Assembly: GCA_028821995.1 (NCBI GenBank)
Contig: JAPKEQ010000001.1
Location: forward strand, 5,620 to 69,619
Reading direction: 5' to 3'
DNA length: 64,000 bases
Source: Alphaproteobacteria bacterium
GTDB lineage: Bacteria; Pseudomonadota; Alphaproteobacteria; UBA2136; JAPKEQ01
In this document: in pieces, positions 1 to 64,000 of the stretch
Layout: every line of letters starts with the position of its first letter
Numbering within the stretch: the first letter of the stretch is position 1
Program-made: the position numbers and the translations under genes
Notes under the pieces: generated by a model
What the model saw: only the letters and a program-made list of their open reading frames with translations
What the model was told of the DNA's origin: nothing
Databases searched by the model: none

Positions 1-398
1 ATTATCGTAATGCGGTGGTTTGCCTTGGCTGCTCTGAATCTTACGCATAAGGTCTAGCTCGTCCTTTGTTACAAAGCACTCATAAGCACGCCCATCCGCA
101 AAAAGCTTTTCTAAAGCTTCTTTGTAATCCCCGCGCTCAGCACGCTGCATTGTGTAATAAGGCCCAAAACCACCATCCTTATGAGGACCTTCATCTGGTG
201 ACATACCAAGCCAAGCCATATCATCTAGCATTTGGCTTTCAGCACCACGTACCTCACGCTCAAAATCTGTGTCTTCAAAACGAAGTACAAAAACTCCGCC
301 ATTACGCTTAGCGTAAAGCGCATTCATTAACGCTGTACGAATATTTCCAATATGTAGCTTCCCAGTTGGGCTGGGAGCAAAGCGAACACGAACCGTCA
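1..398 (-). CDS. gltX: Glutamyl-tRNA synthetase (or GluQ-RS paralog), N-terminal part; gene runs off window start
   Basis: Minus-strand translation from ATG at 396-398 gives MTVRVRFAPSPTGKLHIGNIRTAL...VLRFEDTD, the class I HIGH motif and the FxxRxEDTD motif typical of GltX/GluQRS. Ends with a hairpin terminator downstream of secA, not of this gene. Confidence 0.8.
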
Positions 399-473
399 TT
401 TTACGATTTCTCTCCTAAAACTCTATTTATAAACCCAAACTATAGCATGGCTCCTGTAAAAAGCCTAGCATAC

Positions 474-515
474 AAAAAGCCCCGAAAATAGAAGTTCCGG
501 GGCTTTTTATTTTAT
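474..515. terminator. Rho-independent terminator, bidirectional-looking (A-run, GC hairpin gccccg...cggggc, T-run)
   Basis: aaaaagccccgaaaatagaagttccggggctttttatttt immediately 3' of secA on the minus strand. Confidence 0.7.
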
Positions 516-524
516 TAAATATAC

Positions 525-3155
525 CTACGCAACTTCAGAGGATTCAACAGCTCCATGACAATGCTTAAATTTCTTACCACTTCCGCATGGGCATGGTGCA
601 TTGCGCGAGATATCCATATTTGAAAAATCAACATGAGTATCATTTGCGTTTTCTGCTTCTGAAGCTGGGTCTTGCGCAAGAAACTCTGCCTTATCTTCCT
701 TGCGTACATCCACGCGTGCAGTAATCATCACAGTTTCATCACGCACACGATCAAGCAAGTCGCTAAACATACCAAAGGCTTCTTTTTTAAACTCATTAAG
801 AGGATCTTTCTGACCATACCCACGCAAGTGAATCCCTTGCTTAAGATAGTCTAAGCGTTGCAAGTGATCTTTCCACTGCATATCTAATGCTTGAAGAAGA
901 ATGCCTTTTTCCATTTTACGCATAACGTCTGCGCCAAGGCGTTCATTCTTTTGATTCCAAACCTCTGCAATATGCTTTTGTGCCTCAGCATATATATCTT
1001 CTGGAGATTTACCAGCTTCTACCCACTTATCAATATCAAGCTTCACATCAAAGTAACGCAGAAGCGCATCTTTGTAAGAGTCAACATTCCACTTTTCAGC
1101 ATAGTTACCAACAAAGGCATTACTGTGAGAAAGCTGGTGTGCTTCTTCGCGATAAGCTTCAATAACATCGCTCAAATCATCATCACTTAAAATATCATTA
1201 CGGTGTTCATAAACTGTCTTACGCTGGTCGTTTAAAATATTATCAAATTTTAAAAGGCTCTTACGAATTTCAAAGTTACGACCTTCAATTTTACGCTGTG
1301 CTGTTTCAATTGCAGCACCTACAAGACGGCTCTGAATCGCTTCATCTTCTGGCATATCAAGACGCGCCATCATGCCATCTAAGTTTTTAGCAAAAATACG
1401 CATCAGGTCATCTTGAAGGGAAATATAGAATACACTTGATCCCGCATCCCCTTGACGGCCAGCACGGCCACGCAGCTGGTTATCAATACGGCGAGATTCA
1501 TTACGCTCCGTACCGATCACACGTAAACCGCCAAGCTCAACAACCTTTGCTTTTTCTTTGTCGTACTTATCAGAAATAGCTTTGCGCTCAGCTTCATCTT
1601 CAACGCCTTCAAGTAGAAGATCGAGATTACCACCAAGTTTAATATCTGTACCACGACCGGCCATGTTTGTTGCAATTGTTACAGCGCCAAGGCGGCCTGC
1701 CTGTGCAATAATTTCAGCTTCACGTTCATGATGGCGTGCATTTAAAACCTCATGTTGGATGCGTGCCTTTTTAAGGTGCTCAGAAAGCAGTTCACTCTTT
1801 TCAATAGAGCTTGTTCCCACAAGAACGGGCTGACCCTTTTCTGCGCAAGATTTAATATCTGAAATTGCGGCTTTAATTTTAGCATCCGCAGTACGGTAAA
1901 TGATATCCGTATCATCTACGCGAGAAACAGTGATGTTTGTTGGCACAACAATCACGCCCATTCCGTAGATACTTTCAAACTCTTCAGCTTCTGTTTCAGC
2001 CGTACCTGTCATACCAGAAAGCTTACCGTAAAGACGGAAATAGTTCTGGAAGGTAATAGAAGCCATTACTTGGTTTTCGCTTTGAACCTGCACGCCTTCT
2101 TTTGCCTCAAGCGCTTGGTGAAGACCTTCAGAGAGGCGACGCCCAGGCGTCATACGACCTGTAAACTCATCAATAAGAACAACACCGTCCTGATGGATAA
2201 TGTAATCCACATCACGGCGAAGCGTGGCATGTGCCTTGAGAGCCTGCGTCAGGTGATGTACAAGCATGACATGCTGCATGTCGTACAGATTGTCATCCTT
2301 TTCCATAAGGCCCTGTTCTTTAAGAATACCTTCAGCGGCATCAATACCTGAATCTGTAAGGGCTACAGCGCGGCTTTTCTCGTCAACCTCATAATGATCA
2401 CCAACCTTAAGAGCAGGCACAAGACTATTCATCACCATGTAAAGGCCAGTCTTATCATCTGTTGGCCCACTAATAATAAGGGGTGTACGCGCTTCATCTA
2501 CAAGGATACTATCCACCTCATCCACAATAGCAAAACCAAGATCACGTTGAACCTGCTGTTCTGATGTAAAGGTCATGTTATCGCGCAAGTAGTCAAAACC
2601 AAGTTCATTATTCGTCGCGTAAACAATATCACTTGCATAAGCTTCTTTACGTTTGTCTTGTGGCAGATCATTTGTAAGGGCTGACACAGAAAGTCCAAGG
2701 AAGTTGAAAACCTGAGCCATCCACTCACTATCACGCTTGGCAAGATAGTCGTTCACAGTAACAACATGAACACTCTCGCCTGTAAGTGCGTTAAGGTAAG
2801 CAGGAAATGTGGCAACAAGTGTTTTACCTTCACCTGTTTTCATTTCACTAATATTGCCGCGGTGAAGAATAATCCCTCCCATAAGCTGCACATCAAAAGC
2901 ACGAAGCCCAAGAGAACGCCATGCAGCTTCACGTACTACAGCAAAAGCTTCTGGCAGAAGGTTATCTACTGTTTCGCCAGCTTTTAGGCGCTCTTTAAAT
3001 ACAGATGTTTTTGCTTTTAGCGCATCATCGTCAAGCGCTTTCATTTCGCTCTCAAGTGCATTAATACGCTGAACTGTTGGAAGTAGGCCCTTAATGTAAC
3101 GGTCGTTACGTGTGCCGAAAATTTTTTGTAGTCCCAAAACTTTAGAAAAACTCAT
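525..3155 (-). CDS. secA: Preprotein translocase ATPase SecA
   Basis: 876 aa ORF with the DEAD-like motor motifs (MKTGEGKTLVATFPAYLNAL, DEVDSILVDEARTPLIISG) and the C-terminal zinc-binding CPCGSGKKFKHCHG tail. Confidence 0.97.
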   Translation of the reverse strand: MSFSKVLGLQKIFGTRNDRYIKGLLPTVQRINALESEMKALDDDALKAKTSVFKERLKAGETVDNLLPEAFAVVREAAWRSLGLRAFDVQLMGGIILHRGNISEMKTGEGKTLVATFPAYLNALTGESVHVVTVNDYLAKRDSEWMAQVFNFLGLSVSALTNDLPQDKRKEAYASDIVYATNNELGFDYLRDNMTFTSEQQVQRDLGFAIVDEVDSILVDEARTPLIISGPTDDKTGLYMVMNSLVPALKVGDHYEVDEKSRAVALTDSGIDAAEGILKEQGLMEKDDNLYDMQHVMLVHHLTQALKAHATLRRDVDYIIHQDGVVLIDEFTGRMTPGRRLSEGLHQALEAKEGVQVQSENQVMASITFQNYFRLYGKLSGMTGTAETEAEEFESIYGMGVIVVPTNITVSRVDDTDIIYRTADAKIKAAISDIKSCAEKGQPVLVGTSSIEKSELLSEHLKKARIQHEVLNARHHEREAEIIAQAGRLGAVTIATNMAGRGTDIKLGGNLDLLLEGVEDEAERKAISDKYDKEKAKVVELGGLRVIGTERNESRRIDNQLRGRAGRQGDAGSSVFYISLQDDLMRIFAKNLDGMMARLDMPEDEAIQSRLVGAAIETAQRKIEGRNFEIRKSLLKFDNILNDQRKTVYEHRNDILSDDDLSDVIEAYREEAHQLSHSNAFVGNYAEKWNVDSYKDALLRYFDVKLDIDKWVEAGKSPEDIYAEAQKHIAEVWNQKNERLGADVMRKMEKGILLQALDMQWKDHLQRLDYLKQGIHLRGYGQKDPLNEFKKEAFGMFSDLLDRVRDETVMITARVDVRKEDKAEFLAQDPASEAENANDTHVDFSNMDISRNAPCPCGSGKKFKHCHGAVESSEVA

Positions 3156-3266
3156 TTTTTCCCCTGATTTCTCCCCTTAAAGAGAGTTTCTTATTTTTTA
3201 TGCGTTGAATGTTTTAACACGGCATGAGGCTGCCGTCAGGCCATTTTTAGAAAAAGGTGTAAAGAA

Positions 3267-4226
3267 TTAATTACGCAGGTTCTCTGCAGAGGCAATCTTA
3301 GAAGATGCCTTCATCGCTTTTAGGTTTGCCGCATAACGGCGCATACGTGTTTTATCTGCCTTAATAAAGGCATAAGGGTTCACTTTCACTCCGCCCACAA
3401 GCACTTCAAAGTGCAGGTGCGGCCCAGTTGAACGGCCAGTACTCCCCATAAGGGCAATTGTATCACCAGCTTTAACTTTTTGCCCGTTCTTCGCGAGCGC
3501 TTTATTCAGGTGGCCATAACGGGTCACAAAACCGCCCGGATGCATGACTTCTACCATTTGACCATACGCAAAGCGGTAACCAGAAAAAGTCACAATACCG
3601 TCTCCACTTGAAACAATCGGCACGTTCCAGCCGCCACCAATATCAACGCCAGAATGCCATTTTTTCTTTTTGTTAAATGGATCCGTACGGTAACCGTAAG
3701 CAGACGTCAAACGTGTACGGTCACTAATAACAGGCCATACATTGGGTTTTGATGAACGGTTTAGGTATGACTTGCTCACAAGTTCAAGCGCATCTTCCAT
3801 TACACCGTCTAGATCTTCTGTCTGGTGTTTAAGCTGAGCAAACTGCTCTGTTAGCTCATCTAAAGAAACTTTTTTATCAAGGGCTGGCTTTTCAGAGCTC
3901 CCCTGTCCTTCAATTTCATGAACATGGTCTTCAAGCATATCGCCAATTTCGTCATCATTGAAGAGCTTCTCTCCAATCATATCAAAACGATCGATCTTAG
4001 ACTGCATCACGCCAATTTCTTCGGCAAAAACTTTAATTTGCTCATCAGCCATTGCGTTTTCACGCTTAATGCGAGCAAGCTCTTCCTTAAGGGTTTCAGG
4101 GTTTGCAGAAACCATTGGCAAGCTAAAACCATGCCCATCTTCTCTAACAAGGCCAAAAACAACAAGAGCCCCACCAAAAACAAGAGCGCAGAAGCAATAA
4201 AAACTTCTGAGGGTAAGGGCGCGCAT
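3267..4226 (-). CDS. M23 family metallopeptidase (LytM domain) with N-terminal TM and coiled-coil region (EnvC/NlpD-like)
   Basis: C-terminal HSGVDIGG...GSTGRSTGPHLHFEV motifs (HxxxD and HxH of M23), with an N-terminal hydrophobic segment and a charged coiled-coil region. Confidence 0.85.
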   Translation of the reverse strand: MRALTLRSFYCFCALVFGGALVVFGLVREDGHGFSLPMVSANPETLKEELARIKRENAMADEQIKVFAEEIGVMQSKIDRFDMIGEKLFNDDEIGDMLEDHVHEIEGQGSSEKPALDKKVSLDELTEQFAQLKHQTEDLDGVMEDALELVSKSYLNRSSKPNVWPVISDRTRLTSAYGYRTDPFNKKKKWHSGVDIGGGWNVPIVSSGDGIVTFSGYRFAYGQMVEVMHPGGFVTRYGHLNKALAKNGQKVKAGDTIALMGSTGRSTGPHLHFEVLVGGVKVNPYAFIKADKTRMRRYAANLKAMKASSKIASAENLRN

Positions 4227-4509
4227 AGACGAAGTTTCCCCAAGTGCAATATTGAGGTAAAGCCTATGATTCCAAATGCTTTTTAGTTTATTAATGGTCT
4301 AATCCAACTTTTAAATAAACAAGTATATCTCTATGTATTAGGTACACCTTTTACCATAGAAACTATGCACAGTATATGCCTAATTAAACCGACTCTCCAA
4401 ACTTTATGATCTTTTTTGGCTTATAATTCGGATTTCGCCCTTGCGTTTTTGTCACAATAAAGGCAACCTTGTGAGCAATTAAATAATAATAAAGACAGGT
4501 GCATTTCCT

Positions 4510-5304
4510 ATGACTTTAAAATCAGCATTATTTGCGACAACAATTCTAGCACTTTCATTGAGTGCATGTGGCGGCGAATCAGGCACGGTAGTTGCGCGTG
4601 TCAACCATGATAAAATTACACAAGAGCAAGTTGAAGCACAGCTTAAAGACATTCCTGCTGAGCTCATTGAGCAGCAAGGCGTAGAACTTAAAGAGCGTAT
4701 TCTTAACAACCTTGTTGAGCAGTCTTTGCTTGTTCAAGCTGCTAAAAAAGAAGGCATTGAGTCTGACAAATCTTTCAAAGAGCAAATGGACTCTATACGC
4801 ACACAGCTTCTTACACGCATGGTTCTACAGAAAAAAGTTGACCAAGCAGCTAACGATGACGCACTTATGGGTCTTTACGAACTTGAAAAAGAAAAGTACG
4901 CACAGCCTCAGCTTAAAGCGCGTCACATTCTTGTAAAAACAGAAGATAAAGCTAAAACACTTATCAGCAAGCTTGCTGGCGGTGCTGACTTCGCAAAACT
5001 TGCAAAAGAAAACTCAACAGGTCCAACTAAAGACCGTGGCGGCGACCTTGGCTGGTTCCGTCCAGCAGATATGGTTCCTGAGTTCTCGAACGCTGTAAAA
5101 GAACTGCGTAAAGGCGAGTATGCTAAAACACCTATCCAAACACAGTTTGGCTGGCATGTTGTTAAGCTAGAAGATACTAAAGCACCTGAAGCACCTACCT
5201 TTGAAGAGCTTAAGCCAATCCTTAAGCAACGTATTACGCAAGTAACAATCGAAGGCTACATGCAAGAGCTTAAAAACAAAGCGGATATCACGCTTGTTGA
5301 GTAA
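4510..5304 (+). CDS. Parvulin-type peptidyl-prolyl cis-trans isomerase lipoprotein (PpiC/PrsA/PlpA-like)
   Basis: Lipoprotein signal (LALSLSACGG) and a C-terminal PpiC rotamase domain (ARHILVKTEDKA...GGDLGWFRPADMVPEFSNAV...FGWHVVKLED). Confidence 0.85.
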   Translation: MTLKSALFATTILALSLSACGGESGTVVARVNHDKITQEQVEAQLKDIPAELIEQQGVELKERILNNLVEQSLLVQAAKKEGIESDKSFKEQMDSIRTQLLTRMVLQKKVDQAANDDALMGLYELEKEKYAQPQLKARHILVKTEDKAKTLISKLAGGADFAKLAKENSTGPTKDRGGDLGWFRPADMVPEFSNAVKELRKGEYAKTPIQTQFGWHVVKLEDTKAPEAPTFEELKPILKQRITQVTIEGYMQELKNKADITLVE

Positions 5305-6067
5305 GTTCAAAAAAATACCAAAACAAGCCGTACACCTTTGTGCGGCTTGCTTGCTTTTAGGTTGCACGCAAGTGCAAGAAGCGCCTGTAGAGAAGCCTGT
5401 AGAACAAGAAAATGCCAAACACTCTTACCTGTTTTCTGTTCAGCCACAATCTCCTCATGCAGAATTTAGCACAGCTCTTCAAAATGAGCTTAAAGCTGAC
5501 CCTCTGTTTCTTGGTACTCATGCAAGGGATGCTGGCCAACTTATCATTTCTGCAATACCTCAAATTCAAATTGACCCACTCAACAGGTCAAGAACACCAT
5601 CCTTTGGCAAGCTTGCCGCCCAAACTGTTGCACTTGAAATTCAAGTTCCTTATACATTGAGTACTTATAACGACCAAGTTTTGCACTCAGGAGAAATTCG
5701 TTACATCACAGAACCACTTCCTGTCATATCCCCAACAGTCACCATTCGCCCAGATATTCCAAAAGAAACATGGGAAGATATAAGCTCCATGCTTTTAACA
5801 GATGTTTCACCAGCCCTTGGGAATATCCCGTGGAATGCCCAAGTGATAGGCATTATTGATAGCGATCATGCCATTCTTAATATTGGCAAGGAAAGCAGAC
5901 TGCCTGCTCGCACCATCATGAAAAGCAGCGACATAACTGCCACCTTTGCAGAAATCGTGATTTATGAAAAAAATGATAGAGGTACAAGCAGAGCAGTCCT
6001 TAAACATATCAGCGGACCACCTTTTGCATCAAACATGTCATTTACACCTGTAGTTCCTTCTCAATAA
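5294..6067 (+). CDS. Hypothetical lipoprotein
   Basis: 257 aa ORF with a lipobox-like signal (CAACLLLGCTQ). No recognisable domain. Overlaps the upstream PPIase gene by 11 bp (co-transcribed). Confidence 0.55.
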   Translation: MLSKFKKIPKQAVHLCAACLLLGCTQVQEAPVEKPVEQENAKHSYLFSVQPQSPHAEFSTALQNELKADPLFLGTHARDAGQLIISAIPQIQIDPLNRSRTPSFGKLAAQTVALEIQVPYTLSTYNDQVLHSGEIRYITEPLPVISPTVTIRPDIPKETWEDISSMLLTDVSPALGNIPWNAQVIGIIDSDHAILNIGKESRLPARTIMKSSDITATFAEIVIYEKNDRGTSRAVLKHISGPPFASNMSFTPVVPSQ

Positions 6068-6822
6068 TGGAAGCATTTTTCCAATTTTCAGCGTTTGAAC
6101 TTGGACTCATGGGGCTCTGCAGTTTTTTAGGATCCTTTATGTCAGCAAGTTTTGGCTTTGGTGGAGGGCTGTTTCTCATGCTAGTTTTCCCATACTTTAT
6201 GCCCATCACGCTTGCCGTACCTCTGCACGCTTTTGTACAGCTGGCCTCTAATACTGGACGCTGTTACCTGCTTCGCTCACACATTAAATTCAAACCTGCC
6301 ATTCTGTTTGGCATAGGCTCACTCATAGGGGCACTCATCCCCGCAGCCTTTATTATGGAAATGCCAGAAAGGCTACTCTCCATGATTTTGGTTGTTTTTA
6401 TTATGATTATTCTGTGGTTGCCACTTCCGCCAGTTTCAGAGAAACTCGGCCATAAACTATTGCCAGGTGCCGGCTTTGCTAGTGGTTTTAGCGGTATGTT
6501 TATTGGGGCAAGCGGTTTCTTCATCAATGTTATTCTAAGGACATTCCATTGGGATAGACGCGACTACACCGCAACGGCTGCCTTTGGCATGATGATGAAC
6601 CATATGACTAAAATCATTGCTTTTATGGTTGCTGGCGTTGTACTCACACCGTACATCCCATTCATGCTCCTTATGAGCTTTATTGGCTTTGCAGGCACCT
6701 GGTGCGGCCGCCACCTTGTGCTCGAAAAACTCTCTAATGAGCGTTTTTATAGCCTTATGAAAGTTCTCCTCAGTATCCTTGCTCTCCGCCTTGCACTTAA
6801 GGCCTTTGGTGTGTGGGTTTAA
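6067..6822 (+). CDS. TSUP family (TauE/SafE, DUF81) sulfite/anion exporter-like membrane protein
   Basis: About 250 aa, polytopic, with the glycine-rich FGFGGGLFLM motif near the N-terminus and repeated halves typical of TauE/SafE. Confidence 0.75.
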   Translation: MEAFFQFSAFELGLMGLCSFLGSFMSASFGFGGGLFLMLVFPYFMPITLAVPLHAFVQLASNTGRCYLLRSHIKFKPAILFGIGSLIGALIPAAFIMEMPERLLSMILVVFIMIILWLPLPPVSEKLGHKLLPGAGFASGFSGMFIGASGFFINVILRTFHWDRRDYTATAAFGMMMNHMTKIIAFMVAGVVLTPYIPFMLLMSFIGFAGTWCGRHLVLEKLSNERFYSLMKVLLSILALRLALKAFGVWV

Positions 6823-6860
6823 ATTTTGTGCGCTTGCGTATTTTCCTATAAGCTTCTGGC

Positions 6861-7511
6861 ATGATGTATTTCGCTCTCATTTTTACGCTTCTTTTTAGTT
6901 CGCTATCATGGGCTGAAAGCTGCATGAAGGAAGAGCAGTTAAAAAAACGCATGGTACTCATTGAAAAATTCAACCGCGGTAAAGGCAGTGGTGTGCTCTA
7001 TGGCGGCACAACAGTGCTCACAAACAGACACGTGATTGAAGATGTAGACATGCCATGGGTCTGGGTGCCAAAACTTCAAAAATCTATTCGCGCAGATGTT
7101 CTCTACCAAGCGCCAGGTAAAGAGGCGGATTTTGCAATTTTAAAACTGAGAGAACGCGTACCAAACACAAGAATTTTACCACTTTCCAAAGCGCCACAAA
7201 AAGGTGAAACACTCAATACACTTGGCTTTCCATTTGGAAAAAAATATAAATTAAGCGCCGTGACAGGCACATTTAAAGAGCGCATCAAAATTAAAGGCAT
7301 GACGCACCCTGATGCTATGCTCACAGTTTTAAGCCATGACCAAACCCATAGCGGCGATAGTGGCGGCGGCATATTTAACTGCGCCGGAGAGCTAGCTGGC
7401 ATCCATTTTGGAAACCAAGCACATATTGGAAAACCAAAAAATAGCTTTGGCGTACATGTGAGTGCTATAAAGCGTATTCTTAAGATGCACAACATCCCAA
7501 CAAGCCAATAA
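6861..7511 (+). CDS. Secreted trypsin-like (S1/chymotrypsin fold) serine peptidase
   Basis: Signal peptide, then catalytic-triad contexts TNRHVIED (His), DFAILKL (Asp) and GDSGGGIF (Ser). Confidence 0.8.
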   Translation: MMYFALIFTLLFSSLSWAESCMKEEQLKKRMVLIEKFNRGKGSGVLYGGTTVLTNRHVIEDVDMPWVWVPKLQKSIRADVLYQAPGKEADFAILKLRERVPNTRILPLSKAPQKGETLNTLGFPFGKKYKLSAVTGTFKERIKIKGMTHPDAMLTVLSHDQTHSGDSGGGIFNCAGELAGIHFGNQAHIGKPKNSFGVHVSAIKRILKMHNIPTSQ

Positions 7512-7591
7512 CACTTTGACTTTTTAAGTACATCCTCATATTTTAAATGAGAATTCAATCTTTCCTGTTCACGTTTTAAGGAGACCTTTCT

Positions 7592-8152
7592 ATGGTTCCA
7601 ACCCTCCCCTCTTTCTGGATGAACAATGATCCGCAGCTTTCAGCGCTCACAATTATTGGGCAGGCCCTTCATACTGAAACAGGCGAAGCTCTTTTTGTAG
7701 CCCAGCTTTTAAGTAAGGCTCATAAAGTGATTTTGATCACACAAAAAGAGCTGCAAGCAGATGGCTATCATCAAATTGAAAGCACCAGAAAAAATCCCAA
7801 TACGTTTGCTATGCAAAACTTACCATCAAACTCTGGTGTCTACCGTCACTTTAAGGGGCATGATAAGCTTTATGAAGTCTACGGTACGGCCTACCTCTAT
7901 CAAGATAGAATGACAAGAACCCGACCGCTTGTTCTCTACAGCCCTATGTACGGAGACCACAAGGGGTTGCTCACAGCTCGCCCCTATTTAACAAGCCGGG
8001 GCTCATTTATTGATACAAAAGGTTATGGTTTTTTTGATTGGGTTTTTTATAGTGAAAATGAACAAGGGTACACCGGACCACGCTTCAAGTATGTAGGCCC
8101 GATGGAAAGCAGCATGCATCCATTACTGTACAAACCCTTTAAAACTGACTAA
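7592..8152 (+). CDS. DUF1653 domain protein
   Basis: GVYRHFKGHDKLYEVYGTAYLYQD...LVLYSPMYGD matches the DUF1653 signature (YRHYKG..Y.V.G.A.H.ET...VVY..LYGD). The N-terminal half looks like a degenerate second copy. Confidence 0.6.
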   Translation: MVPTLPSFWMNNDPQLSALTIIGQALHTETGEALFVAQLLSKAHKVILITQKELQADGYHQIESTRKNPNTFAMQNLPSNSGVYRHFKGHDKLYEVYGTAYLYQDRMTRTRPLVLYSPMYGDHKGLLTARPYLTSRGSFIDTKGYGFFDWVFYSENEQGYTGPRFKYVGPMESSMHPLLYKPFKTD

Positions 8153-8160
8153 TCGACACA

Positions 8161-8195
8161 AAAAATCCCCCGCGCTGCGGGGGGTTTTGTTTTTG
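8161..8195 (+). terminator. Rho-independent terminator
   Basis: aaaaatcccccgcgctgcggggggttttgtttttg: perfect GC stem plus T-run after the DUF1653 gene. Confidence 0.8.
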
Positions 8196-8203
8196 ATTTT
8201 ACA

Positions 8204-8234
8204 AAAAAACAGCCCCCACATGAGAGCTGTTTTA
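8204..8234 (-). terminator. Probable terminator for rpsO
   Basis: acagc-loop-gctgt hairpin flanked by A/T runs in the convergent gap. Weaker than the others. Confidence 0.4.
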
Positions 8235-8334
8235 AAGTAAGCGTTATTTGAGATGAGTGTTTTATTTTTAAGTTTGCGCAGAGTACTGAAACGTACTTAA
8301 GCAAAGAGAAAATAAAACAATCGCTCAAAGAGCC

Positions 8335-8604
8335 TTATTTACGTAGGCCTAGAGCTTTAATCACACCAACATAACGCGTTTCGTCTTTTTTACGTAGGTA
8401 CGCAAGAAGAGTACGACGCTGGTTAACAAGACGGATAAGACCACGACGTGAGTGGTTATCTTGCTTGTTTGTTTTGAAGTGCTCTGTAAGGTTACGGATA
8501 CGATCCGTTAGAATTGCAACTTGAACTTCAGTTTTACCGCTGTTCGCTTCGCTTCCACCAAACTGTTTTACAAGTTCAGCTGTTCTTTCTGTAGTAATAG
8601 ACAT
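8335..8604 (-). CDS. rpsO: 30S ribosomal protein S15
   Basis: 89 aa [16 protein letters not shown]...[24 protein letters not shown], canonical S15. Confidence 0.95.
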
Positions 8605-8630
8605 GCTATTTTTCCTATCATTACAGTATC

Positions 8631-9548
8631 TTATAGATTAAAGTTGCGGATGACTTTCACAAGCCCGTCTTCCTTCACTTCTACAAGCGAGGACACAGGT
8701 CCGTTTAGAGCCTTTACACGCATAACACCTGGTTTGAGGTGAATACGCATAAATGTTCCGCCTGCCTTGAGGCGTAATGCCTCCTCTGGAGAGGCGCGAT
8801 ACACCGGGATACCGTCCAGTGTTGCGTCTACAGCCAAAAGCAGATGGCGCGGATAATGGCCTCCATCAGCTTCTTTGTCAAGCATTTCTTGGGTTAAGGC
8901 CTTATCTAGCCCTACATCGCCCACAAGCGTTCTTCTTAAATAGGTCACATGACCATAGCATTCAAGGGCGCGGCCCATGTCTCTTGCAAGAGAACGCACA
9001 TACGTTCCCTTACTTACAGACACAGAAAAACGGGTTTTTTCTGGGCTATGCTCGAGCACATCCAAAGAATAGACATGTACATCGCGGGCTTTAAGCTCAA
9101 GTCCGCCGCCTTTGCGCGCTTCCTTGTAAGCCACTTTGCCATCAATTTTAATGGCGCTAAACTGCGGCGGCACCTGTTGAATGTCGCCAACAAATTGCGG
9201 CAGAATATCCATAATGTCTTGCTGGCTTGGCCTCTTATCAGATGTTTTTGTGGCTTCGCCTTCAAGGTCATCCGTAGAGGTCTCGTTCCCCCACGCCACA
9301 TCAAACTCGTAAGATTTATCTTCTACAATCATGTAAGGCATGGTCTTTGTCGCCTCCCCCAGTGCAATGGGAAGAACACCTGTCGCTAGCGGGTCGAGCG
9401 TACCGCCATGGCCTGCTTTTTTTGCGTTCATAATACGCTTAATATAGCCAACAGCTTGGGTCGATGTCATGCCGAGCGGCTTATCTAAAAAGATCCACCC
9501 GTGCACTTCATCGCGCGGTTTTCTATTTTTAGAGTTAGGATCTACCAT
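8631..9548 (-). CDS. truB: tRNA pseudouridine(55) synthase TruB
   Basis: [14 protein letters not shown]...[23 protein letters not shown] catalytic-Asp motif, and a C-terminal PUA-like region. Confidence 0.93.
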
Positions 9549-9584
9549 GAACAGCCTTACATTTTAAAGTGTAAAAAAGCGTCA

Positions 9585-10304
9585 TTACGCAGCACTTTCT
9601 TCAGTTTGATTTTCTATTTTCTTCAGTTCCTCTGGAGCAGACAAAGCTTCTGCTTCTTTTTCCGCCCCACCAAAAACGAGTTCATAGAGTCTTGTAACCT
9701 TTTTCACAAGAGGCCCAACATTTGGTGCACACTCTTTAACTATAGAGTTAACATCCTTAACACGACCAAATAAAACATCCAGTGTTGTTTTATCTCTGTC
9801 CACTTCAGACTGAAGCGCATTCATTTTCCTAAAAATCATATCTTTTTTATTAGCATCTACGACTTCTTGGTTCACTATTCCTCGTATCGTATTCAACAAG
9901 TCAGCAATATCTTGTTTATAGCTACTAGCAATAGAGAGATATACAGGTAAAACTTCAGGATTTTTTCCCATGGTCTGGACTGCTAGGTGAATTAAAACAT
10001 ATTCAAGGTCTGCTCTAAATTCATCGAATAAAAAAGAAAAAGATTTCTCATTCTTAGAGGTAAATACATCAGGTAAATCAATATCTAATTTATTAGCACT
10101 AATAAAACCCTGAAGCCCTTTGGCATACATTCTTTCTGGAAGATAATTTCCTAGATACTCACCATAATTTCCGACATTTCCGCTTTGGCTTCTATCAATT
10201 TCAGACTCCTTTGTCAGAGCTTGCCTTAAACGCTTTTCAAAAACAACAAAAGCTGCCTTTGGATTCGCAGGTAAAGAACTCCAATCAATATTATCATTAA
10301 GCAT
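9585..10304 (-). CDS. Hypothetical protein, co-transcribed downstream of the M48 peptidase
   Basis: 239 aa ORF lying 15 bp after the M48 gene on the same strand. No recognisable motif. Confidence 0.55.
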   Translation of the reverse strand: MLNDNIDWSSLPANPKAAFVVFEKRLRQALTKESEIDRSQSGNVGNYGEYLGNYLPERMYAKGLQGFISANKLDIDLPDVFTSKNEKSFSFLFDEFRADLEYVLIHLAVQTMGKNPEVLPVYLSIASSYKQDIADLLNTIRGIVNQEVVDANKKDMIFRKMNALQSEVDRDKTTLDVLFGRVKDVNSIVKECAPNVGPLVKKVTRLYELVFGGAEKEAEALSAPEELKKIENQTEESAA

Positions 10305-10318
10305 TACATATTCCCCTC

Positions 10319-11863
10319 CTATAAAACTCTCAATTTTGCATTTGGATCTACAACCATCTTCACTTTTTGTCCGGCGCGCACATTTTCTCCTTTATGCAAG
10401 CCGTTCAATAACCTAAACCATTCTTCCTGATATACATCAAATGGCAGCTCCTTTGAAAGGGTTTTTACGCTTTCACCGCGGCGTACAGTACGAATACCAA
10501 TATGCTGGCTTTTTATAAGCTTGCTTTGTCCTGGTGTAAGTTTTGCCATGGAGTTTGCCATCATATTTGCGGCAGCCATAATACTTTTATCAGCAGAGGC
10601 CTGGCCATTTCGCACCATTGCAACCACAAGAGCCGCTTTACCTGTTTTATTATGCTTACCAAGTGCCGCCACATAATGAACCTTCTTGCCGCTGGCTACG
10701 CCCTCAGCAACAGCCACCTGCAAAGGTGCATTTTTAATAACCTTCAAGCCGCTTGCGCCCTTAAGCACCTCCATCATTGCGGTTTTAATATCTGTATTAG
10801 TGGTAATTTTTTCAAAAACTTTGACATCTAATACAGCTTTTTTGTAAGGATCCACCGCCAGAGGCATACCATCCATACCATTCACAAGAAACTGCCTTGG
10901 AATATCAAAACGCACGCCATATGCTGGGCTCAAGTAGCGGTGCTGACTCACCACGCCTTCTTCAAGCTTTGGCCCAAAAGCAAGCCCATCAATCATTTTT
11001 AAGTAACGCTCTTGGTGATTACTCGCACGCGGGTTTACCCCAGCACTGCTTGCGGCCTGATTAATACGCGTCATATCATCGGGGTGGCTTGCAAGTGCGC
11101 GGTGAAACATACTCTTAGAGCCTGTCTCTCCTGCGCTTGCCATAATAGATTCATTCAGCTTGCCGTAAGCATCAAACATACGGAACACATCACTAGACTC
11201 AAACGCAGGGTAGCCAAGTTTTGACATATAGCGCACACCAAGCGTATCAGCTTCAAGCTCCTGCGCGCGGCTAAAGTGCGCCATACCAAATGGAATTGCA
11301 AAAGAAGCAGCTGTCATTGCGCCTCTTGCAAGGTCGCTACTATCTGTCTGTTCTGCTAGTGCATATGAGGCAATAAGCATTGCACCCGTTGTAAGGAGCT
11401 GTCTTGAATGACTACGGACATGGTGCTTACCTGTTACGTGCCCCACTTCATGGCCAAGTACAAACACCATCTCGGCTTCGTTTTGGAAAAACGGAAGAAT
11501 ACCACGAGAAACCATAACGTACCCCGGCACGGCAAATGCGTTCATAATAGGGTCATCAAGAAGCTCCGCTTCAAATGGTTTATCAGAGCGCTCCCCTACA
11601 GCAGCAATTCTTGCCACCCGGTCTCTTATGTAAGATGTAAGCTCTGGCTTGCCTTTGTACTGTCCGCCAAACTCTGTTACAGATTTTTTAGCAACGTCAC
11701 GCCCCATAGCAAACTCTTGCTGTTCACTCATAAGAGAGAGCATTCTATCTCCCGTGGCGGGATTTTGCTGAAGCCCACAAGCTCCAATAAGCATTGCAAG
11801 GCTCAGTGCCCCATACTGTCTGATTTTCATCTGACGGATTCCTTGTTTATTTGCCGAGAACAT
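10319..11863 (-). CDS. M48 family zinc metallopeptidase with a C-terminal LysM-like domain (BepA/YfgC-like). The true start is probably the internal MKIRQYGALSLAMLIGACG, near 11830
   Basis: HEVGHVTGKHH (HExxH) zinc site, a lipoprotein-like signal, and a C-terminal SVKTLSKELPFDVYQEEWFRLLNGL...VRAGQKVKM segment that resembles LysM. Confidence 0.82.
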   Translation of the reverse strand: MFSANKQGIRQMKIRQYGALSLAMLIGACGLQQNPATGDRMLSLMSEQQEFAMGRDVAKKSVTEFGGQYKGKPELTSYIRDRVARIAAVGERSDKPFEAELLDDPIMNAFAVPGYVMVSRGILPFFQNEAEMVFVLGHEVGHVTGKHHVRSHSRQLLTTGAMLIASYALAEQTDSSDLARGAMTAASFAIPFGMAHFSRAQELEADTLGVRYMSKLGYPAFESSDVFRMFDAYGKLNESIMASAGETGSKSMFHRALASHPDDMTRINQAASSAGVNPRASNHQERYLKMIDGLAFGPKLEEGVVSQHRYLSPAYGVRFDIPRQFLVNGMDGMPLAVDPYKKAVLDVKVFEKITTNTDIKTAMMEVLKGASGLKVIKNAPLQVAVAEGVASGKKVHYVAALGKHNKTGKAALVVAMVRNGQASADKSIMAAANMMANSMAKLTPGQSKLIKSQHIGIRTVRRGESVKTLSKELPFDVYQEEWFRLLNGLHKGENVRAGQKVKMVVDPNAKLRVL

Positions 11864-12323
11864 ATTTTGAAATATCTGTCATGTCACAGTTCATTGCACC
11901 TGCAATAGATACAACTGTACCCATTTCAGCGTAGAGAGCTGCATTTTTAACCTGATCTTTTGAAGACACTTTTCTAAGAAGCTGCTTCACACGGTTTAAG
12001 TGATCATCGCACTGCACTTTGCCGCCGCCAACACTACCGCCAAAAACTTCTGCCACAACAGATGCATCAGATTGAGCGCCTTTACCATTACAACTTGCTT
12101 TTGCTTTTTCTGCCGCCCCGCGGACAAGTTGCTCAATACGGTCTGTACTATAAAGTCCATACCCATCTGTATCATAACCAATAGGACGACCAAGGTACGC
12201 TTCAAAAGGGTTAGGTTGACGCTCTACGCCCACACGCTTCTTAACCGTTGTTCTATCCGCAGCATACGCGTTTGCAGCCATGCAAAGCGTGATACCCATA
12301 CATACGTAAACACATTTCTTCAT
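11847..12323 (-). CDS. Hypothetical secreted protein. Start placed at MKKCVYVC, which has the signal peptide
   Basis: Signal peptide (ITLCMAANAYAA) and several Cys. No domain recognised. Confidence 0.5.
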   Translation of the reverse strand: MKKCVYVCMGITLCMAANAYAADRTTVKKRVGVERQPNPFEAYLGRPIGYDTDGYGLYSTDRIEQLVRGAAEKAKASCNGKGAQSDASVVAEVFGGSVGGGKVQCDDHLNRVKQLLRKVSSKDQVKNAALYAEMGTVVSIAGAMNCDMTDISKYVLGK

Positions 12324-12445
12324 GGGCTCTACTATACTGCACTTCATCTGTTTAAACAAAGAAAGAAAACCATGCTTGAGACTGTTTATAAAGACGTGTA
12401 AGATACACTTCATAAAAATTATAAAAACAAGAAGGCATATACCTT

Positions 12446-14152
12446 ATGCATAAGCATGACATGTTGATTGTCGGCGCTGGCCTTGCGGGTCTTCGCGCTG
12501 CATTTGAAGGCATCACAGCTGGTCTCAGCGTTGCCGTTATCACTAAAGTTCACCCACTTCGTTCTCACTCTTGCGCAGCCCAGGGCGGTGTAAATGCCGC
12601 AATTAACAAACAAGATAACTGGGAAGATCATGCCTACGATACGGTAAAGGGATCTGACTACCTTGGTGACCAAGACTCAATCGACATTATGTGTAAAGAA
12701 GCGCCTCAAGCCGTACTCGACCTTGACGACATGGGCTGCCCATTCTCACGCGAAGACGATGGTTCGATTGCACAGCGCGCCTTTGGCGGAGCAAGCTTCC
12801 CACGTACAGCTTACGCAGCTGACCGTACAGGCCATGCTATGCTTCACACACTTTGGGAGCAATCTATTAAAAACGGCGTACAAGTTTTTGACGAATACCA
12901 CCTTCTTGAAATTACCGTAGATAAAAAAAGCGGCCGCGCATCTGGCGCTATTGCTGTAAACATCGCAACAGGTAAAATTGAGCAATTCGCCTCTAAGTCT
13001 ATTCTGATTGCAACTGGTGGCTATGGCCGCCTGTTCCACTCTAATACAAACGCCATGATCAACACTGGTGATGGGATTGCCCTTGCCATGAAAGCAGGTG
13101 CACCTGCCGCTGATCTTGAATTTGTTCAGTTCCACCCAACGGGGCTTAAATCATCAGGTATCCTCATTAGTGAGGGTGTACGTGGTGAAGGGGCTTACCT
13201 GATTGGCAAAGACGGTAAACGCTTTATGCAGAAGTACGCACCTAATAAGCTTGAACTAGCTTCACGCGATGTTGTTTCTCGCTCTGAAATGATGGAAATT
13301 ATGAACGGTAATGGCGAAGACGGCGCTATTTTCCTGGATGTACGCCACCTTGGTAAAGAGCTCATCCTTGAGCGTCTGCCACAAATTCGTCAGCTTTCAA
13401 TTGATTTTGAAGGCGTTGATCCCATTGATGCGCCAATTCCAGTTAAGCCAACATGCCACTACACAATGGGCGGTATCCGCACAGATAAACTTGGCATGAG
13501 CAACTACCTCCCTGGCCTCTTTGCTGCAGGTGAAGCTGCTTGTGTGAGCGTACACGGCTCAAACCGCCTTGGGGCTAATTCTCTGCTTGAAGGTATTGTG
13601 TTTGGTAAAATTACCGGAAAAGAAATGGTGCGCTACATGACTGAAGAAGGCAAAGCGCAACCAGCAACTGATACATCTGATCTTGCAAACGTCCAGCGCG
13701 ATGTAGCGAACCTGAAAGCTCGCAAAAAAGAAGGCGGCGTGCGCGCGCATGATATTCGTGAGAAGCTGACAAAAGACCTTGATATGTACTGCAACGTTTT
13801 CCGTGAGGAAAAAACGCTTCTTAAAGCACGTAAATCTGTAGAAAAAGCCAAGAGTGATTTTGAAAAAGTTTACGTGGACGATAAAGCAGATGAATTCAAC
13901 ACGGATCTCCTTACAACAATTGAGCTTGGTAACCTTATTATCCTTGCAGAAGGTACTGTTGAAAGCGCTATTGCACGTAAAGAATCTCGCGGTGCACATA
14001 CACGTGAAGAGTACCCAGATCGTGATGATGAAAACTGGATGAAACACTCTATTGCAAGCTGGAACCACAACAAAAATGGTATTGAGCTAGACTACGAAGA
14101 AGTACGTACAACAGGTAACCCTAAATACGCGCCTGCAGTACGTAGCTATTAA
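12446..14152 (+). CDS. Succinate dehydrogenase/fumarate reductase flavoprotein-family FAD protein (SdhA/FrdA-like), orphan
   Basis: MLIVGAGLAGLRAA dinucleotide fold, RSHSCAAQGG (covalent-FAD His context), a capping domain, and the C-terminal ESRGAHTREEYPDRDDENWMKHS typical of SdhA/FrdA. No sdhB/C/D adjacent. Confidence 0.8.
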   Translation: MHKHDMLIVGAGLAGLRAAFEGITAGLSVAVITKVHPLRSHSCAAQGGVNAAINKQDNWEDHAYDTVKGSDYLGDQDSIDIMCKEAPQAVLDLDDMGCPFSREDDGSIAQRAFGGASFPRTAYAADRTGHAMLHTLWEQSIKNGVQVFDEYHLLEITVDKKSGRASGAIAVNIATGKIEQFASKSILIATGGYGRLFHSNTNAMINTGDGIALAMKAGAPAADLEFVQFHPTGLKSSGILISEGVRGEGAYLIGKDGKRFMQKYAPNKLELASRDVVSRSEMMEIMNGNGEDGAIFLDVRHLGKELILERLPQIRQLSIDFEGVDPIDAPIPVKPTCHYTMGGIRTDKLGMSNYLPGLFAAGEAACVSVHGSNRLGANSLLEGIVFGKITGKEMVRYMTEEGKAQPATDTSDLANVQRDVANLKARKKEGGVRAHDIREKLTKDLDMYCNVFREEKTLLKARKSVEKAKSDFEKVYVDDKADEFNTDLLTTIELGNLIILAEGTVESAIARKESRGAHTREEYPDRDDENWMKHSIASWNHNKNGIELDYEEVRTTGNPKYAPAVRSY

Positions 14153-14183
14153 ACACATATAAAAACAAGGAAAGGGCAAACCC

Positions 14184-14645
14184 ATGCTTGACCAAATTAA
14201 AGAACAAAATAAATGTATCCGTGAGCTGCTATTCACAGTACTTGAAACACTCAGCGGCGTACTGGTTGCAGGTGCCCTTATCCTTATCTTCTTTGGAACA
14301 TGGGTTACAACTGGCGGCTTTATTGTCGGCTTTATTTCTGCTGTTGTGACAGCTGCTATCGCCTTTGTTGCTTTTGCATTCACATTCGGAATTCTGTTCA
14401 TGATGATGGATATTAAAGAAAATTCTGAGCGTACAGCCGTTGCTATGGAAAAGCTAGCTGGCATGACTGAAGCCTCTCAAAAAGCGGCAGCAAAGCCAGC
14501 GTCTAGCAAAACTGCTGCAAAGCCTATTGCTAAACCTGCAGTTAAAAAAGCAGCGCCTAAAAAAGTGGCTACTAAGAAGCCCGTTGCCAAGAAGGCGCCT
14601 GCTAAAAAGCCAGCAACTAAAAAAGCCCCTGCTAAGAAAAAGTAA
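14184..14645 (+). CDS. Membrane-anchored protein with a lysine/alanine/proline-rich histone H1-like tail
   Basis: Two predicted TM helices, then the C-terminal AAKPASSKTAAKPIAKPAVKKAAPKKVATKKPVAKKAPAKKPATKKAPAKKK repeats. Confidence 0.65.
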   Translation: MLDQIKEQNKCIRELLFTVLETLSGVLVAGALILIFFGTWVTTGGFIVGFISAVVTAAIAFVAFAFTFGILFMMMDIKENSERTAVAMEKLAGMTEASQKAAAKPASSKTAAKPIAKPAVKKAAPKKVATKKPVAKKAPAKKPATKKAPAKKK

Positions 14646-14662
14646 TTTTTCATAAAGCATAC

Positions 14663-14692
14663 AAAAAGCCCTCCTTTACGGAGGGCTTTTTC
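14663..14692. terminator. Rho-independent terminator (bidirectional position)
   Basis: aaaaagccctcctttacggagggctttttcg between the convergent genes. Confidence 0.8.
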
Positions 14693-14699
14693 GATTGTA

Positions 14700-15041
14700 T
14701 TAAAATGCGCCCACATGAGAAATCATCTCAAAAACGGCCAAGAGCATAAGGGCTAGGCAACTTAAAGAAAGTGCGGCAAACATCCCAAAGAATGATGCAA
14801 ACCATTTTAGGGTATCATTAGGCTTGAAACGATGCCAAACCAACAAAATCAAAGTCAAAATAATTGTTGGCCATAAATAAAATGCAGGCACAATCAAAAG
14901 CAAGCCCTGCATATTTGCAGTATCAGAAGATGATGCAAAAACATAAACCAGCAAGGCAACGGAAGCGACAACGCCAATAATCGGCATAATCCAATATTTC
15001 ATGAGATAAACTCCTGAGAAAATGTGAAGAAAAGATATCAA
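14700..15041 (-). CDS. Small hypothetical integral membrane protein (about 3 TM)
   Basis: 113 aa, highly hydrophobic, with its own downstream terminator. Confidence 0.5.
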   Translation of the reverse strand: MISFLHIFSGVYLMKYWIMPIIGVVASVALLVYVFASSSDTANMQGLLLIVPAFYLWPTIILTLILLVWHRFKPNDTLKWFASFFGMFAALSLSCLALMLLAVFEMISHVGAF

Positions 15042-15089
15042 TCACCACAACAAGTATACAACATAATTAACTATGTCAAATATATATGC

Positions 15090-15120
15090 AAAAAGCCCCT
15101 GAAATTCAGAGGCTTTTTGT
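15090..15120 (-). terminator. Rho-independent terminator for the 15128-15505 gene
   Basis: caaaaagcctctgaatttcaggggctttttgc on the minus strand. Confidence 0.7.
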
Positions 15121-15127
15121 ACGTCGA

Positions 15128-15505
15128 TTAAAATCCGCTTCCAAAAATAAAAGACAAGACAGCACCAATCAAAGTGCCAATCACATATCCAGCAGGCAGA
15201 CCAATAATGGAACCTACCCATCCCCATATATAATTTGGCTTTAACTTATGGCCAATAAAAGGGATAATCAATGTTAAAGGGATCCAAAAACCACCACCAA
15301 GCACAATGAAAATAATGGCCTCATCCCAGCTATCACGAGAAGAAATCACAGAAAGTGTCAGCGCCAAACCACTCATTAAACCGAAAACAGGCAAAATCCA
15401 ATACAAGCCTTGATGAGGGTTTTTCAGAACAGCAATGCCGTTCCCCCAAATCAGCCAACCAGAAAAAAGCCCAAGGGCTAGAATAAAAAGAATAAGAATC
15501 ATCAT
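15128..15505 (-). CDS. Small hypothetical integral membrane protein (about 4 TM)
   Basis: 125 aa hydrophobic ORF. No recognisable family. Confidence 0.5.
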   Translation of the reverse strand: MMILILFILALGLFSGWLIWGNGIAVLKNPHQGLYWILPVFGLMSGLALTLSVISSRDSWDEAIIFIVLGGGFWIPLTLIIPFIGHKLKPNYIWGWVGSIIGLPAGYVIGTLIGAVLSFIFGSGF

Positions 15506-15601
15506 AGAAAAAACTCCCGAGAAAAAACGTAACGGAAAGATGTAAATTTCACCCCAATTTACGCAATAGGGTTTCTGCTGTCAAACAGATGATTAAAAAA
15601 C

Positions 15602-15634
15602 AAAAAGCCTCCGTAAAATACAGAGGCTTTTTTC
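15602..15634. terminator. Rho-independent terminator 3' of rppH
   Basis: aaaaagcctccgtaaaatacagaggcttttttcg. Confidence 0.75.
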
Positions 15635-15636
15635 GC

Positions 15637-16131
15637 TTAACCTTTACGGCTGTTCCAAAAGGCAAAGGCTTTTACGTAGCCATCGCGGCGCATGGGATCA
15701 ACATCCTTCATAATATCTTCAGGCTTCACCCAATTGCTGGCACGGAATTCTTTGTCCTGCGCCGTGGTCACATCAATCGCGTCTTTATCGCCTGTATAAC
15801 GGAAAAAGAACCATTGGTGGCAAGCGCCTTTCAGGTGCGCGCACTCAGGCTTGCGCTTCAGCATGCGTTCTTTAAAGTCAGCAGGCCAATCGTAAGAGGT
15901 CCAAAAGTCGGATGCCCCCAGTTGAACAAGGTCAGTTTCAACAACAGAGGTTTCTTCAAACAGTTCACGCACCACAGCGTCATAAGCATCTTCGCCCACG
16001 TCAACGCCGCCTTGCGGTAACTGCCAAGAACCAGGGCTATCTGCACGTTCAGCAACAAACACATGGCCGTTATCATCAAATAAAACAGCAATGGCGCCGG
16101 GGCGGTAATTTTTAAGATCAGGATTTTGCAT
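15637..16131 (-). CDS. rppH: RNA pyrophosphohydrolase RppH (Nudix). Start at MQNPDLKNYRP
   Basis: Nudix box GGVDVGEDAYDAVVRELFEETS, and an alphaproteobacterial RppH-like N-terminus YRPGAIAVLFDDNGHVFVAER. Confidence 0.88.
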   Translation of the reverse strand: MQNPDLKNYRPGAIAVLFDDNGHVFVAERADSPGSWQLPQGGVDVGEDAYDAVVRELFEETSVVETDLVQLGASDFWTSYDWPADFKERMLKRKPECAHLKGACHQWFFFRYTGDKDAIDVTTAQDKEFRASNWVKPEDIMKDVDPMRRDGYVKAFAFWNSRKG

Positions 16132-16242
16132 ATTCGCTTTCCTCTCATAATATTTGTAAAAGATAGACATAAGATATCAGAACTTTCTTCTTTATAGAGA
16201 ATTTTTCTAGACCTTGCAAGCTGTGCGCATTACATTGTTTTC

Positions 16243-16941
16243 ATGGAATTTACAACGCAGCTCATTAAAGGCACCTTCATTAAGCGCTATAAGCGTTTTT
16301 TTGTAGATGCAAAGCTTGAAAATGGTGAAACTATTGTGGCGCACTGCCCCAATACAGGCTCCATGAAGGGACTTATCCTTGAGGGTGCGCCTGTTTACTT
16401 AACCCCAAACGACGACCCGAAGCGTAAACTTAAATACACTTTTGAGATGATTGATGCAGGCACAAGCCTTGTGGGCGTAAACACGTCTCTACCCAATAAG
16501 GTTGTTGAAGAGGGCGTTGAAAAAGATTTGATTCCTGCGCTTCTTGGTTATTCAAATATCAGGCGTGAAGTAAAATATGGCGAGAATAGCCGCATTGATT
16601 TGCTGCTTGAATCTAAAGGTAAACCTAAATGCTATGTGGAAGTTAAAAACACAACCCTTGCAGAAGGCAAAACCGCTCTCTTCCCAGATTCAGTCACAAG
16701 TCGTGGCACAAAACACCTGCTTGAACTTGCTGAGATGGTAAAACAAGGGCACCGCTCTGTAATGGTATTTCTCTGCAACCGTGCAGACTGTGAAGAATTT
16801 AGCGTGGCTGATGAGATTGATAAGGTGTATGGCGAAACCTTTAGGTCTGTGTTAAAAGAAGGTGTTGAGGCAGTTTGCATGAAGGTACGCATCAGCCCAA
16901 ACGAAATTATTATTGATAAAGAAATTCCAATTAAGGTTTAA
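16243..16941 (+). CDS. sfsA: Sugar fermentation stimulation protein SfsA (DNA-binding)
   Basis: 232 aa with GTFIKRYKRFFVDAKLENGETIVAHCPNTGSM..., the canonical SfsA N-terminus. Confidence 0.88.
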   Translation: MEFTTQLIKGTFIKRYKRFFVDAKLENGETIVAHCPNTGSMKGLILEGAPVYLTPNDDPKRKLKYTFEMIDAGTSLVGVNTSLPNKVVEEGVEKDLIPALLGYSNIRREVKYGENSRIDLLLESKGKPKCYVEVKNTTLAEGKTALFPDSVTSRGTKHLLELAEMVKQGHRSVMVFLCNRADCEEFSVADEIDKVYGETFRSVLKEGVEAVCMKVRISPNEIIIDKEIPIKV

Positions 16942-16946
16942 ATATT

Positions 16947-17735
16947 GTGCGCATCAAACCAAAGAACAGTGTAGAACTCAAAAAAATGGCAGCAGCAAGC
17001 GAACTTGCCGCACGTACGCTGGATATGATCACCCCGCATATTAAGCCGGGTATTAGCACTGAGAAAATTGATCAGCTTTGCCATGAATTCATGATCAAAC
17101 ATAATGCTGTGCCTGCAACACTTGGGTATAGAGGCTTCCCTAAATCTTGCTGCACCAGCATCAACGATGTCATTTGCCACGGCATCCCTTCTGAAAAAGA
17201 TATTTTAAAGGATGGCGATATCATCAATGTAGATGTCACGGCTATTCTTGATGGCTATCACGGCGATACCTCTCGCATGTATCCTGTTGGAGATGTGAGC
17301 GAAGAGAATCGCCTCCTTATGCGCACGGCATATACCTGCATGATGGACGCCATTGATACTGTTAAAAGTGGTAGTTTCCTTGATGAAATCGGGAAAACAA
17401 TTCAAACTAAAGCTGAGGCACTTGGTTATGGCGTTGTCCGCGATTATTGCGGCCATGGCCTTGGGCGCGTTTTCCATGAAGACCCGATGGTGCTTCACTA
17501 CTACAGCGGCGACCCGCGCCAACATATCCGCTTGCGTAAAGGTTCAACATTCACCATTGAACCGATGATTAACATTGGCACATTTGATGGCGAAGTTATG
17601 GAAGATGACTGGACTGTGCGCACCAAAGACCGCAAAAATAGCGCCCAATACGAGCACACCATTGCCGTGACTGAGGGCGGGTCTGATATTCTGACCAAAT
17701 CGCCTGAGGGTTATACAGATAATTTAGACCTTTAA
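16947..17735 (+). CDS. map: Type I methionine aminopeptidase
   Basis: ICHGIP...DGDIINVDVT...GYHGDTS...GHGLGRVFHEDP metal-ligand motifs. Confidence 0.93.
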   Translation: MRIKPKNSVELKKMAAASELAARTLDMITPHIKPGISTEKIDQLCHEFMIKHNAVPATLGYRGFPKSCCTSINDVICHGIPSEKDILKDGDIINVDVTAILDGYHGDTSRMYPVGDVSEENRLLMRTAYTCMMDAIDTVKSGSFLDEIGKTIQTKAEALGYGVVRDYCGHGLGRVFHEDPMVLHYYSGDPRQHIRLRKGSTFTIEPMINIGTFDGEVMEDDWTVRTKDRKNSAQYEHTIAVTEGGSDILTKSPEGYTDNLDL

Positions 17736-17770
17736 AAAAATCCCGCTCATGTAGCGGGGATTTTCTTTTC
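17735..17770 (+). terminator. Rho-independent terminator
   Basis: aaaaaaatcccgctcatgtagcggggattttctttt. Confidence 0.8.
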
Positions 17771-17803
17771 TACTTCCCCCTATTATTTCAGTAACCGTTT
17801 AGG

Positions 17804-18538
17804 TTGCGTTTAAGTGCAAGGCTATGTATTTTAAATGCTATGAAACCTCTTAAAGTCAAAGAACAAAAAAGCCATTTTGAAGGCCACCGCGCGCGCCTGA
17901 AGGATCGTTTCGCCTCCCTTGGCGTCGACGGCCTTGCGGATTACGAGCTTTTAGAGCTTCTCCTCACTTACGCTATTCCGCGCCGAGACGTTAAACCTAT
18001 TGCCAAAGGCCTTATTTTGCATTTTGGATCTCTTGCTAAAGTATTTGAAGCTGAAAAACACGAACTGACTGAAGTAGATGGCATCGGCGACCACGTAGCC
18101 GCCCTTCTTATTTTATGCAGCGCTCTTGGGGTTCATACCAGCAAATCAAAGCTGCAAGAAAAACCCCACATGAATAATCTTGACGCAGTAATTCAATACC
18201 TTCACTCCCGCATGGATAGTCTAAAGCATGAAGAATTCCATGCCTTATTCTTTGATGCTAAAAATGGCCTTATCGCAGATGAAACGCTCTTTAAAGGATC
18301 AACAACAGGCTCTGCGGTTTACCCTAAAGAAGTGATTCGTAAGGCACTGGCCCATGGCGCATCAGCTCTTATCATCGCCCATAATCACCCGAGCGGAGAC
18401 ACATCGCCAAGCCCAGAAGACGAAGAAGTGACCATGCGCATTGCACAGGCTGGCATGATTATGGACATTACCCTCCACGATCATCTGATTATTGGCAAAA
18501 AAGGTCATTACAGCTTTGCAGAGAATGGTAAACTGTAA
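17804..18538 (+). CDS. radC: RadC-family JAB/MPN domain protein (UPF0758). Start may be the internal MKPLKV at 17840
   Basis: Helix-hairpin-helix N-region and the C-terminal HNHPSGDTSPSPEDEEVT JAMM-like motif. Confidence 0.85.
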   Translation: MRLSARLCILNAMKPLKVKEQKSHFEGHRARLKDRFASLGVDGLADYELLELLLTYAIPRRDVKPIAKGLILHFGSLAKVFEAEKHELTEVDGIGDHVAALLILCSALGVHTSKSKLQEKPHMNNLDAVIQYLHSRMDSLKHEEFHALFFDAKNGLIADETLFKGSTTGSAVYPKEVIRKALAHGASALIIAHNHPSGDTSPSPEDEEVTMRIAQAGMIMDITLHDHLIIGKKGHYSFAENGKL

Positions 18539-18577
18539 CAGCTTGTCTTTTCCTTAAATTTCTCTTACATTAACTTC

Positions 18578-18835
18578 ATGATGATGACAGTAGACGATGT
18601 AAAGAACTCTTTAACCTCTGCATTGCCAGAGGCTTGGATTCAAGTAGAAAGCCCAGACGACGTGCACTTTAGTGCTGTTGTTGTGTGTGATAGCTTTGAA
18701 GGTAAAACGCGCGTAGCGCGCCACCGTGATGTGTACGCAGCACTTGGTAATGCTTTTGATGGCCCTCTTCATGCTCTCGGCCTTACAACCCTTACGCCAG
18801 CGCAAGCCAAAGAGCGCGGCATTGAACTTTCTTAA
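18578..18835 (+). CDS. bolA: BolA family protein
   Basis: 85 aa with the BolA fold signature (VESPDDVHFSAVVVCDSFEGKTRVARHRDVYAAL). Confidence 0.85.
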   Translation: MMMTVDDVKNSLTSALPEAWIQVESPDDVHFSAVVVCDSFEGKTRVARHRDVYAALGNAFDGPLHALGLTTLTPAQAKERGIELS

Positions 18836-18852
18836 TTTAAGGATTTAAAATT

Positions 18853-19170
18853 ATGGACGCAAAAACACAGATCGAAACAATGATCAAAGAAAACCCAATC
18901 ATGCTTTTCATGAAGGGCGAAAAAGACATGCCAATGTGCGGATTTAGCGCGCAAGTGGTAAAAATCATGAACCTCTGCGGCGCTGAATTTACAAGCTTTA
19001 ACGTGCTTGATGATGATGGTGTACGCGAAGGCATTAAAGAATTTTCAAACTGGCCAACAATTCCTCAACTTTACGTAAATGGCGAATTTATTGGCGGATG
19101 CGACATCTGCACAGAAATGTATGGGGACGGTGAACTGCAAGAAGTTCTCGAAGGCGCTAAAGCTGCATAA
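18853..19170 (+). CDS. grxD: Monothiol glutaredoxin Grx4/GrxD
   Basis: CGFS active site (PMCGFSAQVV) and WPTIPQLYVNGEFIGGCD. A BolA-Grx4 gene pair. Confidence 0.92.
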   Translation: MDAKTQIETMIKENPIMLFMKGEKDMPMCGFSAQVVKIMNLCGAEFTSFNVLDDDGVREGIKEFSNWPTIPQLYVNGEFIGGCDICTEMYGDGELQEVLEGAKAA

Positions 19171-19187
19171 AGCAGACTTTCTCTTTC

Positions 19188-19220
19188 AAAGCCCCTCTTT
19201 TTAAAGGAGGGGCTTTTGAT
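19188..19220 (+). terminator. Rho-independent terminator
   Basis: aaagcccctctttttaaaggaggggcttttg. Confidence 0.8.
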
Positions 19221-19304
19221 TTGACAGACGCTTCATGGAAAGGTAGGTTCAAGAAGATTTATATATGTCTTCCGTTTCCCCTCTCTTTTTAGGAGTCTTT
19301 AAAC

Positions 19305-19553
19305 ATGCTACCTCAAACACCCTCACCGCGACCATTAAGCGATCCTGCCGGCAACAAACCTTACTTCCTTACCCAGTTCACGTCTCTTGTGAACAGCCTG
19401 GACATTCCGCAGCAAGCGCGCAACAACATGATAGGTGAAACCCATCAAATGATGGGAAAAGAAATTGGAAAATGGATTATCCAGCTTGAACACTACAAAG
19501 CGCAAGATCCTAAAGTAATCCGCCTTATCGGCGAACGCTACAACACAGAATAA
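19305..19553 (+). CDS. Hypothetical small protein (82 aa)
   Basis: ORF with a plausible RBS context (aggagtctttaaacATG) and followed by its own terminator. No motif. Confidence 0.45.
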   Translation: MLPQTPSPRPLSDPAGNKPYFLTQFTSLVNSLDIPQQARNNMIGETHQMMGKEIGKWIIQLEHYKAQDPKVIRLIGERYNTE

Positions 19554-19563
19554 TCGATTTTTC

Positions 19564-19600
19564 AGACCCTGCTTTTTCAAAGGCAGGGTTTGGTGTTTTT
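19564..19600 (+). terminator. Rho-independent terminator
   Basis: accctgctttttcaaaggcagggtttggtgttttt. Confidence 0.7.
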
Positions 19601-19625
19601 AAAAAGTTCTGTCATACTTATTTAC

Positions 19626-20930
19626 ATGGAAATCTGGAATAGCTTTATCAAAGATGTAGATATGCAATGGCGACGCTTTGCCGTGAAGTCTGATTTTTGG
19701 CAAGAGCACCAAGAAACGATTCTTTCACTTATTCCAATAGCACTTCAGCTTTTGATCATTCTATCCATGTTCCTCATTGCTCGAAAAATTGTGTTTAGTC
19801 CATTTAGGGCCCTGCTAAGCAGATGGCCCATAATTGAAGCCTCTATTAGCGGCCAAATCAAGCTTATATCATTCCTTATTTTGCTCGCATTTTGCCGCAC
19901 AGGTGCTGCAGCGCTAAGTCAAGATGTTGTTTATATTGACATTACAATTATGGGAACAGCAGCATGGCTCATTCCTAGCTTCTTTAAGAGCAGCACGCTT
20001 AACCCAACATTCAAACGCGCTATTATACTTGCGCTTTGGGCTATGCTTGCCCTCATGGTGACAGACAAGCTTGACCCTATCATCGGCTTTTTAGATAGCG
20101 CTAGCTTTACCGCAGGAGAGGCCAAGCTATCCCTTTGGAGTATTATTAAAGTCAGTGGAATTTTTGTTCTTTTGATTTGGGGTGTCTCTACATTTACGCA
20201 GCTGGTTGATACCTTCATGCAAAGAACGCTTAATATAACTCCAAGTGCCAGAACTCTGATTACCAAAATGGTAAATATCATGGGTATTGTGTTTGGCTCT
20301 CTCATTACCCTAAACCTTGTGGGTATTGACCTCTCTATGTTTGCCTTTTTTGGTGGTGCTCTTGGTATTGGTATTGGTTTTGGTTTACAAAAAATTGTCT
20401 CCAACTTCATAAGTGGCATTATTCTCGTCACTGATAAATCCGTTAAACCGGGGGACGTTCTCACCATTGGTGAACATCTTGGTCAGATCATTGCGCTGCG
20501 TGCTCGTTACGTTGTTATGCGTAAACGTGATGGCACAGAAGTTCTGATTCCAAATGAAAACCTAATGACATACGAAGTAGTCAACTGGAGTTACAATAAC
20601 CGTAAGGTTCGTCTCGAAGTTGAAGTTGGTGTTTCTTATGACTGCAACATGGAAAAGGTCAGAGAAATACTCCTAGAGACAATAAAAGAGAACCCGCGCG
20701 TTCTCACTACGCCAAACCCTGCCTGCTTCATTACAGCTTTTGCAGATAGTAGCGTAAACTTCACACTTCGCTTTTGGATTGTAGACCCTGAAGAAGGCAT
20801 CTCTAATATCAAAGGCATGGTGTTTATGGATATTTGGAAACGCTTCAAACAAGACGGTATTGAAATTCCATTCCCTCAGCGTGTTTTACACATGCAGGAA
20901 GGTCCAAACAAAGAACCAATTGATTCTTAA
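19626..20930 (+). CDS. MscS-family mechanosensitive ion channel. Start uncertain: 19590, 19626 or 19662
   Basis: Multi-TM N-terminal half, then the conserved MscS core GIGFGLQKIVSNFISGIILVTDKSVKPGDVLTIGEHLGQIIALRARYVVMRKRDGTEVLIPN. Confidence 0.85.
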   Translation: MEIWNSFIKDVDMQWRRFAVKSDFWQEHQETILSLIPIALQLLIILSMFLIARKIVFSPFRALLSRWPIIEASISGQIKLISFLILLAFCRTGAAALSQDVVYIDITIMGTAAWLIPSFFKSSTLNPTFKRAIILALWAMLALMVTDKLDPIIGFLDSASFTAGEAKLSLWSIIKVSGIFVLLIWGVSTFTQLVDTFMQRTLNITPSARTLITKMVNIMGIVFGSLITLNLVGIDLSMFAFFGGALGIGIGFGLQKIVSNFISGIILVTDKSVKPGDVLTIGEHLGQIIALRARYVVMRKRDGTEVLIPNENLMTYEVVNWSYNNRKVRLEVEVGVSYDCNMEKVREILLETIKENPRVLTTPNPACFITAFADSSVNFTLRFWIVDPEEGISNIKGMVFMDIWKRFKQDGIEIPFPQRVLHMQEGPNKEPIDS

Positions 20931-21249
20931 CCACAAGTTCAACTTATCCCCACAACAAACACCCAAAATGCGTATTTTATCCACAGGATACTCATATTGC
21001 ATACCACTATATATAGTGCTCCGTATGCCACAGCCACCCTGTGTATTCAATATATTGTGGTAAAAAACATCTTTTTTACTCTTTTTTGATTGCCCCTTTC
21101 CGTATAGTTTTTTACACTATATATACCCTTGATGGACAAAGTTCATCATTACCTTTTTACAGTACAAACTTTGACTGAGTTAGCAGAAACAAAAATAACA
21201 AATAGTTGCTAATTTCTGATATGGAACTGAGCACGCGACATAATAATAA

Positions 21250-21345
21250 TAAAAGTCGTAAGAGGGAAGCTCGTTCTATTACACAACCCGTATCGACGGA
21301 GGTGACCTTTTCCATTGGGCAGGATTAGGCACCTCCATTTTTGTT
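21250..21345 (+). ncRNA. Candidate small RNA or structured leader ending in an intrinsic terminator. Family not recognised
   Basis: Non-coding AT-rich 500 bp gap. GGAGGUG...GCACCUCC stem followed by AUUUUUGUUUU at 21298-21345. Confidence 0.25.
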
Positions 21346-21430
21346 TTATGCCTCCCTTGAATTCATTCACATCTCTTCCTATATACATATTTATACTCCC
21401 TTCTCTCTTTCCTTTTAAAGGTTTTTTCAC

Positions 21431-21688
21431 ATGATTACACCTGAACAAAAAAACTGGATGGCCCCCTACGTGGCCGAAGCTGAAACCAACTCAAAATTTG
21501 CTGAATCTGTCACAAAAGAAGCGGTTTGGGCTTGCGCCCAGTCTGGCCGTGACCTCAGCATCGTTGAAATTATCATGGCACATTACCAGCGCCGCTTTAA
21601 TGCGCAGCAGCTCATTGCCAACATCCTTTGCTGCCACAGCATTAACGGCAAAGATGTGATTGAAAAGGCTTACGCTACTACAAAGTAG
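21431..21688 (+). CDS. Hypothetical protein (85 aa)
   Basis: ORF only. No motif. Confidence 0.4.
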   Translation: MITPEQKNWMAPYVAEAETNSKFAESVTKEAVWACAQSGRDLSIVEIIMAHYQRRFNAQQLIANILCCHSINGKDVIEKAYATTK

Positions 21689-21962
21689 CAAAAGCCATCC
21701 TCAAAGAACTACTCACAAAGGAGTAAAGACGATGGTTAGTGGAAGTCTTTTCAAATACCAGAGTGCGTTTGAAGCGCTCGATGAAAATTCTCAGCAAGAG
21801 ATTCTCGGTTACTGCATTGTGAAAGCAAGGCTGGAATCGTCAATCCACGACTACACTTCAGACTGTGCGCTCAAAGCCTACAAGCGAAAAAAAATTCGAG
21901 AGGTGATGGGATTTTTGGAAAAGCTGGGCTGCGTAGATTACGTGGCAAAAAAACTTTCCTAA
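21660..21962 (+). CDS. Hypothetical protein (about 77-100 aa). Start is possibly the internal MVSGSLFKYQ
   Basis: ORF followed by a strong terminator. No motif. Confidence 0.4.
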   Translation: MKRLTLLQSSKSHPQRTTHKGVKTMVSGSLFKYQSAFEALDENSQQEILGYCIVKARLESSIHDYTSDCALKAYKRKKIREVMGFLEKLGCVDYVAKKLS

Positions 21963-21974
21963 ATCGATCACAAC

Positions 21975-21998
21975 AAAAAGAGGCCTTCGGGCCTCTTT

Positions 21999-22003
<5 letters not shown>
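21975..22003. terminator. Rho-independent terminator (bidirectional position)
   Basis: aaaaagaggccttcgggcctctttttag. Confidence 0.8.
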
Positions 22004-26431
<4,428 letters not shown>

Positions 26432-26444
26432 ACAAGAGGCTTCC

Positions 26445-27233
26445 CTAGAAAATTCTCTTCAGGAAACTTTGCTCTTCACCCTTCTCTGCAAGGTCTCTCT
26501 CTACAAGAAGGCCATAAGCTTTTTCGTACCAGTCCGAATCATTGAAGTTATGACCAAGTACAGATGCGCTCTTTTGTGCTTCTTCTGGAAGACCAATAGA
26601 AAGGTAAGCTTCTGTCATACGGAAAAGAGCTTCCGGCGTTTGTGCAGAACGCTCATATTTTTGAATGACTTCTTTAAAGCGGTTCATTGCTGCAAGGTGG
26701 CGGCCTTGGCCTTGGTAGTAACGGCCAACCATCATTTCTTTACCGGCAAGGTGATCTTGACACAGTGTCACTTTCAGTTTTGCATCCTGTGCATATTCAC
26801 TATCAGGATAGCGGCGCACAAGCTCTTCAAAAGCATTCAGTGCTTGCTCCGTAAAAGCTTGATCGCGATTTACATCGCTAATGCGAAGGTAATGGGAAAG
26901 TCCCACAAGATAAAACATGTAAGGCAGATCTACGTGTCCTGGGTGGGTGCGGATAAAGCGCTCAGCCGCTAGGACAGTTTCGTCCATATTGCCTTTTCTA
27001 AACTCAGCGTAAGCTACCATCATTTGCGCGCGCGTTGCCCAACCACTGTACGGGTGCTGGCGCTCAAGCTCTTCAAATGTATTAATGGCGCTATCCCACT
27101 CTTTTACATTCAGCTCATCCATACCGCCATTGTATAGGTTTTCTACTGTACCAATTTTTTCAACAGGTTCCGGATCAGCAAAACAGCCGGCAAGGCTGAC
27201 TGCGCAAAGAGTAAGTATTAAGCTTTTTTTCAT
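26445..27233 (-). CDS. bamD: Outer membrane protein assembly factor BamD (TPR lipoprotein)
   Basis: Lipobox LAGCFA, TPR repeats, and the typical BamD length and N-terminal pattern (YNGGMDELNVKEWDSAINTFEELERQHPYS). Confidence 0.85.
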   Translation of the reverse strand: MKKSLILTLCAVSLAGCFADPEPVEKIGTVENLYNGGMDELNVKEWDSAINTFEELERQHPYSGWATRAQMMVAYAEFRKGNMDETVLAAERFIRTHPGHVDLPYMFYLVGLSHYLRISDVNRDQAFTEQALNAFEELVRRYPDSEYAQDAKLKVTLCQDHLAGKEMMVGRYYQGQGRHLAAMNRFKEVIQKYERSAQTPEALFRMTEAYLSIGLPEEAQKSASVLGHNFNDSDWYEKAYGLLVERDLAEKGEEQSFLKRIF

Positions 27234-27247
27234 GTGTATTTCTTTCC

Positions 27248-28219
27248 TTATCCTAGCTTTCCATAGCTATGCATACCGTCTAAAAACATATTTACACCCA
27301 AGTAACAAAAGAGTGTAGCGATAAACCCGATGATCGTCCACCATGCAAGCACATTTCCGCGTGCAAAGTGTGTATATCTTGCATGTAAATAACCACCATA
27401 TATGAGCCATACAATCAGAGCCCATGTTTCTTTGGGGTCCCAGCTCCAATAGCCGCCCCAAGCCTCATAAGCCCAAACACAGCCTAGCAGTACTGCAAGG
27501 CTAAACACAGGAAATCCAATCAGTATGGCTTTATAGTGTAAATCTGTACAAGTTTCTACGTCTGGGAGCCTTGATACTTTACCCCGTGCATCGGCCTTGC
27601 TCCGCATAATTTGCATAGCGCCTGCCGCAGCTGCCACAAAAAAGCTGCCGTATCCAATAAAATTGGCAAGCACATGCCATGGCAGCCACTGGCTTTGAAG
27701 CGCAGGTAAAAGCTCTTTATGACCCACTTGGTTGATACTCAATAGCCAAACAATAAACAGCGCCTGCATCATCCAAAGCGGCGCAAGAAATAGCGCAAAT
27801 CCTTTAAAGCGTTTTTTGCCTTCAAAGTACAAACCAATAGAGCTAGTTACAGCCAGCAAAAGAATACTGACTTCATATATATTACTCATACCATAATGGC
27901 CAATTTCAAGTACCTGATGTGTTTCCCAAATTGTTGTGAGCACAATACTGCCAGCAAGAGCCGATGCCACAAAAGCAAAAAGCCTTGCAGAAATGCTGAG
28001 CCAAGAGAGTTTCTGAAAAGCGCTCAACAGAAACAAGGTTGAAGCGAGCAAAAACAGCCCTACCATGTATGGCACCATTATAATAGTCAGCAAGCTATCC
28101 TGCTGCATACCAACAGAAAGATGCCCCCATTGAGGCACAACCAAAGCCGCTGCCATAGCAGCCATAAAAAGCAAATAACCTGCCCCAAAAGAGCCCGTAA
28201 GACGTTTCAATACATTCAT
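27248..28219 (-). CDS. CcsA/ResC-family (cytochrome c assembly, YpjD-like) inner membrane protein
   Basis: WWD-like tryptophan-rich motif WGGYWSWDPKETWALIVWLIY and 8 TM. Confidence 0.75.
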   Translation of the reverse strand: MNVLKRLTGSFGAGYLLFMAAMAAALVVPQWGHLSVGMQQDSLLTIIMVPYMVGLFLLASTLFLLSAFQKLSWLSISARLFAFVASALAGSIVLTTIWETHQVLEIGHYGMSNIYEVSILLLAVTSSIGLYFEGKKRFKGFALFLAPLWMMQALFIVWLLSINQVGHKELLPALQSQWLPWHVLANFIGYGSFFVAAAAGAMQIMRSKADARGKVSRLPDVETCTDLHYKAILIGFPVFSLAVLLGCVWAYEAWGGYWSWDPKETWALIVWLIYGGYLHARYTHFARGNVLAWWTIIGFIATLFCYLGVNMFLDGMHSYGKLG

Positions 28220-28346
28220 ATCTGTAACATATCATAAAGGTGAATTTCTCCCAATGGTTTTTCCTTGACGATACACCCTTTACACCGCTAAATTGCAGAC
28301 AATATTTAATCTCACTTGTCTTTTCTCCAACCTCATGAGGTTTCAA

Positions 28347-29378
28347 ATGACAACTCCACTAAAAATTGCTGCCCTTGGCAACGCAGTCACAGATCTTGTT
28401 ACTGAAGTTGATGACGCCACACTGGCTACCCTTGGCTTTAAAAGTGGCAGCCACCAAGCGGGCAGCCCTGCTCTTCAAGCCAAATTGGAAAAGATCTTTC
28501 CACATGCAGTATCCATGCCTGGCGGCTCTCTTGCCAATACAGCCTATGCCCTAGGCTGTCTCGGTATGGATATTACACTCATCTCCTCCATTGCAGACGA
28601 TACGCAGGGCAGGGCCTTTGCTAAAGGCATGCATGATGTGGGCGTTAAAACAAAGATCACTAACTTTGGTAATAACGTCCTCAGCCAGGCCGGCTACGTT
28701 CTCATCACACCTGATGGACAGCGCACCTTTGTAAACCTTCCTTACAACACCCGCATCACCGCAGAGATTGTGGATGATTTTGCAGATGATATCATTGGCG
28801 CTGATCTGCTGGTCATTGAGGGCTACCTCTTCATTGATCAAACAGACGCCGTAGACCGTGCAATTGAACTGGCGCGTGAAAACAACGTCAAAATTTGCAT
28901 CACGCTTGCAGCTGAAAACGTGGTCATCAAACACCATGACACCATTGCACAGCACATTGAAGATGGCATTGACCTGCTCATTGCCAACGAAGAAGAGCTT
29001 GAAGCTCTCATCAACGGCGCAGGCCACGATGAAGAGCTGGCACAGTGCATTGAAAACACCACCCGCGTGGTGACAAAAGGTAAAGATGGCTGTGAATATC
29101 ACAATCCTAAAGATATTCAAACAGCAACTATGTCAACAGCACCTTTGCCGAGCAAATTGCTAGATACCAATGGTGCAGGTGATGGTTTTTTGGGTGGCTT
29201 TTTAAGCCTTTACGACCCAACAGAACCTATCATTGATCTGACCAAAACCTCTTATGCCATGCTTACAGGGTCTCTTGTGGCTGCACGGGTCATTTGCCAA
29301 ATTGGACCGCGCCTCAACAGCAAAAAATATCAAGAAGCTGCAACTCTGGCAAACACCGTAGAGTTTAAGCTCCAGTAA
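28347..29378 (+). CDS. PfkB-family carbohydrate/nucleoside kinase (adenosine kinase-like)
   Basis: GNAVTDLV N-terminal motif and the C-terminal DTNGAGDGFLGGFL anion-hole/catalytic motif of the ribokinase superfamily. Confidence 0.82.
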   Translation: MTTPLKIAALGNAVTDLVTEVDDATLATLGFKSGSHQAGSPALQAKLEKIFPHAVSMPGGSLANTAYALGCLGMDITLISSIADDTQGRAFAKGMHDVGVKTKITNFGNNVLSQAGYVLITPDGQRTFVNLPYNTRITAEIVDDFADDIIGADLLVIEGYLFIDQTDAVDRAIELARENNVKICITLAAENVVIKHHDTIAQHIEDGIDLLIANEEELEALINGAGHDEELAQCIENTTRVVTKGKDGCEYHNPKDIQTATMSTAPLPSKLLDTNGAGDGFLGGFLSLYDPTEPIIDLTKTSYAMLTGSLVAARVICQIGPRLNSKKYQEAATLANTVEFKLQ

Positions 29379-29385
29379 CCGATAC

Positions 29386-29418
29386 TTAACACACCCCTGA
29401 TTTGGGGTGTGTTTTTTT
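29386..29418 (+). terminator. Rho-independent terminator
   Basis: acacacccctgatttggggtgtgtttttttg. Confidence 0.85.
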
Positions 29419-29494
29419 GTGCAGTTTTCTTGAAACATGCTACATTATAAATGTACCCACACACTAAAGAAGAACAAATAACGGATTAAAGCCT

Positions 29495-30580
29495 ATGAGC
29501 AGTTGTTGCCCGCCAAAAGAACCTACAAAACCAAGCTGCTGCGGCGCCAATAGCACCTCCCAAAAGAAACGCCCTGATGTTTTATTATGGGGTTCACTTA
29601 TAGCTGTTACTGTTCTTTATGCGCTTGCTGTTGTTTTCCCTGAAACGCTCATACCTTACCCGCGCCTTATGGAAGCAGCACACGGCGTACACCACCTTGT
29701 TCATCAAATGTGGTGGGGCGTTGTCATGGGAATAATATTTGTCGGATTGATCGGTATGGTGCCACAAAAATATGTCCTCAACCTACTTGGCAATGGCGGA
29801 TCAATTTCAGGTATTATGCGCGCAACATCTGCGGGTGTACTCTTAGATATGTGCAGTCACGGAATTCTGATGGTTGGCGCAAAGCTTTACCAAAAAGGTG
29901 CAAGCCTTGGCCAGGTCATGGCCTTTTTACTCGCAAGCCCCTGGAACTCTCTTTCACTCACCATTATCCTCTGGTCGCTCATTGGTGGTTTCTGGACACT
30001 TATGTTTATCGGCCTTTCTATGGTGGTTGGCATTATCACTGGACTTATTTTTGATCGCTTGGTTAAAAAGGGCGTTTTACCACCCAATCCATTTACGCCA
30101 GAAAAGCATGAGCCTATCCACCTTATGGAAGATATGGCACATCTGCATAGATACATTCATGCAGATAAAAAGTTTCTGAAAACATTTGTATCGGAAGCAA
30201 AAAGCGGTAGCCGCGTTATCATTAAATGGCTCCTGTTTGGAATCGTGCTTGCAAGCACGCTCCGCGCTGCCTTTCCTATTGAGACGTTTGCAGGGCTTTT
30301 CGGCCCTACAGCCCTTGGCCTTGGACTCACCGTGCTGTTTGCAACTGTTCTTGAAGTGTGCTCTGAAGGCTCAACGCCAGTCGCTGCTGATATTCTAACG
30401 CGTGCTCAATCCCCAGGTAATGCCTTTGCATTCCTCATGGCAGGCGTATCTACAGATTATACAGAAATTATGATATTGAAAGATACAACAAAGAGCTGGA
30501 AGATTGCTCTCTTCCTACCCCTTGTTAGTTTGCCTCAAATTATTGCAATTGCAGCACTGATTACTGTGTTTGCTCAATAG
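29495..30580 (+). CDS. Permease of the DUF318/ArsP-like family (two-half membrane permease with a Cys-rich N-terminus)
   Basis: Cys-rich N-terminus (MSSCCPPKEPTKPSCCG) and about 8 TM in a repeated arrangement. Confidence 0.55.
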   Translation: MSSCCPPKEPTKPSCCGANSTSQKKRPDVLLWGSLIAVTVLYALAVVFPETLIPYPRLMEAAHGVHHLVHQMWWGVVMGIIFVGLIGMVPQKYVLNLLGNGGSISGIMRATSAGVLLDMCSHGILMVGAKLYQKGASLGQVMAFLLASPWNSLSLTIILWSLIGGFWTLMFIGLSMVVGIITGLIFDRLVKKGVLPPNPFTPEKHEPIHLMEDMAHLHRYIHADKKFLKTFVSEAKSGSRVIIKWLLFGIVLASTLRAAFPIETFAGLFGPTALGLGLTVLFATVLEVCSEGSTPVAADILTRAQSPGNAFAFLMAGVSTDYTEIMILKDTTKSWKIALFLPLVSLPQIIAIAALITVFAQ

Positions 30581-30980
30581 GCGTTAAAGCCTGTTCAAGA
30601 TTCTTAGAAAGCTCTTCTAAGTTTTGACGTACAGGTTCTGAATCTTTTTCAAACTGCCCCATGAGGCTTTCAAATGCTTTAAGTACACCTTGAAGCTGGC
30701 CTGCAAATCCTTGCAAGTCATCTTGAGCAGATTCTACCGCACTATTAAGTGACGACGAAGCACCATCCATGCTTCCTGTTAGCTCGCCGATCATTTGGTT
30801 ATAATCTACATTTTCATCAACATGAATTTCCTGCTGTTGCGGCGCATTACGGCTATTGGCATAATCTACAACCTGTTGCAGATCATCCTTCACTTCCGGA
30901 TTTTGAAAAAAGTGAAAAGCTAGAGTGAAAAGCCCCACACCCACAAACAATCCAACAGAAAAAATAATGACATACTTCAT
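30561..30980 (-). CDS. Hypothetical membrane-anchored protein (N-terminal TM, acidic coiled C-terminus)
   Basis: ORF with a signal anchor. No motif. Confidence 0.45.
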   Translation of the reverse strand: MKYVIIFSVGLFVGVGLFTLAFHFFQNPEVKDDLQQVVDYANSRNAPQQQEIHVDENVDYNQMIGELTGSMDGASSSLNSAVESAQDDLQGFAGQLQGVLKAFESLMGQFEKDSEPVRQNLEELSKNLEQALTPIEQTQ

Positions 30981-31004
30981 AAACGTAACTCCATAATTTA
31001 AAAT

Positions 31005-31040
31005 AAAAAGACCCTCACAATATATGAGGGCCTTTTCAAG
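31005..31040 (-). terminator. Rho-independent terminator for the OmpA-family gene
   Basis: gaaaaggccctcatatattgtgagggtctttttatttt on the minus strand. Confidence 0.75.
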
Positions 31041-31049
31041 TGAGCAAGC

Positions 31050-31865
31050 TTATTTAATAAGCGTAATGTTCACAACGCGGTTTGCCGCTTCAACTGTGTT
31101 ATCAGCTGTTGGCTTTGGAAGGTCCATTTCACCCGCAAAGTTTACTTTGAACATTTCTGTATCAACGCCTTGCTGTCTTAGGTATGCACTTACAGTTTCT
31201 GCGCGTCTTGCAGAAAGCTTCTCATTATGCATTGCTGTACCAGATGTATCAGCATGGCCTGATAGCATAATGCTTGATGGCGCCATACCTTTGATTTTTT
31301 CAGCAACAACTTTAAGCTCGCGCTGCGCTGCAGAAGTTAGCTTGCTGCTATCAAGATCAAAGTAAACAGCTGCTGCACTCTTCATGTGCTGAACAGGAAC
31401 AACTTTTGCCACTTTTGCAGGTGCTAGATGACGCATAGCTTCGTAAAAATCAGCACGACATGCATTAATGTCTTCGCTTTGGAAGTTTTCTTCCTGCTGC
31501 TCAGCCCAGCAATCAAACTTTGCTTGCGCTTCTGCTGCCCACTCAGGCACGCGCTTTTTAGCGCCGCTGTCTAGGTATTTCACAAGAAGAGCACGCCCTT
31601 CAGCAAGCTCGCCTACTTTTTCAAGAGGGAGATTACGCGTATCCACCATTGTTGGGTTTGGCGTTTCACCAACCATAATCGCTTTAATACGTTTACGGTA
31701 AAAATGAGCGTCAATAATATCGCCTTGTACGGCTTCGTACTCAGCAAGAGGTTTATAATCTGCTACAAGTTCTTTTTCAAACGCAGATTGATTCATGGCA
31801 ACTCCAGAGCCGCCGCATGCTGCAAGTGTAGTGGCTGCAACAACCATAGCCAAACGAGAAATCAT
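31050..31865 (-). CDS. OmpA/Pal-family peptidoglycan-associated lipoprotein
   Basis: Lipobox LAACGG and the C-terminal OmpA-like domain (MLSGHADTSGTAMHNEKLSARRAETVSAYL). Confidence 0.82.
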   Translation of the reverse strand: MISRLAMVVAATTLAACGGSGVAMNQSAFEKELVADYKPLAEYEAVQGDIIDAHFYRKRIKAIMVGETPNPTMVDTRNLPLEKVGELAEGRALLVKYLDSGAKKRVPEWAAEAQAKFDCWAEQQEENFQSEDINACRADFYEAMRHLAPAKVAKVVPVQHMKSAAAVYFDLDSSKLTSAAQRELKVVAEKIKGMAPSSIMLSGHADTSGTAMHNEKLSARRAETVSAYLRQQGVDTEMFKVNFAGEMDLPKPTADNTVEAANRVVNITLIK

Positions 31866-32038
31866 CGTCTTTACCTATCTTTTAATTTTATTTGAGCACC
31901 TTAATTATTGTGCTTGGGTAAACATTTATAACAAATTTTTAAAATTTCGGCACATAAAAACAACTTTTAAAGAGAAAACTTGACGCTCTCTATAAACCTT
32001 CATAATTTAAAACATATCATTTATAAGAAAGCAGCCAC

Positions 32039-32449
32039 ATGCCCATACTTGAGTCTGAGCAGCAACTCATTGATAATTTTGAACTATTTGATAACTGGGA
32101 AGATCGGTACTCATACCTTATTGATCTTGGTAAAAAACTTCCCCCTATGGCAGAAACTCTTAAAACAGACGGGGCTCTTGTAAAGGGATGTACAAGTAAA
32201 GTATGGCTCGTTCACACCTTAAATGGAAATAAACACACATTTTTGACAGACAGCGACGCTCATATTGTAAAAGGCATTTTATATGTTTTACTCTGCCTGT
32301 TTAATGGCAAAGAAAGCACTGAAATTAAAAACATTTCCACTGAAGAGTTCATGAAGAAAACAGGCCTTGAAGAAGCCATTTCCCCAAACAGAAGAAATGG
32401 ACTCAGTGCTGTCGAACAAAAAATTAAAACTTATTCAGAAGATGCCTGA
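32039..32449 (+). CDS. sufE: Cysteine desulfuration (sulfur acceptor) protein SufE
   Basis: 136 aa with the conserved active-site Cys context ALVKGCTSKVWLV and the SufE N-terminus (LIDNFELFDNWEDRYSYLIDLGKKLP). Confidence 0.88.
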   Translation: MPILESEQQLIDNFELFDNWEDRYSYLIDLGKKLPPMAETLKTDGALVKGCTSKVWLVHTLNGNKHTFLTDSDAHIVKGILYVLLCLFNGKESTEIKNISTEEFMKKTGLEEAISPNRRNGLSAVEQKIKTYSEDA

Positions 32450-33045
32450 TCTTCAAAAAGGTCTTTTGCATCAACATTTAACAGGTAATCCAAATCCTTT
32501 ACAGCCTGATAAAACTTGCCTGGCAGAGGGTAGCGTGTCACACGTTTTGTTTTCACATCAACAACAATAAGAGATGGATGGCTTGTCACTCTAAATTTCT
32601 TAGCCAGTCTATTTCCTTGGTCCATAATAGGCTCAGGTCTGGATTCTACACGCTCAGGTTCAGAAATATTTTTAAACTCCATCTGTGCATAGTCCTTCAA
32701 GAAGGCTCTAATTTTTTCTGTATAACCTGCTTTTTCAATAAGCTCCTCTTGGTCAAACCAACGGTCTAGCCTTGCATTCTCAACAGGATCATCATCATCA
32801 CTCGCCATAACTCGCTTTTTAAAATCGTCAAGTGCATCTTGTGGAAGGTCCTTCATTACCAGAGTGGCATCAATATCAGGATGCCAAGTCCAGTACTGAA
32901 CAAACTCAAAAATCCCTCCAATAGTAGTTTCCGAAGGATCTAAGAATAAAAGAATCTTATTCTTTTGTTCTTTTTCAGCAGCGTACAGAGAAGAAGCCAT
33001 CGCTCCCACCAGTACAAAAGTCATTATCAAAATCTTTTTCATCAT
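32431..33045 (-). CDS. Hypothetical secreted protein
   Basis: Signal peptide (MTFVLVGAMASSLYAAE). No confident domain. The 3' end overlaps sufE convergently by 19 bp. Confidence 0.5.
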   Translation of the reverse strand: MMKKILIMTFVLVGAMASSLYAAEKEQKNKILLFLDPSETTIGGIFEFVQYWTWHPDIDATLVMKDLPQDALDDFKKRVMASDDDDPVENARLDRWFDQEELIEKAGYTEKIRAFLKDYAQMEFKNISEPERVESRPEPIMDQGNRLAKKFRVTSHPSLIVVDVKTKRVTRYPLPGKFYQAVKDLDYLLNVDAKDLFEDQASSE

Positions 33046-33160
33046 AGATAAGAGTATGGTGTCCTAATCACCACATTTCAAGAAATAAATCTCCCAAGCC
33101 CCCTCTCTTTAGCAAGTTTTTATTCCGTATAGAAGGATAATCTCATAAACTGTTATAATA

Positions 33161-35119
33161 ATGAGTGAGTCAATAGAATTATGCGCATTAAGAGAGGGGT
33201 ATTGGGACCTTATAAGTACTTACCCTCCCTCTCAAGAAGGTATCGCAATTAAAGAAGCTGCTAATATCCAAACAGGGTATGCGGCGGTTGCTGTGCTTTC
33301 TGTAGAAAAAATGCACATCGCTTATTACATTACACTTAGAAATATTCCCAAGCCTACATACTATGATATTAGAAAAAGTGTAAAAGCTGAACGTCCGACC
33401 ATGCGTCAAAAAACAAAACCTAAAAAAACTGCTAAACCTGAAAATTCTCAGCATACAACAACGTCAGCATCTGTAGAGAACACACCTAAACCTGTAGCCG
33501 CAGCATTAGAAGATACTCATGAGCTAAGCTTTTTTGAAAAACTTATCGATTCACTGTTTTATCTGCTTACAGGAAAACATGTGAAAGAAAGCCCTCACTC
33601 TAAAACACAAGAAAAAGAGAGCCGTGCAACTTCTGTTACCTCCCAAGATGAACAAACCTTATCAGGTGAACCGGTAACAGCTTCTCAACAAACAGAAGAA
33701 AGCACTCTTGAAAGCCTTCTAGAAACGCAACTTGAAGAAAAATTGGATGCCAATCCCCCCTCTGAAGAGGCAGTGCCAGATGAAGAGGAAATACCCGATA
33801 CAGCACAAGCACCTGATACACATGAAGAGACAAAGGCACCACAACCTCAAGCCGAAATTTCTGCTAAAAACCCTTTCAAAGCAAAGGAAGAGCATAAAAA
33901 CACTTCCAGCCCTCTTATGCAACCGCCAGAGCGCGAAAAGAAAAACGCTGCTCTTAAAAATACAAAGGCTAGCCTGCCCAAAATTGGAGGGGGACATATT
34001 CCAAACCCTTCAACTCCACAAAAATCACAAAGCACACAAGATACAGGCACAGCTTTTTGGAACAACATTGCAGAAGATGATGATGATTTTGAAAGCATAC
34101 GTCTTCAAATTCAAAAAAGCTTATTTGGAGCCATTGAACGCGCCAAGCAGCTGGCCTGGCTACCAGAACAAAGCACAATGCGTGGCACACTACAGCTTGC
34201 ATCTATTCTTCTTATTTGCGGTATTGGTAGAAAACTTTGCTCTCATGTTGGCGTCCCTGGTGGGCTTGGCAATCAAGTCATTGCAGATACACTTGAGCAA
34301 CTCGGCCTTTCTGATAAGCAAGCTTTTATCTGCGCACTCCACGTAGATCGAATACTCAGCGATCATAAAAACAACCTCATGTATCTTATTGGCCGCGCCT
34401 ACGGAGCCAACATTTTAAACGACACGGAGCAGCGCATTGACTTGCTCAGTATTTTTAACGCATGGGAAGCTAACGAACTTGAAAAATATTTTGACGTTGA
34501 TGAAGAAAAAAACACAGCTAAACTATCTAAACTGCCTTATCTAAAAGCAATTTCTATTCTCCTTACTGACATTGTGAACTTCACAGGTCAAAGCAATGAA
34601 AAAGGTGAAAAATGGGTTAAAGATGTTGTACATGCCCATAACCGCATGACAAAAACAATAACAGTCCATCAAAAAGGAGAGTATATCCAAGGAACTGGTG
34701 ATGGCGCCCTCCTTATTTTCACATCACCCCAAGCTGCAATGCATGCCGCCCTGGAGCTTCAATTTATGCATCAAAATTTCTGCAGGCGTGTGGCAAGTAG
34801 ACATTTTGATATTAGAGTTGCCGTAAGCCACGGTATTCCTATTCAAACACAGTCAGGTTTGCATGGTCCTCCTATTGAAGAGCTACATATGATCCATAAA
34901 GAAATGGGTGATATTGGCATTGCTGTAACAAAGGGCATAGCAAATATTGCAGAGCAACACGGGTTCCAATTTAATTTAAACGAAGAGACAGCCTTCCCCA
35001 TTTATGAATTTACAACATACACAGGAGCTCATACAGTAAGCGACAAAGACCAGACAAAAGAACAACACGCTGAAACTCCCGCAGAGAAGATGCAAGAAGA
35101 AGGACAACAACACGTATGA
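33161..35119 (+). CDS. Class III nucleotidyl cyclase-domain protein A: novel N-terminal domain, long acidic low-complexity linker, C-terminal cyclase domain that appears degenerate
   Basis: C-terminal LLTDIVNFTG...GEYIQGTGDGALLIF...FDIRVAVSHGIP matches the class III cyclase homology domain. The GxxVNxAAR transition-state motif is absent. Residues 80-300 are E/P/Q/T-rich. Confidence 0.8.
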   Translation: MSESIELCALREGYWDLISTYPPSQEGIAIKEAANIQTGYAAVAVLSVEKMHIAYYITLRNIPKPTYYDIRKSVKAERPTMRQKTKPKKTAKPENSQHTTTSASVENTPKPVAAALEDTHELSFFEKLIDSLFYLLTGKHVKESPHSKTQEKESRATSVTSQDEQTLSGEPVTASQQTEESTLESLLETQLEEKLDANPPSEEAVPDEEEIPDTAQAPDTHEETKAPQPQAEISAKNPFKAKEEHKNTSSPLMQPPEREKKNAALKNTKASLPKIGGGHIPNPSTPQKSQSTQDTGTAFWNNIAEDDDDFESIRLQIQKSLFGAIERAKQLAWLPEQSTMRGTLQLASILLICGIGRKLCSHVGVPGGLGNQVIADTLEQLGLSDKQAFICALHVDRILSDHKNNLMYLIGRAYGANILNDTEQRIDLLSIFNAWEANELEKYFDVDEEKNTAKLSKLPYLKAISILLTDIVNFTGQSNEKGEKWVKDVVHAHNRMTKTITVHQKGEYIQGTGDGALLIFTSPQAAMHAALELQFMHQNFCRRVASRHFDIRVAVSHGIPIQTQSGLHGPPIEELHMIHKEMGDIGIAVTKGIANIAEQHGFQFNLNEETAFPIYEFTTYTGAHTVSDKDQTKEQHAETPAEKMQEEGQQHV

Positions 35120-36624
35120 GCATTGACCTCTGCATTTTAAGACAAGGCGCTTGGGAAATTCATTCTACTTACTCTCCGGGAGAGTCAGAAAAAGCCGTAC
35201 AAGATGCCATTCGCTACAAGCAAGAAAAAGCCTACACTGGCGTTGTTGTTATTGATGATAGAACAAAGAGCGTTTTATACGGCTATACATCTTCTGGAAA
35301 ACCAGCATTTGACACAGTGGTAAAAAGCCTTAAAGAAGGCAAAAAAAACCTACGTGTTCAAAGCATGCAAACAAACATGAAAAACAAACCTGCAAAACAA
35401 GCCGCAAGCCCAAGCACCCCAAACCCAATCCAAACCAACAGCAAGCTTAACTCTGTCATGAGCGTGAGTATGCTATCTCTCATTATTGCCGTTACCATTT
35501 TTATGGTTCTACTCAACGTATTTAATGATCTTACCTCAGCACTTGTTGGCGCTATTTTTACAGCGGTATCGGCACTTATTGCATTTAAAATAGCAAATTT
35601 TGACCCCAGCACATCCATTGAAACTGTCGCTAAAATTGTTGCTACAAAAATGCACATCGGAGCTTCTGCCGAAGCACTTGATATGGAAAATGACAACTTA
35701 AGCATTAAAGATCACATTCAAAATGTTGTAGATTCCGCCGTACAAGGGGTTTGGAATGAAGAGCAAGAAGAAGCACCAAAAGAATCTGCGCTTGGCATTA
35801 TTCTTTTATGCTCTGGCGTCATAGAACATATCCACCAGGCACAAAACTACAAACGTCTTGTACTTATTGAAATGGCGAGCGATATCATTGAAGACTCTAA
35901 ATTCTCAATTCCCAAAGCAAGCACTGTCGCTTGCTACAAAAACATACTTGAATACCTTGCCTATCCTCGTTATTCCAGCATGTACGACATGGGGTATCAA
36001 CTTTCTAAAAAATTCAGCGCTAGCAAGGATACTGAAACCCTTAACTTGCAGGTTAGCCAAGCTTTTGAAGCTTGGTCCTCTCATCAAGATGTCACAGCAA
36101 GCCACAATGCGGCCGCAGCCATTTTATTTACAGATATTGTAGATTTTACATCCACACATCAGGACCGTGGAGATAACTGGATGATGCGCATATTAAACGC
36201 GCATAACGATGCCGTACGCGAAGGCCTCCATGTTACTGGCGGACGGGAAATTAAACACACAGGAGATGGCATCATGGCATCCTTCCAGTCTGTTAAAGAT
36301 GCCCTTGATGCTGCTATTGTTGCACAACGTAAAATTAATGAATTTAACATTGCCCATGAATCTGAGCGCTTTGAAGTACGTGTCGGCATTAGCTATGGAG
36401 AGCCTGTACACATCGGAGGTGACCTTTTTGGGACACCTGTAAATAAGGCCGCTCGCGTTCTTTCTAATACTCATGGAGAAGAAATTGCAATGTCTTCAGA
36501 AGCCTGGCTTGAAGCAAAGAGCTACGGATATACTGCAAAAGAAACAACTGGGGTTGAATTCAAAGGATTTGATGGCATTCACAGCCTCTTTAAGATCAAT
36601 TGGAAAGAGGCTGAGCAAAGCTGA
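35116..36624 (+). CDS. Class III adenylate/guanylate cyclase B (paralog of A): shared N-terminal domain, TM segment(s), intact cyclase domain
   Basis: ILFTDIVDFTS...IKHTGDGIMASF...FEVRVGISYGEPVHIGGDLFGTPVNKAARV carries all class III catalytic motifs. Its start overlaps the stop of A by 4 bp. Confidence 0.88.
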   Translation: MSIDLCILRQGAWEIHSTYSPGESEKAVQDAIRYKQEKAYTGVVVIDDRTKSVLYGYTSSGKPAFDTVVKSLKEGKKNLRVQSMQTNMKNKPAKQAASPSTPNPIQTNSKLNSVMSVSMLSLIIAVTIFMVLLNVFNDLTSALVGAIFTAVSALIAFKIANFDPSTSIETVAKIVATKMHIGASAEALDMENDNLSIKDHIQNVVDSAVQGVWNEEQEEAPKESALGIILLCSGVIEHIHQAQNYKRLVLIEMASDIIEDSKFSIPKASTVACYKNILEYLAYPRYSSMYDMGYQLSKKFSASKDTETLNLQVSQAFEAWSSHQDVTASHNAAAAILFTDIVDFTSTHQDRGDNWMMRILNAHNDAVREGLHVTGGREIKHTGDGIMASFQSVKDALDAAIVAQRKINEFNIAHESERFEVRVGISYGEPVHIGGDLFGTPVNKAARVLSNTHGEEIAMSSEAWLEAKSYGYTAKETTGVEFKGFDGIHSLFKINWKEAEQS

Positions 36625-36737
36625 CAAGCTTGACTTCCAGCCTAAAACCCCTTAAAACATTTCTATATAGAACAAATATTGTCCCATATATATGAACATA
36701 TGCGGACAAGAGTGCAAAATAAACAGGGTAAATTGCA

Positions 36738-37202
36738 ATGATGAAGCTGAGTAAGATGTCAGATTATGCCGTTGTCATGATGACTCTCATGGGTGCGGAC
36801 CCTCTCGCAAATCACACAGCAACTACAGTTGCAGAAAAAAGCGGCCTTACGGTTCCTACTGTAAGAAAACTCATGAAGATGCTTTCAAAGGCTGGTCTAT
36901 TAAACTCCACACGTGGTGTTAATGGTGGCTATACCTTTGCTAAAAACCCAAACATGATTAATGTCTCTGAAATTATTGAAGCTGTTGATGGCCCTATTGC
37001 TATGACCACATGCCTTGACCGCACACAAACAACTTGTGTTATGGATAGCCACTGCCCAACAAAAGATCGTTGGCACGTGATAAATGACGCTGTACGCACA
37101 GCCCTACAAGCGGTAACACTTGGCCAATTTATTGAACCAACAAATCCGCTGGTTCGTGTTGAATTTGATGAAGAATGTAAAGATAATGCCTGCAATGTCT
37201 AA
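36738..37202 (+). CDS. Rrf2-family transcriptional regulator (IscR/SufR-like) preceding the suf operon
   Basis: [17 protein letters not shown]...[30 protein letters not shown] wHTH, plus clustered Cys ([15 protein letters not shown]) for an Fe-S ligand. Confidence 0.88.
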
Positions 37203-38643
37203 CGATACCTACGGCTCTAAAGAAGCCACTTCTGGCGATTATCAGTACGGTTTTGCTACTGATATCGAAATGGAATATGCCCCAAAGGGCCTTAATGAAG
37301 ATATCATTCGCTTTATTAGCGCCAAAAAGAACGAGCCTGAATGGATGCTTGAATGGCGCCTTAAATCTTATAAAATTTGGAAAAGCAAAGCAGAGCCAAA
37401 ATGGGCGATGGTTGATTACCCGCCTATCGATTTTAATGATATTTATTACTATGCAGCACCTAAAAGCCAAGAAGATGGACCTAAAAGCCTAGATGAGGTT
37501 GATCCTGAACTTCTTAGAACTTATGAGAAACTTGGCATTCCCCTTCATGAGCAAGAAATCCTTGCAGGCGTTGCCGTAGACGCTGTTTTTGACAGTGTGT
37601 CTGTTGCAACAACGTTTAAAGATAAACTTGCAGAAGCGGGGGTTATTTTTTGCCCAATTAGCGAAGCCATTCAAGAACACCCTGAGCTTATTCAAAAATA
37701 TCTCGGTAGCGTCGTTCCACAAACAGACAATGCTTACGCTGCTCTTAATGGTGCCGTCTTTACAGATGGTTCATTTGTTTACATCCCTGAAGGCGTGCGC
37801 TGCCCTATGGAGCTCTCAACATATTTCCGTATCAACGCCCTTAATACAGGTCAGTTTGAGCGCACACTTATCATTGCCGATAAAGGCAGTTACGTCAGCT
37901 ATCTAGAAGGCTGCACTGCGCCTATGCGTGACGAAAATCAGCTCCACGCCGCGGTAGTAGAACTTGTTGCCCTTGATGACGCCGAAATTAAATATTCTAC
38001 AGTCCAAAACTGGTACCCAGGCAATGAAGAAGGCAAAGGCGGAATTTATAACTTTGTAACAAAACGTGCAGACTGTATCGGTAAAAATAGTAAAGTAACT
38101 TGGATACAAGTTGAGACAGGGAGCGCCATCACTTGGAAGTACCCGTCTTGCATCCTAACTGGTGACGGCAGCTCTGGTAAGTTCCTCAGCGTTGCTGTAA
38201 CGCGCCTCAAACAGCAAGCTGATACAGGGAGTAAAATGATTCACATTGGTAAAAATACCAAGAGTACCATCATCTCTAAAGGCATTAGCGCTGAGCGCGG
38301 AGAAAACACTTACCGTGGCCGTGTGGCTGTTATGAATAGCGCTAAAGGTGCGCGTAACTACACCCAATGTGACAGTATGCTTATTGGTAATAATTGCGCT
38401 GCTCACACCGTGCCTTATATTGATGTTAAAACATCAGATGCACAGGTGGAGCACGAAGCAACAACCTCTAAAATTAGTGAAGAGCAAATGTTCTATTTGC
38501 GCCAACGCGGCATGACAGAAGAGGACGCTGTGAGTATGATTGTGAACGGGTTTGCAAAAGATGTTCTGCAGGAGCTTCCAATGGAATTTGCAGTAGAAGC
38601 ACAAAAACTTCTCGGAATTACACTTGAAAATAGCGTTGGCTAG
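37186..38643 (+). CDS. sufB: Fe-S cluster assembly scaffold SufB
   Basis: About 485 aa with conserved SufB core segments ([26 protein letters not shown], ...[16 protein letters not shown]...). Confidence 0.93.
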
Positions 38644-38660
38644 TAATAAGGAAAAAAGCA

Positions 38661-39410
38661 ATGATTGAAATCAAAAACCTACACGCTCGCGTGGATGACA
38701 AAGAAATTCTCAAAGGCCTTAGCCTGACTATTCCTAATGGTGAAGTTCATGCCATCATGGGCCCAAACGGTGCTGGTAAGAGTACTCTTGCCAATGTTAT
38801 TTCTGGCAAGGATGGCTATGAAATTACTGAAGGTGATATTCTTTTCCACGGGCAAAGCGTACTTGAAATGGAGCCTGAAGAACGTGCTCATCTTGGCCTC
38901 TTCCTTGCTTTCCAATACCCTGTAGAAATTCCTGGTGTAAACAGCATGACATTCCTACGTACAGCCCTTAATGCTAAACGTAAGGCAAATGGTGAAGCTG
39001 AACTAGACGGCGCAGAATTTCTTCGCATTGTTAAAACAGCCATGAAAAATCTTAAAATCAAAGATGACTTCCTGAAACGTTCTGTTAACGTTGGTTTTTC
39101 AGGCGGTGAGAAAAAACGTTTTGAAATCCTTCAGATGCAAGTGCTAAGCCCAACTTTTGCTGTACTTGATGAAACAGATTCAGGCCTTGATATTGATGCC
39201 CTTAAAGTGGTGGCTGAAGGCGTAAACATGCTCCGAGATCCTTCTCGTAGCTTTCTTGTTATTACGCACTACCAGCGTCTTCTTGATTATATTGAACCTG
39301 ATGTCGTGCATATTCTCGCAGATGGTAAAATTCAAAAAACAGGTGATAAAAACCTTGCCCTTGAACTTGAAGAAAAAGGTTATGACGCCGTGATCGGGGA
39401 TGCAGCCTAA
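38661..39410 (+). CDS. sufC: Fe-S cluster assembly ATPase SufC
   Basis: ABC ATPase with GPNGAGKSTL Walker A, LSGGEKKR signature and LDETDSGLD Walker B. Confidence 0.95.
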   Translation: MIEIKNLHARVDDKEILKGLSLTIPNGEVHAIMGPNGAGKSTLANVISGKDGYEITEGDILFHGQSVLEMEPEERAHLGLFLAFQYPVEIPGVNSMTFLRTALNAKRKANGEAELDGAEFLRIVKTAMKNLKIKDDFLKRSVNVGFSGGEKKRFEILQMQVLSPTFAVLDETDSGLDIDALKVVAEGVNMLRDPSRSFLVITHYQRLLDYIEPDVVHILADGKIQKTGDKNLALELEEKGYDAVIGDAA

Positions 39411-40612
39411 TGACGCTGATTGACACACTTAAAAGCACTCTGGCAGACGATACATCTGCCAATGCTAAGCTCTTTTTAGACAATGGTATTCCTACGCCTA
39501 AAATTGAGAAATGGCATTACACAAATTTAAATAACATCATGCGCACAACATGGCCATTTCAAAAGGCTAGCCACGCAAGCCAACAGTCTTGCGGCGAAAG
39601 TGACATTCGTTTTTTTGATGGCCACGCTACAGTTTGCAGTGTACCAGATGGCGTGACGATTCTTGCAGAGCGTGAAGCCTCAGCCCACCCAATTTTGCAA
39701 AGCATGCGTACGCAGGAGTTTTCAAAAAGAGATGAAAGCCTGGCCGCGCTCTCACATAGCCAAAGCACGCCCCTCTTTATTCTTGTTGATAAGAAGGTTG
39801 AAGCCACCTTGGTTTTAGAAAATTTCAGCATGCTCAAGGAGTCAGTGAACTTCCCTCACCTTTGTATCGCGGTTACAGAAGCTGCCAGCCTTACACTTTC
39901 TAGCCACAGCCATAGCGCTGGCGAAGCATGGAGCAATATTCTTACTCAAATCCATATTGCAAATGACGCAAGCCTTACACTTATGAACCTGCAAAACGAG
40001 CGCAAAGATACCGCTCATACATCCCATACATTTATTCAAGCAGAAGAAGGCAGCGCGCTTAATATTTATGGCATGAATATTGGTGGATCACTGGGACGAC
40101 AAACCATAGATATTGATCTTAATGGTAAAAATATTCAAACCAATATTGCTGCTGCAAACCTTGCAGATGGCAAACAAACACAAGACTTTACAATCCACAT
40201 GAATCACAATCATCCTTCCTGTGATACAAATGTATTTTCTCGTAATGTATGCCGCGGTCGGGGGCAAAGCGTATTCCAAGGTAAGTTCTATGTGGCACAG
40301 CAAGCTCAGCAAACAGATGCAGAAATGAGCTGCAAATCTCTACTGCTCTCTGATCGCGCACGCGCTGATAGTAAACCTGAACTTGAAATTTATGCAGACG
40401 ATGTAAAATGCGGACATGGAGCAACAGTAGGTACGCTTGATAGTGAATCTCTTTTCTATCTTATGGCACGTGGCGTTCCACGCAAGGACGCTGAAAATCT
40501 ACTGGTAGAAGGCTTTATTGAAGAGATGCTGACACGCATACCCGATGATGCAACAGCTAAAATTTGGCGCGCTCATTTTGCTGCATGGCTTGCGGCAACA
40601 TACGAAGGGTAG
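39410..40612 (+). CDS. sufD: Fe-S cluster assembly protein SufD
   Basis: Position between sufC and sufS, and the C-terminal SufB/D beta-helix motifs (ELEIYADDVKCGHGATVG...). Confidence 0.85.
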   Translation: MTLIDTLKSTLADDTSANAKLFLDNGIPTPKIEKWHYTNLNNIMRTTWPFQKASHASQQSCGESDIRFFDGHATVCSVPDGVTILAEREASAHPILQSMRTQEFSKRDESLAALSHSQSTPLFILVDKKVEATLVLENFSMLKESVNFPHLCIAVTEAASLTLSSHSHSAGEAWSNILTQIHIANDASLTLMNLQNERKDTAHTSHTFIQAEEGSALNIYGMNIGGSLGRQTIDIDLNGKNIQTNIAAANLADGKQTQDFTIHMNHNHPSCDTNVFSRNVCRGRGQSVFQGKFYVAQQAQQTDAEMSCKSLLLSDRARADSKPELEIYADDVKCGHGATVGTLDSESLFYLMARGVPRKDAENLLVEGFIEEMLTRIPDDATAKIWRAHFAAWLAATYEG

Positions 40613-40617
40613 CCGCT

Positions 40618-41820
40618 GTGGAAAGCTTTAAGCACCACTTCCCTATTTTTGAAAACGAGAGTAACCAAGCTCTTGCTTATTTTGACAGCGCCTCAAGCGC
40701 TCAAAAACCGAAGCACGTTATTGAAGTTATGAATCGTTTCCAAACATCATCTTACGCCAATGTGCACCGCGGCCTATATAGGCTCTCTGCTGAATCTACA
40801 ACAGCCTATGAAAATGCACGAAGAACCGTTGCAAATTTTATTGGTACAGATGAAAATCATATTGTATTTACACGCAGCGCCACTGAAGCTATTAACCTTA
40901 TAGCCAATACTTGGGGTACGCAGCATATTAAGGCTGGCGACATCATTCTCCTCACTGAAATGGAGCACCATGCCAATATTGTGCCTTGGGTTATGCTTGC
41001 AAAACAGGCTGGTGCTAAAGTAGAGTATGCCTCGCTTCTACCTGATGGCTCACTTGATATGAAATCTTATGAAAAAGCTCTAGAGAACAATCCTAAACTT
41101 GTCGCTTTTACTCATGTTTCTAATGTTTTAGGCACCATTAATTCTGTTAAAGATATGGTTTCACAGGCGCATAATGCTGGTGCAATAACTGTTATTGACG
41201 GCAGTCAAGCTGCACCTCATATAAGACTTAATATGGTAGATATTGATAGCGATTTTTACGTTTTCACAGGCCATAAAAATTATGGCCCTACAGGCACGGG
41301 TGTTCTCTACGGTAAAAAAGAGCTTCTAGACGCAATGCCTCCTTGGCAAGGCGGCGGTGACATGATTGAAACTGTCGCATTTGATAATATTACCTTTGCA
41401 AAAGCTCCTGCAAAATTTGAAGCAGGCACACCCAATATTGTTGGCACTGTTGGCCTTGCTGCTTCTATTGAGTTTTTAAATGCGCTCGGATGGGGTGTAA
41501 TTGAAACCCATGAAAAAGCGTTATCAGAAAAGCTAGAAGCAGAACTTATAAATTTTAACGGCCTTACGCTCTATAGCCGCGCTGTAAATAAAATTGGCGT
41601 CTTTTCTTTTAATTTAAACGGCATCCACAGCAGTGACGTTGCTATGGTTCTTGATAAATGCAACGTTGCCGTCCGTACAGGGCACCATTGCGCCCAGCCC
41701 CTTATGAAAGCACTTGGTACAGAACATACCATTCGTGCAAGTATTGGCCTTAGTACAACTGAAGACGATATTGACCAGCTTATTTCATCACTGCACAAAG
41801 CTCAAAAGATGCTAGGTTAG
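40618..41820 (+). CDS. sufS: Cysteine desulfurase SufS (class V aminotransferase). GTG start assumed; alternative ATG at 40585
   Basis: PLP-Lys context FYVFTGHKNYGPTGTGVLYG and the active-site Cys loop RTGHHCAQPLM. Confidence 0.92.
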   Translation: MESFKHHFPIFENESNQALAYFDSASSAQKPKHVIEVMNRFQTSSYANVHRGLYRLSAESTTAYENARRTVANFIGTDENHIVFTRSATEAINLIANTWGTQHIKAGDIILLTEMEHHANIVPWVMLAKQAGAKVEYASLLPDGSLDMKSYEKALENNPKLVAFTHVSNVLGTINSVKDMVSQAHNAGAITVIDGSQAAPHIRLNMVDIDSDFYVFTGHKNYGPTGTGVLYGKKELLDAMPPWQGGGDMIETVAFDNITFAKAPAKFEAGTPNIVGTVGLAASIEFLNALGWGVIETHEKALSEKLEAELINFNGLTLYSRAVNKIGVFSFNLNGIHSSDVAMVLDKCNVAVRTGHHCAQPLMKALGTEHTIRASIGLSTTEDDIDQLISSLHKAQKMLG

Positions 41821-41824
41821 GCGT

Positions 41825-42190
41825 ATGAGTAAAGTCAAAATTGAGTTCACAGGCCTGCCTGAAGTTGAAAAAAAACCAGCAGAGTCTAGCCCGCTTAAAG
41901 AGCGCGTTATCTACGCCCTGCGTAACGTGTTTGACCCCGAGCTACCAGTAAACGTATATGACCTGAAACTTATCTACGATATTCGTATCGATAGCCATAA
42001 TAAGGTAGATATAGATATGACACTCACAAACCCAAACTGCCCAGTGGCAGATCAAATCCCCAAAGATGTTGAGGATGGTGTACGTAAAGTAGATGGTATC
42101 ACAGATGTTAGCGTCACGATGGTTTGGGAACCCACATGGCATAAAGACATGCTTAGTGATGATATTAAACTTGAACTTGGGCTTCTCTAG
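41825..42190 (+). CDS. sufT: SUF-system Fe-S assembly protein, DUF59/MIP18 family (SufT-like)
   Basis: VIYALRNVFDPELPVNVYDLKLIY...LTNPNCPVADQIP, a DUF59 signature. Confidence 0.82.
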   Translation: MSKVKIEFTGLPEVEKKPAESSPLKERVIYALRNVFDPELPVNVYDLKLIYDIRIDSHNKVDIDMTLTNPNCPVADQIPKDVEDGVRKVDGITDVSVTMVWEPTWHKDMLSDDIKLELGLL

Positions 42191-42199
42191 GAGAAAAAA

Positions 42200-42541
42200 A
42201 TGACTGATACAAAAGCACCCATTACACTCACACTCGCCGCTGTCGAAAGGCTTAAAGAGATTGTATCAAAAGCCGAAGGCACCGTAATTGCCCTACGCAT
42301 TAGCGTCAATAAAAAAGGCTGCAACGGCCTTGGTTATGAACTGAGTTACGTAGAAAAAGCAGACGATAAAGATATTAAAATTGAGCAAGATGGCGTTATC
42401 GTCTACCTCGATCCAGCTGCCTCTCTCTACCTGTACGGTTCTACCATGGATTTTGTCACAGAAAAACTTAGAAGCGCCTTTGAATTTATTAACCCGAATG
42501 AAAAAAGCCGCTGCGGCTGCGGGGAAAGCTTTAACGTGTAA
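42200..42541 (+). CDS. sufA: A-type Fe-S carrier (SufA/ErpA, HesB family)
   Basis: CNGLGY...C-terminal CGCGESF motif. Confidence 0.9.
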   Translation: MTDTKAPITLTLAAVERLKEIVSKAEGTVIALRISVNKKGCNGLGYELSYVEKADDKDIKIEQDGVIVYLDPAASLYLYGSTMDFVTEKLRSAFEFINPNEKSRCGCGESFNV

Positions 42542-42552
42542 CTCTCTCATAT

Positions 42553-42584
42553 TAAAAAACCGCCCCGAAGGGCGGTTTTATTGT
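42553..42584 (+). terminator. Rho-independent terminator of the suf operon (repeat copy 1)
   Basis: aaaaaaccgccccgaagggcggttttattg. Confidence 0.85.
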
Positions 42585-42588
42585 CGAT

Positions 42589-43167
42589 TTAACTACCTTC
42601 ATAGGGCTTTGATACATCAAAAATTAGCATAAAACGCCTACCAGAATAGACATCATCTCCAGGCTCTTGTTTAACATACCCTTGAGAAGGCATATCATCC
42701 AACGTGACGAAGATATCTATTTTTTTACATTTTTTTAAAATGTCTTTATATACAGGGTGTTTTTCAATATCTTGCAAAGTGAGTTGAGGTTCTACATCAG
42801 AAAACCTATCAACTTCACAAATACAATACCTTGTATCTGCTCGAGAAAAAGAGCGGGTAGTCATTGCCACATCTTTTTGGAAAGAATTTAAAGCATCTCC
42901 TAAACAAAAACTCACATGTTTATCTCTTTTTTCTCTAAGCTCATCATTAAGGTTACTATTTTGTAAACACTCTCGAAAAGTTAGAATATTTTTTTCATTA
43001 ACTTGTTCCTCATCACTATATTTAGACTTATGGTTTTCCTTGCCATTTTTTTCCACATAAAGCAATACATACATGACAAGGCATAAAGCCCCCAAGAATA
43101 TAAAGACATCCATTGGGTTACTCCTTAAAAACGTGAATAAAGATTTAGTACTAACCGATGTATACAC
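42589..43167 (-). CDS. Hypothetical membrane-anchored protein. Start is likely the internal MDVFIFLGAL
   Basis: ORF with an N-terminal TM. No motif. It is flanked by identical hairpins. Confidence 0.45.
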   Translation of the reverse strand: MYTSVSTKSLFTFLRSNPMDVFIFLGALCLVMYVLLYVEKNGKENHKSKYSDEEQVNEKNILTFRECLQNSNLNDELREKRDKHVSFCLGDALNSFQKDVAMTTRSFSRADTRYCICEVDRFSDVEPQLTLQDIEKHPVYKDILKKCKKIDIFVTLDDMPSQGYVKQEPGDDVYSGRRFMLIFDVSKPYEGS

Positions 43168-43191
43168 ATTCTTTTGTTACGGGTCAACATG

Positions 43192-43224
43192 AAAAAAACC
43201 GCCCCGAAGGGCGGTTTTTTTCAT
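43192..43224. terminator. Rho-independent terminator hairpin (repeat copy 2, identical core to copy 1)
   Basis: gaaaaaaaccgccccgaagggcggtttttttcatcg. Confidence 0.75.
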
Positions 43225-43227
43225 CGT

Positions 43228-43506
43228 TTAGTGCAGCTCAAAGCGATAAGCCTCTCCGTCAGCGTATAAGCCTTCTATGTGAAAAAGGCCATAGCGCCTT
43301 GGAGAATCCAAAAAAATAGAGGCACTTGTCAGATGTATTATCACACCATACTGCGCCCTATAATAAGTTACGGAAGATCCCTCCATAACCGCAAAACTGC
43401 TGCCATCAGGAAGATAAATTTGATTGCTTACACCGTCCCAAATTTCATCCAAAGAGCCGTTCAGCCCAATGTTATCTTGAAACTGGCTTACTATATATTT
43501 AGACAT
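43228..43506 (-). CDS. Hypothetical protein (92 aa)
   Basis: ORF only. Confidence 0.4.
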   Translation of the reverse strand: MSKYIVSQFQDNIGLNGSLDEIWDGVSNQIYLPDGSSFAVMEGSSVTYYRAQYGVIIHLTSASIFLDSPRRYGLFHIEGLYADGEAYRFELH

Positions 43507-43710
43507 TTACACCCTTCCCGTTCAAAGTGCTCAATTGGCAATCCCGTCTGAAAGACACGAAAATAATGAATTAACCACATGATGCAAAAACCTTATCAAA
43601 AAAGTAAATATCGCTATGTGCTAGCATTGGGGTACCCCTAGAAAAACAGCAAAAAGATGAGATATCTTTATCCTTATAAAGGATTATATATCAGCAAGCA
43701 ACCAATACAT

Positions 43711-43740
43711 AAAAAGCCCCGCACATGCGGGGCTTTTTGC
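43711..43740 (-). terminator. Rho-independent terminator of the str operon (after fusA)
   Basis: gcaaaaagccccgcatgtgcggggctttttat on the minus strand. Confidence 0.85.
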
Positions 43741-43754
43741 AAAGTTTGCGAGAA

Positions 43755-45845
43755 TTACGCGACTTTTGCGCGACCTTCTTGAACTTCAGCAGTTACATTC
43801 GAAGGTGCTTCGTTGTAATGGCTAAATTCCATTGTGTAGTTCGCACGGCCTTGGCTCATAGAGCGAAGGTTTGTTACGTAACCAAACATGTTAGCAAGTG
43901 GAACTTCAGCAGTAATCACTTTAGCGCCAAACTTATCTTCGTTTCCGCTAATTTGACCACGACGAGAACTTAGGTCACCAATAATGTCACCCATGTAATC
44001 TTCTGGAGTTGTTACTTCAACCTTCATCATTGGCTCAAGGAGAACTGCGCCACACTTTTTCTTCGCGTCACGTACTGCAAGAATACCAGCCATCTTAAAT
44101 GCCGCCTCAGATGAATCGACATCGTGGTAGCTACCATCAAACAGAGTTGCTTTTACGTCAATAAGCGGGTAACCAGCTACAACACCGCCTTTAAGGGCTT
44201 CTTCGATACCTTGGTTAATAGCGTTAAAGTATTCCTTAGGAACAACACCACCAACAATCTTAGATTCGAACTCATAACCTTCACCACGTTCGCGAGGCTC
44301 AAAGTGTACATTTACATGACCGTACTGACCACGTCCACCAGACTGCTTCACGTGCTTACCATCAGCATCACCAGCAACGGTAAATGTTTCACGGTAGGCA
44401 ACTTGAGGCGCACCAACGTTACATTCAACTTTGAATTCACGCTTTAGGCGATCAACCATAATTTCAAGGTGAAGCTCACCAACACCATGGATCAGTGTTT
44501 GGCCAGACTCTTCGTCTGTGTTCACGCGGAAAGATGGATCTTCAGCAACAAGCTTACCAAGAGCAATACCCATTTTCTCCTGAGAATCTTTTGTCTTTGG
44601 CTCAATCGCCATAGAGATTACAGGTTCCATTGGAATAATTGTCTCAAGAATCACTTTTTTGCTCTCGTCGCAAATTGTGTCACCAGTTGTTGTGGCTTTA
44701 AGACCTACAACAGCACCAATTTCACCAGCTACAAGTTCAGTTGCTTCTTCACGCTTGTTTGCATGCATTTTCACAATACGACCAACGCGCTCTTTTTTGC
44801 CTTTAATAGAGTTAAAGACGTAAGAACCGCTCTTAATTGTACCTGTGTAAACACGCACAAATGTTAGCGTACCAACAAATGGGTCAGTTGCAATTTTAAA
44901 TGCTAGAGCTGACATAGGCTCGTTATCTGCAACTTTAAGAAGGATTTCATCGCCGTTGCTCTCAAGGTTAGCCTTAAGCTTCTCTTCAGATACTTCATCA
45001 GGAGAAGGAAGGTAATCTAGAACAGCATCAAGAAGTGTTTGAACACCCTTGTTCTTAAATGCAGTACCACAAAGTACTGGGAAGAAAGCCATGCTTAGAG
45101 TCGCTTTACGAATAAGAACCTTAAGCTCTTCTTCAGTTGGCTCAGTCCCTTCAAGGTAAGCTTCCATAGCAGCGTCATCTTGCTCAACAGCAGCTTCAAC
45201 AAGCTCGCCGCGTAGTTCAAGAGCACGATCCATAAGGTCAGCAGGAACTTCTTCAACTTCATAGTCAGCACCCATGCTCTCATCATTCCAGACAATTGCT
45301 TTCATGCTTACAAGGTCAACAAGACCTTTAAAGTTGTCTTCGGCACCAATTGGCATTTGAATAGGAACAGCTGTCGCGTTTAGGCGATCACGGATCATAT
45401 CAACACCTTGATCAAAATCTGCACCAGTACGGTCCATTTTGTTAATAAAGCAAAGACGAGGTACACCGTAGTTGTTTGCGTGGCGCCAGTTTGTTTCAGA
45501 CTGAGGCTCAACACCACCTACTGAACAAAAGACTGCAACCAAACCATCAAGTACACGTACAGAACGTTTTACTTCAATGTTGAAGTCAACGTGTCCTGGT
45601 GTATCAATAATGTTAATTTGGTAGTCTTTCCAAGAACAAGTTGTTGCAGCAGAGGTAATTGTAATACCACGTTCCTGCTCTTGTTCCATCCAGTCCATAG
45701 TCGCGGCACCATCGTGTACTTCACCAATTTTGTGCTCACGGCCAGTGTAAAATAGAATACGTTCTGTTGTCGTTGTTTTACCAGCATCAACGTGGGCCAT
45801 AATCCCGATGTTTCTGCAATGGTCTAAGGCATATTCACGAGCCAT
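43755..45845 (-). CDS. fusA: Elongation factor G
   Basis: 696 aa with [16 protein letters not shown]1 motif, [13 protein letters not shown] and the full EF-G domain IV/V sequence. Confidence 0.98.
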
Positions 45846-45944
45846 TGTTTTCTCCTTGTGTGCGATTCAATTGCACCGATTATTAAAGATTTTTTTTCTT
45901 AAGTAAAAAGTGGGGCGAGCGCATGCGCCCGCCCCAAAGTTCGG

Positions 45945-46801
<857 letters not shown>

Positions 46802-47052
46802 TATTTTCACCTTTTCTGTTAACTTCAATCACCCATTAGCACCGGCATCATAAAATGATATACCGCATGCACCACCTTTTTTGTGGCGGGTGTCTTTACT
46901 GTTTTTGCTTCAATTAATGCATTGAAAACAATCACTTAACATTTACCCATTTCTAAGCAGAGTAAAGTGATAGAGCTCTTATAGAGGAGAGAGGGCCAAT
47001 TGTCAAGTCTAGCCGCCATATTTTATATAATCTATTCAGAGAGATAAATGGC

Positions 47053-47640
47053 CTAAAAAGAAGGCGCCAGCGCAGAAATCATCACCCAGCTTGCGCCTGG
47101 CGCGCGCTGACAAAACAAACCTCTTGTTTTATGTTGCTGAGCGCCACCTGTGATCAGCACCACAGCATCCCTACATCTGCCACCACTATAATAAGGCTGG
47201 TAAATTGGCGAATTCGGTTTAAATAAGAAATTTTGCACCCCAGCCTTCCAACGCACCTCACCCCCAGGTGGGGTTGTTTCAAGGGCATCCTCAAGGCGTT
47301 TCCTTTGAAGTGCTCCAGAAAAAACAACACCACTACCTAAGCCGCCTTCAGAAGGAACCCACAATGAAAATCCTTGTGCATCGCCCTGTTCTTGCTCCAA
47401 AGGTATAATAGGTTCCACTTGCATATCCGCCTTTGCTTCATCTAATGCAGAAATATAAGAGTGAACAATGCCAGCACTTTCAGGTGTTACAGCCTCTTCG
47501 CGGCCCGCGCTTACATATGGCTGAGCAAGAGGATGGTTGCTTGAGTAGCGATGACCATTATCATTATAAGAATAGTAATGCCCACAAGCTGACAAGGTAG
47601 CAGCAAGACTAACTATTGGAATGAGCGTTAAAAATTTCAT
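47053..47640 (-). CDS. Hypothetical lipoprotein
   Basis: Lipobox LSACGH. No confident domain. Confidence 0.5.
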   Translation of the reverse strand: MKFLTLIPIVSLAATLSACGHYYSYNDNGHRYSSNHPLAQPYVSAGREEAVTPESAGIVHSYISALDEAKADMQVEPIIPLEQEQGDAQGFSLWVPSEGGLGSGVVFSGALQRKRLEDALETTPPGGEVRWKAGVQNFLFKPNSPIYQPYYSGGRCRDAVVLITGGAQQHKTRGLFCQRAPGASWVMISALAPSF

Positions 47641-47772
47641 ACCCGCTAGTTTAACAAAAAAAATTTATTTCGCTACCCTTCTCTTGCACAATGAACAAAA
47701 ACACCCTACAGTTTATGTATACACTAAACTTCTCTTACCTTCCTCTCCCCCTTACCATAAGGAGTCTCTCCT

Positions 47773-48168
47773 ATGATTGCTCACTATACCCGCGTGGCAA
47801 TCGAACACGCCCAAATTCTCAACACATTCTCCGATTGCGACCTTAAACTCAGGTTTATAGAAGGCACAAAACCGCCATACCTTGAACTCTCCCTTGATGG
47901 CCGCTGCGTTGAAAAACGCTTATTGCCAGACCTTAATGCTGTAAGCGTTCAGGACCTTATCGGCAAACAGATCTGGATTGCCATCATAAACGAAGCTGGA
48001 GAGCAAATTGGTTGCCGTGGCTGGGAATATATTCGCCCTTACAAAGAAGGCGACAACATCAATAATATTCAAAGGTTGCCACTCCCCAAACCAACATCCA
48101 ACTGGGAACTCCTTGCGCGCATATCGCAAAACCTTCGCAATAGAGGCCCTCAGCCTCCCCTCCATTAA
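47773..48168 (+). CDS. Hypothetical protein (131 aa)
   Basis: ORF in the divergent gap. No motif. Confidence 0.4.
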   Translation: MIAHYTRVAIEHAQILNTFSDCDLKLRFIEGTKPPYLELSLDGRCVEKRLLPDLNAVSVQDLIGKQIWIAIINEAGEQIGCRGWEYIRPYKEGDNINNIQRLPLPKPTSNWELLARISQNLRNRGPQPPLH

Positions 48169-48191
48169 TCGATTTCAAAAAAATGCATCCG

Positions 48192-48989
48192 TTACGGGCG
48201 CATTTTTTTTTGCAGAACCTCATAGGCTGCATTGATTTCAGCAATCTTGATTTCTGCTTTTTGAATTTGCTTTTCACCTTTACCTGCTGCACGCACCTTA
48301 TCTGGATGGTATTGGTGAGCCAGTTTCCTGTAAGCTTTTTTAAGGTCAGAGGCCGAAACACTCTGCTTCACCCCTAAAACAGCATAAGGACTTTTATTCC
48401 CATACGCGCGCGTTACGAGCGGATCGTCCTCAACATCTCTCTCTTTTTTCTCAGAGGATTTTGTCGTTTTTTTAGAAGCATGCCCGCCCTTAGTCTTTAC
48501 ATCAGCCCAGTTTACAGAAGGAAGGCCAAAGGTTTTTAAAAGCTCCTCAACCCTTGCCCTTCCAGCACTGCCTTGTAACACTCCAAGCTGAACAGCTACG
48601 CCCCCAACAATAGCAAGCATGTAAGGGTCAGCGTCGCAAGAGGTCTTCATATCATCAACAAGTGCAGAAAAATTCCTATGGCTCTTTTTTGCTTGCCGCA
48701 TAATACGGTTCGCGACAGATTTATCCTTTGCTGAAATGTAGACACCAGCCTGAATTGCTTGCAGGTCTGCCTGCGTTACACGCCCTTTAGCTTTTGCTAT
48801 AAAAGTTAATATCTGCAAAAAATGCACAGAAAACTCTTGCATCCAAAAAGATTCTTTAGCTTTTTTAAGCTGGCGTTTCAAATATAATTCATCCACCAAA
48901 ATACCAAAAATCAAGCCAATTAGCACACCTTGCGGAAACCAATCCACCATTAAACCAGCAAATACCCCAACAGCTTTCCCTGCAATCAC
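48192..48989 (-). CDS. djlA: DjlA-type membrane-anchored J-domain co-chaperone
   Basis: N-terminal TM, a central TerB-like region and the C-terminal J domain (SPYAVLGVKQSVSASDLKKAYRKLAHQYHPDKV). Confidence 0.8.
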   Translation of the reverse strand: MIAGKAVGVFAGLMVDWFPQGVLIGLIFGILVDELYLKRQLKKAKESFWMQEFSVHFLQILTFIAKAKGRVTQADLQAIQAGVYISAKDKSVANRIMRQAKKSHRNFSALVDDMKTSCDADPYMLAIVGGVAVQLGVLQGSAGRARVEELLKTFGLPSVNWADVKTKGGHASKKTTKSSEKKERDVEDDPLVTRAYGNKSPYAVLGVKQSVSASDLKKAYRKLAHQYHPDKVRAAGKGEKQIQKAEIKIAEINAAYEVLQKKMRP

Positions 48990-49111
48990 TCTTAAAAAAC
49001 TCTCTTTTTTAACTTAAATCCATTTCAAGGAGTCATGAAACTTGACGTTCACTCAAGCACGCGTTTATTATGCACGAAGGTACAGACATTTTAAGAAAAA
49101 AGGTAAAATTC

Positions 49112-49645
49112 ATGTCCCCTTCTACACGCGCATTTATGGTTTTGGTCCTTATTGCTGATTTTTTTGCCATTATTTATTTTGGCGGACACTTTGTTATTAC
49201 GGGTGCCGTCCTGCCACATAACGCTCATGCGGAAGAAAACATGATTGCCAAAGCCGAAGACCCTGGCAGCAGCGCTGACCACGGTATAAAGGTTGCTGAA
49301 GTCGCGCCTTTTGATATTCATACATTTGAAGCTGACGCTGCCAAAGGCGCTAAAATTTCTGGTAAATGTAAAGCTTGTCACAGCTTTAACAGCGGTGGTA
49401 AAAACTCAATTGGCCCGAACCTATGGGGTATTTTCAATTCACCTATTATGAATAATAGTACATTTTCTTACAGTGCGGCCTTCCAAGGTAAAAAAGGAGA
49501 GCTCGTCTGGGATAAAGATGCCCTTAATGACTACCTTAAAAATCCCAAGAAATATATTAAGGGTACAAAAATGGCCTTTCCTGGTATCAGAAAAGATGCA
49601 GATCGTGCCCATCTCATTGCATGGCTTGAGACACTGTCAGAATAA
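49112..49645 (+). CDS. Membrane-anchored mono-haem cytochrome c (CycM-like)
   Basis: N-terminal signal anchor and the CKACH haem-binding motif plus a Met ligand context (KMAFPGI). Confidence 0.85.
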   Translation: MSPSTRAFMVLVLIADFFAIIYFGGHFVITGAVLPHNAHAEENMIAKAEDPGSSADHGIKVAEVAPFDIHTFEADAAKGAKISGKCKACHSFNSGGKNSIGPNLWGIFNSPIMNNSTFSYSAAFQGKKGELVWDKDALNDYLKNPKKYIKGTKMAFPGIRKDADRAHLIAWLETLSE

Positions 49646-49665
49646 CCCCCTGACATAAAACAGGA

Positions 49666-49704
49666 AAAGGAATGTAACGACTCGTTACATTCCTTTTTTA
49701 TTTG
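49666..49704 (+). terminator. Rho-independent terminator with a perfect 11-bp palindromic stem
   Basis: ggaatgtaacgactcgttacattccttttttatttg. Confidence 0.8.
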
Positions 49705-49831
49705 CAAAACTATCACACAACATTGTTTTAATTGGTTTTTTTATTGGCTACATGTCTTTTTTTACTACATGTCAGTTACAATTAGAATGTAACGTCATAA
49801 TACAATGCAACTTATCGACTGGAGAAAAATT

Positions 49832-50401
49832 ATGTTGAGTTTAAAAAAATTTAAAAATCAAAAAGGTGCCATGTTTGGTCTAGATGCCCGTGTCGCCCTT
49901 GCAATTTTTGGTGGTCTTTCTGTTATTGCGGGTGCCGCAGTATTTAGTAGTATTAGTGAAACGCGTGTAACGTCACTTATCACAGAGTTTGATAACGTTT
50001 CAAAAGGTTACATCAACTACGTATTTGATACAGGTGTTGATACACTCACTTTTGACGACATGCTCGCTGACCCAGGTAACCCTGTTGTTGGTTGGTCTGG
50101 CCCATACCTAACAGTAGCCAGTGACAACCAAACAACATACGGCACTTACAGCTATGACGAAGGTCCGGATTCTGCTGGCGCAGACCCTACAAGTAACGCT
50201 TGCGCCACAATTTGCTATGTATGGCTAGAGCTTACTGGCGTTCCAACATCAATTGCCATTAGCGTTGATAACGCTATTGATGGAGATGATACACCTATAA
50301 CAGGTACACCAACAGCAGGTAATTTCCGATTCGTAGATACTGCAGGAACATCTGTAACACGCTTTAAACTATCTCGTTGCCAAACTGCAACCTGCGCATA
50401 A
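49832..50401 (+). CDS. Pilin-like protein (candidate major subunit). Basic leader ending in Gly, hydrophobic N-terminal helix, C-terminal Cys pairs
   Basis: MLSLKKFKNQKG|AMFGLDARVALAIFGGLSVIAGAAVF...NACATICYVW...SRCQTATCA. GGAG RBS 6 nt upstream. Followed by a hairpin. Confidence 0.6.
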   Translation: MLSLKKFKNQKGAMFGLDARVALAIFGGLSVIAGAAVFSSISETRVTSLITEFDNVSKGYINYVFDTGVDTLTFDDMLADPGNPVVGWSGPYLTVASDNQTTYGTYSYDEGPDSAGADPTSNACATICYVWLELTGVPTSIAISVDNAIDGDDTPITGTPTAGNFRFVDTAGTSVTRFKLSRCQTATCA

Positions 50402-50445
50402 TTTAAGCCTACCGCTTAAATTTGTGCTTATTTAGCAACGGCGAA

Positions 50446-50480
50446 AACGGCCTCGTAACATATGCGAGGCCGTTTTCATG
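50446..50480 (+). terminator. Terminator or attenuator hairpin after the pilin-like gene
   Basis: gaaaacggcctcgtaacatatgcgaggccgttttcatg: 12-bp perfect stem followed by UUUU. Confidence 0.6.
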
Positions 50481-50560
50481 TCTAATACACAGAGAAAGGT
50501 TGAGTTCTGCCCCTCTTCTTTGCCATAATGGAATATAAGAAAAAGAAAGCGATGTAATAG

Positions 50561-52258
50561 ATGGACATTGTCGATCTCATGATCAGTGATCAGGTGATCA
50601 ACATAGCAGACCTACAAGGTCTGCCTGTTACTGTGCAAAAAGATCCGGAACAACTTATTGATGCCCTTGGTAAGGCCGGTAAGCTTTCTGAGATGCAACA
50701 GTCTCGTTACAAAGCTATCGCTTATGATTACCCTGTCAGAACAGACGAAGAAATGTCCCGCACCACACCTCACCAAGTGGACGGGGTCAACGCTGACTTT
50801 ATGAATTTTTATACGGCCTGCCCTATTGAACTTGGGCGCGGTGCGATCACTTGGGCTTCCGCAGATTTACCAAACAAACGTCTACTGAGCGAAATTGTAC
50901 TCAGGCACCGTAAAAACAGGCACCAATTTGTATGGGCTTCTGCAAAGTCTATTGAATCTGCAATTGAGCGCATGTCTAAGCGTGAAGGGCACTCTCTCAA
51001 ATTCCTTGTAGAAACTGCCTATGCACAAATTAACGCGGGTAATGATGATGCAATTGTCCACCTTACTGATGAAATCATCAGAACAGCTTACAAAAACAAC
51101 GCATCAGATCTACACATTGAAATCTTGAACCGTAAACCTACGGTTATGGCGCGTATTGATGGTGAACTTGAAGAACTTGTACCGCTTCCTATTGAAGTTT
51201 ACGAGCGTGTTGTTGGTCGCTTACGTCACATGGCCGGTGTACGTGCTGAAAACTATAAAAAACCGCTCTACGGACGTATGACATTTGAACTTTCTGCTCG
51301 CCAGCATATTGATATTCGTTATACAACGCAGCCAATTACCCTTGAGAGCACGGCAAAAATTGCAATGCGTTTCCTAAAACCGTTTGAAGGTAGTATTGAT
51401 AACTTCGGTTGGCGTAAAGACAGTATTGGCAGGCTTGATGTTCTTATGCGCTTTGAGGAGGGATGTATTATTTTTGCAGGACCTACGGGTTCTGGTAAAT
51501 CAACAGGCGCACGTATGATTATTCGTCGCGGTCAACGCCCGGGTCAAAACGTAATTTCATACGAAAAGCAAATTGAGGAACGTATGGATAACGTAATCCA
51601 AACGGAAGAAGACCTTAGTGCAGGACTAAACCTTGAATCCTTCATGTATGCTGCACTTGGTCTTGACCCTGATGTTCTCTTTATTGGTGAGGTACGTAGC
51701 CCAGAAGATACGCGCCGATGCATTGATGCAGGTAACCTTGGTCACCTTGTTATTACAACCATGCACGCCAACGACACATTTATGACCCTTGACCGTCTTG
51801 TGCAGCGCGGTGTGCCTGTGGAGCAAATTTTCTCTAATGTTCGCGGCATTATCGCCCAAAGGCTCGTTAAAAGGCTCTGCAACAAATGTAAAGTTCCACT
51901 TGAACTTGATGCTGAATTTACGGAACAGCTGAATAGTTTACGCCCCCTTGATTTTAAAGAGGGTGACGTTATTTATAAAGCCAATGTTAATGGTTGTGAA
52001 CATTGCCGCCATAGAGGGTATATTGGCCGTATTGCTATCGAAGAAATTTTAGAGTTATGGCGTAAAGATATTACCCGCAACATTTGGACAAGCACAGCGC
52101 TTAGACCTGATTGGATTGATATTATCCGTAAGCAAGCTGTAGAAATTGGAATGCCTGATATGCTGACGCAGGGTATTTCTCAAGTAAAAACTGGGGTAAC
52201 ATCCCTTGAAGAACTAGAAAGATTTTTCAGTGCAGATTTGGAAACAATTCAGTCGTGA
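50561..52258 (+). CDS. GspE/PilB-family type II/IV secretion ATPase
   Basis: Walker A FAGPTGSGKST, Asp-box region DIRYTTQPITLESTAKIAMRFL, Walker B/His-box VLFIGEVRSPEDTRRCIDAGNLGHLVITTMHANDT, and a tetracysteine zinc motif CNKC...CEHCRHRGY. Confidence 0.88.
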   Translation: MDIVDLMISDQVINIADLQGLPVTVQKDPEQLIDALGKAGKLSEMQQSRYKAIAYDYPVRTDEEMSRTTPHQVDGVNADFMNFYTACPIELGRGAITWASADLPNKRLLSEIVLRHRKNRHQFVWASAKSIESAIERMSKREGHSLKFLVETAYAQINAGNDDAIVHLTDEIIRTAYKNNASDLHIEILNRKPTVMARIDGELEELVPLPIEVYERVVGRLRHMAGVRAENYKKPLYGRMTFELSARQHIDIRYTTQPITLESTAKIAMRFLKPFEGSIDNFGWRKDSIGRLDVLMRFEEGCIIFAGPTGSGKSTGARMIIRRGQRPGQNVISYEKQIEERMDNVIQTEEDLSAGLNLESFMYAALGLDPDVLFIGEVRSPEDTRRCIDAGNLGHLVITTMHANDTFMTLDRLVQRGVPVEQIFSNVRGIIAQRLVKRLCNKCKVPLELDAEFTEQLNSLRPLDFKEGDVIYKANVNGCEHCRHRGYIGRIAIEEILELWRKDITRNIWTSTALRPDWIDIIRKQAVEIGMPDMLTQGISQVKTGVTSLEELERFFSADLETIQS

Positions 52259-53324
52259 TGCTTTAGGCCCTCGGGTCACGGAAATGCGTGCACGCGACCG
52301 TGAACGCATGTTTTTCCTTATGTATCAAATGCTTAAATGTGGTCAAACCACAGAGTCAGCTGTGCGTGCCGTTGCAAAATCTTTTAGATCAGAAGGTAAA
52401 GAGGATATCTCTGCTGCACTTCATGCTATTGCTCAAAAAGTTGCCCAAGGAAAGCCTATGAGTAAATCCATGGAAATGGAATATGTTATGTTTGACGATG
52501 TTCACCGCGCCGCTGTTATGGCAGGGGAAGCCTCAAACTACATGACAGAATCTTTTCATATTTTACAAGTTTTAGAGGATAAAAAAATTGCAGCTTCGCG
52601 CGCTGGGTTGGCTGAACTCCTCACACCTATGCTTATGCTTTGCTTCAGTTTATTTTCTATTTTTAATACAGGCCTTAACACACTGCCTGTCCTTACACAG
52701 CTAAAAACTGCCCAAGGAAAAAAACTTGGCGTAGCACCACGCATGGTTATGGATATGACTGGTTGGTGCGCAGAGCACTGGCATATCCTCCTTGCAATCG
52801 GAATTACCCTTGCTGTGACAGCTTATGCAGGTATCAAATCAACCCAAGGACGATTCTGGTTAGATTACTACACCCTCCGCGTCCCTCTTATGGGTAAGTT
52901 TATCCGCTATAAAACCTATGCAAACATGCTGCTTTATTTTCCGCACCTTGTAGAAAGTGGCGTAAAACCAAAACAAATGATTCCAATCATGGAAGCCATG
53001 TCGACGAATATTGTGCTACGCCGTAAAATTGATGCTTTTAACCAAGTTATTACCACAGGTGGTAAAATGTCTGACGCTATGGAAAAAGCTGGATTCCCTG
53101 GCCTGATTGTAACGCCTATTCGTGTATCAGAAAATTATGCTGGTAGTGATACAGGGACCAACGATGTTATGATTGAAGGTATGAACCATGCTTACTCTAT
53201 CTTAGAACGAGACCTAACTGATACGCACAAACGCTTTATTGGCACGTTCTCGGTTATTTTATGGTTAATGGGTGGTGGCGTCATGCTACTTGAGATGATG
53301 TCAATTGTACTTGCACAGTCGTAG
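52230..53324 (+). CDS. GspF/PilC-family inner-membrane platform protein. Start uncertain (52230 or 52284)
   Basis: Two cytoplasmic helical domains separated by TMs. The second repeat (RVPLMGKFIRYKTYANMLLYFPHLVESGVKP...GFPGLIVTPIRVSENYAGSDTG...ILWLMGGGVMLLEMMSI) follows the T2SSF pattern. Confidence 0.75.
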   Translation: MQIWKQFSRDALGPRVTEMRARDRERMFFLMYQMLKCGQTTESAVRAVAKSFRSEGKEDISAALHAIAQKVAQGKPMSKSMEMEYVMFDDVHRAAVMAGEASNYMTESFHILQVLEDKKIAASRAGLAELLTPMLMLCFSLFSIFNTGLNTLPVLTQLKTAQGKKLGVAPRMVMDMTGWCAEHWHILLAIGITLAVTAYAGIKSTQGRFWLDYYTLRVPLMGKFIRYKTYANMLLYFPHLVESGVKPKQMIPIMEAMSTNIVLRRKIDAFNQVITTGGKMSDAMEKAGFPGLIVTPIRVSENYAGSDTGTNDVMIEGMNHAYSILERDLTDTHKRFIGTFSVILWLMGGGVMLLEMMSIVLAQS

Positions 53325-53336
53325 GAGAAAAAAAGC

Positions 53337-54497
53337 ATGCCTATGATTAAAAGCCTTCTCGGACAACAGTTTAAAAACATCTGTTTTACTGGTTTGAACC
53401 GTGTGGAATACTTACCTGATGGGTCTGACCAGCCTATTTTTGGGGATAGTTGGCAAGACGTATCTGATGATCAAGCTCGCCGTACAATGTGCCTCGCATT
53501 TTTTGCACCAAGAGATCTTTCAGGTGAACCTGTTGATCCCGCATCAATTCTTATTGAGAATTACTCTGATGAGGACGTTCCTGATGCTATAGCAGCAGAA
53601 AGCATTAAACATATTCCTCTTATGGATTATTGCCGTATGCCACCAGCTGACTCAAACACCGTAAACTTTATTGTTGTGGCAGATGTCATCTTCCATTGGG
53701 ATATTAAAGATAACTACTTGCAGCCCACATCCCAGCTTACATGGGTACAAGATATTAAGGCCATTTTAAAATCTTACCCAAGGAGTTACACTAAAAACGT
53801 TTATACTAACTGGCAAAAAGATAAGCTTGAAGAGCTTCGCGTTAATGTTCTTCCGCTGAGAGAATCTCCTGTTTTTAGTGAAGTTTGGCTTAACATGCCA
53901 TCCTTTCAAGAAAAACACGGTAATATTATGCTAACCTTAGGTATCTTGGTATCTCTTGTAGCCTTTGCAATCACCTACATGCAAGATATGAAGATCAAAG
54001 AACTGCAAGATCAAAAAAGATCTGTCGTTACCTCTATGCCATCAGGGCAAAACTATTCTGTCCTCTCAAATCTGATCCGCACGCAACAGCAAAACATGTC
54101 CTATAGAGAGTATTTCCCATTCATACTAAAAGATATTTCGTACGCCATCCAATATTCAGGTATGAAAATTGATTCATTTGAATTAGAGGTCCCAAACCCT
54201 CAGGAAGCGCCTAAAAATCTCCTGCTGACAATTAATGCCAATAGCGATGCTTATGATGGATGGCTTGAGGAAGAGCCTGTGGCCAAATCATTCCTTGCAC
54301 TTAGCAGTACTGTTCAAGCTGTAAGGCGTCAACCTGGAAGCAAGAAAATGAAACTTGAAGGTATTATTCCCCTCATGTCTGCCATAAAAGAGATTCACCC
54401 TTACTTGCAGGAAGCAAGAAAGACAAGAGCCATTGGCAACCGTACTCTTGGTAATACCTCAGAGGAAAAAAACAAAGAGACTGGAGATGACTCATGA
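53337..54497 (+). CDS. Hypothetical bitopic membrane protein (GspL or PilM-N-like topology: cytoplasmic domain, TM, periplasmic domain)
   Basis: Single TM near residue 195 (IMLTLGILVSLVAFAITYM). Assigned by position in the cluster and by topology only. Confidence 0.45.
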   Translation: MPMIKSLLGQQFKNICFTGLNRVEYLPDGSDQPIFGDSWQDVSDDQARRTMCLAFFAPRDLSGEPVDPASILIENYSDEDVPDAIAAESIKHIPLMDYCRMPPADSNTVNFIVVADVIFHWDIKDNYLQPTSQLTWVQDIKAILKSYPRSYTKNVYTNWQKDKLEELRVNVLPLRESPVFSEVWLNMPSFQEKHGNIMLTLGILVSLVAFAITYMQDMKIKELQDQKRSVVTSMPSGQNYSVLSNLIRTQQQNMSYREYFPFILKDISYAIQYSGMKIDSFELEVPNPQEAPKNLLLTINANSDAYDGWLEEEPVAKSFLALSSTVQAVRRQPGSKKMKLEGIIPLMSAIKEIHPYLQEARKTRAIGNRTLGNTSEEKNKETGDDS

Positions 54498-54991
54498 TTC
54501 AGTTTACAATAGGCCTTGCACTTTTTGCTTTTGCCGCAATTCTTGGCACTTTTAAATCGTTTGAAAACGTGGATAAAATTCAAGTGACCCAAAATAGCTT
54601 GCAAAGCTCCATGAGGGATAGAGATCGCATCCTAAAAATCCAAACGGATATTCAAAAAGCAGTACGTGAAACACTTGAAGCAGGACAGGATCAGAAAAAC
54701 AATATTGAACGATTGTTTAACCTTGCTGAAAGAGATTTAGAGTTTAGCTTCATTGGTCAGCCGACTCAAAACCCCGCTGCACCGGGAATTTTTTATCACA
54801 CCTACAGAATTACCGGCATTGAAACCTATTCTAAAATTTCAGAACTACTAACCCTTATCGCTTCAACTCCAGGGTTTTCTGTGTATAAAACATGTTTTAA
54901 CTGCTCAAGAGTAAGCCGCGAGCTCAAGCCTGGCCACCACATGATTACAATAGAAGGGCATCTATATGTTCATAACCCACGCCAGATTTAA
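54494..54991 (+). CDS. Hypothetical bitopic membrane protein (GspM/PilO-like topology)
   Basis: N-terminal TM (LALFAFAAILGTF) and a periplasmic domain of about 140 aa. Overlaps its neighbours by 4 and 26 bp. Confidence 0.45.
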   Translation: MIQFTIGLALFAFAAILGTFKSFENVDKIQVTQNSLQSSMRDRDRILKIQTDIQKAVRETLEAGQDQKNNIERLFNLAERDLEFSFIGQPTQNPAAPGIFYHTYRITGIETYSKISELLTLIASTPGFSVYKTCFNCSRVSRELKPGHHMITIEGHLYVHNPRQI

Positions 54992-56111
54992 ACTTGCCCT
55001 AACAGCTTGTGCTATTACTGTTGTGACGCCAAGCCATGGCCAAACTATTTCTTGGCCAGATACATTTACAGGCCAGCCAGATTTTGAGTTTACGCGCACA
55101 GATATTGTAAAAGAAATTCAAGAAAAAAGACCTGAATCATTCTCAATATTAACAGGAAACCTTGATCGATCTCTCAGTACACAAGGGGTTAACCCCTTTT
55201 CCCCTAAAACATCTCAAAACCTTATTGAGATATATAGTAGATATAACGAGAACGAATCTATTGCTATTGAGCGCAAGAAAAATCCGGTTCCGCAAGCATA
55301 CGTAGGCTCTAGGCATCAAATTTTCCTTAGAACAGGTGAAACCTCTGGCGCTAATATTATTTTAAAGGATGGAGAGGTCTTTGCCATGCTATCTAGCGGC
55401 AAAATTCTCCCTATTGAGCTCGCACCCAACAATACCATTGTGGAATACGTGGCTACAACACAGATTTCAAAAGAAGAAATTATTGACCAAAAATTCCAAG
55501 ATCTTTTTGCTGGAAAACGCCTGTTTTCTGATACATCTGTAAATTTAGAAGAAGTTGATAGCAGACTTGCAGGTCTACAAACATATCAAGCAGATGGACA
55601 ACTGCCTGATTTTTATACAGATTCTCAAGGACGCCTTGCTCCCACAGAGTTCAAGCGCTTTTTAGAGAGGCTTTTACGCCAAACGCTACAAAAAGAGCAA
55701 AAAAACCTTGGCTTACAAGATTTCTCTCAAGATATTAAAAAGATCAAAATTGACAGTATTGTAACCTCACCATTTAAGTATGCTGTACTAGACGGTGAAA
55801 AATACAGCGAAAAGGAACGATTTTTCCTTTCTGTTCAAAGGCCTCAAGGACAAAACACTAACTTTAGAGCCATTGTAGAGCAATACATACCCCCTAAAGA
55901 TTCTATGGATGCGGGCATGCACCAATCTTTCTTAAATGAAGCCAATGGTGTTATTGAGCAATACGAAAGAGAGCTTGGCATAGAAGCAGGCACTGCGACT
56001 CGTATGGCAACCCATAAGATAGGGGTAACAGTAAAAGAAATTGGCCACAGAAAAGTTATTTTAACAATTGGTGACAGGGATTACCCGCTTAAAATTAACT
56101 TGGCTCTATAA
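54966..56111 (+). CDS. Hypothetical periplasmic protein of the filament cluster (not a secretin)
   Basis: Signal peptide ALTACAITVVTPSHG. No secretin C-terminal motif. Confidence 0.45.
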   Translation: MFITHARFKLALTACAITVVTPSHGQTISWPDTFTGQPDFEFTRTDIVKEIQEKRPESFSILTGNLDRSLSTQGVNPFSPKTSQNLIEIYSRYNENESIAIERKKNPVPQAYVGSRHQIFLRTGETSGANIILKDGEVFAMLSSGKILPIELAPNNTIVEYVATTQISKEEIIDQKFQDLFAGKRLFSDTSVNLEEVDSRLAGLQTYQADGQLPDFYTDSQGRLAPTEFKRFLERLLRQTLQKEQKNLGLQDFSQDIKKIKIDSIVTSPFKYAVLDGEKYSEKERFFLSVQRPQGQNTNFRAIVEQYIPPKDSMDAGMHQSFLNEANGVIEQYERELGIEAGTATRMATHKIGVTVKEIGHRKVILTIGDRDYPLKINLAL

Positions 56112-56114
56112 GAG

Positions 56115-56873
56115 ATGATGAAAGCAAAGCAAAGAAAACAAATGAAAATATTATGTCAAAAGGGTGGCTTTTCGCCATTCATGTTTGGCGTTCTGGCTGC
56201 GCTCTCTATTTTTAGTACCATGCTTGCTCAATGGGCAAAAGAAGACCTAAAACAGCTACAAAGCGAAAAATTAAAACGCCAGCAAGCACACTCTGAAGAT
56301 ATTAAAGAAGCCATTGAAATAGCCATCCTTTCAGAGAACAGCAACGTAGCTGGAAATAATTACAGCCAAACTTATGATATTGGCCGCGCACAAGGGTTTC
56401 TTTCATCCTCAAACAACACGACGCGCGGTGGAGCTGCCATTCAAATGCAAGAAGTTGATAGTAGTCAGGTTCAAGATATTCAAAACAAACGTATTGCAAT
56501 CAGCTCATCAGATGACACATTTCTGCGTACTGACGTGGCAGGGCTTGCAAACGAAGATGCTATAGCAGCTTATGACAGCGGCCTTGATGGCGCTATGGCA
56601 ACAGTAGATACAGAAGCTTTACGTAACCAGCAAGTAAAGCACTCAAGGCAACTCTTAGAAAAAGAAGCAAGCTTGCTTTATACATTCTTTACAGAAAACA
56701 GCAGGTTTCCCGCCAATCAAGGCGAGTACGATACTGATATAAACGCATTAACAAATTACAAAGATACCTGGGGAAATGACTTTACCTACACCTATGCAAG
56801 CGATACCGAAGCAACATTAGGTTTTACCACACCGTGGGGGAAAAGCTTTAACGTTCGTGTGGATATGAACTAA
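56115..56873 (+). CDS. Pilin-like protein (candidate minor pilin), prepilin-type leader QKGG|FSPFMFGVLAALSIF
   Basis: Basic leader ending in GG, followed by a hydrophobic helix of about 20 aa lacking Glu5. The rest is polar. Confidence 0.5.
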   Translation: MMKAKQRKQMKILCQKGGFSPFMFGVLAALSIFSTMLAQWAKEDLKQLQSEKLKRQQAHSEDIKEAIEIAILSENSNVAGNNYSQTYDIGRAQGFLSSSNNTTRGGAAIQMQEVDSSQVQDIQNKRIAISSSDDTFLRTDVAGLANEDAIAAYDSGLDGAMATVDTEALRNQQVKHSRQLLEKEASLLYTFFTENSRFPANQGEYDTDINALTNYKDTWGNDFTYTYASDTEATLGFTTPWGKSFNVRVDMN

Positions 56874-56893
56874 GAAAAACAAAGGAAAATAAT

Positions 56894-57802
56894 ATGATAC
56901 GTGCCATTGCAAAACGCTTAAAAAGCCAAACAGGTGCTGTTTTTGGTATGGATGCCCGTGTGGCACTTATTATTGCAAGTATTATGGCTGCAACAGGTGG
57001 TGTAACCGTACTTTCTCGTGTTGAACGTAATAAAAACGATGCTGCTGAACGCGGTATTGATTTACTTGTGAACGCCAACCTGAAGTACTACATCACAACA
57101 GGTATTAATACCATATCTCCTGATATTGCGACCCTATTTACATCTGGCGTTATGGAAGAAACATACCTCCAACAAGACCCGTGGGGCAACAACTGGAACT
57201 ATGTGATTGGCTCTACAAATATTGAAATTGAAGATGTGCCTGTCACCATGTGGTACGGTACTATTCATACAAGCGGTAAAGATGGCACAGATGACTCTGT
57301 AGCTATTGCATCTTATGCGAACTGGCAAGTATGGGAAGCCGCAGGTGATGATATTGGTATCAAATTTTCAACCACATCTATTGAAAAAGATCGCGTGGAG
57401 CTTTACAGAAAGCAAGGCCAAGAGATTTCTGACCGTCTCGCAGCTGTAGAAGCTGCATGGTACCTTGATGCAGATGGCGCTTGCACTGGCCCTGCGTGGT
57501 GTACAAGTGGTGGTAAATCTTACACAAACTTTAGTTACTATCCAATTTCTAGCCTTGATGCCAATGTCAACGTACAATATTTTGATGCTGTTTGTACCGA
57601 CACTGATATTGCAGGAACAACCAGCGCCTGTAATGATGTGACATACATAAGCGGGAACCAAGGCTCAATGGAAGCGCTATTAAACTTGCTTAACCTGCCC
57701 ATTAGCTATGCAACAGACCCTTGGAATCGCACTTTAAGGTATAACTCAAACCTAACAGACCGCGAAGATCCACCATTTAGCGCTCAGGTTTGGTATCAAT
57801 AA
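56894..57802 (+). CDS. Pilin-like protein sharing the N-terminal motif of the 49832 gene
   Basis: MIRAIAKRLKSQTG|AVFGMDARVALIIASIMAATGGVTVL, then Cys-containing C-terminal region (ACTGPAWCTSGG...AVCTDTDIAGTTSAC). Confidence 0.55.
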   Translation: MIRAIAKRLKSQTGAVFGMDARVALIIASIMAATGGVTVLSRVERNKNDAAERGIDLLVNANLKYYITTGINTISPDIATLFTSGVMEETYLQQDPWGNNWNYVIGSTNIEIEDVPVTMWYGTIHTSGKDGTDDSVAIASYANWQVWEAAGDDIGIKFSTTSIEKDRVELYRKQGQEISDRLAAVEAAWYLDADGACTGPAWCTSGGKSYTNFSYYPISSLDANVNVQYFDAVCTDTDIAGTTSACNDVTYISGNQGSMEALLNLLNLPISYATDPWNRTLRYNSNLTDREDPPFSAQVWYQ

Positions 57803-57805
57803 ACA

Positions 57806-58417
57806 GTGTTTGCATTTGAAAGACAGTTTCTCACAGAGGATGATATTTCTGAGGGGTTAATCCCAGAAAAGTTCCATATTATCCTTACAGGGCTGTTTTT
57901 TCTTATCTTTGGTGCACTGAGCCTTGCAAGCATAGCAACAGCAATGGAGTGCCTTTTTTGGGGGATAACAAGCCTTGTTTTAGCAAGGCTTATTGCCCTA
58001 GACCTTACAAACCATACACTTCCCAACATTTATATTGCTCCTCTATGTTGCTTTGCACTTATTGGGAGCCTTACAGGCATGCTTCCAATCACATGGCAAG
58101 ATGCTCTCTTTGGCGGAGCTATCGCATTCTCAAGCGTTCTTGCTCTTAGTTTTCTTATTGAATTTTTATTAAAATCTGCCTTTCTTGGCGGAGGAGATAT
58201 AAAATTCATAGGCGCATCAGGCCTTTGGCTAGGTTGGGGGCTTTTACCTTTTTACATGATGGTTGCCTGCTTTTTCACAATTATCATTTCTTTCCTCCCC
58301 AGTAAAAACAATCATATCGCCTTTGGCCCAGGGCTTTGCTTCTCTTTATGGCTGTTTTTGCATCAAAAAACTTACTTGATGGTCTTGATAAACAAGGCAT
58401 TTGCCTTTATATCTTGA
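57806..58417 (+). CDS. Prepilin peptidase, peptidase A24 family, short TadV/CpaA-like form (GTG start)
   Basis: Polytopic 203 aa with the second catalytic Asp motif LGGGDIKFIGASGLWLGW (A24 GxGDxKL). No N-terminal Zn-finger or methyltransferase region. Confidence 0.75.
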   Translation: MFAFERQFLTEDDISEGLIPEKFHIILTGLFFLIFGALSLASIATAMECLFWGITSLVLARLIALDLTNHTLPNIYIAPLCCFALIGSLTGMLPITWQDALFGGAIAFSSVLALSFLIEFLLKSAFLGGGDIKFIGASGLWLGWGLLPFYMMVACFFTIIISFLPSKNNHIAFGPGLCFSLWLFLHQKTYLMVLINKAFAFIS

Positions 58418-58420
58418 AGT

Positions 58421-58966
58421 ATGACCGAAATATGTGCCCATCCAGACTGCGAGCTTGAAGGAACTTTTCCTGCCCCTAGAGACCCTAGCAACATATCTGC
58501 GCGCCAATATTTCTGCGAAAAACACATCAAAGAATTCAATAAAAACTGGAACGGCCTTAAAGGCTTTAGCAGTGACGACCTTTACACCTTACAGTCTGGT
58601 GCCACATGGGGACGTCCAACGTGGAAAATGGGTGTAAACACAGAATCCTACAAAAAGGCAACCCTTGCAGCTGACAAGAATTACAAAAACCCATACACCC
58701 TATTTGGTGATATGGATGAGGACCAAGCAACCACTACATTTACGCCTAAAATGCCAAAAAAAATTACTGAAGCCTGCGAAACATTAGGCATAGAGCCACC
58801 ACTCACGCCTCATATTATTAAAAAGCGCTTCACAGTTCTTGCTAAGAAATTTCACCCAGATATTTATACGGGGGATGATGCTGCCGAACGTATGGGTATT
58901 ATTAATGATGCCTATACAACGCTTAAAGACTACCTTAAACGCCAAGAAGCAGAAGCTAAAGGCTAA
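58421..58966 (+). CDS. J-domain protein with an N-terminal Cys/His-rich segment
   Basis: C-terminal IIKKRFTVLAKKFHPDIYTGDDAAERMGIINDAYTTLKDYLK (HPD motif). N-terminal CAHPDCELEG...FCEKH. Confidence 0.65.
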   Translation: MTEICAHPDCELEGTFPAPRDPSNISARQYFCEKHIKEFNKNWNGLKGFSSDDLYTLQSGATWGRPTWKMGVNTESYKKATLAADKNYKNPYTLFGDMDEDQATTTFTPKMPKKITEACETLGIEPPLTPHIIKKRFTVLAKKFHPDIYTGDDAAERMGIINDAYTTLKDYLKRQEAEAKG

Positions 58967-59657
58967 AGAAACGCTCTACTGCTGCCATATCTCCGCGCTC
59001 TAAGTAACTTAAAACAACTTGCTGTTTTGTTAAAACTTGCATGCGGTGCTCTTCAACAGCCATACGCTTAACGCAGTAACCATAGGTTTGTGAAAGAAGC
59101 TGCTCTAAAACCTGAGCCAAAACAGCGTTTCCAGACTCCTTTGCAAGAGAAACCCTCCATCCATGTTCTTTTTCCACTAATTTTTCAGGGGAATCCGTCA
59201 AGTAAATCTCATGAGAAATTATAAGATTTAGCAAGTTTCGAGGAGATTTTTTAAGAGGGAGGTAAGCTGTATAAACAAGACCCTTAATGACTCTTAAAGC
59301 ATCTTCATAGTCATTTTCTGCAAGGCCTGAAATCTTCAATGTAGCCGTTTCTGTAGGTATCAGAGGCCGGGAAGCCTTCACGAAAGAGCCGCGCCCTGGA
59401 GAAACATCTAAATATCCATGCGCCCTTAAAATTTGCATAGACTCACGCAAAGTAGATCTGCTTACAGAAAAATACTTACATAACTGATGCTCTGTTGGAA
59501 GCTTGTCCCCAACTTTTAATGCCCCCCTCGCTATCATACCCTTAAAATGTTCTGCCATAGATTCAGAAAGACGCATGCCTGGATTTTCATTTACTGGTTC
59601 CAAGAAAAGATTTTCTGGGGCATTGCCATTCCGTGTAGGAGAGAAGTGCGGTTCCAT
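58956..59657 (-). CDS. GntR-family (FadR/FCD subfamily) transcriptional regulator
   Basis: N-terminal wHTH (DKLPTEHQLCKYFSVSRSTLRESMQILRAHGYLDVSPGRGSFV) and a C-terminal FCD-like helical domain. Confidence 0.85.
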   Translation of the reverse strand: MEPHFSPTRNGNAPENLFLEPVNENPGMRLSESMAEHFKGMIARGALKVGDKLPTEHQLCKYFSVSRSTLRESMQILRAHGYLDVSPGRGSFVKASRPLIPTETATLKISGLAENDYEDALRVIKGLVYTAYLPLKKSPRNLLNLIISHEIYLTDSPEKLVEKEHGWRVSLAKESGNAVLAQVLEQLLSQTYGYCVKRMAVEEHRMQVLTKQQVVLSYLERGDMAAVERFFSL

Positions 59658-59742
59658 ATAGGCATCCTATTTTTTGTACTACTTTTAATATCTAAATATC
59701 AGACTAGCACAACCTAAAATAGAATTAAACAAAAATATAAAC

Positions 59743-60546
59743 TTATAAAGAAAGCTCCTCTGAGCGATCTCTTGCATGCAAGAGCGCATCAAAAACAATC
59801 CTATCAAACTGATTTTTATTAAAAATGTTCAAAGCAGCCTCTGTTGTCCCCCCTTTACTTGTTACCTCTTCTTTAAGTTGTAAAGGGTATTTTCCGCACT
59901 GCATTTGCTTCACCGCAAGGCCACCTGCCCCCCTTGCTGTCTCGCAAGCAAGCTCTCTTGCAAGATTTTCTGGAAGCCCCAAAGCCTTCCCAGCTTTTAT
60001 CATGTAATCCATAAGAGCAAAGAAGTATGCGGGCCCACTTCCAGATACCGCAGTTACGGCATGCATTTGCGCCTCATCTTGCACCCAAAAAACTTTTCCA
60101 ACAGCTTGCAGAACATCTTCGCAAAAAAGCTTTGTCGCTTCAGGGCAGTTTTTATCACCCACTAAAACGCTCACGCCCATACCAATGGCCGCCGGCGTAT
60201 TGGGCATTGCACGCACTACATGCATGGCATGGCTCACATGCTTAGAAATTGAAACGCGCTCAACGCCTGCCATAATAGAGAGTACAACGCCTTCCGGCTT
60301 CATAATACCTGCAAGGTCCTTGTATATCTTTTCTGCAATTTGCGGCTTTACAGCAAGAATAACCATATCGAATTTTTGCTCAATATCTTTTGCATCCTTA
60401 TATAAGGTTACACCCTCTACAGGGCTACCCTGCTCATAAAAATACGGATCTATCGCTTCAATCTTATAAAGCCCTCTTTTCTCCAGCAAACCACTTGCAA
60501 TGGCTTGCCCCATATTGCCAAACCCAAAAAATAAAATCTTTTTCAT
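59743..60546 (-). CDS. proC: Pyrroline-5-carboxylate reductase
   Basis: MKKILFFGFGNMGQAIASGL Rossmann N-terminus and the C-terminal P5CR dimerisation signature (VTSKGGTTEAAL). Confidence 0.92.
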   Translation of the reverse strand: MKKILFFGFGNMGQAIASGLLEKRGLYKIEAIDPYFYEQGSPVEGVTLYKDAKDIEQKFDMVILAVKPQIAEKIYKDLAGIMKPEGVVLSIMAGVERVSISKHVSHAMHVVRAMPNTPAAIGMGVSVLVGDKNCPEATKLFCEDVLQAVGKVFWVQDEAQMHAVTAVSGSGPAYFFALMDYMIKAGKALGLPENLARELACETARGAGGLAVKQMQCGKYPLQLKEEVTSKGGTTEAALNIFNKNQFDRIVFDALLHARDRSEELSL

Positions 60547-60695
60547 ATACCTATTCTTTCTCATATAAACACTCATCAGTGTGCAAACAGAATGATGAAC
60601 TGTCCAGTGTTAATGGTTTTCGCGCAAAACCTCTGTTTTCAAAACATCACTTTTGGGGTACTCTACCCCTAAATTTACGAAGGAAAGAAACGTTT

Positions 60696-61688
60696 ATGTA
60701 TATCGTAACTGGCGCAGCAGGCTTTATTGGCTCTGTCATTGTAGAAGCCCTTAACCGTGAAAAGCCAAACACACCTGTTGTTGTGTGCGACTGGCTAGAT
60801 ACAGATGACCGCTGGAAAAATATCGGTAAACGCGTCGTTCATGATGTTGTTGCCCCAGAAGACCTGGGTAATTTCCTGATTCAAAACGAAAAAGAAATTA
60901 CAGCGATCATCCACATGGGCGCTGATAGCAGCACAACAACAACGGATATGGACGCCATTACTCAAATGAACATCCGCCCGACACTTGATCTGTTTGATTG
61001 GTGTGCAAGACGTAACGTACCTTACATTTACGCCTCTTCAGCTGCTACATATGGTGATGGCAGCAAAGGGTTTGAAGACAACAATGACCTTTCAGAACTT
61101 CTAAAGCTGGCACCACTTAATGGCTACGGCTATAGCAAGCACATGTGCGACAAAGCGATTGTGACACGTAAAAGCCAACCTAAACAGTGGGTCGGCCTCA
61201 AGTTCTTTAACGTGTATGGCCCTAACGAATACCACAAAGAGCGCATGCAAAGTGTTGTGGCGCATTCTTTCCGACAAATTAAAGAAAATGGCAAAGTTGA
61301 GCTGTTTAAATCCTACAAAGAAGGTTTTGACCATGGCGGTCAATCTCGCGACTTTATCTACGTAAAAGATATTGCAAATCTAATCATTTGGTTCCTTGAT
61401 AATCCAAAGGTAAGCGGCATCTTTAACATTGGTACAGGTGAAGCCCGTAGCTTTAAAGACCTTGCACTTGCAACATTTACAGCACTAGATAAAAAGCCAA
61501 ACATTAAATACATCGAAATGCCTGAAGACCTGCAAGGTAAATACCAGTATTATACAGAAGCTGGCATGGACAACCTGCAAAGCGTTTATACAAAAATCAT
61601 GGGTAAAGCGTACAAATTCCATTCACTTGAAGAAGGTGTGACAGATTATGTTCAAAACCACCTTGATCAAGCAGATCCATACCTATAA
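60696..61688 (+). CDS. hldD: ADP-L-glycero-D-manno-heptose-6-epimerase
   Basis: MYIVTGAAGFIGS...YASSAATYGDGSKGFED...YGYSK...GLKFFNVYGPNEYHK...SRDFIYVKD...GIFNIGTG is collinear with E. coli HldD/RfaD throughout. Confidence 0.92.
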   Translation: MYIVTGAAGFIGSVIVEALNREKPNTPVVVCDWLDTDDRWKNIGKRVVHDVVAPEDLGNFLIQNEKEITAIIHMGADSSTTTTDMDAITQMNIRPTLDLFDWCARRNVPYIYASSAATYGDGSKGFEDNNDLSELLKLAPLNGYGYSKHMCDKAIVTRKSQPKQWVGLKFFNVYGPNEYHKERMQSVVAHSFRQIKENGKVELFKSYKEGFDHGGQSRDFIYVKDIANLIIWFLDNPKVSGIFNIGTGEARSFKDLALATFTALDKKPNIKYIEMPEDLQGKYQYYTEAGMDNLQSVYTKIMGKAYKFHSLEEGVTDYVQNHLDQADPYL

Positions 61689-61702
61689 GGACATCAATAC
61701 AC

Positions 61703-62515
61703 ATGATCCCATTTCCGCATATAGACCCTGTTGCTCTTTATATTGGCCCACTTCCACTCAGATGGTACGGGCTGGCTTATGTGGCAGGTTTTGTTTTAGG
61801 GCTCTATGCTTTTAAACACCTCTGCAACACCATGAAAGGCTCCAAACTCACAAGTAAACATGTAGATGATTACTTTGTATGGATTATTGCCGGCGTTATT
61901 CTTGGCGGTCGGCTTGGGTATGTTCTCTTCTATAATTTTAGTTATTATATAGAGCACCCTATGCAAATTTTACAAACGTGGAATGGGGGCATGTCATTCC
62001 ATGGCGGCGTACTTGGCTGCATTTTAGCTACAGTTCTTTTTGCATGGAAAAAAGGTCTTGAAATCCATCAACTGTCGGATAAACTTGCTGTTGTTGTACC
62101 TATCGGTCTCTTTTTTGGGCGCATTGCGAACTTTATAAACGCAGAGCTATACGGCCGCCCGACAGACCTACCTTGGGGCATGGTTTTCCCAACAGCTGAT
62201 GATCTGCCAAGACACCCCTCCCAGCTATACGAAGCAGGACTAGAAGGCCTTGTTTTGTTTATCATTTTATTTGTAATGGCGCGCAGAAACCCACGCCCTT
62301 GGGCACTCACAGGAACTTTCCTTATGGGCTACGGTATCTTTCGTTTCTTTATTGAGTATGCTCGCATGCCAGATACTCACCTACAAGACGGCATATTTAC
62401 AACAATAACCATGGGGCAAATTTTATGCTTGCCAATGGTTATTTTAGGTGTATACTATTTATTCATACACAGAGGTAGTGCCTCTATTACAACAAAAAAA
62501 CAAACAATTAAATAG
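61703..62515 (+). CDS. lgt: Prolipoprotein diacylglyceryl transferase
   Basis: PVALYIGPLPLRWYGLAYVAGFVLG N-terminus, the conserved WNGGMSFHGGVLG and GRLGNFINGELYGR-like GRIANFINAELYGR motifs. Confidence 0.94.
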   Translation: MIPFPHIDPVALYIGPLPLRWYGLAYVAGFVLGLYAFKHLCNTMKGSKLTSKHVDDYFVWIIAGVILGGRLGYVLFYNFSYYIEHPMQILQTWNGGMSFHGGVLGCILATVLFAWKKGLEIHQLSDKLAVVVPIGLFFGRIANFINAELYGRPTDLPWGMVFPTADDLPRHPSQLYEAGLEGLVLFIILFVMARRNPRPWALTGTFLMGYGIFRFFIEYARMPDTHLQDGIFTTITMGQILCLPMVILGVYYLFIHRGSASITTKKQTIK

Positions 62516-62570
62516 GGACGCAAACGCTTTCTGTGGTGAGTGCAATTTGTAAAATGAATAGGCAAGAACC

Positions 62571-63620
62571 ATGATGAAAGATTTGATTATACAGCGCATT
62601 AAGGACCGCGGTCCTCTCAATGTTGCGGATTACATGTCCCTTTGTCTCTACGAGCCCAATCACGGCTACTACATGACACGCGATCCTTTCGGCAATGCAG
62701 GCGATTTTACAACAGCACCTGAGATGACTCAGCTGTTTGGTGAAATGGTGGGCATTTGGGTCATTGATCTATGGCAAAAACTAGGATGTCCAGAACCTTT
62801 CCACCTTGTAGAAGCAGGACCTGGGCGCGGCACACTCATGAAAGATGTTTTACGCACACTTCAAAAAGTGCGTAGCACATGCTACGCAAATGCCAAAGTA
62901 CACCTTGTTGAAATTAGCCCGCACCTTAAATCTATTCAAATGGACACGCTTGACGATCATGATGACGTGGCATGGACAAGCAATATTGAAGATATTGATT
63001 TTGACGCGCCAGTAATCCTTATTGGTAATGAAGTACTAGACGCTTTCCCTGTTCGCCAATTCCAAAAAACGGAAGATGGCTACAAAGAACGCATTATCGA
63101 ACTCAATGAAAATAAGCTTTCTTACGCAACAAGTGATAGGTCTTACACCTTCCATAATACAGATGCAGAGTTTATTGAAACTTACGACGCCATGGAAAAA
63201 TTCCTCCGCAGTGTTAAACGTTCTATTAAAAAAGGCGCAGCTCTCTTTATTGACTACGGGGCAATGAGCGGCCATGCGGATACGCTGCAAGCTCTCTCTA
63301 AACACCAAACCGTTGATGTACTTGATAACCCTGGCGGCGCAGACCTAACAACCCATGTAAACTTTGGCTTTGTCGCTGATATCTTTGGCTCTAACACCCT
63401 TGGCCCAACAGATCTAGGATACTTCCTTACCCAAATGGGGCTGCCGATTCGCGCTGCAACACTTCTGGAAAATACTGAAGGTACAGAACGTGAAAACTTA
63501 CAAGCTGCAATACACAGATTGATACACCCCAGCCAAATGGGAAGCCTCTTTAAAGTCCTTTGCTGGCGCACACAGGGCGTCCCGGACCCAGCAGGTTTTC
63601 AGAATACCTTCTTCCAATAA
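62571..63620 (+). CDS. Class I SAM-dependent methyltransferase, MidA/NDUFAF7 family (COG1565, DUF185)
   Basis: HLVEAGPGRGTLMKDVL SAM-binding motif and the typical length. Confidence 0.8.
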   Translation: MMKDLIIQRIKDRGPLNVADYMSLCLYEPNHGYYMTRDPFGNAGDFTTAPEMTQLFGEMVGIWVIDLWQKLGCPEPFHLVEAGPGRGTLMKDVLRTLQKVRSTCYANAKVHLVEISPHLKSIQMDTLDDHDDVAWTSNIEDIDFDAPVILIGNEVLDAFPVRQFQKTEDGYKERIIELNENKLSYATSDRSYTFHNTDAEFIETYDAMEKFLRSVKRSIKKGAALFIDYGAMSGHADTLQALSKHQTVDVLDNPGGADLTTHVNFGFVADIFGSNTLGPTDLGYFLTQMGLPIRAATLLENTEGTERENLQAAIHRLIHPSQMGSLFKVLCWRTQGVPDPAGFQNTFFQ

Positions 63621-63675
63621 GGAAAGCTTTGTGGCACACTGCCCTCTCAAATAACTGGAGAGAAAGTAGGGTTTT

Positions 63676-64000
63676 TATGAAGTTTATTGAAGCGGACATT
63701 CCATTTCCATATGCAGATCATGCCTTTGGTACAAAAGAAGGCAGCCATGACAATGTGGAAGAAACAATCCGTGATTACACAGAACTCCTCGGCCCCATCG
63801 CCCATATGCGCCAAGTGCATGGCGATCGTATTGTTTATGCGGGCGAGCCCCGTGTTTATCCTGAAGCAGATGCACTTGTAACTGACCGCCCAGACCTTTG
63901 GCTTGCGGTTAAAACAGCAGACTGCGTGCCCGTGCTTCTCAGCTGTCCGCAAGCTGTTGCGGCAGTTCATTGCGGATGGCGCGGCCTGCAACAAGATATT
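63676..64000 (+). CDS. pgeF: Peptidoglycan editing factor PgeF (YfiH/DUF152, purine nucleoside phosphorylase-like), 5' part; continues beyond window
   Basis: ...QVHGDRIVY...VTDRPDLWLAVKTADCVPVLL...AVHCGWRGL, the hallmark YfiH motifs. Confidence 0.85.

Follow-up and report, generated by a model that had tools for sequence, protein, structure and literature searches.

The open reading frame at positions 57806–58417 of the window, the whole 64-kb stretch of DNA analysed here, was a real, intact prepilin peptidase gene whose product had no methylase domain. It was the last gene of a tight operon with the order pilin, ATPase, platform, ~380-aa protein, ~165-aa protein, periplasmic protein, minor pilin, large pilin, and peptidase. 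The features of the locus were as follows (↓, predicted cleavage position).

49805–50401, + strand: major pilin-like protein, 198-aa ORF, likely start M10 (49832), class III-type signal KNQKG↓AMFGLDARVALAIFGGLSVIAG
50561–52258, + strand: PilB/GspE-type assembly ATPase, 565 aa, weak MshEN N-domain, C-terminal CxxC...CxxC
52230–53324, + strand: GspF/PilC-type inner-membrane platform, 364-aa ORF, 346 aa by gene callers in related loci
53337–54497, + strand: GspL-like bitopic protein, 386 aa, with one TM helix between a cytoplasmic domain and a periplasmic ferredoxin-like domain
54494–54991, + strand: small bitopic protein, 165 aa, N-terminal TM helix
54966–56111, + strand: periplasmic protein, 381 aa, Sec signal
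56115–56873, + strand: minor pilin-like protein, 252 aa, signal CQKG↓GFSPFMFGVLAAL, without an acidic residue near +5
56894–57802, + strand: large pilin-like protein, 302 aa, signal SQTG↓AVFGMDARVALIIAS, DPWGN motifs
57806–58417, + strand: single-domain A24 prepilin peptidase, 203 aa, GTG start
58421–58966, + strand: J-domain protein with an N-terminal Cys/His motif, 181 aa (DnaJ, E=3.9e-10)

The 203-aa protein matched the Pfam family PF01478 (Peptidase_A24) over residues 56–162 (E=3.3e-12, 47.2 bits; cutoff 26.5), and a search for PF06750 (A24_N_bact) in the same protein gave no match. Both catalytic aspartates were present, D66 in ALDLTNHTLP and D131 in GGGDIKF. Both were invariant in the alignments of 7 close homologues and of 45 subfamily members. 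In an alignment of 144 A24 representatives they matched the Asp pair of nearly every sequence, and four sequences were without the first Asp. Residues E5, R61, Y76, G128, and G174 were the other invariant positions in the 45 subfamily members. The N-terminus contained the conserved motif MFAFERQF...EGLIPEKF; the stretch MFAFERQFLTE was kept in homologues at 62–68% identity, and M-[FW]-x-[FL]-E-[KR] was specific to the subfamily. The AF2 model had seven long helices with a pLDDT of 95.5 and a pTM of 0.90, and was confident over the whole chain, including residues 1–20. The predicted helices, with which the hydropathy peaks agreed, point to a polytopic inner-membrane protein.

A PDB search with the single peptidase sequence found no match, and a search with the peptidase profile found only the archaeal FlaK (E=5.4e-4). 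When the AF2 model was compared with the PDB by Foldseek, in a library that held no PilD-type structure, no hit was significant and FlaK ranked third (E=1.3, TM ~0.4). FlaK/PibD (PDB 3S0X) shares the GxGD aspartyl protease fold family and has unmethylated substrates, but the match was remote and limited to the region around Asp2, and the extra domains differ.

The peptidase belonged to a subfamily of at least 45 representatives at 50% identity, with a common length of 183–216 aa and the common N-terminal motif. The metagenome scan was queried with a 9-sequence peptidase alignment. Wherever the locus was complete, in nine lineages (the window, L001, L002, L009, L010, L048, L050, L051, and L053), the nine-gene order was identical with the peptidase gene last, at peptidase identities down to 29–38%. 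The J-domain gene lay directly 3' of the peptidase gene in L001, L002, L010, L048, L050, L051, and L053, and a phmmer search for a homologue in L009 found none. This adjacency proves nothing alone because the whole neighbourhood is syntenic, and the J-domain protein is only a possible part of the pilus system. An Rfam search of the window gave no match.

The ATPase matched T2SSE with E=4e-67, in addition to a weak match to MshEN. Its NCBIfam scores were 246 bits for PilB, 235 for GspE (cutoff 630), 95 for PilT, and 17.6 for the TadA family, all below the cutoffs, and its PDB scores were 170 bits for PilB, 165 for GspE, and 76 for BfpD. It was 70–82% identical to sequences inside its own family and 26–29% identical to PilB-like and GspE sequences (26% for GspE), which are 41–46% identical to one another. 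The platform protein matched T2SSF with E=2.2e-14 and PilC (3jc8) with E=5.5e-7; its best NCBIfam model was GspF, at 92.9 bits against a cutoff of 424. The preliminary description of the locus, a single-domain A24 peptidase without the Zn-finger/methylase domain encoded together with a GspE/GspF-type motor, therefore agreed with the Pfam and NCBIfam results.

In each of the three pilin-like proteins, a hydrophobic helix came after a Q-[KRT]-G leader. The signal of the major pilin-like protein was near-invariant, as [RK][SN]Q[RK]G↓A[ML]FG[LM]DAR[IV][AT]L occurred in 117 of the 120 best pilin homologues, with neither Phe1 nor Glu5. The major pilin-like protein is identified as a putative pilin from its genomic context and from three sequence features, the leader, a hydrophobic stretch, and a W-x-G-P-Y motif. 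The pilin-like proteins gave no significant match in Pfam, in the PDB by sequence or profile, or by hhalign to GspG–K as single-sequence templates. For the motif FGLDAR, the literature search gave only one unrelated paper. The family of the major pilin-like protein comprised 827 clusters at E≤0.01, and with at least 827 pilin clusters at 90% identity the system is common in metagenomes. A second Gly, in xMFG↓[LMV], was common to all three proteins and is an alternative cleavage site.

The 386-aa protein had no match in Pfam, and hhalign to one GspL as a single-sequence template was not significant. Its AF2 model (pLDDT 85.9) was matched by Foldseek to PilO (3jc8_Oa, 2rjz) and to the cytoplasmic domain of GspL/EpsL (4pht_Y, 1w97, 1yf5, 5tkw), with E values of 3e-3 to 5.5e-2 and probabilities of 0.66–0.99. 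Its family contained 49 clusters, in which every name given by the sources was 'hypothetical protein'. The 165-aa protein had no significant family match; the sole NCBIfam hit, to BasF, was meaningless (20.7 bits; cutoff 1300), and its position and architecture suggest a GspM/PilO-like protein. In the alignment of the 381-aa protein, the N-terminal motif WPxTFxGQPDFEF and the C-terminal domain were conserved and the middle was variable. Searches of Pfam and of the PDB by profile, and hhalign to GspC as a single-sequence template, found no match for it, and a GspC/PilP-like connector would be a guess. A lipoprotein assignment based on its LTAC sequence was rejected, since the Cys is not conserved in the alignment.

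When the subfamily profile HMM was compared with reference peptidases, the T2SS GspO/PppA of E. marmotae (269 aa, with PF06750) scored 80.5 bits over HMM positions 29–189, whereas CpaA2 of S. meliloti, the one CpaA reference, scored only 9–11 bits. The CpaA2 gene lies on pSymA in a locus verified by Pfam as cpaB-cpaE-cpaF-tadB-tadC. A tblastn search of 72,556 plasmids matched T2SS GspO/PppA only; the search of the plasmids with the short A24 representative P0060, made for CpaA references, found no match. In the alignment, the peptidase retained two helices before Asp1, equivalent to TM2 and TM3, and the juxtamembrane I-x-x-[KR]-[YF] segment of PilD/GspO, while CpaA2 was without this segment and had one helix before Asp1. 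The catalytic aspartates were 65 residues apart, as in GspO, compared with ~60 in CpaA2; among the top 150 A24 matches this spacing did not separate the architectures, as nearly all fell at 63–68. The nearest sequences outside the subfamily included many with two CxxC motifs, and the subfamily formed one clade in an unbootstrapped neighbour-joining tree.

The peptidase thus shares with PilD/GspO/PppA an Asp1 in an xDLxxxxLPD-like motif, an Asp2 in GxGD, the two helices before Asp1, a PFGP motif near the C-terminus, and the pairing with a PilB/GspE ATPase and a GspF/PilC platform. It differs in length (203 aa compared with ~250–290 aa), in the absence of TM1 and of the cytoplasmic loop with the four-Cys Zn finger, and in its family-specific N-terminal motif, and presumably has no methyltransferase activity. 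With TadV/CpaA/FppA of T4cP it has in common a short single-domain A24 architecture without a methylase domain, but it is far removed from them in sequence. Among T4bP, the short PilU of R64 provides a precedent. The most fitting interpretation of the peptidase is a PilD/GspO core that is missing TM1 and the Zn finger, on the basis of the profile scores, the one CpaA reference, and the unbootstrapped neighbour-joining tree. Published trees of prepilin peptidases are poorly resolved (PMC6668835).

A Tad peptidase recruited into a GspE/GspF-type system, which would make the cluster chimeric, would also account for a short enzyme without the methylase domain, and T4cP is the example that reviews give of such peptidases (PMC10191384). 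This origin is very unlikely given the profile scores, the number of helices before Asp1, and the Asp–Asp spacing, all of which place the peptidase with GspO and not with CpaA2. Furthermore, no Flp, TadE, TadZ/CpaE, TadA/CpaF, or TadB/C gene was found in the cluster, which had one GspF/PilC-type platform gene, and the candidate substrate motif was not the Tad-type G↓xxxxEY of Flp pilins. Related metagenomic A24 genes adjoined PilB-like ATPases, and none adjoined a CpaF-type ATPase. The label 'TadV/CpaA-type' and the mixed pairing with the motor, both part of the preliminary description, were accordingly not borne out; the enzyme appears to be of PilD type and to stand with its own PilB/GspE motor. 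A PilD-type enzyme seems to have been reduced in this lineage specifically and to have remained with its own system. The short length might otherwise result from a full-length pilD cut by a frameshift, a misassembly, or a wrong start, or from a decaying gene. Gene callers did mishandle the gene (no call in L048, and 190-aa calls in L002 and in NCBI MEC9291360.1), and the GTG start, located 3 nt past the upstream stop codon, was not preceded by an obvious Shine-Dalgarno sequence. However, the frame 5' of the peptidase gene was closed by the TAA at 57800–57802, with which the conserved 302-aa pilin-like gene ends in the same frame; this excluded an upstream PilD-like N-domain, and the gene in L048 was intact on direct translation. 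With the length and N-terminal motif shared by the subfamily and the confident AF2 model including residues 1–20, an artefact or a decaying gene is extremely improbable.

The proposal that the cluster differs from both a canonical T2SS and a canonical T4aP is supported within the 64-kb window. Six of the ten proteins had no Pfam match, the ATPase and the platform scored far below the NCBIfam equivalog cutoffs, and neither a secretin nor PilT nor PilMNOPQ was found in the cluster or the window. With the T2SS and the T4aP/MSH group the cluster shares the PilB/GspE-type ATPase with a C-terminal tetracysteine motif, the GspF-type platform, the presence of several pilin-like proteins, and a peptidase gene within the operon, and it may also share a GspL-like fused protein, whereas the pilins of that group begin with F-T-L-I-E and those of the cluster with AMFGLDAR, and the ATPase has only low identity to its PilB-like and GspE counterparts. 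The cluster could still be a divergent T2SS (endopilus), with its secretin and other parts elsewhere and an unusual GspO as its peptidase, and would then not be a new kind of system. The GspL-like protein, GspF as the best platform model, and GspG-like W-G-x-x-Y motifs in the pilins are in line with it, and gspD of a T2SS can sit apart from the other genes (PMC6668835). The host carried the diderm markers BamD (read from the translation), OmpA, and Lgt (precomputed Pfam for a homologous gene), and an outer-membrane channel would therefore be needed. On the other hand, the identity between the ATPase and GspE was lower than that between GspE and the PilB-like ATPases, GspC, GspD, and a GspH/I/J/K set were not recognisable by Pfam, NCBIfam, or hhalign to GspC, all scores lay far under the NCBIfam T2SS cutoffs, and the pilins were without Phe1 and Glu5. 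A divergent T2SS is thus unlikely, although it is a more serious alternative than the Tad origin.

The peptidase at 57806–58417 probably serves as the dedicated class III signal peptidase of a type IV filament machine that has not been described before. This machine would be inherited vertically within one clade of alphaproteobacteria-like bacteria, which are uncultured and mostly marine. The peptidase is a GxGD aspartyl protease by sequence, and D66 and D131 would lie at the cytoplasmic face of the membrane. Its candidate substrates are the three pilin-like proteins of the operon, where it would cut the [RK][SN]Q[RK]G↓ leader behind the Gly and thereby free the mature N-termini AMFGLDAR..., AVFGMDAR..., and GFSPFMFG.... 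Assembly of the mature pilins into a filament would then fall to the PilB/GspE-type ATPase together with the GspF-type platform and the GspL-like protein. In the proposed descent, a PilD/GspO-type core would have shed TM1 together with the Zn-finger loop (IPR010627/PF06750), retained both helices that precede Asp1, and gained the conserved 20-residue cytoplasmic N-terminus. A profile from 150 diverse A24 sequences found the peptidase gene as the single A24 ORF in the window, which thus held no second pilD of the kind considered in the preliminary description; a canonical PilD elsewhere in the genome could also act on these pilin-like proteins.

Bacterial prepilin peptidases of PilB/GspE systems are treated in reviews as two-domain enzymes, with Tad pili as the named case without the methylase domain (PMC10191384). 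The domain that reviews credit with N-methylation is the Zn-binding IPR010627 (PMC4471445; PMC10191384, citing Aly et al. 2013). The T2SS GspO used as a control matched PF06750 with E=3.2e-33. No member of the subfamily had a CxxC before Asp1, and the single CxxC, at position 150 of P0013, fell after Asp2. Since the Zn-finger domain is absent, the 203-aa peptidase most likely does not N-methylate its substrates. The predicted loss of methylation fits substrates with Ala in place of Phe at +1 and with Asp6/Arg8 in place of Glu5. Phe1 and Glu5 are both linked to methylation and to pilin extraction from the membrane (PMC4471445, PMC10128026), and the purpose of N-methylation and of Glu5 has been an open question for more than 40 years (PMC10191384). 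The PilD-derived enzyme seemingly shed its methylase domain independently while its substrates shed Phe1 and Glu5, and this natural pairing of enzyme and substrate could be used to ask what N-methylation and Glu5 do.

A broader proposal, made tentatively and with somewhat less than even confidence, is that the cluster represents a bacterial type IV filament subtype of its own, equal in rank to MSH, T4bP, or T2SS and confined to a deep uncultured marine alphaproteobacteria-like lineage. Its motor would branch outside PilB and GspE, its pilins would be unmethylated with Asp6/Arg8 replacing the near-universal Glu5, and its peptidase would have shed the methylase domain in step. If this were true, it would become directly testable how Glu5 and N-methylation are linked to the extraction or assembly of pilins.

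Where the sources named them, the accessory proteins and most of the pilins were called 'hypothetical protein'. The system is probably overlooked by current annotation and by TXSScan-type models, or labelled 'generic' by them. In practice, the peptidase gene is often shortened or missed by gene callers.

The A24 prepilin peptidase was the last gene of a nine-gene cluster that began with a pilin-like protein. The genes from 50561 to 58966 were tightly packed; neighbouring genes overlapped or were a few bases apart.

Genes of the cluster and the adjoining J-domain gene, in window coordinates
49805-50401, pilin-like protein, 198 aa, first in the cluster, before the ATPase
50561-52258, ATPase, 565 aa, T2SSE match (E=4e-67) and weak MshEN match
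52230-53324, platform protein, 364 aa, T2SSF match, GspF as best NCBIfam model (93 bits)
53337-54497, 386-aa protein, no Pfam match
54494-54991, 165-aa protein, no Pfam match
54966-56111, 381-aa protein, no Pfam match
56115-56873, pilin-like protein, 252 aa, no Pfam match
56894-57802, pilin-like protein, 302 aa, before the peptidase, no Pfam match
57806-58417, + strand, A24 prepilin peptidase, 203 aa, GTG start, PF01478 match
58421-58966, J-domain protein, 181 aa, after the peptidase

The peptidase matched PF01478 (Peptidase_A24) over residues 56–162 with an E value of 3.3e-12 and 47.2 bits, above the gathering score of 26.5, and neither PF06750, the bacterial N-terminal domain, nor any NCBIfam model matched the 203-aa protein. 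An A24 ORF without the N-terminal Zn-binding domain, as claimed in the preliminary description, was thus confirmed, and both catalytic aspartates were located, D66 (ARLIALDLTNHTLP) and D131 (FLGGGDIKF). The reading frame was closed upstream by the TAA at 57800-57802, the stop codon of the same-frame 302-aa gene, which ruled out a PilD-like N-domain upstream. The GTG start was located 3 nt past this stop codon (57803-57808), with no obvious Shine-Dalgarno sequence. Six close homologues (62–99% identity) were found among 5.8 billion proteins, and those of full length were also 203 aa long and began with MFAFERQFLTE. A profile from 150 diverse A24 proteins detected the peptidase as the sole A24 ORF in the 64-kb window, leaving no second canonical pilD within it.

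When 1.84 billion representatives were searched exhaustively with a profile, 2,174 matched. At the top were ~45 representatives at 50% identity, all of 183–216 aa and aligned over their full length to the peptidase, which formed one clade in a neighbour-joining tree. This subfamily shared the N-terminal motif M-[FW]-x-[FLI]-E-[KR]-x-[FWY]-[VLI]...[DE]-[ILM]-x-x-G-x-[LI]-P, and residues E5, R61, D66, Y76, G128, D131, and G174 were invariant. The AlphaFold2 model, built with 45 subfamily sequences, contained seven long helices (pLDDT 95.5, pTM 0.90). The matches ranked below the subfamily were PilD-like proteins of 240–300 aa with two CxxC motifs and assorted proteins without CxxC. Two references of verified context were used for comparison. 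The GspO reference, the only plasmid tblastn match, was an A24 peptidase with both PF06750 and PF01478, encoded in the T2SS-beta operon of E. marmotae (sslE-pppA-gspS-gspC...M). The 176-aa A24 gene of S. meliloti pSymA, adjoining cpaB (RcpC), cpaE (AAA_31/TadE), cpaF (T2SSE), and tadB/tadC (one T2SSF domain each), is a genuine CpaA. With one reference each, the subfamily HMM scored GspO at 80.5 bits (HMM positions 29–189) and CpaA at 9–11 bits. In a multiple alignment, residues 17–65 of the peptidase matched the last part of the Zn-finger loop in GspO (ISKRYPLVE versus IPEKFHIIL) and both helices before Asp1, whereas only one helix preceded Asp1 in CpaA2 and in other A24 proteins that were very short. 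A search for the GGGDxK pattern gave 37 metagenomic loci; those outside the subfamily mostly encoded peptidases of 250–295 aa with two CxxC motifs, and the nearby ATPase, where present, was PilB/GspE-like and never CpaF-like. Judged by sequence, the peptidase is a PilD/GspO-type core without TM1 and the Zn finger; the HMM scores and the two retained helices spoke against the TadV/CpaA-type label. A second group of short PilD-like A24 proteins, unrelated and without CxxC, occurred in five other loci (L019, L022, L026, L030, L039) as 217-aa ORFs (e.g. L019 9683-10336); in those loci that extended far enough, a T2SSE ATPase of PilT size was encoded ~3 kb away. A24 peptidases therefore seem to have lost the Zn finger on more than one occasion.

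The ATPase scored 246 bits with the NCBIfam model of PilB, 235 with GspE, 95 with PilT, and 17.6 with the TadA family, all under the cutoffs. Against PDB sequences, the scores were 170 (PilB), 165 (GspE), 76 (BfpD), and 65 bits (PilT). Over 393 ungapped columns, the ATPase was 26–29% identical to four PilB-like ATPases encoded near PilD-like genes and to E. marmotae GspE, which were 41–46% identical to each other; its identity was 20% to CpaF and 70–82% within its own family. A small neighbour-joining tree with CpaF as the root placed the family outside the PilB and GspE group, a branching that was only suggestive because the tree had few references and no support values.

The gene order from pilin to peptidase recurred in eight related loci, and a locus 97% identical to that of the window was present in a MAG.

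Related loci carrying the cluster
L001, GCA_035092205.1, contig beginning just before the ATPase, first pilin gene beyond its end
L002, Logan assembly
L009, 1.78-Mb contig, peptidase 38% identical
L010, Tara Oceans, peptidase 31-32% identical
L048, GCA_035092365.1
L050, GCA_021774615.1
L051, peptidase 29% identical
L053, peptidase 34% identical

The flanks (a DjlA-like gene, cytochrome c, GntR, proC, and lgt) were also kept, which indicates vertical inheritance of the cluster. Identity was very uneven: 75–78% for the ATPase, 64% for the platform protein, and 31–38% for the peptidase against L009 and L010, and 96% for the ATPase and 68% for the peptidase against L001. Automatic gene calling skipped the peptidase gene of L048 (14459-15067) and cut the product to 190 aa in L002 (9962-10573) and in NCBI MEC9291360.1. 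In the distant relative L050, the pilin part was expanded (12505-15792), with a minor-pilin homologue of 391 aa containing an Lcl_C domain (PF07603) and the large pilin as two paralogues of 343 and 346 aa.

The 198-, 302-, and 252-aa proteins each began with a basic leader that ended in Q-[KTR]-G, had ~21 hydrophobic residues after it, and contained W-G-x-x-Y motifs of the kind found in GspG-type pseudopilins. The profile of the 198-aa pilin matched 827 clusters at E<=0.01. Among the best 120 of these, a known pilin domain was found in none and 119 were without any Pfam domain; the few names given by the sources were mostly 'hypothetical protein', and 117 contained [RK][SN]Q[RK]G followed by A-[ML]-F-G-[LM]-D-A-R-[IV]-[AT]-L. 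The canonical T4a/T2SS prepilin leader is ..QKG|F.., and the leader of the 198-aa pilin family was alike up to the glycine, whereas Ala1 replaced Phe1 and Leu5-Asp6-Ala7-Arg8 replaced Glu5. The mature N-terminus, AMFGLDAR[IV]AL, was near-invariant and non-canonical, with Asp6 and Arg8 and no Glu5; a full-text literature search for this motif gave just an unrelated paper. Glu5 is important for methylation and assembly, the likely methylase is the IPR010627 Zn-binding domain, and there are known peptidases without this domain, 'such as in T4cP' (PMC4471445; PMC10191384). The peptidase was without the domain and the pilins were without both residues, so that in this family the loss of the methylase domain accompanies that of Phe1/Glu5. 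The peptidase is predicted to act at the cytoplasmic face, where it would cut the three prepilins of the operon after Q-x-G. Cleavage could instead occur past the second glycine, in the xMFG|[LMV] motif, which was common to all three proteins. The peptidase most likely does not methylate these prepilins.

The 386-aa protein had 49 homologue clusters, in which every name given by the source was 'hypothetical protein'. In Foldseek searches with its structure model (pLDDT 85.9), the C-terminal half matched PilO (3jc8_Oa, 2rjz) and the N-terminal half matched four independent cyto-GspL/EpsL structures (4pht, 1w97, 1yf5, 5tkw). These matches were weak (E 3e-3 to 5.5e-2) yet consistent, and on this basis the protein was termed GspL-like. 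The periplasmic 381-aa protein was conserved in its C-terminal domain and in an N-terminal motif, WPxTFxGQPDFEF. Its ~100-aa middle segment was absent in several lineages, where the protein was 270–310 aa; homologues were located at L009 7178-8098, L050 11606-12445, L051 7388-8200, and L053 4592-5413. No secretin, PilT, PilMNOPQ, or GspC/H-K was found in the 64-kb window.

When compared with the defining features of canonical T2SS, T4aP, and Tad, the cluster matched none of these systems. The mixed pairing with a GspE/GspF-type motor had been proposed as the clearest non-canonical sign, but an argument from the peptidase alone is weak in principle because peptidases are exchangeable between systems and their tree is poorly resolved (Denise et al.; PMC6668835). 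Stronger signs that the cluster was not a canonical T2SS or T4aP came from the N-terminus of the pilins, the divergence of the motor, and accessory proteins that could not be recognised. The preliminary description was confirmed in its observation and supported in part in its interpretation, the TadV/CpaA-type label and the mixed pairing being unsupported. Quite probably, the peptidase serves an undescribed type IV filament machine as its dedicated class III signal peptidase, with peptidase activity only. This system would work like a T2SS/T4P assembly platform through the ATPase, the platform protein, and the GspL-like protein, and probably also includes GspM-like and GspC/PilP-like proteins. 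The peptidase represents a new A24 subfamily, linked to a type IV filament variant that is uncharacterised and abundant in metagenomes.

The J-domain protein (58421-58966) had an N-terminal Cys/His motif, CAHPDCE...FCEKH, and its gene followed the peptidase after a 3-nt gap. The two genes were adjacent in at least seven other lineages, and phmmer found no homologue in L009. The J-domain gene may be an operon member, or its adjacency may be merely conserved synteny. The only methyltransferase gene near the cluster, matching Methyltransf_28 (NDUFAF7-like) in precomputed Pfam annotation, was located 4 kb downstream (62571-63620) and was syntenic in all relatives; its product is probably unrelated to pilin modification. 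Between 49500 and 59800, 21 terminator-like hairpins were found, against 9.6 ± 2.8 expected from shuffles, most of them inside coding sequence.

Outside the cluster, the window encoded housekeeping proteins, including SecA, LigA, RecN, Suf proteins, EF-G, and Lgt, together with BamD (read from the translation) and OmpA, which point to a diderm host. The EF-G sequence was identical to MDE0723118.1, from an alphaproteobacterial MAG. Two tandem, overlapping paralogues (33161-35119 and 35116-36624) had similar N-terminal regions, and both ended in a class III adenylate/guanylate cyclase domain (PF00211, E=6e-5 and 1.4e-15, respectively).
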